Shown here one piece after another: positions 1 to 64,000 of a stretch of 64,000 nt of DNA. Positions within the stretch are counted from its first letter, which is position 1; each line of letters opens with the position of its first letter. The stretch comes from Okamejei kenojei. Taxonomy: Eukaryota. Where the stretch lies: the NCBI GenBank assembly GCA_035221665.1, contig CM069162.1, positions 16,306,001 to 16,370,000 on the forward strand, in the 5' to 3' direction. A program made the position numbers and the translations under genes. Below the pieces are notes generated by a model that worked only from the letters and a program-made list of their open reading frames with translations, was not told the DNA's origin and did not search any database.

Positions 1-129
1 AGATTGCAACCTTCACGTGGTCCGCCCTGTTTTGACTAATGCAATCAACTCGATGTGCACAAACGGAAGATCAAATAGGACAAGTTGTCCAACAACTATA
101 GGCTGTGCACGCCACACGAAAGAAGAAGA

Positions 130-957
130 CAGATCCAAAGAACCTGTTCAACTCATCTGCCATTTCCTTGTTCCCCATAATAAATTCACCTTTTTTGGTC
201 TTCAAGGGTCCAACTTTGGTCTTAACTAATTTTTTCCTCTTCACATACCTAAAGGAGCTTTTACTATCCTGCTTTATATTCTTGGCTAGCTTACCTTTGT
301 ACCTCATCTTTTCTCCCCGTATTGTCTTTTTGGTTATCTCTGTTGTTCTTTAAACATTATCCAATCCTCTTGCTTGCAGCTCATCTTTGCTATGTTGTAT
401 TTCTTCGCTTTAATTTTTATACTGTCCCTGACGTCCCTTGTCAGCTATGGTCGTCCCTTTCTCCCCTTGGAATCTTTCTTCCTTCTAGGAATGAACTAAT
501 CCTGCACCTTCTGTATTATTCCTAGAAACACCTGCCATTTTTGTTCCACTGTCATCCCTGCTAGTGTATCTTTCCAGTCAACTTTGGCCAGCTCCTCCCT
601 CATGGCCCCATAGTCCCCTTTATTCAACTGCAACACTATCACCTCTGATCTACTCTTCTCCCTCTCCAATTGTAGATTAAACCTGACCATGTTATGGTCA
701 CTGCCTCCTAATGGCTCATTAACCTCGAGGTCCTTTATCAAATCCGGTTCATTACATAACACTAAATCCAGAATTACCTTCTCCCTGGTAGGCTCCAATA
801 TAAGCTGTTCAAAGAATCCATCATGAAGGCACTCTACAAAGTCCCTTTCTTGGGGTCCAGTACCAACCTGATTTTCCCAGTCTACCTGCATGTTGAAATC
901 TCCCATAATAACCACAGCATTACTTTTGCTACATGCCAATTTTAACACCTGATTCAA
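130..957 (-). mobile_element. CR1 LINE ORF2 fragment (endonuclease region)
   Basis: Translations IMGDFN, LDLVLCN, LGGSDHNMV and KSSFRYVKRKK are typical of the CR1 APE domain and what follows it. Confidence 0.9.
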
Positions 958-1189
958 CGCGCCCTGATTAAAGTGAAATTAACATAAAAATTAATGGAGG
1001 CATAATATTTTTTATCATTTATGCGTCCTTTTGCCATCTTCTTGTGTGAAAACCTCCAATCATGGAACTGACCAACATTCGTGGAAGGCTCTGTTCACAT
1101 TAGTTAAAATGACAGTGAGCTCAGTAGACAGGATCAGCAGGAGCACAGAAGGGAGTGAGAAAGACTGATGGATTAAATTGTATTTATTT

Positions 1190-2770
1190 CAATGCTGGAC
1201 AGGTAATGCAAATGAAATCAGGGTGTGGATAAGTATGTGCAACAGGGATGTTATACCCATTACGAAACATGGCTCGGGGACAGGACGTTCGGCAATAATG
1301 TTTCAGAGTACAGGTGCTGCAGGCGAGATAGAGGTGGGGAGAAAAGAGGAATTGGAGTTGGTTTATTAAAGAGAGACAGACAATATTCTGAGGTAACATT
1401 AATGTAGGATCATCCAGTGAGGGATTGTGCATTGGGGCCTTTACTCTATAGAGAACCAAGAATTAGAGGAACAAATATGCTGGGAGGTTGCAGGCAGTTC
1501 CATAGGTTAGTTGACAGGGTTGCATAGTTGGGGATATTATCTTTCCCCATATAGACTTGGGTTGACGTGGTGTCAATGGCGTAGATAGGGTAGCATTTGC
1601 CAAATGTGCTTAGGAAAGTTTCAACAGGCAAGATGTAGAGACCCCAACAAGCGAGATGAGCTTGACCTACTATTAGGGAACTGGGAAAGTCAAGTAACTG
1701 AAGAGTCAGTTGGCAAGTCGACTGTTCTATTAGCTTTACAATAGTTATGGCTAAGGACAGGACTGGTCCACAAGTTACAGTTCTAAATTGGGCACGAGCA
1801 ACTTCAATGCTATTAGACAGCAACATGCAAAAGTTGATTGTAGGTTCTTTGCGTCTGTAATGTGGAATGCTTTTGAAAGTGCAAGAGGGAAAGTTCATTG
1901 TATGCATGATCCTATTAAATTGAAGGGCAAGGCAGATAGGAGAAAGGAATTTTGGATGATGAGAGAAAAAGGAGACACGGGTCAAGTATAGACAGCTGGA
2001 ATCAAATGTATCCCTGGAGCGATATAAGGGATTAAGGAGCATAGTAAAGAAGGAAATCAGGAATGCAAAATGGGGAATGAGATTGTTGTGACAGATAAGA
2101 TTGAAGTGAATCTAAAGTGATTTTATGTATATTAAGACAAAAGGGTAACTAGAAAGAGAATAGTGCATCTCAGAACCAAAGTGGTCATCAATGTGCAGAG
2201 ACACAGAGATGGGCAAGGTCGTCAATGAATATTTCTCCTGCTTTTACCGCAGACGTTTACTGGAGATGTCCTGAGGTCAGTTCATATTACAGTCGAATGT
2301 GACAGATGATCCAAGATGTCTGAAGATCGATAATTGCCCCATGTCTGATTGGATATATCCAAGGACATCTTGGGAAGCTAGAGAAGAAATTGTTATTCAT
2401 CATTAAACACGCTGAGGTGCTGAATAACCGGAGGATGGCTAAAGTTATGCCTCTATTTAAGAAGAGCTTCAAAGAAAAACCTGGGAACTATAGAAAAGCA
2501 AGCCTAACATATGTGGTAAGAAAGTTATGGGATAGGATTCTGAGGGAAAAGATGTACATGCATTTGAACAGATGGGGGTTAATGGAAGATAGTCAGCATG
2601 GTTTTGTACATGGGAGATTGTGTCTTACAAACCAAGATGATTAACAAGGGCAGGGCCATTGATGTAGTCTGTATGGACTTCAGGAAGGCCTTTGATAAGG
2701 ACCTGTATGGTAGATGCTCTGGAAGATTAGATCACATATGATCCAGGGACAGCTAGCTAACTGGATACAT
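1190..2770 (+). mobile_element. Degraded CR1 LINE ORF2
   Basis: PLFKK...KPGNYRKASLT and QHGFVHGRLCLTN motifs with many stops and frameshifts. Confidence 0.85.
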
Positions 2771-3439
2771 ATCACAATGAAGGCTCATCAGTGCCCCTAC
2801 TATCATCGAAGATTGAAGAGATTCAGCACCTGTCTAGAGAGAATATTGACTGGCTGCATCACAGCCTGGATAGCTAACTTGAGCGCCTAGGAGCTAAGGA
2901 AATGACAGAAAGTGATGGAAGTTGCCCGGTCCATCATGGGTACTGACTATCAAATGGATTTACAGGAGACATTGTCTTAAAAATGCAGCTAATATAAAGC
3001 CCCATATACCCAGGCCACGCTCTCAAATCGGAGGAAATCCAGTCACAGCGAGAATTAGCTAATTCCACACAGACAGCACCCAAAGTCAAACCATGGTGTC
3101 TGGCACTGTCAGGCAGCAACTCTACTATTTGTGCCACTGGCTGATTATTAAAATTATTGTATTACTATAGTGTATTTATTTGTGTGTTTTGCACTAATGG
3201 TTTTGCAAAGCTATGTTAGAATTTCATTGTTCCGTTAGGGGTACTGTAATTAAACACTCTTGATTTGCTTCAGAGAACAGATCATTGCCATCTTGTGGAA
3301 AATTGGTGAAATGCATACAGCTAGTTAAACTTATATTTCCAGGAACATGCCATTGTGTGCATTTCATTTCAATATATTTTTTAAAGGCCATTTGACCCAT
3401 TGAGTACATGCCAGCTCTCCTATTCTACATTTTGAATAA

Positions 3440-4230
3440 GGATCTCGACCCAAAAGTCTGAAGAAGGGTCTCAACCTGAAACATCACCCATTCCTTCTCT
3501 CCAGAGATGCTGCCTGTCCTGCTGAGTTACTCCTGCATTTTGAGTCTATTCTACATTTATCTCTCTGTAACCAATTTCATCTCATCCCCATGTCCTCCCC
3601 ACTATTTCTTCAACCAGCCACCCAGCTAAACTTATAGCAGCCTGATAACCAGTGCGTCTTTGGAATGTGGGAGAAAATTGGACCACCCAGAGGTCAGAAC
3701 TAAACGTGTGACACTGGAGCTGTGTCGTTGTCATGAATTAACTTTTTCATTATTTGATTAGATTCCAAAGTCAGAGTTTAATTATTTTATGTAATTCAGC
3801 AGGTCAGGCAGCATCCCTGGAGAACATGGATAGATGATGTTTTGGGTCGGGACACCTCAGACTGCAGCCTTTTCATTATAGTATAGAAAAACAATGCATG
3901 ATTACAATCGAGCCATTTATAGTGCATAGATACATAAGGGAATAACGTTTACTGCAAGATAAAACCAGCAAAGCCCGATCAAGGATAGTCTACCTCTTGG
4001 TGACCCTCGGACTATCCTTGGTCAGACTTTGCTGGCTTTACCTTGCACTGAACATTGTTCCATTATCATGTGTAGGAACTGCAGATGCTGGTTTAAACCA
4101 AAGATAGACACAAAAAGCTGGAGTAACTCAGCGGGACAGGCAGCATCTATGGAGATAAGGAATGTATGACGTTTCGGGTCGAGACCCATCTTCAGACTGG
4201 AAGGGTCTCGACCTGAAACGTCACCCATTC
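3440..4230. mobile_element. Cluster of short Penelope-derived terminal-repeat fragments in both orientations
   Basis: CTGAAGA(A/T)GGGTCTCGACCCGAAACGTC core plus GATGCTGCCTG..CTGAGTTACTCC at about 3458 (+), 3800-3860 (-), 4070-4195 (-) and 4197 (+). Confidence 0.75.
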
Positions 4231-4760
4231 CCTTATGTATTGATTCTATACACTATAAATGGCTCAATTGTAATCATGTATTGTTTTTCTGCTGACTGGT
4301 TAGCACGCAACAAAAGCTTTTCACTGTACCTCGGTACGCGTGACAATAAATATATTAAACTAAAATTTGAAGCAGCTTTTCATGTCCTTAAAATAAATAA
4401 AGCAAACATTAGGACCAATGTGTGGTGACTGACTTGGGGCTCGTGTATCTCAAACTCGGCCACACCATCGCTGGTGCACCCGATGGTGGGGCCTGGGTCT
4501 GGGGTGCAGCAGCGGCAGCCCGGCCGTTGCCATGGCTGCAGACCTCCGCGGTCAGGGGAGAGCAGGCGGACTGGACGCACCAGTGCCGCGGGCCACGACG
4601 ACTTTCGCTTTCTTGCAGGGACATTCGTCGCCACATAACAGACCGACGGAGAAGTTATAAGTTATTCCACATCTCCCGGCCCATGTTATTCACTCACTCA
4701 CTCACCGAACGAACCAGACCCACGGGTCGGCACTGACGGCCCTGAGCCTGCGCACAGTGC

Positions 4761-5000
4761 GTTGCCGGGTCCGGCATTGGAGCATCCGCCCTTCGCGCCT
4801 GTCGCCGGGTCCGGCATCCGAGCCTGCGCACTGCGCACCCGTTGCCGGGTCCGGCATTGGAGCATCCGCACTTCGCGCCCGTTGCCGGGTCCGGCATCCG
4901 AGCCTGCGCACTGCGCCCCTGTCGCCGGGTCCGGCATCCGAGTCTGCGCACTGCGCACCCGTTGCCGGGTCCGGCATCCGAGTCTGCGCACTGCGCGCTC
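4761..5000. repeat. 40-bp GC-rich minisatellite, 6 copies plus degenerate flanking copies to about 5095
   Basis: Units start at 4761, 4801, 4841, 4881, 4921 and 4961, each beginning GT(T/C)GCCGGGTCCGGCAT. Confidence 0.95.
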
Positions 5001-5099
5001 ACAGCGGGACACGGGTCTGCGTTCTGCACGCTGATTGCCGGGCCCGGCATCCGAGCATGCGCATTCGTTGACGGGACCAGCACCCGAGCCTGCGCGTGA

Positions 5100-5158
5100 G
5101 CCGCCAGCTCACGTGGTTGCGGACGCCGGTTGTGCGATGGGAGAGCGAGCGGCCCCAG
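5100..5158 (+). other. ZBTB40: Candidate first exon of ZBTB40 (5' end unknown)
   Basis: Donor CCCAG|GTCAGT at 5158/5159 inside the CpG island; start coordinate is nominal. Confidence 0.5.
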
Positions 5159-5774
5159 GTCAGTGCCGGTCCGGGGAGAGTTTGTCCGTCCGTCCCTCCC
5201 TCGGCTGGCCACCGCCGCCCAAGGCCGGAGTCAGCTGTGTCCCCGAGGGTGCCGGCTCCCCTCACCACCCCCCTCCGCCCAGGCGGGAGCATGCCGTTCA
5301 GCCCCTCGCTGCACTGGACTGGACCGGCCCGCAGCTCCTGGCTGTGATCCTCAGCACTTCGACGCTGGGAGGCCCGGTGCTGGCAACAGGGCCCAGTTGC
5401 CCCGTCCCTATACTGCGAGCGAGCCAGCCAGCCAGCCCTCCACCCGGCCACTGAGGGGCCTGCAACCACCTGTGGGCCTCAGCCTCTGAAGGCCAACGAA
5501 CCATTCACCTTTTAATAGGTTTCGGTACTGTCTGTGACAGTTTAACCATATAATGCTTGGATGAATCCTCTTTTAACCTCTACTATGTACACCTTTCACC
5601 ACTTAGACCATACTCCAGAATCAATTTTAAGTACGAGGTCACATTGAAATCTGCCATCGATTTGTTGATATCACTATGCACTTTGTTATTGGCATTCTCG
5701 GTAAATTGTTATTCCAATTGTTTACAAATATTGTTATGGACCAATATCAATTAACACTGCCCTTGATTGTGAAA

Positions 5775-6670
5775 CACAAAGTGCCGGGTTACTTTGTGGA
5801 TCATGCAGCATCTGCATAGGGAATGGACAGGCAATAATTTGTTGTAGGAAGGAACTGCAGATGCGGGTTTAAACCGAAGATATACACATAATACTGGAGT
5901 AATTCAGCAGGACAGGCAGTATTTCTGGAGAGAATGAATGGGTGACGTTTCGGGTCGAGTCTGAAGAAGGGTCTCGATCTGAAACGTCGCCCATTCCCTC
6001 CTGAGATGTTGCCTGTCCTGCTGAATTACTCCGGCATTGTGTATCTTTTACTGGTCCACTGTAAAATCTTCTCAAAGTACACCTAATTTGAAGAAGTTCT
6101 CTTCCTCTCTCTAACAGGCATTCTGTAAGACTCCCTCTCACTCCTCTGCACTCCCACCCCCCCCCCCCTACTAAAAACAGACTGAAGAAGGGTCTTGACC
6201 TGAAATGTTGTCTATCCATTCCCTCCACTGATGCTGCCTGACCCACTGAGTTACTCCAGCACTTTGTATTTTGTAACCAAGATTCCAGGATCTGCGATTC
6301 CTTGAATATGAAATCTGGCAGCTTACAATACGGATATTTTCCTATTTTATATTTTAATAAATGGGAAGGAAATCAAAATAGAGTCTGGTGTTAACTAACT
6401 TCTCACTATTGTATGTGAAAATGTAAACTGCAGATGCTGAAAATCTAAAATAAAAATAGAAAACAATTCTGATGATGGGTCTTTGACCTAAAATGTTAGC
6501 TCTGTCTCTTTTTCCACACATGTGATCTGACCTGCTTAGTATTGATTTCTCATTCTATTGTGATAAAAGTTTGTTGATTATTACTCCTCCCATAGATGCT
6601 GCCTGACCTGCTGAGTGTCTCCAGTATTTTCTCTTTTATTTCAGATTTTCAGCATCTGCAATTGTTTGAT
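5775..6670. mobile_element. Cluster of short Penelope-derived terminal-repeat fragments in the putative first intron
   Basis: Same core at 5945-5988 (back to back), 6182 and 6468 (CTGATGA variant), with shared downstream sequence. Confidence 0.75.
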
Positions 6671-6894
6671 TTTCAATAGCATAATTCTCTCTCCACAGAT
6701 ACTGCTTGACGTTGGGTGTTTTGGACATGTGTTGTTTTTCTATTTATAGTGATATATAGTTACTTGGTTTTAAAAAAAAAAAGAGAATGAAATGTTCTAA
6801 AGTGTCAGAGATTCATCCAAGATTTTTTTCTTACTGTTCAAAGGCAGTACCTGGAAACATCATCTTGAAGAGTGGTTTGAAGACAACTGACACC

Positions 6895-7654
6895 ATGGAA
6901 TTGCCAAACTACAGTGGGCAGCTCATGCAGCAACTGTATACCTTGAGGAAGGAGGAGCAGTTCTGTGATTGCACCCTATTCATTGGAAGCACAGAGTTTA
7001 GAGCACACAAGCTAGTTCTGGCTGCTTCCAGTTTGTTATTCAAATCTCTCCTGGATAACACGGACACAATTTCTATTGACCAGGCAGTAGTATGCCCAGA
7101 AGAGTTTGCTATCCTTTTGGAGATGGTCTACACAGGAAAGGTGCCTCCAGGAAAGCACAACTTCACAAAAGTTGTTTCTGTTGCAGATAATTTGCAGATG
7201 TTTGACATTGCTGTGAGCTGTAAGAACATCGTGGCAAGCTTGATGAAGCATACCGCGGCAAGTGAGGTGCGGGTTTCTATGGACGAAGTGGTGCAGCACA
7301 TAATCGCACAGAGTCCAGCTGGCACAAATTGGGTGGTGCAAGAGTCAGGCAAAAATGAAGAGTCTTGTACCACAAATGCTGAAGCCACAGTGGTTTCAGA
7401 CCAGAATATTTCTGTGCGAGGATTAAATTGCACTGGCAAAGTGGACTTTATGGATGCTGCACTTCCCTCTGATGAAAATACTGTGGATGCTGAAAAGGTT
7501 GAACCAAAACAAGATGGAGAGCACCAGGAAAATTTACCAGACAGAAGTGCTGATAACATCCAGGACATTAATAAACCATCAGATTGTATTGGAACAATCA
7601 ATGAAGAGATGGTTACTGAATTGTCTTGTGAAAAAGAGAAGCCTGTGGGCCCAG
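6895..7654 (+). CDS. ZBTB40: ZBTB40 coding exon 1: BTB/POZ domain plus acidic linker
   Basis: CACC-ATG-G Kozak context; FCDCTLFIGSTEFRAHKLVLAASS BTB motif; donor CCAG|GTACAA, phase 1. Acceptor at 6843 or 6847. Confidence 0.93.
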
Positions 7655-8477
7655 GTACAACTTGGACATTTGGGTGTGAATTTATCTGTGTGACCACATT
7701 TAACATGTAGCATTGTGATTAGGTTATAGATAGCCAGCCAGATTTCTGAACGTTTGATCCAGAGACAATGAGTTTAGTTCACACCGTGGTAGATAGGAAT
7801 TTAAATTTGAGTAATCCAATAAATCTTTTTAAAAAGCTAGTTTCAGTTAAGGTAACCAGTAAAATTATTGGATTATTGTTGTAAACTCATAGTTCACCAA
7901 AATGGCCCTAAGTATGTAAGCAGTGAATACGATAATGGGATAACATAGATCTAGTGTGAACAGGAGATCAATGGTCGGCGTGGACTCTATGGGTCGTAAG
8001 ACCTGTATCCATGCTGAATCTTTCAATTTGTTCAAGTTCATGAGTGGTTTGGTGTTTTTATGACTCCAGATGGGCCCATTTAGTTTACTTGGTACAGGAG
8101 CAATTGCAACAACAGCAGGGCTCTCACTTAACTTTTTTCCCCTGTTGCCAGCCGGGCAACCTCGGCAGCTTTTTAGGTTGCCAAATGACAGGTTAGGTGG
8201 TCATTTAAGACGGCTTGCATTACGCGTGCGATAATGTGTTCGGACAAAGTGCATAGTTACCAGTCGGAATTATGGTCATTGATGCATTCACATATTATTT
8301 CTGCTTCAAAGTCGCAAACTAAACATATTCACCAATGAAGACATGATATATACCACAATGACATGCAGCAAAATTGCAATACAGTATCTCATCTATTTTT
8401 ACACATTGCAATGAATGCAATTTATATTATCTCCACTTCCAAACAAAAATCTGGTTGGATTATTTAGCGCATGATCA

Positions 8478-9312
8478 ACTTCGGTGAGACCAAGCGCAGG
8501 CTTAGCGATTGCTTCGCACAACACCTCCACTCAGTTTGCAATAACCAACCTGATCTCCCGGTGGCTCAGCACCTCAACTCCCCCTCCCATTCAAAATCCA
8601 ACCTTTCTGTCCTGGGCCTCTTCCGTGGCCAGAGTGAGGCCCACCGCAAATTGGAGGAACAGTACCTCATAGTTTGCTTGGTTAGATTACACCCCAGCGG
8701 TATGAACATTGGCTTAAATTTCAGGTAGTCCTTGCTTTCTCCCTCCATCTCCTCCCATTCCCAGCTCTCCCACAGCCTACTGGCTCCACCTCTTCCTTTC
8801 TTTTCCCGCCCCCCACCCCTCCCGACATCAGTCTGAAGAAGGGTCTCGACCCGAAACGTCGCCTACTCCTTCGCTCCATAGATGCTGCCTCACCCGCTGA
8901 TTTTCTCCTGCTTTGCCTACCAACGGGATCCCACCATTGGCCACATCTTCCCATCTCCTCCCTGTCGGCTTTCTGCAGAGACCGCTCCCTACGTAACTCC
9001 CTGGTCAATTCGTCCCTTCCCACCCAAACCATCCCCTTTCCTGGCACTTTCCCTTGCAACTGCAGGAAATACTACACTTATTGCTTTACCTCCCCCCTTG
9101 AGCGGTATGAACATTGACCTCCAATTTCAGGTAGTCCCTGATTTCTCCTCCACTTCCCAGGTCTCCCTCAGCCCACTGTTCCTTTCTTCTTCCCGCTCCC
9201 CCCTCCCGCACCCTCACATCCGTCTGAAGAAGGGTCTCGACCCGAAACGTCGCCTATTTCCTTCACTCCATAGATGCTGCCTCACCTGCTGAGTTTCTCC
9301 AGCATTTTTGTG
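8478..9312 (+). mobile_element. Penelope-like element 3' remnant (GIY-YIG C-terminus plus tandem terminal repeats)
   Basis: GETKRRLSDCFAQHL...PVAQHLNSPSHS...RKLEEQYLI...PSGMNI; segment 8696-8900 is repeated at about 9101-9310. Confidence 0.88.
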
Positions 9313-9398
9313 TACCCATTCACACCAGTTCCGTTATCCCACTTTCCTCACCCACTCCCTACACATTAGGGGCAATTTTACAGAGACAATTTAACCTA

Positions 9399-10111
9399 CA
9401 GTGGCTTGCAAAAGTTTCCAAACCCCTTGAACCTTTCCACATTTTGTCACGTTACAACCACAAACGTAAACGTATTTTATTGGGATTTTATGTGATAGAC
9501 CAACACAAAGTGGTGCATAATTGTGAAGTGGAAGGAAAATGATACATGGTTTCCAAATTTTATTACAAATAAAAAACTGAAAAGTGGCGTGCAAAAGTAT
9601 TCAGCCCCCCTGAGTCAATACTTTGTAGAACCACCTTTCGCTGCAATTACAGCTGCAACTCTTTTGGGGTATGTCTCTACCAGCTTTGCACATCTAGAGA
9701 CTGAAATTTTTGGCCATTCTTCTTTGCAAAATAGCTCAAGCTCAGTCAGATTGGATGGAGAGCGTCTGTGAACAGCAATTTTCAAGTCTTGCCAGAGAAT
9801 CTCAATTGGATTTAGGTCTGGACTTTGACTGGGCCATTCTAACACATGAATATGCTTTGAACCATTCCATTGTAGCACTGGCTGAATGTTTAGAGTCGTT
9901 GTCCTGCTGGAAGGTGAATGTCCGCCCCAGTCTCAAGTCTTTTGCAGACTCTAACAGGTTTTCTTCCAAGCCCTGGATTTGGCTCCATCCATCTTCCCAT
10001 CAACTCTGACCAGCTTCCCTGTCCCTGCTGAAGAAAAGCATCCCCACAACATGATGCTGCCACCACCATGTTTCACAGTGGGGATGGTGTGTTCAGGGTG
10101 ATGTGCAGTGT

Positions 10112-10115
<4 letters not shown>
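9399..10115 (-). mobile_element. Truncated Tc1-like transposon (IR/DR type)
   Basis: TA|CAGTGGCTTGCAAAAG terminus, internal direct repeat GTGGCGTGCAAAAGTATTCAGCCCC at about 9584, and transposase C-terminus WPSQSPDLNPIE..W...AKGGSTKY on the minus strand (9615-9878). Confidence 0.92.

Positions 10116-10116
<1 letters not shown>

Positions 10117-10156
<40 letters not shown>
10117..10156. repeat. (TA)n microsatellite
   Basis: About 20 TA units, directly visible. Confidence 0.95.
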
Positions 10157-10160
<4 letters not shown>

Positions 10161-11399
10161 ATAAATAAACAGATAAAATGCAATAGGCTGTTATTTTTCA
10201 GAGCTTGGAGTTTGGTTGTGGTGGGTCCACTCCACTTTAAATTCCATTTGGAATATTTTTGGAGGACCATGAAGCCAAGAAGCAAGAGTTACTCCAGGGA
10301 GTTACTCCAGCTCCAGGGAGTAATTCTGCGTTGGTTTTCAACGGTCGTGGTGAGGCGGCGACCAGACAGCAATGGCGGCCAGATCTCCCGCAATGCAAAG
10401 GGAGGGAGAAAGTGACCGACGCCGACCAGTTGCTGTGGCAGTGCGCTTGTGCAGGGCGGCACATGCGCACAACCACGGTCGATGATGTGCTGGCCCTGGT
10501 TGTGCGCATGTGCAGGGGGAGGATGTGCAGGCCGTGGCAGTGCGCATGCATGTATAAGGAGACCCGAGAGCCGGACACGAATGGCGGGCAGAGATAGAGA
10601 GTGACAGAGAGAGATAGAGAGAGGGCCCGCTCAGAATTAAACAATAGGTGTCCCGGGTACTTGCCAAGCCGGGTAAAATGGCATGGCTTTCAGGTTGCCC
10701 AGTGGGACTGTAGGTTGCCATTGGCACCCGTGCAACCGTTAATTTCGAGCCCAGAACAGTTGTCAATGTCTCACCTTTTCAGTTAGTTAAAACAAAAAAA
10801 TGTGTTTCACTCACTTAAATAGTACGGTTCAGGAGAATGAGATGCGTGGCAGGCTTGTCATTCAATGCCTCAGAGTAGCTTTGCAGCAATATTCTGAGAA
10901 TCAAGAATGCAGTATTTGAAAATTGATAGATCCAAGTAAAGTAATTTTCCAACAAAGTAGTTGAAGAGCTTCCAATAATTACATCTTTGTCATATTTCAA
11001 TGCCATTTCATCATTCTGTGTGGCATGGAAGGAAGGCCTTCAGTCCACAGAGCCTTTGCTGACTAAATCAACTGCTTTCCACCATTCACGCAAAAAAAAA
11101 CTTTCTTTTTTGCGTACGAATTATCAACATCCATCCCCAGAATTCTCCAACCACCCATGTCACTAGGGATAGTTTACAGTAGCCAATATCCCTCACAGTC
11201 AGTATATATTTGGGGTTTTGAACAAAGTGGGAGCATTCACACAGTGACACAGCTACACAGCTTGCAGCGCTATTATACCATGTAGTTTTATGATTTTTAT
11301 TTTGTTAGTTGCTATAGTGCACCTTATATGGTTCTGCAACTATAATGATTGTGTTGTAGTTTAAGGCAATGGATGGATGCAGATATTTTGTCTATAGAA

Positions 11400-12020
11400 G
11401 AACCAAAGATCTTTGTCAAGGCCCCTGCAATGGGCCCCATAGTTCATGGCATGCAGAGTAATCCTGCCATCACACTGCTAGAGATCCTGTTATTTAATTT
11501 ATTAACTTACTCCTTAAATTCTCCTTGCTCCTCATCTCCCTTCCTACCTGTGACGTTGGTACCAAAATGGACCACAGCCTCCCTCTGTTCACCCTCCCCT
11601 CTCAGAATGTCCTGTGCTCGCTGCCTTAACCTTGGCACCAGGGAGGCAACAGAGCCTCCTGGAGTCTTGCTTGGGATTACATAAATGCCTGTTTGTACCA
11701 CTGACTATGGCTCACCTAGATTGAACCCTACTTGGCTGTTCAGCAGAGCCAGATGTGGTACCACTGTTCTGGTTACTACTACTATTTTCCCCCTCCACAG
11801 TATCTAGAATGGTATCCTTGTTTGAGAGGAAGATAGCCACACGAGAATCCTGCACTACCTGTCTGCCTCTCCTGGTGGTCACCCATCTATCTTCCTGAAC
11901 CTTTGAAGTGACCACCTGCCTATAACTACTGTATATAAACCCTTTCTGCATCCTATAGCTTCTCAGTCTGCCCAATTGCTGCTCCAATCGATCCACTGAT
12001 GGACACACTTCCTGCAGTTA
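11400..12020 (-). mobile_element. CR1 LINE ORF1 remnant (esterase/SGNH-like)
   Basis: PGGSVASLVPRL...EAVVHFGTNVTGRK and WVTTRRGRQVVQDSRVAIFLSNK resemble CR1 ORF1. Confidence 0.75.
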
Positions 12021-12296
12021 AATGTATTTCATTATGCCAGTACTGCAACCAAGTTTCTACCTCATATGCTGTACAGTGCCATTCATTGCACCTCTCAGAA
12101 TCAACTCTAGGCGGATGGTCAATGTGTGTGTAATGGGAAAGTGTTTGTTATAATGGCTTGTTTGTTATAATGGATAGTTCATTTTACTTAAAGTTAACAG
12201 GTTTAGGGGATGTTAATCTTGGTTGTGTCAAATTTCATATGATTTTATCAGAATATTTTTCTTGAGTAGTGATGATTCCTTTGTCTTTCTGAGCAG

Positions 12297-12430
12297 AAGA
12301 TTCGAGGAATCTCACAGAACAGGAGTTCCTATTACTGCACAGACAGGATCTTGCAGAGGCCGTCCAAGACGTGCAAGGTTTAGTGGAATCTGTGACAAAC
12401 TGTGATGATATCCCATTGCCAGAGAAAACG
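12297..12430 (+). CDS. ZBTB40: ZBTB40 coding exon 2 (central module 1, first half)
   Basis: Acceptor ...tttctgagcag| (NAGNAG alternative start at 12294), open frame EDSRNLTEQEFLLLHRQDLAEAVQDVQGLVESVTNCDDIPLPEKT, donor ACG|GTATTG; phase 1-0. Not in the supplied ORF track in this frame. Confidence 0.8.
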
Positions 12431-13164
12431 GTATTGACACACACAATTTTAAAGAAATATCTTTATGTCTTTCAAATGTGATTGCTTCTCTGACACCCCC
12501 CCCGAGCACTGGTGATGTGGCTCTTGCCTGAGCATTAATTATCTTATTAAGATAATACTTGATCCTTTCCCATTGAACAATGAGGCAGACTCCCCACATT
12601 TTTATGTCACTAGCACAGGGTCTCAGACTGCATTGTTTTTTGTAGAGGTGGTAGTGCATAGATTTAGGAGTCAAAGGGGAAAGTGAGTTATTATTTTAAG
12701 CTATTTTGATTTTATTTAACGTATTTAATTATTTGTGTTTTTAGTTAACATTTAAAATTTTTTAAATGTTTTAATTAAATGTTCTTTTTTTATATCTTGA
12801 TAGTTTTAATTGTCTCTAACAATGATTACACTTGGCAAACCCAGTCTTCCACTTTGCCATTTGCCAGGGACATTTTGTGATGAGGATATCTTCATTGTAT
12901 TACGTGATACACTTGCCATCTAGTCCATGTACCAGGACTTTTGGGGTGAATGTCCAGCGATATAATCCTTCTGCATCTATAAGTGCGTCTATCAGTCCAT
13001 GTAAGTGTAGGTATGGATGGACAGCAGGTAGTGTTCCTGGGTGACCGGACAGTGTTCCAGGGACTGATAGAGTGAGATAGTTTGGATTGGGTTTGCATGT
13101 TCTAGCCCATTAAATCACCTGGATAAGATAAATATAACTTATGTACACCTATGTTCTATTTCAG

Positions 13165-13363
13165 GTTTTCTTAGACTGCTGTAAAGAAGCAGAAAGCAGT
13201 GAGGTTTTCTGCAGATTACTGGACAGAATTACAGAAGCGAAGACTTTGCAACTGGAAACCCTGTTATTTGTGCTTCAACAGAGTAAAGAAGCTTACCCCA
13301 GACTGAAAACTGTACTTCAGAACTTAAACCAAAATCTGCCCATAGAGCATTTAATGCTAACTG
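13165..13363 (+). CDS. ZBTB40: ZBTB40 coding exon 3 (module 1, second half)
   Basis: tttcag|GTT TTC; VFLDCCKEAESSEVFCRLLDRITEAK...AYPRLKTVL; donor CTG|GTGAGT; phase 0-1. Confidence 0.88.
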
Positions 13364-14920
13364 GTGAGTTTGCTTTAACAGCTGGTTCTGAACGTTGATT
13401 TGTTAAATTGGTGATTTCATATTCTATAATTTGAGTCAAGACTTTGTATCCTGCTAAGAGGAAGTTGAGCTGTAAAACTCGGGTACATAAAACGACACAA
13501 AGTGCTGGAATAACTCAGCGGATCAGGCAGCATTTATGGAGTACATGGCTAGTCTTACGAGTTTTTCCTTATCCACTCTTACTAAACACTTCTTTTTTTT
13601 TTTTCTGTATCTCAGTAACCGTGACAATAATGAACTAAGTTAAACTAATACTCTTCTGTTAAAACAGTCTTGTAGGTTCTGACATTGTTCCAGAAGGCTA
13701 CAATATAACTGATTTATTGCCTAAAGTGTTTAGTTATTTTCTTCGGTATTATAAGCGTCCATTTGTTAAGCCAACAAATCTTTTCACTTTTTAAGTGCTT
13801 ATCAATACTTATGAATTTTTATCTGATAGGAAAATAACAGCCCACATGCTGATAAGGCAAACAGAACTGCATCAGATTACTTCTGTGGCCTGCATTTATA
13901 CTACCTTCAAGGATTATCCATCCTTCTTTTCCTTTGCTTTTATGCCTTAACTCATCCAGACATAAACTCTGGATTAAACATTAAACCTCTCCATCTCTTC
14001 CCTCCTTGAGGACGTTGAATAAAATGTACCTGTTTTGGTCACCTGAAATAAGATCACAAAGCTACATTTTGTCTGATGTTGTTTCTTTGATGAACCTTGA
14101 GGCATTTTTACTTAATTGCACAATAATAAAATTATTGCCAGCAGTTAGATTGTTGGTAAAGTGTAATGGTAAATAAGAGTGAGATAATTTGATGCTTCCA
14201 CACTACCTGTATTGTATGCTCATATTATTCTCGGACAAATTGGCACACTATTGCTCTGCTTCTTTGAGTACTAGTTCAAACATTTAACTTTGTCAATGTG
14301 TGCACTTCCTATCCATAAACATATTTGCAATTGTCATTGTTTTGGGCCCTCCTTTATAGGTCAACATTGAATTTGCCTTTGTAAATAAATTACAGTGAGA
14401 GTTTCTGATACAAAGAGATCGATGTGAAAATGTTGTTGCAGATTCTGGCCAGTAGATGGTTGTACAGCTCTACTTTATTCTGTACCATTGCATCCAGCTG
14501 CCATGGGACATTGACTAATCTATCTAACTGTTTTATAACTAAAAGATTGTAAAAAAACATAATAGTTTTTGCAGTCTGGGAAATGTTTCCATTTTGTAAT
14601 CTGAATCAATATCCTGGATCTTCCTTTTAGAAGGCACTACCATACTGAGCAGAAACATGGGATTCCTTAGGGAGGGCATCAGTCCTAAATGTTTGCATAT
14701 GACCAGCACTCTTGGGCCAACAGCACCTTGCCATGGACTCGTCATTTGGACCTTAAATTTTGGCTAAGAAATTATGGGATCATGGAAAGTTTATGACACA
14801 GAAGGGCACCATTTGGTCTATCATGTCTAATATCTGTGAACTCTAGACTAATTCCAACTTACTGAAATAAGGCCATAGTATATACTAATTGGCTTTCAAG
14901 TACATGTCCAAGTACTTTAT

Positions 14921-16061
14921 TAGGGTATTAGGGGTTCAGTATTGATGTGGATTGAGAACTGGCTGGCAAACAGGAAGCAAAGAGTAGGAGTAAACGGGTC
15001 CTTTTCACAATGGCAGGCAGTAACTAGTGGGGTACCGCAGGGCTCAGTGCTGGGACCCCAGCTATTTACAATATATATTAATGATCTGGATGAGGGAATT
15101 GAAGGCAATATCTCCAAGTTTGCGGATGACACTAAGCTGGGGGGCAGTGTTCGCTGTGAGGAGGATGCTAGGAGACTGCAAGGTGACTTGGATAGGCTGG
15201 GTGAGTGGGCAAATGTTTGGCAGATGCAGTATAATGTGGATAAATGTGAGGTTATCCACTTTGGTGGCAAAAACAGGAAAGCAGACTATTATTTAAATGG
15301 TGGCCGATTAGGAAAAGGGGAGATGCAGCGAGACCTGGGTGTCATGGTACACCAGTCATTGAAAGTAGGCATGCAGGTGCAGCAGGCAGTGAAAAAAGCG
15401 AATGGTATGTTAGCTTTCATAGCAAAAGGATTTGAGTACAGGAGCAGGGAGGTTCTACTTCAGTTGTACAGGGTCTTGGTGAGACCACACCTGGAGTATT
15501 GCGTACAGTTTTGGTCTCCAAATCTGAGGAAGGACATTATTGCCATAGAGGGAGTGCAGAGAAGGTTCACCAGACTGATTCCTGGGATGTCAGGACTGTC
15601 TTATGAAGAAAGACTGGATAGGCTCGGTTTATACTCTCTGGAATTTAGGAGATTGAGAGGGGATCTTATAGAAACCTACAAAATTCTTAAGGGGTTGGAC
15701 AGGCTAGATGCAGGAAGATTGTTCCCGATGTTGGGGAAGTCCAGGACAAGGGGTCACAGCTTAAGGATAAGGGGGAAATCCTTTAAGACCGAGATGAGAA
15801 AGACTTTTTTCACACAGAGAGTGGTAAGTCTCTGGAACTCTCTGCCACAGAGGGTAGTTGAGGCCAGTTCATTGGCTATATTTAAGAGTGAGTTGGATGT
15901 GGCCCTTGTGGCTAAGGGGATCAGAGGGTATGGAGAGAAGGCAGGTACGGGATACTGAGTTGGATGATCAGCCATGATCATATTGAATGGCGGTGCAGGC
16001 TCGAAGGGCTGAATGGCCTACTCCTGCACCTAATTTCTATGTTTCTATGTTTCTATGTTTC
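14921..16061 (+). mobile_element. Young 5'-truncated CR1 LINE (RT C-terminus, 3' UTR, tail)
   Basis: Uninterrupted 338-aa frame with SGVPQGSVLGP, KFADD and RPHLEYCVQFWSP; (TTTCTATG)n tail; 8-bp TSD TACTTTAT (14913-14920 and 16062-16069). Confidence 0.96.
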
Positions 16062-17234
16062 TACTTTATAACTGATGAGGATTTCTGCCTGTATTACCCT
16101 TGACAGCAATGAATCTCAGTCATCTTCTGGCTGATTAATATACTCCACAGAAGAGTACAGAAGTAAACCTGAACTAAAGTAAATTCATATCAATGAGAAA
16201 ATATGCTAGAGGTTGTAAAAGCTAATAAATCCTCAGGTCATTATAATTTGCATCCCAGGGTACTAAAAGAGGAAACTGTGCAAAGAACGGATGAATTGGT
16301 CATCTTTATCCAGAATTCTATAGATTATGGAATAGTTCCTCAAGATTGAAGAGTGATAAATATAATTCCACTATTAAAAAATGAGTAACAAAAAACTGCA
16401 GATCAACTATCGATTAGTAGTGGGGAAAAATGCTATATTTAAATCTATTACATTTGTTTTGGAAAATGTTGCTGGTAAAATAGATGAGAGACGCAGTATA
16501 TATTATGTACTAAGGTTTTCAAAAAGCTTTTGATAAAGACACACAAAAGGTTATTATGCAAAATAAAAGAGCATGGCATTGGGATAATTGCTCGGATTGA
16601 AAATTGGAGACTTACTGTGACAGTAAGTGAGAATAAATTGCTCTATATTGGACTGACGGGCACTATTAGGAATATTTTGAAGCTTGCTAACAAAGTTAAA
16701 CAGAGAGGAGTTACACTGTGAGGAGGATGTCTCGTGGCTTTAAAGTATACCTTGTCGATCTTGCCCACTACATCCAGGGTGCTGATGTGGATTTTCTTCT
16801 GTTGCTTGATGTTCAGTTCCATTCACAACTTACTGGTGTCATTTCACTTATTTATAGTTCGTATGCTTCGGCAGATCTTTACATTGATGGGTTGCAGACA
16901 AATAATAATGATCAAATTGAGTAGGCATTTAAATGTTGAAATCTACAGCCTTCAATGTCTTTTATCCACTGTATTTCAAGTGGGCAGTAGTTTCAAGTTT
17001 CTCTATTACACAACCTTTACACAAAGAATCAAAATGTCTGTGTTACTAGAGAGAATATAAATAGTATTAACGGTGCCTTTTATTAAACTGTTCATCTTGT
17101 CTTTACAAAAGTTGGATGTGCCTTAATAATTGTATTGAGATGGTAGACTTATACTTTACATAAGTATTCCCAGTGTGCTTGAAATGGCTATTTATGAAAT
17201 AGACGAAGAAAAATAAAATTGTATTTTCATATTG

Positions 17235-17540
17235 GTTTTTGGGTTCACAAGGTATCTCAAAGTGCTTCGTAGCTAATGAAGTACTTCTGCAGTATAGTCA
17301 CTGTTAGAATGTAGGAAATATGATAGCCAATTTTACGTATGGAAAGATAATGTGATAATGACTAAATGATCTGTTTAATGATGTTAAATTAATGTTAAAT
17401 ATTAGCTGTGCCATTCTTCATAACGCCCTTGCACTTCAATACAATAGTGCCATGGGACCTTTTACATCCACATAAGCAATGGGCTTATGTGGATGTAAAT
17501 GTCTTATTCAATAGGTTGTGCCTCCCACAGTATCAGTATT
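17235..17540 (-). mobile_element. Ancient Deu-domain SINE relic (SacSINE1/AmnSINE-like)
   Basis: Reverse complement reads ...AAATTGGCTATCATATTTCCTACATTCTAACAGTGACT...AGTACTTCATTAGCT..., resembling the DeuSINE 3' region as recalled; related copies at 19555-19690 (-) and 48340-48470 (+). Confidence 0.6.
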
Positions 17541-18678
17541 GGTTTATTATTTCTTGTGTACTGAGAAGGAGTGAAAAGGTTTGATTTGCTTGCTTTCCAG
17601 GCAAGTCATACCATACAAGAGTATATCTGGTAGAGCAAAAAAGGAAAATAACCAGAGTGCAGAATAACCAGTCCAGAGTACAGAATTATAGTTGTTACAG
17701 CTATAGAGAAAGTACAGATTTAAAAAAAAAGTGCAAGGGCTACAAGGAGGTAGGTTAGAAGATTGGGAAGATCAAGAAGTGCAGCACTCCCTCATAAATA
17801 TTCTTTATGTCGGCATAGATTTTTGTGCTAAATTCCCTGGCATTTGATGTTCCAGATTTGATACAAGTGTGTTACCTCCAACTATGTGCATGCTGCTGCA
17901 CATTGACAGAATGGAATAATAAGTGCTTTCATCATCTTTCAGAGATGCACACCGTTGAGACATTGTGCATGCACAAACTAGGAATGGGCTCAGGCAATTT
18001 GAATCCTCAATCCGGCTTTCACATTTAGTAAGATCACAGCTTACCTGATTGTGACGTCAACTTTGTGTTCCTATTTATCTTGCATCCCACAGCTATCTAC
18101 ATCTGAGGCGCACTGCCTCCACACTTCGGAATGTGGATACTGGCTGACTACACAATGTTAAGTTCTATTCAGAACTACTTATTGGCATGGACATTTGCAT
18201 GGTTTTCACAGATTTATAAAGAGTGTGGGTTGGCAGACTAATGTTGTGATGCTTAATTGAGCAAGGAGTCTAATTTCAAAGCAAGTTATTCTTAGACCAA
18301 GTCCAAATTTTTATCTTCTCCTGGCGAAGATGCACATTTGTGCAGGATATCCACGTTGACTAAATGAGAGAGAGCAAATGAATTCATACGATACTTAGTT
18401 ACTTTAATTATAAAGTAGAAACTATTGCAAATCTTCAGTGGGTCTATGGATGGAGAAGCAGAGTCAACATTGCAGCTTCTTTCAGCTGAGGTAACATCAA
18501 ACTATAATGTTAACTGTGCCTGTTTCTCCACAAGTGCTGCTTAAACCTATAAGGATTTCAAGTATTCTGTTTTAAATCAACTTTCTAGTATTTACATTAA
18601 TTTTCTCAAGATACATCCATTGATCTTATCTAATTTTGTATAAAAAATCTTTACTCATTGACTGTTTCTACCATGTAG

Positions 18679-18818
18679 GCCGTATTGACACAGAAGATTT
18701 TTTGCTCAATCTTTATTTACACAAAGACGAGTTCTTGGAATGCGTGACAGATTTGAGTCCTTTATTGGCGTGTCTTGAGTCTGCTGAGGAAACCATTTTC
18801 AATGAAGAGGAGAAAAGG
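18679..18818 (+). CDS. ZBTB40: ZBTB40 coding exon 4 (module 2, first half)
   Basis: atgtag|GC; GRIDTEDFLLNLYLHKDEFLECVTDLSPLLACLESAEETIFNEEEKR; donor AGG|GTAATT; phase 1-0. Confidence 0.85.
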
Positions 18819-19038
18819 GTAATTTTTCTAGATTATTTATTTATCCTTTTCTGGTTATATTCTGAGTGCAGGTAGATGGGACTAGGGGAAAACAAATGGA
18901 CGGCATGGACTTGAAGGGCCGAGAGGGCCTGTTTCCGTGCTGTAATTGTTATATGGTTATATGGTTATTTACCGTTCGCTCAGAGTTTTTCTTGTTACTA
19001 ACAAGAAATCTAGTCACGGTAAACATATTGATATTTAG

Positions 19039-19231
19039 GTGATTGCGGAATGCTGCGAAGGAGAGACACCCAGAAATGCCATGGCTAAGTTATTGAGGAA
19101 AACAATTGAAGAGAGACAATTAAGTGCTGAGACTGCACTAAATCTTCTTCAAAAAATGAAAGAGGTTTACCCTGTTCTACAGTCATTACTAAGGACTCTC
19201 ACTGAAGAACCAGGAATAACTACAAAGTCAG
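19039..19231 (+). CDS. ZBTB40: ZBTB40 coding exon 5 (module 2, second half)
   Basis: tttag|GTG; VIAECCEGETPRNAMAKLLRKTIEERQLSAETALNLLQKMKEVYPVLQSLL; donor CAG|GTTAGT; phase 0-1. Confidence 0.9.
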
Positions 19232-19289
19232 GTTAGTTACATCAATTCCCTTCATGATTCTGATTATTCGTATATTTCCATAATATTCG

Positions 19290-19552
19290 CTCCCTTTCTC
19301 TCGGTGGCTTTCCCTGCAAACCCAGGAGGTGCAAAACATGTGCCTTTTACCGTTTTCCTTCCCACCATCCAGGGATTAGTGTAACAGCAATTCACTGCTG
19401 TTCATTCCAATTTAGTGCATTGCATTTGGTGCTGAGAGCGAACAACCAGCTCCTCTAGTGTACAAACCAAATGCAAGTTGGGTGACAGCCTTGCCAAATG
19501 CCTCTATTCAGTCCAGAGTGATGACCCTGAACTTCTGGTTGCCCACTACTTT
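19290..19552 (+). mobile_element. Degraded Penelope GIY-YIG fragment
   Basis: Nucleotide similarity to the Penelope copies at 8480-8600 and 38180-38450. Confidence 0.6.
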
Positions 19553-20749
19553 AAGGTAGTCACTAATGTAATGTAGGAAACATGACAGCTAATTTTATGC
19601 ATGGAACGATAAAGTGATAATGACCAAATAATCTGTATAATGCTGTTAAATTAGTGATAAATATTGGCTGTGACATTCTTGGTACCTCCCTTACACTTTT
19701 ACAAAATGGATGTAAAATGTAGACATTTTATATCTGCACAAGAAAAGTTTGGTCCTCTTTTTAGTGTATTATTCAATGCCACCCATAGAATTGGTATTAT
19801 TTTATTATCCCATTCCAACTTGGACCCTTCTGTCTTTGGTCTCGTACACTGTTCCGATGAATCCCACAACCGGCATCCCATCTTCTGATTGGATATATTG
19901 TAACCATCAAGACTCAGCATTGAATTCAACAATTTCAAAGAACAAGATTCTATCAGGATTGACCAGTTTCGATCAAACCATGAAACATTTTTTTTTCTCT
20001 CTTGACTTAAACTGCCTGATTGAGTATCTTTATTCTCTTTCTTATCAACCTACTAACATTTTTGCAATTCCAGTATTGTTTTCCTCTTTCTTCTGCATTC
20101 TCATTCATTTTCATCTTCACTCATCTCATCCAGACAGATCAGCTGCTCTTTACAAGCCTCCATCACCCTTTATCTACAGACACCACCTCCACTCAGAGAG
20201 ATGTACAGCATAGAAACAAGCCCTTCGCTACACCACATACACACTAGCCTTTTTGCACATTAATCAATTTGCATGCAGCCACAGCAATTTTCTGTCATTT
20301 AGGCTTTCGTGTACTCCGCTCTATCACAGAAGGTTCATTTCTTTTCTCCACCTCTCCTACCTCTGCAGCTGAAAACATGTTTGATTTTGAATTTATAATC
20401 TTATAAGATTTACTCTCTTCTCATAGTGACTGCCTGGTCTATTGAGTATTCCCAGAATTTCTGTTTTTAATTATTTCAATAAAAATGGTTCTTTTTCAGT
20501 GAAGCACTTCCTGACAGAGTGGTTTAGCCTAATTCATGAGAGTAGTCTGTGACACTAAAACCCAAAACATGAATAGTAAGAAAGGAACTGCTAACCCATC
20601 AAACTATATCAGTAAGCAAAGAACACTTTATTGTCTTGTTTAGCGATATATATGGATGTTTGTACAGCATCATTATGCAGAATGTGCGGCATATCATATT
20701 ACTGCACAACTTCATCAATGTTTGGACGGAGTTTATACGTGAGAATAAG

Positions 20750-22945
20750 GTTCCAAATGGTAAACTTCTCTGGAAGGTTTGATCGCTTGGGATCCAAGGA
20801 GAAATAACCGACTGGATATAGAATTGGCTTTATGGAAAGAAGCAGAGGTTGCTGATGGAGGGTTGTTTTTTTCGACTGGGGACCTTTGACTAATGGTTTG
20901 CCTCGGGGATCAGTGCTGGGCCCTTTGCTGTTTAAGGTTTATATCAATGATTTGGATGAGAATGTACAAAGCATGATTAGTAAGTTTGCAGATTAAACAA
21001 ATGTGGTTGGTATCATAGTTGGCAAAGATGGTTATGAAAAAGTGATATATAGGAGCTTGTGTGGGCAGCCAGGGCTCACTGTTCCACCATTCAGTGAGAT
21101 CATGGCTGATCATCTCATGACATTACTTCCACTTTCTTGCCTAATCCCAATCACCATTAGTTCTTATAAAGTCTAAAAATCGATCTCATCCCTGATTACC
21201 ATCCCTAGTAATGTAATCTTCACAGTTACCTGCGTTAGAATTCCAAAGATTCACAGCTCCATGGAAAAAAGAAACTCATCCGTTCCACGTGCAATAGAAG
21301 CCAAAGACCCATTTGTTTTCCTCATTGTTTGTGTACCTTGTATTGTGTTCTTGAAATAAAATTATAGCAATTAAGTAGACAGCAGTGGATAAAATGAAAG
21401 CACTGGGTGAAGAAGAAAGGAACTAGCTGGGCACCAGAAATATTTTTGTTTTCTTTACTTTTGCAAATAGAAAACAATAGACGTCTAATATAAGCAATTA
21501 AGTATTTCAGATTAGTAATGATTAAGTTTCAGTAGTAACCTTAATTTTAACCTTAAACACAGCAGATTTAAGAAGTTACAACTATTATCTCCTTTGCTAT
21601 CCTCTGGTAGACCATGCAAGGTCCTGGGTCAATCCCTTCCCACCCTCAGTCTCCCCCCATCCTGTGCAGTTTTTAAAATGTGGATCATGATTCAGTTTAA
21701 TATCCTGTGGGGTAACAATTGTTATTTTTAACTTTATTATAAAGTTTTGGGAACTGATGAGCATGCTAAAAAAGGAAATTAGGAGGGCAAAAGTGAGAGG
21801 GGAGATAGCTCTGCAAGGTAATATTTAAGGATAATCCCATGAGATTTTATGTACATGCAGGGAAAAGGGGTAGCCAGAGAGAAAATCGAGCTTCTCAGGA
21901 ATCAGCTCTGGAACCACAGAAGATTTGCAAGGTTCTCTATGGGTATTTCTCCTTGTTTTACCATGGAGAAAGACATGAGGACTGGGAACTTGGGATAGTC
22001 AATAGAAGTGTCTTGAGGGCAGCCAGTATTACGGTCGAGGAGATACTCAAGGTCCTAAAGTGTATGAATATAGACAAATCTCCCTGGTCTGAAAGGATAT
22101 ATCCGAGGACACTGGGGAGCTAGGGAGGAAATTACAGGTGCCCTGGATGAGATTTAAGAGTTGCCATTAAATACGGGTGGGGTGCTGGAAGACTGGAGGA
22201 TGCAGTCTGTATTAAAAAAGGACTGCAGGGAAAAGCCTGGCAACTACAGGCCAGTGAGTCTAACATCTGTGGTTGGAAAGTTACTAGAGAGTACTCTGAT
22301 GGATAAGAGATGTGTGTATTTAGATGGACATGGGCTGATTAGGAATAGTAAGGATGGTTTTGTATGTGGGAGATCATTTATCACAAACCTTATTGAGTTT
22401 TTTCAAGATGTAACCAAAACGGTGATGAGGGCAGAGCTGTAGATGTATATTTGACAAGGTTCCTCAAGGTAGACTGCTCTGGAAGGTCAGATCGCATGGG
22501 ATCCAAGGAGAGATAGCCGACTGAATAGAAAATTGGCATCATGGAAGGAAGCAGAGGGTGATGGTGGATGGTTGTTTTTTGACTGGAGGCCTGTGACTAG
22601 TGGTGTGCCTCAGGGTTCGGTGCTGGGCCCATTGTTTGTCATCTATATCAATGATGAGAACAAATTAGCAAGTTGGTAAATTAGCCTAAACTAGGTGATA
22701 TTGTAGATGGTGAAGATGGTTGTCAAATATTACAGTGGGATCTTGATCAGTTGGGCTAAGGAATGGTTGGTGGAATTTAATACAGAGAAGTGCGAGGTGT
22801 TGCATTTTGGGAAGTCTAACCAGGGCAGAATTTCCACAGGCAGGGTTCTGGGGAGTGTTGTGGAGCAGACGGATTGAGGAATGCAAGTACATAGCTCCTT
22901 AAGAATGGTGTCACAAGTAGATAGTGTGGCCAAGAAGGCTTTCGT
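20750..22945 (+). mobile_element. Two degraded CR1 ORF2/RT fragments (about 20750-21060 and 21760-22945)
   Basis: KPGNYRPVSLTSVVGKLLE and ACTAGTGGTGTGCCTCAGGGTTCGGTGCTGGGCCC (SGVPQGSVLGP), with stops. Confidence 0.85.
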
Positions 22946-23411
22946 TACAGCCTTTCTGAGATTCTGCACTCTTCCCTTGTATGGCCTCCTGTTTATCCAT
23001 AAATTCCACTACTTCACCATTTGCAGTCTGCCTGAAATTTCTTCTACACCTTTTGGCATCTCAGCCTCTACCCTCTCTCAAAATAGTCCCTAATATTGTT
23101 TGCTTGGCCAGGCTTTGGGTTATTTGCCTTCATATCTCCTTATGTCAGGTAATATATTTTATTTTATAATAATCAAGTGAAGCCATTGGGACCTTTAAAA
23201 TATACTTGTGTATTAAATATTTGATAACTTTTCAGTGTCAGTCGTTCCTACAATGTGGCTAGAATTTTTTATTTCCTTCTACTTATGAGGCACCATTTTT
23301 ATAAAATCTTAAAACAATTATGTCAATACAAGTTATTGTTTTGGCTGTACTTCATAGCATTGTTAAATGGGTTATTGATAATTTAACTAAATATGTTTTT
23401 ATTCTGGGCAG

Positions 23412-23548
23412 GGGTGAAAAACCTTGAAGATTGTGCATTTGACTTGCTCAGGAGATATCAAGAGAATATTGTTGATGTGGTGGTTGAGCTTCAAACCCTG
23501 CACAATGTCTTGTCTATTTCAGAGGATATATCTGATGATGACAAACAG
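23412..23548 (+). CDS. ZBTB40: ZBTB40 coding exon 6 (module 3, first half)
   Basis: gggcag|GG; GVKNLEDCAFDLLRRYQENIVDVVVELQTLHNVLSISEDISDDDKQ; donor CAG|GTGTGT; phase 1-0. Confidence 0.85.
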
Positions 23549-24682
23549 GTGTGTTTTTTTTTAATATGACTAAGCATGATATTGTATCTTAATAGTTTTA
23601 GATTCTTGATGTATTGGTAGATATGCTTTTGTTAATTTTTCCATACAATATAATCAAGAGAGAGCCCTCTTTAACCCCTTTTCATTCACCTTCTGTTTCT
23701 AGTTCCATCCACCTACTAGCAACACATTTCGTCCATCTTCTGCCCTCCATCTCATCTGGCTCTGGTTCCATCTGCCCTTCACCTCGCCCTATATTCTCAT
23801 TGTCATTGTCTTTAAGTATCCAATTCCAGCACTGGATGCCTTTGTGTTCACGATGAACATAAGATCATTAATGATAGGAGTAGAATTAGGCCATTCAGCC
23901 CATTGTCTACTAAGCCATTCAATCATGGCTGATCTATCTCTCCCTCCTAACCCTATTCTCCTGTCTTCTCCCCATAACCTCTGATGATTGTCCACTTGTC
24001 TGATTCCACCTTCACCTTCCCCATATCCTACCTGACTCCATCTGCCTTTTTCTTTGTCATCTGTTGCCATCCATCACCCACTTGCCTTTGTCTCCCAACT
24101 CCCAAATGATGATTCAATAATGTCCCTTAGTGGGTCTGGCCGATGTGCGACTCCAGACTCACAGTAATTTGATTGACTGTTAACTAGCCTCTGAGGCAGC
24201 CTAGCATGGAACCTTGTTCAGGAGTAGTTATGGATGTGCACAGCTATTGGCCTTTCCATGTCCATCTGTTGTGGAAGAGCATCTCAGAGTTGGTGCCATT
24301 GTTATAACTGGCTTTTATTCAATCAACTGCAGTAGAAGGATACATGCCGATGAGATCGGATCGAAAAAGCAAAATGCAGAGGGGTTTAATCCTTTTAGAT
24401 ACAACAACAATACATTGCAGGTGATTGGCAACATGTCTGATGTGATGGTGACCATTTTTGGTGAGGCTAGTCAGGCAGTGTAGAATCTGGGATGTCAGAG
24501 AGTCTTAGATGCAGTACAGGTGTATTTCAGTGGTGCCAAATTGCTGCACTAACCCATATCCCTTGTTTCCCTTACAATTCAAAATGTATTGCTATTTGTC
24601 TTGAATATACCAGTGACAGTTTCTATGTAGATCTCTTGCATCGAGAATTGCAAAAATTCTAAATGTTGTTGTAGACCCTTGT

Positions 24683-24985
24683 TTAGAGGTACAGAATGGA
24701 AATTGGCCCTTCAGCCCACCGAGTCCTTGACGACCATAAATCACCTGTTTACACTAGTTCAAAGTTATCCCATTTCCTGCAAGCTAAGGAGCAATTTACA
24801 GAAGTCAATTAATTAACAAACCTGCATGTCTTTGGGATGTTGGAGGAAACTAGAGCACCCTGAGGAATCCCACACAGTCACCTTGGCAGAACGTGCAAAC
24901 TCAACACAGAGAGTACCAAAGGTCAGGATTAAACCAAGGTCCCTGGCACTGTGAGGAAGCAGCACTACCAGCCCTAGCTGCACCA
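24683..24985 (-). mobile_element. HE1-like tRNA-derived SINE
   Basis: Reverse complement of the family seen at 29158 and 34945. Confidence 0.8.
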
Positions 24986-25586
24986 CCTTTTCCAGACACT
25001 CTGGCAAGAGGAATCTTCACCCCAGAATCTGTCCTATTAGACTCCTTAGATATTTGTTATTTCAATAATATAACCCCTCATACTAGAGAATAAAAGGCAG
25101 TCTGCTTAATCCCCCCTCATCCCTCCCCCCCCCCCCTTCCAGGAATCAACCTGGTAAGCATGTATTGTTGCATATTTTCAGCCCAACCTCTGGTATAATG
25201 TAAAACAAAATTAACCCCTTGAGAAACAAAACTTGTGATGTGTAGCTTTTAGTTCAATTTTAGTAAAGGCATGCAGTTTCAGTTGAATTGTTATTAATTT
25301 TCATTAAAGTCCGCAGTGAATTCTCCACGAGTAAAATACAGCTGGTGAGTAGCAGCAGTAAACTTGACATTTTTTTTCTAATCTTCATTAAATGCTCAGC
25401 AAGTAATTCCTCCAGCGCAGTGCCAACTTCTTAGTTGCTTTAGTTGCTATGATACCATACAAAGCAGCCAGTCAAATGCAACGCATACTTGTAAGCACTG
25501 ATGCTTCATTGTTAAAAGTGCACGTTGATAAGATACTTTGTGCATGTTAATATAATTTAATCTTTAATATTTTTTGCCATTGACAG

Positions 25587-25785
25587 AGAATTGAAGATCT
25601 TATTAAAGAAAAAGATGTGGTGAATTGCGCAAATAAGTTGATGGAAGCAGTGTTAGAGAAACAAACGCTGGCAGCACTCACTCTATGGAAAGTGCTCTTC
25701 CGAATGAAAGAGGATGTGCCAAAGCTGTGCACCCTGCTGGATGAACTCCAAAAAGAACCAGATGGTCTCCGACTCATTTTATCAG
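25587..25785 (+). CDS. ZBTB40: ZBTB40 coding exon 7 (module 3, second half)
   Basis: tgacag|AGA; RIEDLIKEKDVVNCANKLMEAVLEKQTLAALTLWKVLFRMKEDVPKL; donor CAG|GTGAGG; phase 0-1. Confidence 0.9.
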
Positions 25786-27291
25786 GTGAGGCTTTTGTGC
25801 AGTGGTCCTGGAATTAGTACATTTTTTAAATAAATAACACATTTAATGTTAGAATTGGTGGCTCCTAAGTGCTGTTTAAAAAAAAAACATTGTAAAAGGA
25901 GTTGATGGCTTACAATAAGTGTGATTAAGTGTTAGAGTAATTGACTGGTATGTTAGAACCATCGCGGCTGGATATTGTAATGGGAACTTCTAACTATGGC
26001 AGCCTGTGTTGCATCTGTAAACTGTTTGTTTTTAGAAGCTTGCATAAAAGAGCTTGCCTTATGCACCAGTAGAAACCTGGTAAAAAAAATTAAAGTTATG
26101 CATTAACATGAATAGGAAATAATAAGGCAAGAAAATATATCAAAGATTTAATTATGTCTTCATAAGTAAATGAATTAGGAATGAAATTTGATCATAGCTT
26201 CCACCTCAATAATGAGGTGGTGTCATGATGGAATTGATGAAGCAGACTTTTCCCATTTTCATTGATCCGAGCAATACATTGGGATATGAAACCATCACGA
26301 CAAATAAGTGTCCTTTGAGAATGTTTTTACATCTATTAATGCAAGCCTACATAGATATATATAGACAATAGGTGCAGGAGTAGACCATTCGGCCCATCGA
26401 GACAGCACCGCCATTCAATGTGATCATGGCTGATCATCCACAATCAGTACCCCATTCATGCCTGCTCATAGATACATAGACAATAGGTGCAGGTGTAGTC
26501 TAGGAAGTTGAGAAACTAATAATCTATAGACAGGCAAGTTATGGAAGCAGCTTTGTGTAGTTGTAGGTGGGTATAACTGTGCAACACAGATTACAATAAC
26601 TGCTGTGTATTTGTAAGAATGGCTGTTTTAGTGGAAGTTAGGGATTCTCATGTGTGCATTCATTAAAACTGAAAACATTGATATTATAACCTTCAAGCTT
26701 TCTGTAGTTCATTTATGATTAGTGTTATTCTTTATAGAGATAACATTAATGTTCTGTAGAAAGCAATAATAATTTTTAAAAATATTATTGGTCATTTATG
26801 ATTAGTCTTTATAGAAATAGCATTAATCATTAAGGTTCTGCAGAAAGCAGTGACAATTTAAAAAATATTTAGATGGGTGATTTTAAAACTGCTTTTAAAA
26901 AAATGTATTTGTCTGCCTTCTTCGATCTCTCACCCACCTATGTCTGTCTCCCCTCTCTCACCTGGCTCCATTTGCCCGCCATCATTCACCCCTATAAGGT
27001 CAACCAGTCACCTTCTGGCCCATGCCACACCTCTCCCTCTCTCTTTTAGACTGACCATCTTCCCTCTACAATCTCAGTCCTGATGGCAGGGTCTCAACCT
27101 CAAACCTCTTCAGCTCCTTCCCCATCACAGATGCTGCTTGACCACGAGTTTCTTGAGCAGGTTGTTTGTTGCTATAGATTTTTAAATTACTGTTGACGCT
27201 GTCGGAAATTCTTTCATTTTCTGTTGATTTTTTAACTTGGTTGTGTGGTAATTCTTCTCATTCCCCCCCCCCCCCCCCCCCCCCTCCCCAG

Positions 27292-27428
27292 TGAGTGATG
27301 AGGAAAGTAAAGCCTTCAGTATTTTAAGAAAACACAGACAGTTGATCATCAATGGAATTGAGGACATCAGTCCACTGCTGGACTGTTTGGTGCCTGGTGT
27401 AGAAAATCTTCCCGCTGAAACAATTGAG
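27292..27428 (+). CDS. ZBTB40: ZBTB40 coding exon 8 (module 4, first half)
   Basis: Poly-C tract then cag|TG; VSDEESKAFSILRKHRQLIINGIEDISPLLDCLVPGVENLPAETIE; donor GAG|GTAATT; phase 1-0. Confidence 0.88.
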
Positions 27429-29157
27429 GTAATTTTTGTTCACACTTTAACTATCTTGATGCAGAGGTTTATTGCCTTTTCCATTACCTTAATACATTTG
27501 AACCACTTTGACTTTGACAAATATATCACTGAAATCTCATGTGAAGGATGCAAAGCATTATCTGTTGTTAAGTGAAACATAATAAGCTTGGGATAATGTG
27601 ATCAGTAATATTTTTTGGAAGGAAATTGTTAATATTATTTTCTTAGTCAAATAGCAAAAGAAGCAGGTTTGGAGATACAAATCTAAAGTATTAAAGGGGC
27701 ATCACTGGCAAGGAGGTATATATGGTACAACATGTTTATGTAGGCAGATTCATTCGTCAACTTTACATGGGAGAATACAACTAGAAAAGCTGATACAAAA
27801 ATGTACCAAATAGTGTCAGAGGATTGGCAATGTTACAAACTGATATGTACAGATTTTCATTAGTTGGTTTTCTTGATTCCAATTCTCTCCTCCCCCACCT
27901 AGCCTATAAGAAGGGTCCTGACCTGGAACATCACCTATCCATGTTCTTCAGAGATGCTGCCTGACCTGCTGAGTTATTCCAGCAATTTGTGTCCATTTTT
28001 GGTATAAACCTGCAACTGCAGTTTATTTTATATTAAATTAGATGCCACTTACCATTTGCAACTTTTTGCAATGTGGTTCTGGACGCAGTATTTTGCTAGG
28101 TGGCAGTGTTCTTGCAGGCCCATGAAGCGTAACGCAGAGGAGGGGCTGACTGCTGTCACCAGACAGTTGCACTCACAGAAAAGCTTGTCCCAATATACAA
28201 CAGACTTGAGAATCATTTAAAAAAATAATCTTAGAGTAATTACAATTATTTTTTCTAAAACAAATAGCATGTAAAAAGCACACACCCATGAACAGAATAT
28301 TTAACCAGCATAGTTGCATTAAACAATAGGCTTTTCTAATGATAAACAATTTCTATCATTCATTTAATGATAGTGCCTATGGCAGGTTTAGTTTGAGTCG
28401 GAGGACGAACTGGATTATCGTAAGCGCCTGATTTATCAGTAGTTGGCCACAATTGTTAGTGGCGAAGCTTCTTGACGAATAAATAACTCTATCATTGTCA
28501 AAGTGGAAGTAGGGTTGTGCAAACTCTTTGTGTGAGATTGCACATTCACTTTCTTAATATTTTAGATGAATGGCTTTGCAACATTAGGTCAGTGACCCTT
28601 CATTGTTGAAAATATTATGAGGTGTAAGTGAGATTTCCTGCATGCATGGATTGTGTGCTTTCAGGGAATGTTCCAGCACCATCACAGATGTAAGTGAAAG
28701 ATCCATCAGCATCAGATGTACTGATTGGTGTGAGCAAAGGTCTCAGCAGCATCACAAGAGTTTCTGACAAAAATAAAATGAAATATTATTTGTACTCAAT
28801 AACCATTTTTCCAATAGAATCTCGTGCATTTTGTAATTTCAGCATTTTACTGGCATTTCCATTAGTTTTGCTAACATTTTCTAATATAAAAGCAAGTGCA
28901 TGTATTTTGTACTTGTTGAATTAAAGTCTCTCTTGCTATCACAGGTGTAGGTTGCATTATGGTAAAAGTCCTTGCATTGTGCAAATAGCATTTCTTGTAT
29001 GTTCTGTTTTGTGATACAGTACCACATCACTGTTGATAAAAGAATGGGATTCTTCCATCTGTTTCAGTCAATTCCTGGGACAGATTCAAGGCCCATAATT
29101 TTTATGTGAAATTAATAGAGAGATGCTTTTACATGTGGTGGGGTAGTCAGACAAGAG

Positions 29158-29457
29158 TCAGCACAGTGGCACAGCTAGCTGGGAGAGCCGCTGCCTCACA
29201 GCACCTGAGACCCAGATTGGATCTTGGGTGCTGTCTTTGTGGAGTTAGCAAGTTCTCCCTGTGACTGTGGGTTTTCTCTGGGTGCTCTGGTTTCCTCCCA
29301 CATCCCAAAGCAGGTTTGTAGGTTAATTGACCTCTATAAATTGCCCCTAGTGTGTAGGCAATGGATGCAAAAGTGAGATAACAGAGTAGTGTGAACAAAT
29401 GACCAATGAACGGCGTGGACACAGTGGGCTGAAGGGCCTGTTTCCATGCTATATCTT
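29158..29457 (+). mobile_element. HE1-like tRNA-derived SINE (V-SINE type)
   Basis: tRNA-like head GCACAGTGGCACAGC...GCTGCCTCACAGC, core GTTCTCCCTGTGAC...TTCCTCCCACATCCCAAAG, CR1-like tail GGGCTGAAGGGCCTGTTTCC. Confidence 0.85.
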
Positions 29458-29873
29458 GCAATCCATTAATCATCTAGGAAATAGGGCAGCAAAGGAAACA
29501 AATGGTGAACAATAATGCATTCCCACCACCTTTAGATAAAAAAAAACACCTCAATTAATAGGTGATGTGAATCGATAGAGACCACATAATTGCAATTTCC
29601 ACAACACGCAGTTAACTGTCTGTCACCTTCTGCAAAGTATATTGACGCTAAAAAATAAGAATAGTTTACATAATTTATACTAGAGTTATACAAAAATGCA
29701 GGAGAATTAGTTCAAGGAGCTGAGTAGTTATAGTTTATATTGACCTGACTAATTATTCAGTGCTGTGGCAGGTTGAGTGTATACATTGAGTAGATTTTTG
29801 ATATGCACTAAAAATATATATTTTTAAATTCTCATGAATTATTTGCATGGTTTATATTTCTTCCCACTGTCAG

Positions 29874-30045
29874 ATTTTGAAGAGCTGTTGTTTCAAGGAT
29901 ACTGCTGGTCAGTCACTAGAAAGTATTCTGGGCAAAATTCTAGAAGAACGGCTCGTTCCTGCCCTGGTGTTTTGTAAACTCTTGCATATGATCAGTGAGT
30001 CCCATCCGTCCCTTGAATTGGTAATGAAGACAATGGAACATGCAG
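29874..30045 (+). CDS. ZBTB40: ZBTB40 coding exon 9 (module 4, second half)
   Basis: tgtcag|ATT; ILKSCCFKDTAGQSLESILGKILEERLVPALVFCKLLHMISESHPSLELVM; donor CAG|GTAACT; phase 0-1. Confidence 0.9.
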
Positions 30046-31235
30046 GTAACTGTACAAAGAAGGATTTGCGTTTAGATATCTTATGAGCATGGGCACAAGT
30101 AAGATTTATAGTTTTGTCCATAAAACGTTATTTTACACCGACTTGCTTTGTACCTCTACAGGTACCGTAAACAAACAAATTTACTTGCGTTCCAAAGTTA
30201 AGTCATCTTCAGGGATTGTAATGGTTATTTTCCATCTTACAAAGTTGGAGAACTAACTTTGATGCAATTGCTCTAACTTTCACAGATTTCAGATTCCTAG
30301 CCTGTCATTTTGTGAACTTGCTAAAAACGTAATGCCTACTACTACCTACTGTCAATAAAATGATCCCTTTAAGGACCAATTTTGAATCCACACCCACATT
30401 GTGGTTCAAGGCATAGATTGTAAAATTTCTCTGGAGTAAGCTTGTTCACAGCTTATTGATCCACAAAGAATGACACTTGCAGTATTTTGCTCAGCAATAA
30501 TCAGCAATGATTTTTGAATTGCCTCAGTTTGTAACTTTTAAAATATAATTTCAAGAAATATCCCTCGGAAAAGCAGAAGGAAAATAAATTAGTAAGAATT
30601 AGAAATACTTGAATCAGTAGCACATATGAGAGAAATTATGAATACTTCAGGTTGTTGGTTATCATGAAGGTGAAAGCAGTTTTCCTCTCTGCTTATAACT
30701 TTTAAAATCAAACTTCTGTTAGATTAAATAGTAATGTCTATATCTAAATTCAAACCTAGATTTAAGGAGCTAGCTAGTAGTTCCATTTCACCACTAAATG
30801 CAGGGTGAAATAATCATGAACATTTCATAGTCGTAGAGAGTCACAGGGCACAGAAACAGGCCCTTTGGCCCAGCTTGTCCATGCTGACCAAGATGCCCAA
30901 TCTAAACTAATTCCATTTGCTCACGTTTGTCCCATGCCCATATAAACCTTTTCTATCCATGTGCCTGTCCAAGTGTCTTTTAAATCCTTCTCTGTTTTTA
31001 AATGTCTTTGTGCATTGTCTATTCTTCTTCACAAAACTGCAGCCACCCAGGCAGTGAGCTCTGTCGGCCATAGATATGAATTCTGTTCTTCATTGAACAC
31101 TGACCATCAATCACAGCTTTAAGTAAAGAAATTACAATATAATTCTAGAATGTCATGTAAAAGTAGGGTTTTCCAGCATCTGCAGTTCCTTTTGTCTACC
31201 TTCGATTTTCCAGCATCTGCAGTTCCTTCTTGAAC

Positions 31236-31416
31236 ATAATATGTGAATGCTTCATTGAGCATAATTCCGACTGATAACTACGCACTTCGTCCGAGCACAT
31301 TATCGCATACGTCATGCAAACCGTCTTAAATGACCACCTAAACTCATTTGGCAACCTAAAAAACTGTCAAGGTTGCCCGGCTGGCAACAGGGAAAAAAAG
31401 TTAAGTGAGAGCCCTG
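31236..31416 (-). mobile_element. Terminal fragment of the same hAT-like element as 8116
   Basis: Reverse complement of about 8116-8300, ending ...GTTAAGTGAGAGCCCTG. Confidence 0.85.
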
Positions 31417-32006
31417 GCTATTATTTACCGTTTTGGCACAATTCCTTGATCTCACAGGCAGACAAACAAGACAAGACTTTTAGTATTATATATAGATAGA
31501 TACATATGTGTTAAATAGTGATTTGCTATTCTTTGACGTATTTTGTTAGAATGCTAAGTGCCCTCTATTTTAACAAAATGCATTTCAACTTCCAATTCTA
31601 ATGCCAACTACAGAATAAATCCTCAAGTTTAATTCCAAATTATGAATAGTGTTGTATGTTTGGAACTGGGTTAAGGCAGCCAAATTCTTAACATAGGAAT
31701 CTCTACATTCTGTTAGAACCGTCCTAATCCAGAGGTGAAAGGAGAAATGTGATTTTTAAACCCTGATGCCCCGTTCCCCAATAACTTAATAACTTAAAAT
31801 AAATACTTAGCAAAACTGTTTTAGGAAGCTTAAACTTTTAGACATTATATTAACTTTATACATAGTGTAGGCAATAAATTTACTTTGCAAAGTACTGGAA
31901 ATATTGTGAAAATAGTCTTGCGATATTCATATTTAGCAACCTAAAGAGTTTTCATTGCAAATATATGTTCTGAAAGTGTAATCCAAATCTTTTTCTAATT
32001 TATTAG

Positions 32007-32429
32007 GACTATTGAAAGAAGCAATGAGTGATCTGGAAGAGGATCAAAAGGAATATCCAATGGATCAGGAAGAGAGAAGTGAGGAAGATGGGGATCACCC
32101 TGATGGCACTGGCCATGTCAAGGAAAGTAGCGGTGATCCAGCAATAGATCCGATGAAGCCAAAGCACAAACCCCGAGGGAAGCAGGACTTTTCCTGTTCT
32201 GCATGTGGCAAGACTTTCATGTTTAAATGTCGCCTTGAGCTACACCTCACCCGCTGTCGCAAGATTGGTCCGCTTAAAACCATTAACTGGGAGGAATGTG
32301 AAGAGACTAGGACTTCCCAAAAGGATTTAGAAAATCCACGAGAAGATGTGCATGTTGCACCAAAGGGAAAGAAGAGAAGGCTGCCAGTTTCTTGTGACAT
32401 CTGCGGGAAGTCCTTTGCTCACCAGTCAG
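32007..32429 (+). CDS. ZBTB40: ZBTB40 coding exon 10: acidic linker, C2HC finger, degenerate finger, start of the C2H2 array
   Basis: tattag|GA; CSACGKTFMFKCRLELHLTRC; basic KGKKRR stretch; CDICGKSFAHQS; donor CAG|GTTAGA; phase 1-1. Confidence 0.93.
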
Positions 32430-32514
32430 GTTAGAAAGCCCTGGTAATTCATTCAGTTAGTTAAACGCCAGTCACAGACTCAAAGTTCTAAAAGATTAGT
32501 GCCAGTAGAATTAA

Positions 32515-32517
<3 letters not shown>

Positions 32518-32564
<47 letters not shown>
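32518..32564. repeat. (TA)n microsatellite
   Basis: Directly visible. Confidence 0.95.
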
Positions 32565-32568
<4 letters not shown>

Positions 32569-33145
32569 AGTAATATTGCTGAAATAGTGAATCAATGTTT
32601 TGAAGAATTTACCACTAGATTTTAGCTGATGCAAAGCTTGTCATTTCCCAACAATTGGAGAGGTTTTTCTAGTCGGTGTGGCAGTAGTATTTAATATTTT
32701 AAAAAGAATAGAGTGTTTACAGTTACAGGGGCCGGATACTTTATAACCTAAAATGCTGAGGTAGACTTGGGTAGTGCTGGCTGTGTGCTAAAGAAATAAT
32801 GATTATGAGGATTATGAAAATTATGAGGATCTGTAATATTGTGCCTGAACGATTGTATTAATTTTGAGAGAGGTATTATAGTTGAGCCGATATTAAGTAG
32901 CCCAATACCTGAAAACTCAGCAGCTACAGTGAATGATTTTTAAACATGCAGTATCATACTGTTTATATTTTGGGGTGTTGTATTTTGGGGTGTCAAATGC
33001 CTTTGCGTTTAAAATGTTAATACAATATTGTGGATAACTTCATTTTTTTAATTTAGATTGGGTGAATCATAACAGTAAAATAGTTTTTGAGGATGTGTTT
33101 CTAAAATGCATTTGAAGATGTTTCCTGGAGTTATCCATCAGTTTA

Positions 33146-33441
33146 GTTTAGAGAGGCAGCATGGAAATGGGCACTTTGGCCCACCGAGTTCACCCCAAGC
33201 ATCGATCACTCGTTCACACACGCTAATTCTATACGGTCCCTATGCACTAGGGGCAATTTACAGAGGCCAATTAACCTACAAACCCGCACGTCTATGGGAT
33301 GTGGGAGGAAACTGGAGCACCCGGGGGAAACCGATGCGGTCACAGGGAGAACGTGCAGACTCCGCACAGAGAGCACCCAAGCTCAGGATTGAACCCATGC
33401 TGTGAGACAGCAAATCTACCAGCCACACCACTGTGCTGTCC
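33146..33441 (-). mobile_element. HE1-like SINE
   Basis: Reverse complement of the family consensus seen elsewhere in this window. Confidence 0.85.
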
Positions 33442-34942
33442 GGTTATCAATGATCAGGCTTGTTTTGTGTAAAGGAGCCTTTAGAAACGATTTGTGCTAT
33501 TACAACATTTGAGAATTTAAGTCTGAAATTCAAGTCTTGAAGTTAAAACAGGTTACGTAGTACTGGGGTGGGAGTTGTTTGCTAAAGGCAGTGTGGACAA
33601 ATGGATTAAAAGCTAATTGGAAAACATAAACATTAATGTTATTCTCATTATACTTTGTATTAAGAAATAAAAACTCAGTTGGAAACTGATCTAGCCAAAG
33701 TTAGTTTGGGGTTAAGCATTGTATTAAACTCAAAGAAGGGACTCTTCCAAGAAGATGAAGAAACATGAGGATTGGGAGAGCAATCAGGAAATATAACAGA
33801 TTGTAGGATCTTTGAAGTTTATGCAAAAAGAGAGCTGCAAAGCTGATCATGAGCCCTATAAATGGATGAACTGGGAGAAGTTGTAATGGGGAATAAGGAA
33901 CTAGCTGAGGAATTATGTGTAAGAAGGAACTGCAGATGCTGGTTTAAACCGAAGATAGACACAAAGCTGGAGTAACTCAGCGGGCCAGGCAGCATCTCTG
34001 GAGAGAAGGGATGGGTGACGTTCGAGACCCTGTCCCGCTGAGTTACTCCAGCTTTTTGTGTATATCTTTAGATGAGGAATTAAACGGGTATTGTTCATCT
34101 GTTCAAGTGGGAAATATATGTACTGGGTTACTGAGGGTAATTAATATTAGTAAAAGCTGGTATCTGTCCTAATGGTCTTTAATCTTAGGCTTTTAACAAA
34201 GAAAGTGGAAGCATCTGTAGGACTCTTGCTGCATTTTTAGAATGGTCCCTATTGAATTGGTAACTAACAGGTGGGAGAAAATAATGAACAGCCTAATTCC
34301 AGGTGCCTGGAAAGCACTGGGAACCATTTTTAAGTATGTGGTTGCAGGATATTAAAAAAATATATAATATAATTAGACATACAAATCATGTTTGACAAAT
34401 TGAATTGTGTATTTGGAAAATGTAATTGATGGGGGAATACTGGATGACATGTAGCCATATTTAAGTTAGGCAAGAGCAGATTGCAACGGTAACTATGTAG
34501 GAATATGGACCTTATCTTGCAAATTATGAGAGAAGATACTATTCAGCCCATTGGGTGTATGTCTGCTCCTGGGGAGCAATCTCATCAGACCAATTTTCCT
34601 CCCCTCTTTTTTTTTTTAACTAATGCAACTTATTCTCTCTCACAAAAGCCCTCAACTCATCTACTTCTTTTGGTCATTGCTCTTTGCTGATTGGTAAGAT
34701 CATTTCCCCACCCATGTCCAGATCCTGTGGTTCTCTTGGTGTCCATGAAAGGTAATTGCCCTGCAACACTCCTTGCTTCCAGGATGCGATACTTGCTGTA
34801 AATACTCAGTATTTTCTCTTTCTATTGCTGTTGAAAGTAGGTTCAGCCAGGAACACTCAGCTGCCAACCTCATTGCAGCATTGGTTCAGCCTGAGTGAAT
34901 TGCCAGAAGAACCTCAGTAAAATTGAAATCTCTACTTCAGAT

Positions 34943-35246
34943 GGCTCAGGGGCACAGCTTGGACAACTGCTGCCTCACAGCGCCAGAGAGCTGGGGTCGA
35001 TCTTGGCACTGTCTGCCTGCAGTTTGCAAGTTCTCCCTGTGACAGCGTGGGTTTCCTCTGGGTGCTCCGGATTCCTCCCGCATCTTAAGGCTGTGCAGGT
35101 TTGGAGGTTAATTGGCCTCTGTAAATTGCTCCTCATGTCTAAGGAGTAGATGAGAAAGTAGAATAACATAGAACTAGTGAACTGGTGATCAATGGGCGAC
35201 ATGGACACGAGGGGCTGAAGTGCCTGTTTCTATGCTATAGCTCTAA
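34943..35246 (+). mobile_element. HE1-like SINE
   Basis: Full-length head, core and tail as at 29158; B-box-like GGGTCGATC. Confidence 0.85.
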
Positions 35247-36666
35247 ATTCAAAGTTAAAATCATGGCTAGATGATCATGATTGTTGGACTAACGAGGACC
35301 ACAGCAAGAAAGCAGTATAGGTATTTCTCAGCATATTGGCCAAGTTTCAGCCTTGTTCAACCGCCTGATCTATAACCTTCCCTCAGTCTTAACGTCAGAG
35401 GAGCCAAGTTTTGAAATTATTGAATGCAGTATCTGGCCATATTCCCAACTCAAATTGTGAAGCAGTCTTTGAGTCGATATGCAATAAGACCTGGACAACC
35501 CAATGTAATGTTAAGTGGTGAATGGGATTTGTTATTCACAAGTGCCAGGTAATGCCCATCTCCAACAGATGAGAGTCTGAGCACTAGTTGATTGATAATA
35601 AAGTTGATTGATATTCAACGGGGTTATCCTGCTTCTTATCGAGTCCACAAAACAAGATTAGAAATTGTTCAACCAGAGCAGAACACACTTCTCGGCATCT
35701 GCATTCAATGGCGTCTTGCGCTTCTTGTGTATGGTGGTGGAAAGATTGGTGGAAACAGGGCCGCGACGTGAACGCTCTTTCCTTGACCCCGTAATCCTGC
35801 TGAATCCTTCATTCACGGGGTCACCTTTGACCTGCAACTTCACTCCTCTTCACTCTTGTCTACTCTAATTTTCTCTTTCTCTTCTCCTGCTGTGAATAAA
35901 TGTTGCACTTATCTAATGTCATTTGCCTGCATCAGTAATTCCTGGGCAAATGATTTCAGAAATTAATCATTATTGAATTTTCTAATAATACTGCTGTCCT
36001 CTGCTATTTTCATGTAAGATAGAGTGACAAGTTCAATAAAAGAAAGTAAGTGAAGTACTGGTTGAACTTGACGGGCTCCTATCAAATTTACTGAAGGTGT
36101 AGGTACTCTATTGACAAGCTGAGAGAGAGAGAGTGTGTGTGTGTGTTAAAACAACAAAAAATCTAAACAAATAACAGTAAAGATTCAAATTATCTCCATT
36201 GTTATGCTTTTTGTTTGCGCGATCTAGGTGACAACAATTTGGCACTATTTTTAACCATTCTAATTGATGCAGTGTTGAGAATTAACCATGTAATGTAGCA
36301 CTGGTGCTATGCAAAGGTTGCATCGGTAGATCACGTAGCTTCTCTTGATCAAATAAACATGTGTGACTCTGTTGGATTTCCTTATCATTTACAGATACCG
36401 GGTCACAAATTGCCATTTTTAAAAAGAAGTTTCATAGCGTGCTGTTACAGAATTTTAAATCCTTGTTTTGGATGTTTATCCACAACCATAATTACGAAGG
36501 TACCAAGCACTGAAGAAGAGCTACCTCCAGGCAGTTCTAAATCCAATTATATTCTAATAATCCTGTGCACACATTGCCAACATGTTGACGACATGATTGT
36601 CCCCAGCCTGCTTTATGTTATATATTAAATATTTAAGGCTTTCGTGTGTTTCATCTTCCTCTGCAG

Positions 36667-36873
36667 GAATGCAATATCATAAGCGCTCTGATCACTTTGA
36701 TGAGAAGCCCTTCTCATGCAATGACTGTGGGGCAAAATTTGCAGCAAATTCCACGCTGAAGAATCACATGAGACTCCATACTGGCGAGAAGCCTTTCTTT
36801 TGCAAACATTGTGACATGACATTTGTACAAGCTGCCGCCTTGGCATATCACATGAAGAAAAAACATTCGGAAG
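36667..36873 (+). CDS. ZBTB40: ZBTB40 coding exon 11 (C2H2 fingers)
   Basis: ctgcag|GA; [44 protein letters not shown]...HMKKKHSE; donor AAG|GTATGA; phase 1-1. Confidence 0.95.
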
Positions 36874-36979
36874 GTATGAATGCGAAAGCACTTAAAAACA
36901 ATGATGTTGTAATATTTTTTCATTGTTACAGCAGTTCATTTGAAGTTGTCTCCCTAACTCTTTACTGAGGTATCCGTGA

Positions 36980-37560
36980 CATAGAGTTGTTCAACGTGAA
37001 AACAGGCCACGTGGTCATAACCGTCTATGTCGACTTAGACTGAGCTTGTCCCATTTGCCTGAATTTGACCTATTGGCTGGACATTTTCTGTTCATGTACA
37101 TGTCCAAACGTCTTTTAAATGTTGTAACTGTACCCACCTCTACAGATCCCTCTGGCAGCTTGTTCCATGTTCCCACCACTCCCTGCAAAAAAATTGCCCC
37201 TCAGGGCTCTTTTAACTCTTTCTCCTCTTATCTTTAATTTTATTGTCTTGTTTTAACCTCCCATGTGAGGAAAATTCTGATAGTCCACCTTATCTATACA
37301 CTTTATGATTTTTTTTTTTTTCTGTATCTTTATGTCAGCCCTCAGTCTCCTACATTTTAAAGAATAAAATCCCACCCTATTCAGCCTTTCCTTAAAAACT
37401 CAAGACATCCAGTCCAGGAAACATCCCTGTGAATCTTTTCTCTTAATAACTTTCTTGGATAGCTGTGCGACCAGAACTGAACACAATACTCCAAGTGCAG
37501 TCTCACCAGTGACTTTTACACTTACAACATGATGTTGATAGCATGAATGATGAAGGCAAA
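36980..37560 (-). mobile_element. Degraded CR1 3' end
   Basis: CCAGAACTGAACACAATACTCCAAGTG is antisense of HLEYCVQFW; CR1 tail near 36990. Confidence 0.75.
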
Positions 37561-37704
37561 TAGGCACATAAACTGCTGATGTTGCTTTACAAAAAAAACA
37601 TGAATTGCAGGTCAGACAACATCTCTGTAGAAAGTAGGTAGGTAACCTTGGCTCAGGACTCTTGTTCAGAATGATTGTGGGAGGGGGGCGTGGGGGCTGC
37701 CCTC

Positions 37705-38665
37705 AAATTCACTTAACTAACTCTTACACCTCTCTTCCCTATCATGATCTCTCTGACTCCATCACAGGGTACAGATTATCCACTGACATCTACAACAAAC
37801 CTAGCGATTCCCAGTTATCTGGGCGACACCTCCTCCCATCCTGTCTCTTGCAAAGACGTTATCCCCTACTCTCAATTTCTCAGTGTCTGTCACTTCTATT
37901 CCCATGATAGGGCTTTCCCTTTTAGGATATCCGAGATGTCACCTTTCTTTGGTAAATGTGGTTTTCCCTTGCAGTCGAAGATGGATCCTTCACTCGCGTC
38001 TCCTTGGTATCCTGTAGTTCTGCTCTTGCTCCCCCTCCCTCCAGGCAGAACCAGGATAGAGTTCTCATGGTCCTCACCTTTCATCCCATCAACCTCCACA
38101 CACAACACACTATTCTCCGACATTCCCGTCACCTCGTTTGGTTCGCTCATATCTTCCAACCCAAACCAAACCCACCCCAGGTACTTTCCCCTGCAACCAC
38201 AGAAGATCTAACACCTGTCCCTATACCTCCTCCATAATCTCGATCCATGGACCCCTTCTAGGTACTTTCATGTGAGGGGGTAGAGGTTCATGTGCACCTC
38301 CTCTAAACTCATCTGTTGCATCCGGTGTTCCCGATGTGGCTTCCTGTACATTGGCAAGACCAAATGTTTTTGCTTCACCGAACACTTGTGCGCAGTCTGC
38401 CAAGGCCTATTGGACCTCCTGGTTGCTAACGATTTTAACTCCTCTTCCCATTCAAATACCAACCTTTCTGCCCTGGGCCTACACCTTTGGTAGAGGAACA
38501 GCACCTCATATTCTGCTTGGGTAGTTTACAACATAACAAACGGTATGAACATTGAATTCCCCGATTTTAACTACCAAGAAGGGTCCCGACCCAAAACAAC
38601 ACCTCTTTACGTTCTCCAGAGATGTCGTCTGACCCGCTGAATTTCTCCAGCACTTTGTGTTTTAC
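37705..38665 (+). mobile_element. Penelope-like element remnant (RT thumb to GIY-YIG, degenerate terminal repeat)
   Basis: STDIYNKP, SSHPVSCKDVIPYSQFL, LICCIRCSRCGFLYIGKT. Confidence 0.88.
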
Positions 38666-39089
38666 TAGGGGCTTATTTTGTTACAGTAAATATCTCGTGC
38701 ATTAGGAGTGATACAAAACATTTTTTTTTAATTGACGATGATAAAATAAATGGTGATGTGCAAAAGGGAACACACTCTTCCCTCATCCACTTATTTAGAT
38801 GTCTTCCATGGATTAAGAGTGCAAATGGAATCAGTGCTGAAAGAGGTCTTTATAATATCAGGTATTAAAATAATATTGTCAACATCGCTTTGTTGGGCTG
38901 CACCGCTCACAAGGGTTTGATTTTTTTTCAATGGGAACAAGTTTAACAGTAGACATTAGCCATTGATCTTATCTCTTATCTGAGAAAGCTCCAAGCTGTA
39001 AATTTGTTAAATGCCAGGCACTGGTATTTTTGGAGTACTTTGTAGCTCTTTAGCTTGTTTTAATATCTCGAACATTTGTGATCTAATAG

Positions 39090-39254
39090 GAAAAATGTAC
39101 GCTTGTCAGTACTGTGATGCAGTGTTTGCTCAGTCAATTGAATTGACCCGCCATGTGCGGACACACACTGGGGACAAGCCATATGTCTGCCGGGAATGTG
39201 GCAAAGGATTCAGCCAGGCCAATGGGCTGTCTATGCACTTGCGCTCCTTTCACA
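39090..39254 (+). CDS. ZBTB40: ZBTB40 coding exon 12 (two C2H2 fingers)
   Basis: aatag|GA; GKMYACQYCDAVFAQSIELTRHVRTHTGDKPYVCRECGKGFSQANGLSMHLRSFH; donor ACA|GTGAGT; phase 1-1. Confidence 0.95.
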
Positions 39255-42160
39255 GTGAGTATCATTCTAACAAAATCTTCAAGAGCTACTCTGCACTAAC
39301 ATAAAGTTTGAAACTAATGCACATTATTTCACAGCTCTCTTTCTCCATTGCGACTCTTAACAATGCAACAATAAATCAAAATGCCCTTGAATTTCACCTA
39401 ATACATTTCCTCTGCAGGTGTAATACTATATTTTGCACTCTGTTTGTTCTCTCTTTTGCACTATCTCATGGGTGGTATTATTTGTGTGGATATCAAAGTT
39501 TTTGCACTGTACTTTGGCACGTGACAAGAATAAACCAATGCCAATCCGGCACTGCAGGGCAGCAAGCAATTCAACTGAAGGAGTTAATCCTGCAATGTAT
39601 ACTTGAATTATATTTGCTGGCAGGATTTACCCAAGTTTATTATGAACCTTTAAAGAAAGTGAAGGAACATAGACTAGATGAAATATGCTAGGCAGCAGAA
39701 TCTGGTGACGATGGGAATAAAACAATCTAAATATTTGGATAGATACACAAAAGTGTGGGTGCATTTTACGGGAAAGGAAGGAAAGAGTTATATGGAATTT
39801 CAGATCTCAGGACGGCGCAGAAATCTTGGAGATCTTAAGTGGATACAGAGATAGAAAGGCCAAAGGCTTGAAATAATTTGTATATTATAGTATAGTATCA
39901 CATTATAGGCCTTAACTAAAGTATTGATTCACTATCGTCACGTGTAGCAAAATACTGTGGAAACATTTTGGTTGCTATCCAGTGAGATTGTACCATATTT
40001 TCAGCAAAAACTTAGCTTTGCAAAACCAAGTGGGTTTTGGAATAATGATGTCCAGAGATAAATATGGTGGGCAAAAGGTACAAGAGGTAGTAGATCTGAA
40101 TTGGGAGTATGAATAGAATACTCAGACCTTGAAGCAGGTTAAATGAGTGATCCTTTATTTTTGAACCATGACCCCCAGTTCTAAATTCTCCCATGAGAAG
40201 CATTCTTTCCTGATTGGCCCTGTCAATCAAGACAATCAAATCATCTGAATCAAAGCTGAAGAAGGGTCTCTACCCAAAACGTCATCCCCCTTCCTTCCCT
40301 CCAGAGATGCTGCCTGTCCTGCTGAGTTACTCCAGCTTTTTGTGTCTATCTGCAATCAAATAATCTGCTAGTTTTCTGAACTTATGAGGGTACAGATCTA
40401 GGCAATCCAATTTGTCCTCATAAAAGAACCGAAGTATTAGATTAAAAAGTTTCCTCTCTGTTAACATCCTTGATTAAATGATTTTTTAAGACTTAATGTG
40501 ATCTCATCTGTGGACAATGGAACTGAAGCATAACCTCTCTACTTTTGTGTTCAATTGCCCTTGCAATAAATATCTTTATGTAACCTTTCCTGATTACTTG
40601 CTATACCTGCATAATATCCTCCTGCAAATCTTGCAATAAGATCCCCTAGTCCCCACGCACTTTGTTTCCAGGCTTTCTGAACTTTAAATAATAGGCCTTT
40701 TTTATGCCAAAATGTACAATTTCTCTTTTTCGACATGTTATGTCAATTCCTGGTTAGTACAGGTGTCAGAGGTTATGGGGAGAAGGGAGAAGGCAAGAGA
40801 ATGGCATTGGGAGGGAGAGGTAGGTCAGCCATGATTGAATGGCGGAGTAGACTTGATGGGGCGAATGACCTAATTCTACTCCTATTCCTTATGACATTTT
40901 CTCCACTTGCTAGATCTTTTACCACTTGGAAAAATCCCTTTGTGGCCTCTTTATGCCCTTTTCACAACTTACTTCCCTTCCTATCTTTGCGTTAATAGCA
41001 AACTTACCAACCAATATTTTGCTTTGTTCATCCAAGTCACTTATGTGAATTGTAAGGCTCTAACTTGATGCCAGGGATACTATCTGGTTCTGACCCATGT
41101 GTGAACATGAAGTGATTAGTTGCAGATAAGGATAGAAAGTGACTTCACTCTCCAGTAATTCATTGTGGAATATCTTAGATCATCACCAGTGATGCCACCA
41201 AGTGGTATGTACACTATTGATCTAAAGGATGTGTCAGTGGTCAGCTAATTTCGGATTTCAACTACTTTTCACACATGGACCGAAAATTCAGGAGATTTAG
41301 AGAATTCAGTTGGGATCAAATCTGACAGTTCTATAATGTTTGGGGGTTTCAACAGTTCTGTGAATCTTCATCATTCTTCCATCCTAAGAAACCTAATGTG
41401 AAAAATCTCTATCTGGTAATGAAGTAAATATAGGCTAAGAGTAACTGATATTTGTTTCGAAGTTGCTACAAAAGTCAAAAGTAAAATGTAAAGACAGTCA
41501 CAGAGACTTCTGTTCCAATTTTGATTTTCCAAAAATGGACTTTTTAAAATTATTTTCTGGAGGTTACAGTAATGGATCAGAGATAGCTTATGAGTAAATA
41601 CAAGTGTTTTTGATGAAAAACTAAGTGTCTTGGAAATTGTACAGTCATGCACTGTATTATAAGAGTATAAGCATGATATTTTTTTCCATTCTTCCCTCAA
41701 ATTTGCAATATTGCTGTTAGAAACATCTGATAGAAGTATATTGGGTTGGACAGCTGAGTTCTTGCCCTGTTACTATTTTACTCCTTGTATGTTGCTAGTT
41801 TTGGGTGCATTCATCGAAAAAGCGGAACTTACTTTATAAAACCTGTTTATATGGATAATGTGCTTTATTATTGTAATTGTATGGGGATTACGTGTTGACT
41901 GAAGCAAATCATTAATTATATTGAAACTTCTTGCCTGAATGGTGAAACCAATGTGCTGGAAAAGTGATCCAACTGCTCAACTATTAACCCGCACAATCTC
42001 AAATTAAGAACCTGGAAGATGGATGGCACTTTGAGCAACTTCTTATTAACACTAACACTAGCTTGAAAATTAAGAAAATATTCCTAAAATGAGATGGTAT
42101 TACTTTGTTGGTGTTGGCAGTGAACTTGTGCAGATGAGATGTATTTTCTGATCTTTGCAG

Positions 42161-42375
42161 ATGTGGAAGACCCATATGACTGTCAGAAGTGCCGAATGAG
42201 TTTCCCATCTCTAGAAGAGCACAAGAAGCACATCCAGGAAGTGCATCCTCCCGAGTACAATCCCTGTGATGTTTGTGGCAAGAATTTTAGTGCACCATCA
42301 CTTCTCGAAAGACACATGGTCACACATGTTGGTGGAAAGCCATATAACTGTGAAATTTGTGACAAGGCTTATCAG
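42161..42375 (+). CDS. ZBTB40: ZBTB40 coding exon 13 (C2H2 fingers)
   Basis: ttgcag|AT; NVEDPYDCQKCRMSF...HVGGKPYNCEICDKAYQ; donor CAG|GTAGGA; phase 1-0. Confidence 0.95.
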
Positions 42376-43193
42376 GTAGGATTGTCGGATGCAGACTCAG
42401 AACCAGACATTGAACCATAGTCCAGAGTTTTGTATTTGGGTGTTGGTTTATAGTCAGTGATCATGTGATCTGGAATGTTACTGTAGATAAGAAACACTTA
42501 AAATAATCTGCATTCATGTCAATGTAAGATAGCTTTGTTCCAAATTGCCCTTATTTATCAGAAAATCCAAATCACTTCCATCAGATTTCCTCTGTTTCAG
42601 CTATGAAAATTGCTGCTCATAAATGCATTACTAAACTAAAATGTGCAGTTGGAGAGCTGATCCATCAGAAGGATTATGCTTGCCTGATACTGTATCTGTG
42701 TGAGTCAGAAAGGCAGCAGGTTTGATTCTTGTGTTGAGCCACTCTTTATTTGATTGGTGGTTTGCTTGGGAGATCGAACAAGGAAGGGCAAAAAATGGAC
42801 CAGTTTCCATTTTGGTTATCAGTGCCAAATCGTGCAGGTGAAAGCAGCAGATGCAAATTGCTTCCGTGATCGCTGACCATTTGGCCAGGTTCAGAAATGA
42901 AGAATGATCTTGTAGCTAAAGTAACAGAGATGTGCACTGCAGCAGTAATCATGCCATCATTAGAACAAAGGCAAGAAAGTGGGAAATGCAGTAAATAATA
43001 TCCTTTCAATATAACGTCGGAAATTCATATATGTAAAATTCATTAAGGCATTTAAAATTCAAAACGGAACATGGTTCAAAATGAAGGTGGAGGAGAGACC
43101 GCACTGGATCCTAGAGGGAAACACTGTAATTGTGCACCCATTAATAATCCTCAGCTTCCAAGTAATAAATACTTCCTATGATCTTTCATGCAG

Positions 43194-43356
43194 CAATTGT
43201 CTGGACTGTGGTATCACAATCGAACTCATCACCCTGACATCTTTGCAGCACAAAATCACCGCTCTCCAAAGTTTGCCACTCTGGCTTGCTCAGCTTGTGA
43301 AAAATCCTTTGCCAGTATAACAGCTCTGAACAAACACATGAAATCTGACCATTCAG
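43194..43356 (+). CDS. ZBTB40: ZBTB40 coding exon 14
   Basis: atgcag|CAA; QLSGLWYHNRTHHPDIFAAQNHRSPKFATLACSACEKSFASITALNKHMKSDHS; donor CAG|GTAACT; phase 0-1. Confidence 0.95.
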
Positions 43357-44628
43357 GTAACTGTAGCATGGACTCTAGTTCATAAGTCAGTAGTCTGCAT
43401 GGGACAAAAGAGCACGATTGATCTTTAGAATGTTTGTTTAGTTGCTGAAGAGAGTAATGATTTGATGATAATGCCTTAAACAATCGGGTAAAAGCACACC
43501 AGGTGAAGCAGCGATTAAGCTGTACTTTCTACATTTGATGCGGTCTCCTCTGCACTTAAGACACCAAATGCATATTAGATGACCAGTTTGCAGAAGACTT
43601 GCCACCTTCATTCTTAATTCCATTTCTACTCTAAACTGTGTCTGGATCCACTAATCCAATAAAATGCTATGTATACTTGAGGCACAATCACATTTTGTGC
43701 CAGAGTATCTATCACCATTGAGTTCAAGGCTTTAATGATCATCCTTTTCAGTTTGTATCAGAACTAGTTGGGTTAATTGGGAAGATGGTAAACCTGCAAC
43801 ATTCATTCTGTTTTTCTCTCCACACTACCTAACTCACTGTATATTTCCAGCATTCTTTTTTATCTCAGTTTTCCAGCATCTGCAGTGTTATATATTTCAT
43901 TGTTCCAGTCTTGTTTTTATTCTCATCTCTCATTCATCCTGTTCTATTTGCATCTTCTCCAGACAGGGGAAATAAGTGACCATCAATCACACTCTGTTGA
44001 CTCTACAGCCACATATTGCAAACTGTCTCCCTTGGGTCTACACCCTATTATGGAAATTCCCTTTAGTTTTCTTTGCTGCATATCTTTTCCTGTAATTATA
44101 CTTATGTTATACATACACTTTGTTGACTTCTGTCACAGTGGGAAACATTGATTCCTCTGTGGGGGGGTGTTTTTATGTTTTTTTAATATTTTATGTTAAA
44201 TTCTATAGCGATGTGTTTATCTTCGTGTGCTGCACGGTAACTCAAATTTCCCTGCACCAATTGATGTATGTGACAATAAATGTCCTTTGCCCTTTGCCTT
44301 GTTTGATTTCTAAATTTTCCTAGTTCTGATGAAAAGCCTCAGACCTAAAAATCTGTCCCTTTCTCTGCAATTGCAACCTGACTTGCTGATTATTTCCAGT
44401 ATTTTCTGTGCTGTGTTCCATGACTGTGAGAATTGATATATATTGAAATGCAGTTTCCACTTCTGCATTTGCCAGTCCATGATTTTTCTATCATTAAACT
44501 AAGTTCAATGTAGAATTCATCAGTGGTACCAATGTTAACTATTATCAGTTGTTAATATTTAATTCTAATGCTTATCTTCTTTTCTATTATTGTGATGTTG
44601 CACTTAATATTGCATTTAATTTTCTCAG

Positions 44629-44715
44629 ATATCAAGATGTTGGAGTGTGAAGAATGCAATGAGACTTTTGCTTCACAAGCGTTATTGCATGTACATACAA
44701 AGTCCAAACATTCAG
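44629..44715 (+). CDS. ZBTB40: ZBTB40 coding exon 15 (single C2H2 finger)
   Basis: ttctcag|AT; DIKMLECEECNETFASQALLHVHTKSKHS; donor CAG|GTACGT; 87 nt, phase 1-1; too short for the ORF track. Confidence 0.92.
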
Positions 44716-45962
44716 GTACGTTCAGGTAGGCTGGAAAGAGTCAATCCACCTGCAGAGCCAATTAACATCAAATGTTGAATTTTGTGATTCATTTGAACTA
44801 TCTACTTCTGATCGTCACTTATTACAAAAATAACTGAAATTTTAGGCTAACATATAAAACGTGAAATGAGATGTGCCACATTAAGAGACAAAATAACATT
44901 TATTGTACATTACTGAATATAGATGTAGTCCTACACATTTCCACGCTAGTATTATGGAATGAGCATTCGCAAGTAGTGTCTAATTTCCCACGCTTGACAT
45001 TTAAGAGTTTTAGTAATGAAAAAATACCATGCCATCATCAAATACCATACCATCATCCTTTTATTCAAAACTCCACTGGATGATCAATGTAAAACTGCAG
45101 AAGAAGGTCAGAGACTGGGTATTCTGCAGGGAATGGCTCTCCATGAGACTGCCTACATGGAATTAGTCACTGCTGTGACAGTATATTCTCCTCTCCCTCT
45201 GGACAAGTGCAATTCCAACACCACTGGAGAAGCACATCATTATTCGGGGTAGGTTTTTGCTTGGTTGACACTCCATTCACTACACTTTAAAAAAAACAAA
45301 AACAACTTTCTCTCCCATGAGTACACAATGGTCATCAACAAAAGAGATGCAGACATGTACTTCACCAAGGTAATTTCAACAAAATCTCTCCAACTCATAG
45401 CCTCTACCATCAAGAACAAGGTAGAGGACATGAGAGAACATAACCATTGTAGATTCTACTCCAATATCGTTGGATCTCATTCTTGGAACTTCCTATTCAT
45501 TTACACCGTGGAAGGATTTTCATCAGATCGATTGATGTGATTCAAGAAAGTAATTCACAGTCTTCAAAAGCATGAAGGGATGGGCATTGCTGTCCCTCAA
45601 TGTAAGCAAAAAAGTGGTTTATAAATCACTCGTTTATAAGATGCTCCCAAATGCTTTCCACCATCTCAATAAAGTAAGTCAGTGCGGTGATGGTATATTC
45701 TCCAGTTGTCCTGGGTGAGTGCAGCACCAACAGTTGAGAAGCTCAACATTAATCAGGGTAGATTTTTGCTCGATGATACTCCATCCACTACACTAAAAAC
45801 ATTTACTTTGCTGTTCCCAATGCAAATCTAGTAATATGCTCCAGTAAATGGCTATAACACGCACTTTGTGGATAAACAAATGGCGGCAGCTGTAGGAATT
45901 CGTGAGCAGGGTGTCACAAGATGACCATCCTCAGTTTCTCTGGTTTTCAGAATGTTTCATTG

Positions 45963-47260
45963 TCATAGAGTCACAGTGTGGAAACAGGCCCTTCGGCCCA
46001 ACATGCCCGCGTTTGGCCAATATCCCTCCAAACCCGTCCTAACTATGCACCTGTCTAACTGTTTCTTAAACGTTGGGATAGTACCTGCCTCAACGAACTC
46101 CACTGGCAGCTTGTTCCATACACCCAGCACCCTTTGAGTTAAAAAGTTACCCCTCAGATTCCTATTAAATCTTTTCCCCTTCATCTTCAAGGTTTCAAGG
46201 TCAGTTTATTGTCACATGTACCGATTAAGGTACAGTGAAGTTTGAGTTACCATGCAGTCATACTAAGCGAAAAGCAACAAGAAACACAACCACATAAAAG
46301 TTAACAGAAACATTCACCACAGTGGATTCCACATTCGTCACTGTGATGGTAGGCGATAAAGTTCAATCTTCTTCCTCTTTGTTCTCCCGCGTTCGGGGCA
46401 GTCACACCATCCGCAGTCGGGGTGATCAAAGCTCCCGCAACCGACGATCGAAGCCCCCGTCGGTGATATCGAAACTCCTGCGTCGGGGTGGTTGCAACTC
46501 TCTCCGAGGCTTGAAGCTCCCAAATCCGCCTCTCCTTACCAGAGACCGTGGGCTTCACGATGTTAATGTCCACAGACCCCTCGGTTGGAGCTTCGATCCC
46601 CGACAAAGAGATCCCAAGCTCCGCGATGTTAAAGTCCCGCAGACTCCCATGGCTTGGATCTCCGGGTCGTTCTCCAGGAAAGGCCGCCAACTCCAAGATG
46701 TTAGGCCGCAGTGGGGATGGAGATATGATACAGGAAAAAATTGCATCTCCGTCGAGGTAAGAGATCGAAAAAAAGTTTCCCCCAGCTCCCTCACCCCCAC
46801 ATAAAACAAACCAAGGAACGCTAAAACATAGTTTTAATACGTACTAAAAATAACAAAAAAGAAGAAAGGACAGACAGACTGTTGGCAAGGCAGCCACTGC
46901 TGATGACGCCACCCGGTGTTAAACCTATGTCCTCTGGGCAAGAGATTCTGTGCATCCACCCGATCTATCCTTCTCATGATTGTATACACCTCTATAAGAT
47001 CACCCCTCATCCTACTGCGCTCCAAGGAATAGAGTCCCAGCCTTCTCAGCCTCTCCCTGCAGCTCAGACCCTCTAGTCCTGGCAACACCCTCGTAAATCT
47101 TCTCTGTACCCTTTCCAGCTTGACAACATCTTTCCTTTAACATGGTGGACAGAACAGAATTGAATGCAATACTCTAAATGCAGCCTCACCAACGTCTTCT
47201 ACAACTGCAATATGACCTCCCAACGTCTGTACTCAATACTCTAACTGATGAAGGCCAATT
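45963..47260 (-). mobile_element. CR1 3' end interrupted by a ~730-bp GC-rich retroposed insert (about 46188-46918)
   Basis: Host peptide ...LPRGHRF / GKRFNRNLRGNFLTQRVLGVWNKLP is split. The insert has a tail TTTATTGTCACATGTACC like that at 4330-4350. Confidence 0.75.
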
Positions 47261-48057
47261 GTGATAATGCAGCATCATAGCCTCTGCTGAAAGCACTGAT
47301 GGTAATATTGACGGTTTATCGTTCCCACATGTTGTTTGAATCTTTGTACTGAAAGGATTGTTGAAGTCGTATGATACTGAAGGTGCCAAGAAACCTTTGA
47401 CGAACAATATCTATGGTGCCTAATACCTTACCTAATACTTCACATCTGAAGAAAGGTCTCAACCCGAAACGTCACCAATCTATGTTCTCCAGAGATGCTG
47501 CCTGACCTGCTGAGTTACTCCGGCACCTTGTGTCCTTTTGTGTATTAACTAGCATCTAAAGTTTTTGGATCTACACCTTGGTACACACATTTTTGCAGCA
47601 TATGTTTTTCGATAACAGAGATAACAGAATATTCTACAGTTCCACCTGGGTCTATTTCTTGTAATTTTCAAAGCAGTTCTACAAATTGAAAATCATAGTA
47701 ATCCCCACAAAAGGCTGCAAAACTGATGGATGGTCGTCAATCTGAAATGTTGATATTCTTTGTTTCCCCACAGAAGCTGTCTGGTTTCAGTGTTCATAGC
47801 TTTTTTTATTGTGTTGTAATTTCAGATTCCCACTGTCTTATAGTATTTGTATTAACAAAGCTGTTTGGAATATACAGCTTAAATAAAATGTATGATGCAG
47901 TTGCAACTTAATGGCACGTAAAGTGCAATTATTTAAATCAAATACGTGTTAACTTTTTTCCACAGGTTTTTATAAAAGGTAGACAGTTTAATTTGTTTCT
48001 TGTTGCTTTCAATTGTCTTTTATCAGCCTTGCAATAAATGTGGAATTTTCTTATTAG

Positions 48058-48275
48058 GTATCCATCCATTTAAATGTACATACTGCCCGTCAACATTCAG
48101 ATTTCCCGGAGCTTTGCAGCATCATTTGAGCACAGAACATTCAACTCAACAAACCAGCACTTTCCTGTGCGGGGATTGTGCTCAGCTGTTCGGTTCTCAG
48201 CAGGACTTGGAAGAGCATCAGGGGAGCAAGCATGCTAGAATCCTGTTTGCTAATGTTCAAGAGGCAGCCCAAATG
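48058..48275 (+). CDS. ZBTB40: ZBTB40 coding exon 16 (two C2H2 fingers)
   Basis: tattag|GT; GIHPFKCTYCPSTFRFPGALQHHLSTEH...CGDCAQLFGSQQDLEEHQGSKH; donor ATG|GTAAAT; phase 1-0. Confidence 0.94.
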
Positions 48276-50568
48276 GTAAATATTCAGACAAAAATATCTA
48301 TTAAATGTCTGCATTGTCATTGGCTCTCCCTCAGCTAGTTATCTGGTGATTATCCCTTTACTTTTATTTGGGAGCTTGCTGTGAGTGAATGGATTGCTAG
48401 ATTTCCTACATTACAAGCAGAATTACATTCAACAGTACTAGCTGATATGAATGAAGTAATGTAAGTGAAATCTTTTTTTATTATCTCTGCTTTCTGCCAA
48501 GGCTTTCAGACAAATTCCTTTTTTTCCTACCACTATATTCATCACATTTTTGGCTTTTATTTTAACCTGGTTGAAACTGTCTTATTGGACAATTTTTTTG
48601 GATTCCCATGACACTTGGAAATATTTTTTTCCCTATTTTGTCTGTAGATTTATTGGCAATTAGTTCTAATGCATGACCTCTAGTCACTGACCCATTTTCC
48701 AGAAGAAATTGTTTCCGTCCATAAACAGATCTGTATAATTAAGAAAAAAGCTTGATTTAATCTGTTTCTAGATGTAATTTTCCTAATCTTTATTTACAAC
48801 TGGCATATTTTATTTCTAATGATATCCTTATAAACCTCAGCTGTGCATTTGCAAAGAATTTACATATTTCCCAGATTTGTCGCTGAGGTTTGAGAAGTAG
48901 AAACAGGTGTAGGCCATTTTGTTCCCTCATCCGTGCTCTGCTATTCAAAAGAGCACGGCTATTCTTTTAGCTTTGCATTTCCCTGCATATTCCTTGGTTT
49001 CTTTGTTTCTGAAAATCGATTCATTCCTTCCTTGAATGTATTCAGTGAGTGGGAACCCATCACCTTTTTGATAGAGAATTGTAAAGATTAACCACTCTCT
49101 GGACAAAGAATTTCTTCTCAGTTCTGAATAGCAGGATGATTTTGGGACTAATAATCGCTGCTAGATCTGTAGCTGGGGGAAACTCAACTCTGAATCTGCC
49201 CTGTCTTAAGAATTTTGTTTTGTTTATAGAAATGACCTCCTATTTTCTGCATAGGTTTAGTTTGTACAATCTTTCCGCATGTCAAACCCAACTTCCCTTC
49301 AGTCAATATGGTGAAGCTGTGTTGGCCTCTGATCCAGCTGAGGACTAACTAGTTACATTTCACTCAAACTTTCAAAATGTTGTTAGTTATAGTTTATTAG
49401 TGCAGCAAAGGAGCATCGTTTCATGCATTTTTATACATTAAAGTCCATATGACATTCCTAAATCCACAATTATCCTCATTACCACCTGCCATTTTGCAAA
49501 CTTTAATGTAATCTGCAGACTTTTTAAACATTGCTCCCTACACCCATGTTTGGGTTATTTTCTAAAAACAAATAAAGCACTGATCTGATACCTGACCTTC
49601 GGCAAACGCCACCTCCCAACACACTCCTAAACAGCAACGTATAAAATAGGTGCAGGAGTAGGCCATTCTGGCATATTTTCTATGTTGCCAGCTCCGCTAT
49701 TCAGTATGATCATGGCTGATCATCCAAAATTAGTACCCCGTTCCTGCTTTTTCCCCATATGCCTTGATTCCTTTAGCCCTAAGAGCTAAATCTATTTCCG
49801 CTTGGTGCATGTTAATCTGATGAGAAGGCGGGTAATGAGATGAGATTGTGATTATGTGAAGCTCATGTAAGTATTTGGAGAGAGGAAGGGCTGAAAGTAA
49901 AGATAAATTGAAAAATGCATTTAAGGATATTTAATTTTAATATTTAATTTTTATGTACAGAAGTTGAAATTAATAAAAACTTAATATTTAACAAAATGTG
50001 TAAATATTTAGTAGCTGGGGTGGAGATGCCAAGATTAATGTTTCAGAGTTTATGTTCATTCTCTGATCCAGGTGGACATCATGATTCTGCTTTTCAAGAG
50101 AGTTAGATTTAGCTCTTAGGACTAAGGGTATCAAGGGATATGGGGAAAAAGCCATTACGGGGTACTGATTTTGGATGATCAGCCATGATCCTATTGCATG
50201 GCGGTGCTGGCTTGAAGGGCCGAATTGCCTACTCCTGCTCCCATTTTCTATGTTTCTATGACATTGAGTGAGTGGTACACCATAAGTTTATTTACGCAGA
50301 GTGGTGAGTGCCTGAAATATGCTGCCAGGGGTGGTGGTGGAAGCAGATACAATAATGGTATTTAACAGGATTTTATATAGTTCCATGGATATGGGGGGGG
50401 GGGGGGGGGGTTGGATCACGTGCATACAAGGGAGATTAGTTTTACTGGACATCATGTGTGGCACACACATTGTGAGACGAAGGGCCGTCTCCTGTGCGAT
50501 ACTGATCTATATTGTACTCTTATAAATTGAATTTGTCATAATGTATTTTTGTTTTGTTTTAAATGTAG

Positions 50569-50772
50569 GTTATCCAAGCAACTGAACAATTGACAGCCAC
50601 CCAGCAGGTCATTTCTCTGGAGGAAACTCACCTGGCTGGTGTTGGATCGCAGGTATTTGTGGCATTGCCCGATTCTCAAAATGGTTCCTCAGGACATCAT
50701 GAAGTTGTGGCTGTTAATGTGGATGACCTATTGGATGGGACTGTGACACTGATCTGTGGAGAGACCCCATGA
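50569..50772 (+). CDS. ZBTB40: ZBTB40 last coding exon
   Basis: atgtag|GTT; VIQATEQLTATQQVISLEETHLAGVGSQVFVALPDS...VNVDDLLDGTVTLICGETP, then TGA. Confidence 0.94.
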   Translation, partial: VIQATEQLTATQQVISLEETHLAGVGSQVFVALPDSQNGSSGHHEVVAVNVDDLLDGTVTLICGETP

Positions 50773-52139
50773 AAATGTGTGGAGATAATACTCTAAAACA
50801 CAACTGGAAGACTTCAAGAATATGACCAGAACATTTTCCTTTACAATGTCATTTAAGATTCACACATCATGCAAATATCTTAATATTTTGAAAGGCAGTG
50901 ATATAAAATATCTCGCAAGTCCTGAATGCTTGTAGAGACACAACATTCGTAAATGGAAAGGTTGTTGGGCTGAAGCTACACCAAAGCCACCAGTAAAAGC
51001 ACCGTGTGGTTTCCCTCAGCCTTGTACCCCAGTCATTTCAAGCAGCCAGTTCTGTGGGCAATAGCTGAGAAAGTTAGAAAAATTGCCTAAGTGAAGGATG
51101 AATGATATGGTTCAGGTGTGATCAACGGTCGATGCTAAGGTTGTTCGCAGAGACGGGGGAATCTCTAAATTCTTCTTGGTATTCTGAGGGAGATGAAAGG
51201 CCAGGATTCTTCCTTACCTATTGGTTGAGTGCCTTTGTCCTTGCATACTGGATGTTCTGTGATAAAATAGATAAATGTACACCCAAGAATATCATTTCTC
51301 AGCATGGATTTAGGAGACATTAAAGAATCCTGGCATTGCTGGCCAACAAGATGGATTTGGCATCTTTTAATTGGTGGCATTTTGCTTTTGTGGTCTCTCA
51401 ATTCTTCGTCCTTGTACTTTTCCAATGCATATACATTGTTTTTAACTGTGAAATACAGAATATTGATAGAGCCAAAATAGTAAGAAAATAACTAAAATTG
51501 AACATATTGTATAAGCTATGTAGGGGAGAAAGTGAAGTTAAAACATATTAAACATAGTGTTCAAATACTGGGCTCTAGATAAATCAATGGGTCACTGGTG
51601 TTTTGATGGGCACATATGTGAAGTGCAATCACACAGTGAAATTATTTTCTTGCAAACAGTCCAGTGGAATATTGCCATTCCCAAGCACATTCCCGATTAG
51701 TAAATTGTACAGAAATAATCTACTGATCCCGCATACAAGAGGCACCGTGTTTTGGGGGTCCATTTTCAGAGTCCATTCCATGCTCGCACATTGTGTGAGC
51801 CCGCAGCATTATGTGAACGCATTGTGTGAACATATGCAGATTTACACGTCTTTTAAAAAATACTGGAACTAATGAAAAAGCCACCAAGTAAAATGGCCAA
51901 GGATAGCTGCAAGACTATTCAGAGAGGCTCACACTGAGTATTCAAAGGAACAATTTGGGATGAGTATTGCTCCTCAATTTCAATCTCACATGTGAACTGG
52001 AAAGCAAGTAAAAATCAAAACAATAGTCTCGAAAGAGAAGTGGCTCAGTTTAAGGTCAAGCTTTAGAATTTACTTCTGTTTGCTACTGCACAACCGGCTA
52101 TCTTGTGCAGGTTACGCTCGCATGGGCACTGGTTGCAAA

Positions 52140-53900
52140 AGGGTTATTTAGATTTGGTGAGATGATCCGTGTCCAAGTTGTCGAGCTGTGACTTGATGAC
52201 AAGGTTGGTGCACATCTGGTGGTGTCAGGAAGGATGTTCCACTCTGGGATAGTCCATGGATATAGTGACTAGATAGCTATTTTTGTTTGCTCTAATTCTA
52301 GTGTAAAGTGACCTGAGGACTGTCTTGTATATTTCTGGGTATTGGATTGAATGAGGTGAGATATGTTACTGGAGATGATGCCATGAGTCTCCTTGTAGAC
52401 AGTACATAAGCGGGCTTTGTTGCGTCTTGATTCCAGCTACTCCCAGCCAAGGTGATTTAACATATCGGAAACACTTGACTGTCTTGAGTAGTCGTTATAG
52501 ACAAACTGGGCTGCACGCCTCTGAACCTTGTCAAGGGTGTCAATGTTATTTTTCTGGTGAGGGTCCCATATTGTCTGGCAATATTCCAACAGTGGGCAGA
52601 TAAGTGCTTTGTATGCTACCTCCTTACTTGGTTTGTCACAACCGGATAAGTTTCTCCGGAGAAAGCTCCAAAGTTCTGTTTGCTTTTGTGGCAATCTAGT
52701 TTATGTGTTTGTTTCAGGCTAGACCAGATGTGAGTTCAACTCCCAGGTATGGGTGGTGATCAACTTCTCTAAGCAGGCCGTCTCCCACCTTGTACTGGTT
52801 CATAATCGGCTTGGCTTTATGAGTAACTCTCATGGAAAAGCATGGGCCCCAACACTGTTCCCTGGGGCACGCCGGACTCGACTGGAGATTGTTGTGACAA
52901 CTCACCGTCTACTACAACCTTTTGATGACGTTTAGTGAGGAATAAATCAATCCAGGAGTAGATGTTATTATGGATGCCAACATGGTGAAGCTTGGCTATC
53001 AACCTATGGTGTTGAAGTCCTTGCTAAAATCCATTATAATAAGATCGGCCTGCCATCTGTTATCCAGGATGGTTTGCAGATCATTAACCAGGGCAGAGAG
53101 CTGGGTCTCGCATGACGTGCCTTTGCGGAATCCATGCTGCTGGTCAGCTAGTATATTGTGTATTTCAAAATGCTTCACAACATAGCCATGAATAATATGT
53201 TCAAGGAGTTTGCAGACAATTGAAGTCAAGGATACCGGACGATAATTGGCTGGATTTGAGCGGTCGCTCTTTTCATAAATTGCAGAGATGTTTGCATTAT
53301 GTCAGTCACTTGGCAGTTCTCCAGTAGAAATTGATTTCTGGAATAATATCTGGGAGATTGGAGCAATGCTTGAAGAACATGATTTCAAAACTCTGGCAGT
53401 CATACTGTCTGGGCCACAGGCTTTATGAGGATTCAATTCAGACCAAAGCTTTTCAACTCCCTCTTTGGTGATGAGCAAGTCACCAATGTCTGGAACACTA
53501 CTAGGGCCAAGATCAGGAAAATCAGGTAAAAACTGAGCAAAACTGACGATCAAGAGCTTTGGCTTTATCATTTGCAGCTGAAATTATGGTATTGTTAATA
53601 TGCAAAAGGTGACACTCCAGAGACTTCCTTTCGCTTGGATTTTATGAAGTTCCAGAATGGCCGGGTGTTTTCGGTCTTGAGGCTACCACCAATAATATCT
53701 CTGATGTTGGATTTATGAGCAATACGAATCTTTCTGTCAATGTGCTTGCGAAATTATCTGAAACTAACCCAGCAAGAAGCTGAGTCGTGTTTTTTTGCAT
53801 TTTTATATACACGTTTACCACCTTTATAGAAAGGATGAGCTGTGGTTGGACAGGTTTGCTCAGGCTAGGACACCGGCTTTGTGAAGGATCATGGAGCTAT
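52140..53900 (-). mobile_element. Degraded LINE of the CR1/L2 group, a family distinct from the local CR1
   Basis: KACGPD, QHGFRKGTSCETQL, DFSKDF, SGVPQGTVLGP, LLEYCQTIWDPH, KVQRRAAQFV; the YADD region appears deleted. Confidence 0.85.
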
Positions 53901-54770
53901 ACAGAGATGATGGGAGGTCAGCTGTGGAGTGATTTTGAGGTTTCTTCCTTGGAATCTGTGACGTTTTAAGTAAATTAATTCGAGTTTGAATTTTTTTAAA
54001 TTCAATTCTCAGCAGATGTGACTTTTGAGTGAGCTATCTCTCAGATCTGGCAAGTGTGTATATAATGTGGAAGTGGTTCACTGTGGGAGGGTGGATCTGA
54101 TGTGAATGGAAAAAAGTTGAAGTGTTGAGCCTTTTGCTGGTACTTTGCTGAGCAGCTGACATCTTGTCTAAGTTTTCCTCAAAACCTATTTTACTCACAA
54201 AACCTTGAACCTTTTTCTGCACACTGCCATTTGCTACTTCTATGAGCTGATTTAAATTGAATTGCTAAAACCATTTAGCTGGAAATTCATTTCAGTATTC
54301 AACTGGTTAAAAACTTTAGTAAAAATTGGAGGATATCTTCGATCCATTCAAGATATCAGTAATAAACAATCAAGTTAGTCAAATTTACAATCCATGACCT
54401 GGGTGCTATTGGATGTGAATACTGGAAAGATAATCAAAATGACAGGTCTTTAATGATGTCAAGGAATAATATTTAATTGTGACAGGCAATTATTATTGGT
54501 GATGTACATTGATGTAGCCTTTTACCTATCTGAACCACAAGTGTTAACATTGAACAAAGTAATGCAATTTCATCCGTCTCCTCTATTAACCTTGTAAAAG
54601 GCCAGAATATTGATATAACTTAAAAGGTGAGATTGCTTTTTATAGCTGGATCTATTAAAAACCTCCTTACCTCCTCATAATGCCCTCCAATGGCTTTGAA
54701 TCATAAAACCACAGGGGTTTTGTTTTTTTTTCTCTGTAGCTTGGTGGAATTGATTTTATTTTTGCAATAG

Positions 54771-55351
54771 AATAAAACTAAGATTTCCGGTAGACACACA
54801 GTGAGAATTCATTTATATTTTAACTTAAAAGTATTCTTACTGTGGCTTTGAAATTATTTACGGTGTTTGGAATGCGGCTTTATTTTTAAAAAATATGGAA
54901 ATAAATATCCTTCATATTGAAGGGGACAGGCAAGGAATTTGGCAACATCCACTTGCTAATTTTGTTGTTTTATATTGTATTCCAGTGAACAATGTTATAT
55001 AGCTGATGTGTCGTAAGTTTTTATTTTTAAATGACCATTATTATAACATTTGGTCATTGTGATCACTTGATTTAAATGAAGCTTTTCACTGCAGTCCTAT
55101 TCGTGGGTTATTAATTTTGGACATTTTATCTTCATAATTTGTGGGTGAGGGGGATGGTGGGTTGGGGAAAGGAGGCCTGTTGGTGGGAGAGGAGAGTGTG
55201 GGCAGCGCAGAGTGAAAGAATTCCAGAAAAATGAGAGAGACAACATACAAGGTGAATTGTGAATCTTGGATGATACTGCACGTTTTAAACTGGTTCACAT
55301 TCAAAACCTGATCTATGCAGAATGTAACTTACGGTTTACAATATGAATAAA
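54771..55351 (+). terminator. Candidate polyadenylation signals of ZBTB40
   Basis: AATAAA at 54771, 54900 and 55346 within U-rich, repeat-poor, UTR-like sequence. Confidence 0.4.
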
Positions 55352-56319
55352 AATATTGATTTAGACTGAATCTTGGTTTCTGAACATTTATTAAGCATAT
55401 TATATGGAATTTGTAAAATATCTTTCCACCCATTTGATGCCTGTAATGAGATCCCTTCTCACATTGTCCAGTATTAGATTTTAATAAACAAATACACCTG
55501 GAAAATTCACCACAATTACTCCTTTATTCAGTTTGCTGAACCTCTTATGAATAAGAAACGTCAGCAAAAGTAATTATCTATATATATCACCCAATGTATT
55601 AATGATCAGGTAGCAAAAGGCCACTGAAACATTGCCTTCATAATATCTTAATGACACTTTTGAACCATTTGAGGATCCTCATTTCCTGTCACCTAGTTTA
55701 ATGTACTGTAAGGTTTACAGCAATTACTAGAAATACTCAGCAGGTGAAGGGGCATCAATGTTGACTCTGAGCTGACATTTCAGATCATTAAGATTTGCCA
55801 ATTCAAAGTTTCATTTCACTTTCAAAATTTAATTAAAAATAACTCAAGAAACTATGTTGTAACTCTTAACAAGCCACTTTTGGCAGAAATACATTGGTTG
55901 TGAGCCCAATAAATGTAATTACTGTTAAAACACACAAAGTACTTATCCTATAACACCAGGATAAGCAGTCAATCAAGAAAACCAAGCCCAATGCCAAAGT
56001 AATACCTAAACTACCTATGCACACTTATGCAATAGAACAATAATTGCATATATAAAACCTATTTCTCAAAATCTTGGAGGCTGTCCCCCTCCAAATCCTT
56101 GAGACAGTCTGAGTCACACTTCTTCATACTCGGTCCTTTAAATACGTTCTCTTTATTCTAGTTGCACTTGCTCTCTATGCTGTTACATTTATTGTTTCTT
56201 TGATCGTACATGTGAGTAACTGTTTCCTGAGCTATTACATCGTGCCATTTTTGATATTTTTTTTAATTGGTAGCCTTGTTTCTCTTTCAAGCTGAGGTGT
56301 TCCTTTTCTTCCTGAGTTA

Positions 56320-56935
56320 AGAGTCAAGGGTGTTTTATCGTCATCTGTCATGGATGAGACATTGAATTTCTTACTTGTTGCAGCACAACAGAATATGTAA
56401 ACATAAAACATAATGGGGGAAGAGAAAATAAAAGTTCAATGATTAACAAAGATAGTGCAATAATAATATAGTCTTTTGCAGTTCAGAGCTTATTTGTTGT
56501 TGTGTTTAATAGCCTGAAAGCTGTAGGGAAGAAGCTGTTCCTGAACCTGGACATTACAGTTTTCAGGCTCCTGTACCCTATTCCTGATGGCAATGGTGAG
56601 ATGAGTGTGTGGCCAGGATGGTGTGGGTCTTTGATGATTTTGGCTGCTTTTTTGAGGCAGGGACTGCAATAGATCCCTTCAACGGTGGGGAGGTCAAAGC
56701 CGGTGATGGACTGGGCAGTGGTCACAACATTTTGTAGTCTTTTCCACTGCTGGACGTTCAAGTTGCCGAACCAAGCCGCGATGCAACCAGTCAGAATGCT
56801 CTACCGTGCACCTGTAGACGTTTAGGAGAATCCTCTACAACATGCCGAATCTCCGTAATCTTCTCAGGAAGTAGAGTCGCTGATATGCCTTCTTTATAAT
56901 TGCATCGGTGTGCTGGGTCCAGGAAAGATCATTGG
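56320..56935 (-). mobile_element. Rex1/Babar-like LINE 3' end
   Basis: RLQNVVTTAQSITG...IIKDPHHPGH...LPSG..YRS...RFRNSFFP; related degraded copy at about 2780-3030 (+). Confidence 0.85.
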
Positions 56936-57254
56936 AGCTACTTATTGAAAGGGACTCGTGTGAACCACCTCATATTCTATTGCAAACATGTTTTGCTTCC
57001 ATAGATGTTTTGGAACTTTCAAGTGCTCATTGGTCTCTTTATCTTTTAATCAATGTTCCACAACTAATTTATTTGTTTCATGGCCACCCATCATTAGCAC
57101 CTTCAGAATGGACTTCATGATGTTATCTAACATCAGTATTTGCTTTAACAATCTTTACGAAACAGTTTCATTAAAACATAAAACAGGAACTTAAAAAAAA
57201 AAAAAAAAAATGCATTTAAAGCATTTCAGCATAGTGTTATACAGCACAGAAATC

Positions 57255-57600
57255 GGACAAAGACACAAAATGCCAGAGTAAATGAACGGGACAGACAGCA
57301 TCTCTGGAGAGAAGGAATGGGTGACGTTTTGGGTCGAGACCTTTCTTCAGACTGAGAGTCAGGAGATGGGGAAACTAGAGATATGGAAAGGTACAAAGAG
57401 AATGTAAAGTATGTAAAGGACTGATTAAAGCAGCCGATGATCAAGGAAATGTAGAATGGCTCATTGTTGGCTATGGGGAAGGTGACGTTGAGGCATACAA
57501 GCAGTAAAATTAATCAGGACGACAGTGAAACTAGTAGGAGGACTAGGGTGGGGGAGGGAAGGAGAGAGAGGGAAAGCAAGGGTTACTTGAAGTTAGAGAA
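57255..57600 (-). mobile_element. Penelope-derived terminal-repeat fragment
   Basis: Antisense CTGAAGAAAGGTCTCGACCCAAAACGTC at 57323-57350 with family flanks; a similar shorter copy at 58143-58250. Confidence 0.8.
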
Positions 57601-58646
57601 ACAGACCAAACCACATGTCTTTGTGATGTTGAAAGAAACACATTTGGTTGCAGAACATGCAAACTGTAGACTGCCTCCGAGGTCAGGATTGCACCCAGGT
57701 CTCTGTTGCTGTGCCACCTCTTTTTTAAGCTACCTCGTGCAGGGTTGCTAGCTTTTTCCCAAAACTGGGGGGGAAAAAAATAGCAGTCGTGTTTTCAGTT
57801 TCAGGATGAGGAGGCGTCGAGAGAACAAATGGAGTGCATATGATTGACCGGTTTATGTGCTTGTCTGGGCTGCGTTCACAATTTGCTGCAATTTCTCTTG
57901 GTTTTGGACAGGAGTAAATCAGCTAAATTTATCAGGTTTTTAGAGAAGCTGAATCCTTCAAATAAAATGGCCCAGCTGATGAAATTAAAAGACAAAAATC
58001 AGTCGTAAAATTAGTCTTATAAAAAAAATGTCTAGTTTTCACATGATTTATTTCAACTCGAGGTACCATTATCTGCCTAATACTTTTTGAGCAACTACGT
58101 TTGGTTCCTTTTTCATTCTGTTTTCCACTGATAACAAAAGTTAGACAAAAAGTGCTGGAGAAACTGCAGGAGAGGGAGCATCTATAGAGAGATGGAATTG
58201 GCGACGTTTCGGGTCGAGACCTTTCCTCAGACTGATGTCGGGGGTGAAGGAGGGAAGTTGTTAGCTTTCTAGTTGCATGGCTGATGGGACGCAAAATAAT
58301 TAAAATAAGAAAATATAAAGTGAATTTCACAATATTGGATTGAGATAATTCCAAATTATATTAATAGAGGCTCATAATTCAGTGACATTGAGCTGCAAAC
58401 CTGGCGACCCTTGAAGGAAGGGAGTGGATAATGGAGCAGCTGCATGCTGGCACTGAGACTGCACAACCATTTGATCCATTGGTAGCACAGTGCGCAGCTG
58501 TTAGAGCTGCTGCCTCACAGCGTCAGAGACTTGGGTTCAATCCTGTGTGTGGCTTTTGAACATTCTCCCTGTGACCGCATGCGTTTCCTCCGGATGCTCA
58601 GGATTCCTCCCACATCTCAAAGACGTGTGGGTTTGTAGGTTAATTA

Positions 58647-59975
58647 AATGAATGATTGATTGAAAGAATGAATGAATAAGTTTATTGGCCAAGTATTCAC
58701 ATACAAGGAATTTGCCATGCTGCTCCGCCCACAAGCGACAACATGACATACAGTGACAGCTACGAATGACACATAAAACACTAAACATTAATAATAAAAC
58801 ACCATTGATTAAACATGTGAAGCAAACAAAATACCAGAGCAAAAGGAGACTGCAGATTTCTGGCTGTTGAGTAGAGTTACTACTCGTGGAAAAAAACTTT
58901 TTATATCTGGCTGTGGCAGCTTTGACAGTCTGGAGTCGCCGTCTGTGATGTGCTTTCCCAGCCTCACATGCTGTTTCCTGTCTGTCAGAAAGCTGGTGAT
59001 CCACCGACAGAGGGGTTCAGGCACAGTCAACTCGGAACTTTTGGAGTGTAGTAGCTCTGGCACAATGGTGTTGAATGTAGAGCTAAAATCAACAAACAAA
59101 ATCCTCACATAGGTCCCCTGGCGGTCTAGGTGCTGGAGAATAAAGTGCAGACACAGGGTGACTGTATCATCCACAGATCTATTGGCCTGATATGCAAACT
59201 GCAGAGGGGGTTCGTGATATTTTTCAGCTTGGCCAGTACAAGCCTTTCAAGAGTCTTCATGAGGTCCATGCGACAGGCCTTTAGTCATTGAGACCAGTAA
59301 TCCTTGCCTTTTTGGGTACAGGGACAATAGTGGAGACTTTGAAGCAGGCAGGGACAGTACAGGGTTGCAAGGACTGGTTAAAAATGTCTGTGTAGACCGG
59401 TGCCAGTTGTTCAGCACAGAGCTTGAGAGTCGAGGGGGAAACATTGTCCAGTCCTGGAGATTTCCGGCTTTTCTGTCTTCTGAAAAGTCTCTCCACCACC
59501 TCTATTTTTATTGTTGATGATGGAGAAGTGATGTTGTTCAGCACGGAGGGTGTGGGTAATTCGGTGTGAAGTGGTGATTGGAGAGGGGTGGGTGGGAAAG
59601 GGTCCAGTCATTTCAGACTGGAGTCTTGCTTTAAGTATGTGTGAAGTGGTGAATGGGGAGGAGTGGGTGCAGAATGGTCCATACTTTGCAGACTGGCTGT
59701 GTTTGTTTGGGAGGGGGTACCAGGGTTACGTTTCTGCTTGTCAAACCTGCCGTAGAACTCATTCGGGTTGTTGGTCAGCTGACAATTGTCCAATTTAGCT
59801 CCCGGGGGGCTTTCCTCTTGTTGCTGGTGATTTCTTGCAAGTCCTTCCAAACTGATGAAGAGTCACTAGCTGAGAACTTGCTCCTCAACTTCTCAGAGTA
59901 CCTTCCCTTGGCCTGCCTGTAGAGGTCTGCATCCCCGCCCCTGTAGGCCTCCTCTTTAGACTGTCGGAGCCCCTG
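58647..59975 (-). mobile_element. Rex1/Babar-like LINE inserted into an HE1 SINE (halves at 58481-58646 and 59976-60098)
   Basis: YVRILFVDFSSTFNTI, CAEQLAPVYTDIFNQSL, FKVSTIVPVPKK; (ATTC)n tail; the SINE consensus GTAGGTTAATT/GGCCTCTGTAAATTG is split by the insert. Confidence 0.88.
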
Positions 59976-61164
59976 TAAATTGGCCTCTGTAAATTGCCCC
60001 TAATGTGTAGCAAATGGATGTGAAAGTGGGAAAATGTACAACTGATGTGAACGGGTGGTCGGCTCTGACTTGGTAGGCCAAAGGACCTGTATCTTTCAAT
60101 TAATTCCATCAATTCAATGCATCGTCTGGAGCTGAGATTCAGTATCATAAGTTAGCCCGTTGCCTTTATCTTCCCCTTGGAATCAGGTCTTGTGCTATCT
60201 CAGCAGAATACTCATGATGACGACTGGTGCAGGTTGGGTGTGGAATATATCACTAAACCTGGAGAGGAGATGGCAGTTCCCTCATGCCGTATCTCCTCTG
60301 CAGGAGACTCCTCTGCTCACGCCTGCATCTGCTGGATATTGTAGGGGAAAGACCTGCAGACATGCAGCATCTATGAGTTAGTGTGGAACAATGTGTTGAC
60401 CCTGTGCAATACCCCTAAAGAACCCGTTCACCTGAAGAGTCCAGACGTGTCAACTGAGAGCAACAATCTGGTCTCCCATGGCATGTCTTTGTTCCTTCAG
60501 AGCGTGAAGATCCTCCTTTTTGGCAGACACCAAACTGTTAGCTGGATCAGCGTGAGAGGCCATGGAAGCAGCAAGACTTTGTGTGACCTCTATCACCTCC
60601 AGTAGAATTGACGGTCTCCTGGCTCTGAACTACCGTTGACGAGAGATTGGTGATGGACTCCTCCTCATGCAATGGGCACGAAGGGCCTTTCTTCATACTG
60701 ATGACTGTTCATTTCCCTGCTAAGTTCCTCCAACCGTTTGCTTTTTGCACAAGATTCCATCATCTGCAGCCTCTTGAGTCCCCCAAGAGGTGCGCATTAG
60801 TATGTCAGCGTATACAGTATATAAGCATTAATAAGATAAGTTAATGTATTCATGCATTGCTCCATTGTAAAGGTATTCCCACTCCTGGAGGAGACTGCTG
60901 TAATCACTCCTTGCCAGACTTCGAACGCCAACTTGGCAGAATACCTATTCCCTACCCTGTATGCAGGACCTCCCTCCTCACGTGTATCTCACTTGCGTGG
61001 CTTCTTGTGTTTATCTGGAGCTCGCTCCTCATGCCTGCTCCGCATGGCAGCCATCATGTGAGTTGTGGCTGTCTGGCTATTGCAAGGGAGTATCTCCTTC
61101 AAGGGGTGGTTTCCTGCTTTGACTGGCATGAGGCAAACACTAGAAGCTATTTGTGGTTCCAGGA

Positions 61165-61490
61165 AAACATAGAAACGTAGAAAATAGAAGTAGGCCATTC
61201 GGCCCTTCGAGTCAGCACTGCCATTCAATATGATCATGGCTGATCATCCAAATTCAGTACCCCGTTTCTGCTTACTCCCCATATCCCATGATTCTGTCAG
61301 CCCTAGGAGCCATATCTAACTCTCTTGAAAACATGTCTTCAGTGGCAGAGAATTCCACAGATTCACAGCTCTCTGAGTGAAAAAGTTTTTCCTCATCTCA
61401 GTCCTAAATGGCCTACCCCTTATTCTTACACTGACCGCTGGTTCTGGACTTCCCCAACATCGGGAACCTTTTTCCTGCATCCAGCCTGTC
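61165..61490 (-). mobile_element. CR1 3' end
   Basis: Antisense of the 15720-16060 sequence, including the (CATAGAAA)n tail. Confidence 0.85.
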
Positions 61491-63559
61491 CAATCATTGC
61501 TGCCTCCAGGTGGAAACCACCTTCACACCTTTTCAAGCAGCATTTTGGCTAATTATTACGTTATTTCACAAGGACCAGAATGTGTGGGTGATGAGGAGTT
61601 GGCACTAACAAATTTTCATACAATTGTAGATTCATTTTGAAAACATCATGAGAAAAACAACACTGAACCTTGTGTCTTGTGTAATTTGCATTATATTGAA
61701 ATAGCCATATATTTCACCACATAAAGTCACAGCCAATCCCTAATTATATTGACAAAATAATATTGGCTCCTTCAAAGTGCTTAGAGAATGTCCATAAATC
61801 TCTCTCAATAATATTCATTGGGTGTGAAGTGACTGGAACAATGATTGCCGTCAAATGATTAATAATGCTTTGCTCTGTAATGTTGATCATCAGGGCATTA
61901 CACGCCAAGTTGCTCCTCTTGCTTGTGAATGACAACCTACACTGTACTGCAGTGGTTAATTATGTTAATGCTGTAATACTATAATCAAGAGCTTGTCTCA
62001 AGCCCTTGTTGAATTACCACAGTGCTCCCGCTGCTTCTGCCATGGAAGTTGTCAAATCTCCTGGCATAAGTGGAGCAAACAAGCACCTGTAGTACAAAAA
62101 TCGAATGACTTCTCTCCGTGAAATAGAATTTTTGACGAATTTATTCTGTGAGAGACAGCTGCATTATTTCAGCAAAGTATGCTGCTTAGTGCCTAGTTAA
62201 TCTGTGCACCTGCCAGTCCGGCAGATCTAATTCTGTAATTGTATTCACATAGGGTCTGAGAGGCTGCCTTGGTTTTTCTCATTAAACACCTGGATGATCT
62301 GTTTTATGCATTGGAACAAAAGATTCATAGATGAGAGATAGCCGTCTTTGGTAGGATTGCTTTTTGCTTTCTCGAGAAACAGTTAATCTAATAAGCGATG
62401 CTTGATTACGTTTCTTCCACTGAATTATCAAGAGACATCGGCAATATTACTTTCCACGTGTGCAAGGTAAAAATTCTGCTGACAAGCTGCCTCTTTATTA
62501 TCACAGGTTCCTGTCCTTGCATCCCTCATTTGATACTTTGCATCAAACAGCCTCCATCTTCACAGCAGCAGTTTAACGCTACACATTCACACATACTGTA
62601 GAAGGTTCCAGTTCGGAAACTATGCTTCAGCATTCATGTACCATAACCCACAAACACTATTGCACAAAATAAACATAGGGACCTCAGCGGGAACCAAGGA
62701 ATTGCAATACAATTCATAAATCACCAGCACTTTCCTTCTTGCACTTTGGGACCTTTTATGTTCCTTTTTTTCGTTTCAGCTTTGTAACTGCCTCCACTGC
62801 AGTGTTAAATGCATTCTCTTTTTCTCATTTGATGGATTTTTTTTTAAAAAGGATATTGTTACCAGCTGAGCTTGGCTAATGTGCAGCTGTATATTTTTTA
62901 TTAGTCCCAGGAGCTGGTGGATTATTTTGATACAAGCCTGTGAGACAGGAGCGAGAGAAGCTCTCACCTCAACTCTTCATAACCTTCCTGTTTCTATATT
63001 CAGTAACATTGTTTCCACATTAACAGTAAGAGTCTGTAGCTATTTGTGCAACCTGCATACTACCTCTTTTCGAGTTATGCACCAGGATATGCCTCTGCGC
63101 CTCAGAGCTCTGATCAGGATCATTTTTATTTTTTGCACCAAAATAGACATTTTCCTGAATAGAAATTCGCATTTTCTTACTTTATACACTATAAAGTAGC
63201 ACTGAATCTGACTCTATCTCCTTGTCATTCTTCTTGTTCCTCTTCGCATTTTTCCTTTTTGGCCATTCCTCTGTGCCGTCAACAAAATCATCTGTGTGCA
63301 TTGTAAACGGTCGAAGCCTTAGCACCGATAACAAGTGGCACATCACTCTTGCCCTCCAACAAAAAGAACCATTTACACCTACATTCTGCTTCCCATTAGC
63401 TAGCCAGTCTGCTATTCAAAATGTTACTTCTCACACTAGGAACTTTTATTCTCTGCAATCACCTTCAATATGGAACCTTATAAAATGCCTTCTGAAAATC
63501 TAAGTATCATGCATGCACCAACCCCCTTCTATACGCAGTGCAGGTTACCTTTATATGGA

Positions 63560-64000
63560 GTTATAAGACATGGAAACAGGCCCTTCAGCCCACCATGCCA
63601 ACCATTGGGTCCTGTCTGAACAAATCCCATTGACCAGCACTTGGTCTGGAGTCCAGATGTCTTGGCGATTCAAATCCTCATCTTGTGCTTTTTATTTGTG
63701 AACGTATCTGCCTCCAGTACCTCCTCAGGATGTGTTCCAGATCGCAACCACCCTCTGGGTGAAAATATTCTTCCTCAGATTCCCTCTTATTCCTTGCCTT
63801 ATAACTACATCCATTGTAGTTAGACACCTCTGCCATGGGAAAACATCTTACTATCTACCCTACCTTTAGCTTTTGTAATTTTGTGCGCGCCCATCAGGTA
63901 CTCCGTCAACCTCCTTTGCCTCAAGGAAGCCAAACTCAGTCTATCCAATCCCTCCAAAGGTTTTGAACCTGATCAATTTTTAGGTGACTCTCCTCTGCAT
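63560..64000 (-). mobile_element. Degraded CR1 3' end
   Basis: GGAAACAGGCCCTTCAGCCC tail and similarity to 36980-37560. Confidence 0.7.

What the first reader, a model, noticed from the sequence alone, without database searches (positions are those of the whole stretch)
12297..30045. Four tandem CARD-like (death-fold) domains in the middle of ZBTB40
Seen: exons 2-9 splice into four mutually similar ~105-110 aa units. R1 EFLLLHRQDLAEAVQDVQGLVESV..DIPLPEKT|VFLDCC..SEVFCRLLDRI..LLFVLQQSKEAYPRLKTVL. R2 LYLHKDEFLECVTDLSPLLACL..IFNEEEKR|VIAECC..TPRNAMAKLLRKT..ALNLLQKMKEVYPVLQSLL. R3 LLRRYQENIVDVVVELQTLHNVL..ISDDDKQ|RIEDLI..NCANKLMEAV..LWKVLFRMKEDVPKLCTLL. R4 ILRKHRQLIINGIEDISPLLDCL..LPAETIE|ILKSCC..TAGQSLESILGKI..FCKLLHMISESHPSLELVM. 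Established: the CARD pattern of NOD1/ASC/NLRP1-type domains is L..HR..L...(V/I)....LLD.L, then L/F-S/T.EE...I, T.....RKLL, and F/L..L.E..P.L over six helices, and each unit follows it in order and spacing. Inference: a nuclear BTB-zinc-finger factor carries a 4x CARD-like array that could oligomerise or bind death-fold proteins on chromatin. I know ZBTB40 only as BTB plus C2H2 fingers and am not aware of a CARD annotation, but I cannot verify novelty. I recall similar segments in human ZBTB40 (LLRRY.EN, AVLEKQTL), which would imply gnathostome-wide conservation.
Basis: partly seen in the sequence, partly recalled or inferred. Interest (0 to 1): 0.9.

Follow-up and report, generated by a model that had tools for sequence, protein, structure and literature searches.

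The report
Four CARD domains inside ZBTB40
The gene-regulating protein ZBTB40 carries four tandem repeats, kept from sharks to apes, that are predicted to fold as CARD signalling domains and share their two-exon layout with the CARDs of AIRE and of shark immune sensors; three were already listed in a 2025 supplementary table, and they likely let the protein cluster in the nucleus, which nobody has tested.

Summary
Real. The window is a skate ZBTB40 gene. Coding exons 2-9 form four two-exon units (phase 1-0-1), all six pairs far above shuffles. AlphaFold2 gives four six-helix bundles. Structure searches return death folds, CARDs first, at middling Z. The death-fold call is not new: a 2025 atlas's supplementary table lists three such domains in human, mouse and zebrafish ZBTB40, without comment.

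Added here:
- There are four units, position-orthologous from sharks to apes (118 of 120 amniote records).
- Whole units are missing from some gene models and lineages.
- The kin are not ASC/NLRP1-type CARDs. The mid-domain intron sits at the same codon and phase as in skate AIRE and in a shark/ray NLR two-exon CARD family. These two also score best against the unit profile.

Mechanism (inferred, 0.4): a multivalent, AIRE-like clustering module between the BTB domain and the zinc fingers. Rivals are a scaffold for other partners, or a cap on SP100-type assemblies.

The scan had no ZBTB40 finding. It had reported the NLR two-exon CARD arrays on other DNA, which prompted that test.

The parts
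4501..5500 (.). CpG island with a 40-bp GC-rich tandem repeat (4760-4998); probable promoter or non-coding first exon of ZBTB40 (inferred)
   Evidence: GC 0.68-0.70, CpG o/e 0.73-1.05, TRF period 40 x 5.9
6895..7654 (+). Coding exon 1: BTB domain (aa ~16-112) and poorly conserved linker; ends in phase 1
   Evidence: PF00651 in the ortholog
12297..12430 (+). Unit R1, exon A (helices 1-3a), phase 1 to 0
13165..13363 (+). Unit R1, exon B (helices 3b-6 and linker), phase 0 to 1; R1 is the unit that matches Pfam HSR in sharks
18679..18818 (+). Unit R2, exon A
19039..19231 (+). Unit R2, exon B; R2 is the best conserved unit toward amniotes and is absent from 4 of 19 shark/ray gene models
23412..23548 (+). 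Unit R3, exon A
25587..25785 (+). Unit R3, exon B with the conserved, predicted helical R3-R4 linker; R3 is the unit closest to the shark NLR CARD
27292..27428 (+). Unit R4, exon A
29874..30045 (+). Unit R4, exon B (172 nt, the same length as exon B of 6 of 6 NLR modules; AIRE-like 175 nt); the unit missing from the 2025 atlas table
32007..32429 (+). Coding exon 10: acidic linker and first zinc fingers
36667..48275 (+). Coding exons 11-16 (36667-36873, 39090-39254, 42161-42375, 43194-43356, 44629-44715, 48058-48275): C2H2 zinc-finger array
   Evidence: PF00096 in the ortholog
50569..50772 (+). Last coding exon with stop codon

Best explanation
Skate ZBTB40 has four tandem two-exon repeats between its BTB domain and zinc fingers that are predicted to fold as CARDs, and they likely act as a multivalent self-assembly module that would cluster ZBTB40 into nuclear foci on chromatin, as AIRE's CARD does. 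Shown: the repeats, their exon layout, their conservation in number and order, and their profile and predicted-structure likeness to CARDs. Inferred origin: a symmetric phase 1-0-1 CARD cassette, related to those of AIRE and of shark NLRs, entered a BTB-zinc-finger gene and was quadruplicated before sharks and bony fish split. Inferred action: BTB dimerisation (general knowledge of the family) would present eight CARDs. Weak CARD-CARD contacts would then add up where many molecules bind repeated DNA, and dropping a whole unit would tune valency. The fold call alone is about 0.97. The confidence given is for the self-assembly mechanism.
Confidence: 0.4

Rival explanations
1. The CARD folds have been repurposed as a non-polymerising helical scaffold. 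They pack on each other, R3-R4 as a rigid pair, and bind partners that are not death folds (co-regulators, ubiquitin, basic chromatin proteins).
For: Net acidic units. Conservation is mostly in core hydrophobic positions plus R2 and the R3-R4 linker. The R3-R4 linker is predicted helical with pLDDT about 75-83, while the other two linkers fall below 50. Whole units can be lost in some lineages.
Against: Four separately diverged units have been kept in order for most jawed vertebrates. The solved nuclear relative polymerises. No partner is known.
Confidence: 0.3
2. The array is a heterotypic dock or cap for nuclear CARD assemblies (SP100 family, AIRE) at PML bodies and limits them, as SP110 limits SP100.
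For: ZBTB40 colocalises with PML bodies, and its loss raises the number of ALT-associated PML bodies (PMC10480536). SP100 is the top or tied structural match. An acidic surface would suit an acceptor.
Against: SP110 pull-down enriched only BAG2, SENP7 and SP100 (PMC13649554, passage). The HSR search of this genome found only the two exons of one AIRE-like gene (a lower bound), so no SP100-type partner is evident in skate. Total PML body number did not change in the knockout.
Confidence: 0.2
3. One reading: the array binds inflammasome or apoptosis CARDs (ASC, RIPK2, caspases) and links death signalling to chromatin.
For: NOD1 CARD is the best PDB sequence hit (E 0.003). APAF1, MAVS and ASC CARDs tie at the top of the structure search. 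R3 resembles shark NLR signalling CARDs (34.0 bits against 16.1 for the next non-ZBTB40 CARD).
Against: Those partners are mainly cytosolic (general knowledge), while ZBTB40 is seen in nuclear foci. PF00619 is not reached. Caspase-9- and APAF1-like CARDs have other intron positions and score low.
Confidence: 0.07
4. The repeats are a generic helical bundle, and the CARD likeness is convergent.
Against: Nearly all top rows are death folds. Pfam HSR is over its cut-off in 3 of 8 shark proteins, from two species. The intron codon and phase are shared with two CARD families. An independent pipeline assigned DEATH at 0.89-0.999.
Confidence: 0.03

Closest known systems
DPAM/ECOD DEATH-domain rows for ZBTB40 in Wu et al. 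2025 PNAS, SI Table S1 (PMC11874512)
   Same: Same regions: human 236-330, 346-450 and 456-570 match gorilla units R1-R3 at 236-332, 346-445 and 458-556.
   Different: An automated list of three domains (two in rat) with no subfamily, no fourth unit (570-665 in gorilla and chimpanzee), no evolution and no mention in the main text (0 hits for 'zbt'). The authors warn that the list holds false positives such as RECK.
AIRE and SP100/SP110/SP140 HSR-type nuclear CARD (PF03172)
   Same: CARD fold in a nuclear regulator. Same mid-domain phase-0 intron as the skate AIRE-like gene and a phase-1 intron one codon from R4's. Top-scoring kin by the joint profile. SP100 is the top or tied structural hit. 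PML-body link reported.
   Different: These carry one N-terminal CARD with SAND/PHD/bromo readers (general knowledge). ZBTB40 carries four internal, acidic CARDs between BTB and C2H2 fingers. Only R1 of some sharks passes the Pfam cut-off. The SP100-family intron position was not tested.
Shark/ray NLR two-exon N-terminal CARD (128 exon matches in this genome; tandem arrays in earlier scan notes)
   Same: Phase 1-0-1 cassette, same mid intron, exon B of 172 nt ending at R4's column, readily duplicated in tandem; R3 scores 34.0 bits against its profile.
   Different: It sits upstream of NACHT exons (2 of 3 downstream stretches read) in many near-identical copies. ZBTB40's four copies are anciently diverged (about 20-33% identical) and fixed in order. 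R1 and R4 score near zero against the NLR profile.
Tandem death-fold modules: RIG-I/MDA5 and NOD2 two-CARD, caspase-8 tandem DED
   Same: Several death folds in one chain; RIG-I CARDs are among the structural hits.
   Different: Two copies, N-terminal, in cytosolic signalling proteins (general knowledge), against four internal copies in a transcription factor.

Membership tests
ZBTB40 orthologue | N-terminal BTB, C-terminal C2H2 array, high identity to named ZBTB40 | tested here: met
   1202 of 1250 identities to the L. erinacea model; PF00651 and PF00096
Death-fold superfamily, CARD type | Six-helix bundle with a broken first helix | tested here: met
   Predicted only: four bundles; pLDDT 90.6
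Death-fold superfamily, CARD type | Structural superposition on solved CARDs over the whole domain | tested here: met
Death-fold superfamily, CARD type | Profile similarity to a death-clan family | tested here: met
   HSR matched in 6 of 8 shark/ray proteins, over the cut-off in 3 of 8, always unit R1; NOD1 CARD E 0.003
Pfam CARD PF00619 (ASC/NOD/caspase type) | Score over the 23.9-bit cut-off | tested here: not met
   0 of 8 whole proteins; 2 of 12 units match weakly, best E 0.013; none of 12 bony-vertebrate ZBTB40 records or fragments at E 0.001
Death-fold superfamily, CARD type | Homotypic or heterotypic assembly through type I/II/III faces | not testable with these tools
   Needs purified protein or cell assays
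HSR (AIRE/SP100) nuclear CARD | PF03172 over the cut-off | tested here: inconclusive
   Met for R1 of Rhincodon and Mustelus; not for the Leucoraja ortholog, nor for R2-R4
HSR (AIRE/SP100) nuclear CARD | Shared exon layout of the domain | tested here: met
   Same column and phase as the skate AIRE-like gene; SP100-family genes not examined
AIRE/SP100 protein family | Single N-terminal CARD with SAND/PHD/bromodomain | tested here: not met
   Architecture is BTB, four units, C2H2
Shark/ray NLR two-exon CARD module | Phase 1-0-1 cassette with the same intron positions | tested here: met
   6 of 6 modules spliced
Shark/ray NLR two-exon CARD module | Sequence profile match | tested here: inconclusive
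   R3 34.0, R2 15.7, R1 4.7, R4 -0.1 bits; unrelated CARDs up to 16.1
NLR protein | NACHT and LRR domains | tested here: not met
   None in the 17-exon gene or its orthologues

The most novel reading that the evidence does not exclude
ZBTB40 is an overlooked third class of nuclear CARD regulator. A mobile two-exon CARD cassette shared with AIRE and shark NLR sensors was captured and quadruplicated in a BTB-zinc-finger gene at the origin of jawed vertebrates. The array polymerises or caps SP100-type filaments to control chromatin foci and ALT-associated PML bodies, with valency tuned by skipping whole cassettes.
Probability: 0.3. Interest if true: 0.85.

Novelty: new variant of a known kind. 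Interest (0 to 1): 0.6.

Why it matters
Experimental ZBTB40 work treats this 440-residue region as an unnamed 'long mid domain'. A survey of 109 human death-fold domains described as exhaustive does not contain ZBTB40 (0 hits in the main text and 6 supplementary files). Four CARDs give a direct, testable handle on a poorly understood gene tied to bone density, male fertility and telomere control (search listing). They also extend CARD-based nuclear assembly beyond AIRE and the SP100 family. The shared exon cassette suggests one source for the CARDs of a tolerance regulator, an expanded shark sensor family and a transcription factor.

Tried and rejected

The word-based homolog search from the skate region found only sharks and rays (19 proteins); bony-vertebrate relatives came. 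ESM Atlas hits (0.80-0.82, CARD clusters) are below the tool's lead threshold. No holder run is on record as RNA. Runs X5 and X9 did not cover the exons laid. RNA support for junctions other than exon 4-5, and for unit skipping, stays open.

My first reading, 'specifically HSR/AIRE-type', was dropped after one search showed that the NLR module shares the intron and scores as high. My interim reading that mammals lost R1 came from two platypus isoform models and was dropped. Among the 35 hits, three (P0051, P0053, P0054: ankyrin or LRR repeat proteins) were set aside as chance.

Of the 27 PF00619 matches, 16 were used as single-exon domains and 5 were spliced into 3 domains. L006 and L017 (truncated or with a stop) and four first-half matches (L024, L027, L028, L030) were left out; those four run past the ZBTB40 intron position. 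No invertebrate or jawless-fish protein with the unit was identified, but only 14 of its 35 hits were looked up by name, so this is not evidence of absence. The review PMC8548401 was not held.
Full report
Observation. The window holds one gene, a skate ZBTB40: 17 coding exons from 6895 to 50772 give 1250 aa, 96% identical to the little-skate model. All six unit pairs exceed 2000 of 2000 shuffles. Contigs of 2 of 4 public runs skip the 220-base intron inside unit 2 at the predicted GT..AG; the runs are only guessed to be RNA.

Kinship. In this genome the HSR family finds two exons of one gene, whose CARD closely resembles human AIRE as printed (compared by eye). A weak hit of the profile search (P0052) and two earlier scan notes pointed to a second candidate. 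This is a two-exon CARD with 128 exon matches in the genome, lying upstream of NACHT exons in 2 of 3 downstream stretches read. In one unguided alignment, the mid-domain intron falls after the same column, in phase 0, in all four ZBTB40 units, the AIRE-like CARD and 6 of 6 NLR modules. CASP9-, APAF1- and CARD11-like genes break 3, 5 and 15 columns later, and 16 other CARDs read through. R4's second exon has the same 172-nt length and end column as the NLR module. Both families score about 10 bits above every other skate CARD against the joint unit profiles. Against a neat assignment: position-specific profiles split (R3 strongly NLR, R4 AIRE, R1 and R2 weakly NLR), and the tree puts the three families on one side of a branch with only 87/76 support. 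I read this as one cassette lineage, probable but not proven. The SP100-family intron was not examined.

Conservation. Four units in the order R1-R2-R3-R4 are present in coelacanth, gar, newt, frog and milkfish and in 118 of the 120 amniote records listed, out of 359 hits. All 56 units of 14 species form one group (97/96), with R1, R3 and R4 each a group and R2 unresolved; all four positions resolve in a smaller tree. Gorilla and chimpanzee have R4 at 570-665, and partial human records show R1, R2 and half of R4. Identity to skate is 21-43% in bony vertebrates, above the flanking BTB-side linker (14-22%) and below BTB and the fingers. Whole units are absent from some gene models: R2 in 4 of 19 shark/ray records, R1 in platypus and bat isoforms. 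They are also absent from some lineages: lizards keep R2+R4, Astyanax R1+R4, pike R1, and the lungfish model R2-R4. These are database models, not transcripts checked here.

Mechanism. Steps shown: repeats, exon layout, conservation. Steps predicted: the fold. Steps inferred: everything about binding. I rank AIRE-like multivalent self-assembly first (0.4). The nearest nuclear relatives work by CARD multimerisation (PMC7118133, passages; PMC13649554, passages and section 12). ZBTB40 forms telomeric and PML-associated foci (PMC10480536, passages and sections 5 and 9). No conserved partner CARD is evident in skate beyond AIRE (a lower bound). The acidic units (55 of 56; only 4 of 26 other skate CARDs are at -4 or lower), the modest conservation and the tolerated losses keep a non-polymerising scaffold close behind (0.3). 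A cap on SP100-type assemblies fits the rise in ALT-associated PML bodies after knockout but not the SP110 pull-down (0.2). The JBC paper made a mid-domain deletion, but the section read does not state its result and the figure was not visible.

Novelty. The death-fold call is in print as rows of an automated table. PMC11874512 SI Table S1 lists three domains each for human, mouse and zebrafish and two for rat; the main text never names the gene (sections 10 and 11 read; SI part 1 of 4 read). Open-library searches for ZBTB40 with CARD (2 papers), death domain (1), PML (10), SP100-family terms and tandem-CARD terms (listings only) showed no paper on the domains. A 2026 ZBTB40 paper has no 'death' or 'AlphaFold' (passages). 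The 109-domain survey omits the gene. A search joining AIRE, cartilaginous fish, CARD, evolution and NLR returned nothing. Subscription journals, InterPro, TED and bioRxiv supplements were not searchable, so the count of four and the cassette link may be noted elsewhere.

Verdict. A real, conserved four-CARD array in a BTB-zinc-finger factor: known only as an uncommented, incomplete annotation, new in count, ancestry and kinship, and untested in function. New variant of a known kind; interest 0.6.

Noticed in passing
L031-L055 (e.g. G000:C620, C10, C40, C581, C662, C869, C29): A large family of two-exon CARD modules (128 exon matches, exon A 167 nt and exon B 172 nt in 6 of 6 spliced) upstream of NACHT exons. 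They were not among the PF00619 matches, so standard CARD scans miss them.
   Followed up: partly
L002, L003 (G000:C14:27999064-28001134, minus strand): AIRE-like CARD in two exons; the only HSR-family gene found in this genome, with no SP100-like match (lower bound).
   Followed up: partly
window 4501-5500: CpG island with a 40-bp GC-rich minisatellite (about 6 copies, 4760-4998), upstream of the first coding exon.
   Followed up: no
window 19013: A minor joint from exon 4 to a site 25 bases upstream of the main acceptor, in one low-depth contig; it would shift the frame. The Heterodontus model has four extra residues at this junction.
   Followed up: no
window 14924-15955, 9618-9932, 53002-53583, 58812-59999: Intronic and downstream repeats: reverse-transcriptase-like (LINE) fragments and a transposase-like fragment (labels recalled from motifs); a short high-copy repeat at about 18850-18970.
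   Followed up: no
P0024 (lungfish), P0022 (newt): Unusually long ZBTB40 models: 1740 aa with about 20 zinc-finger matches and three units in lungfish; 1602 aa with a greatly extended linker after BTB in newt.
   Followed up: no
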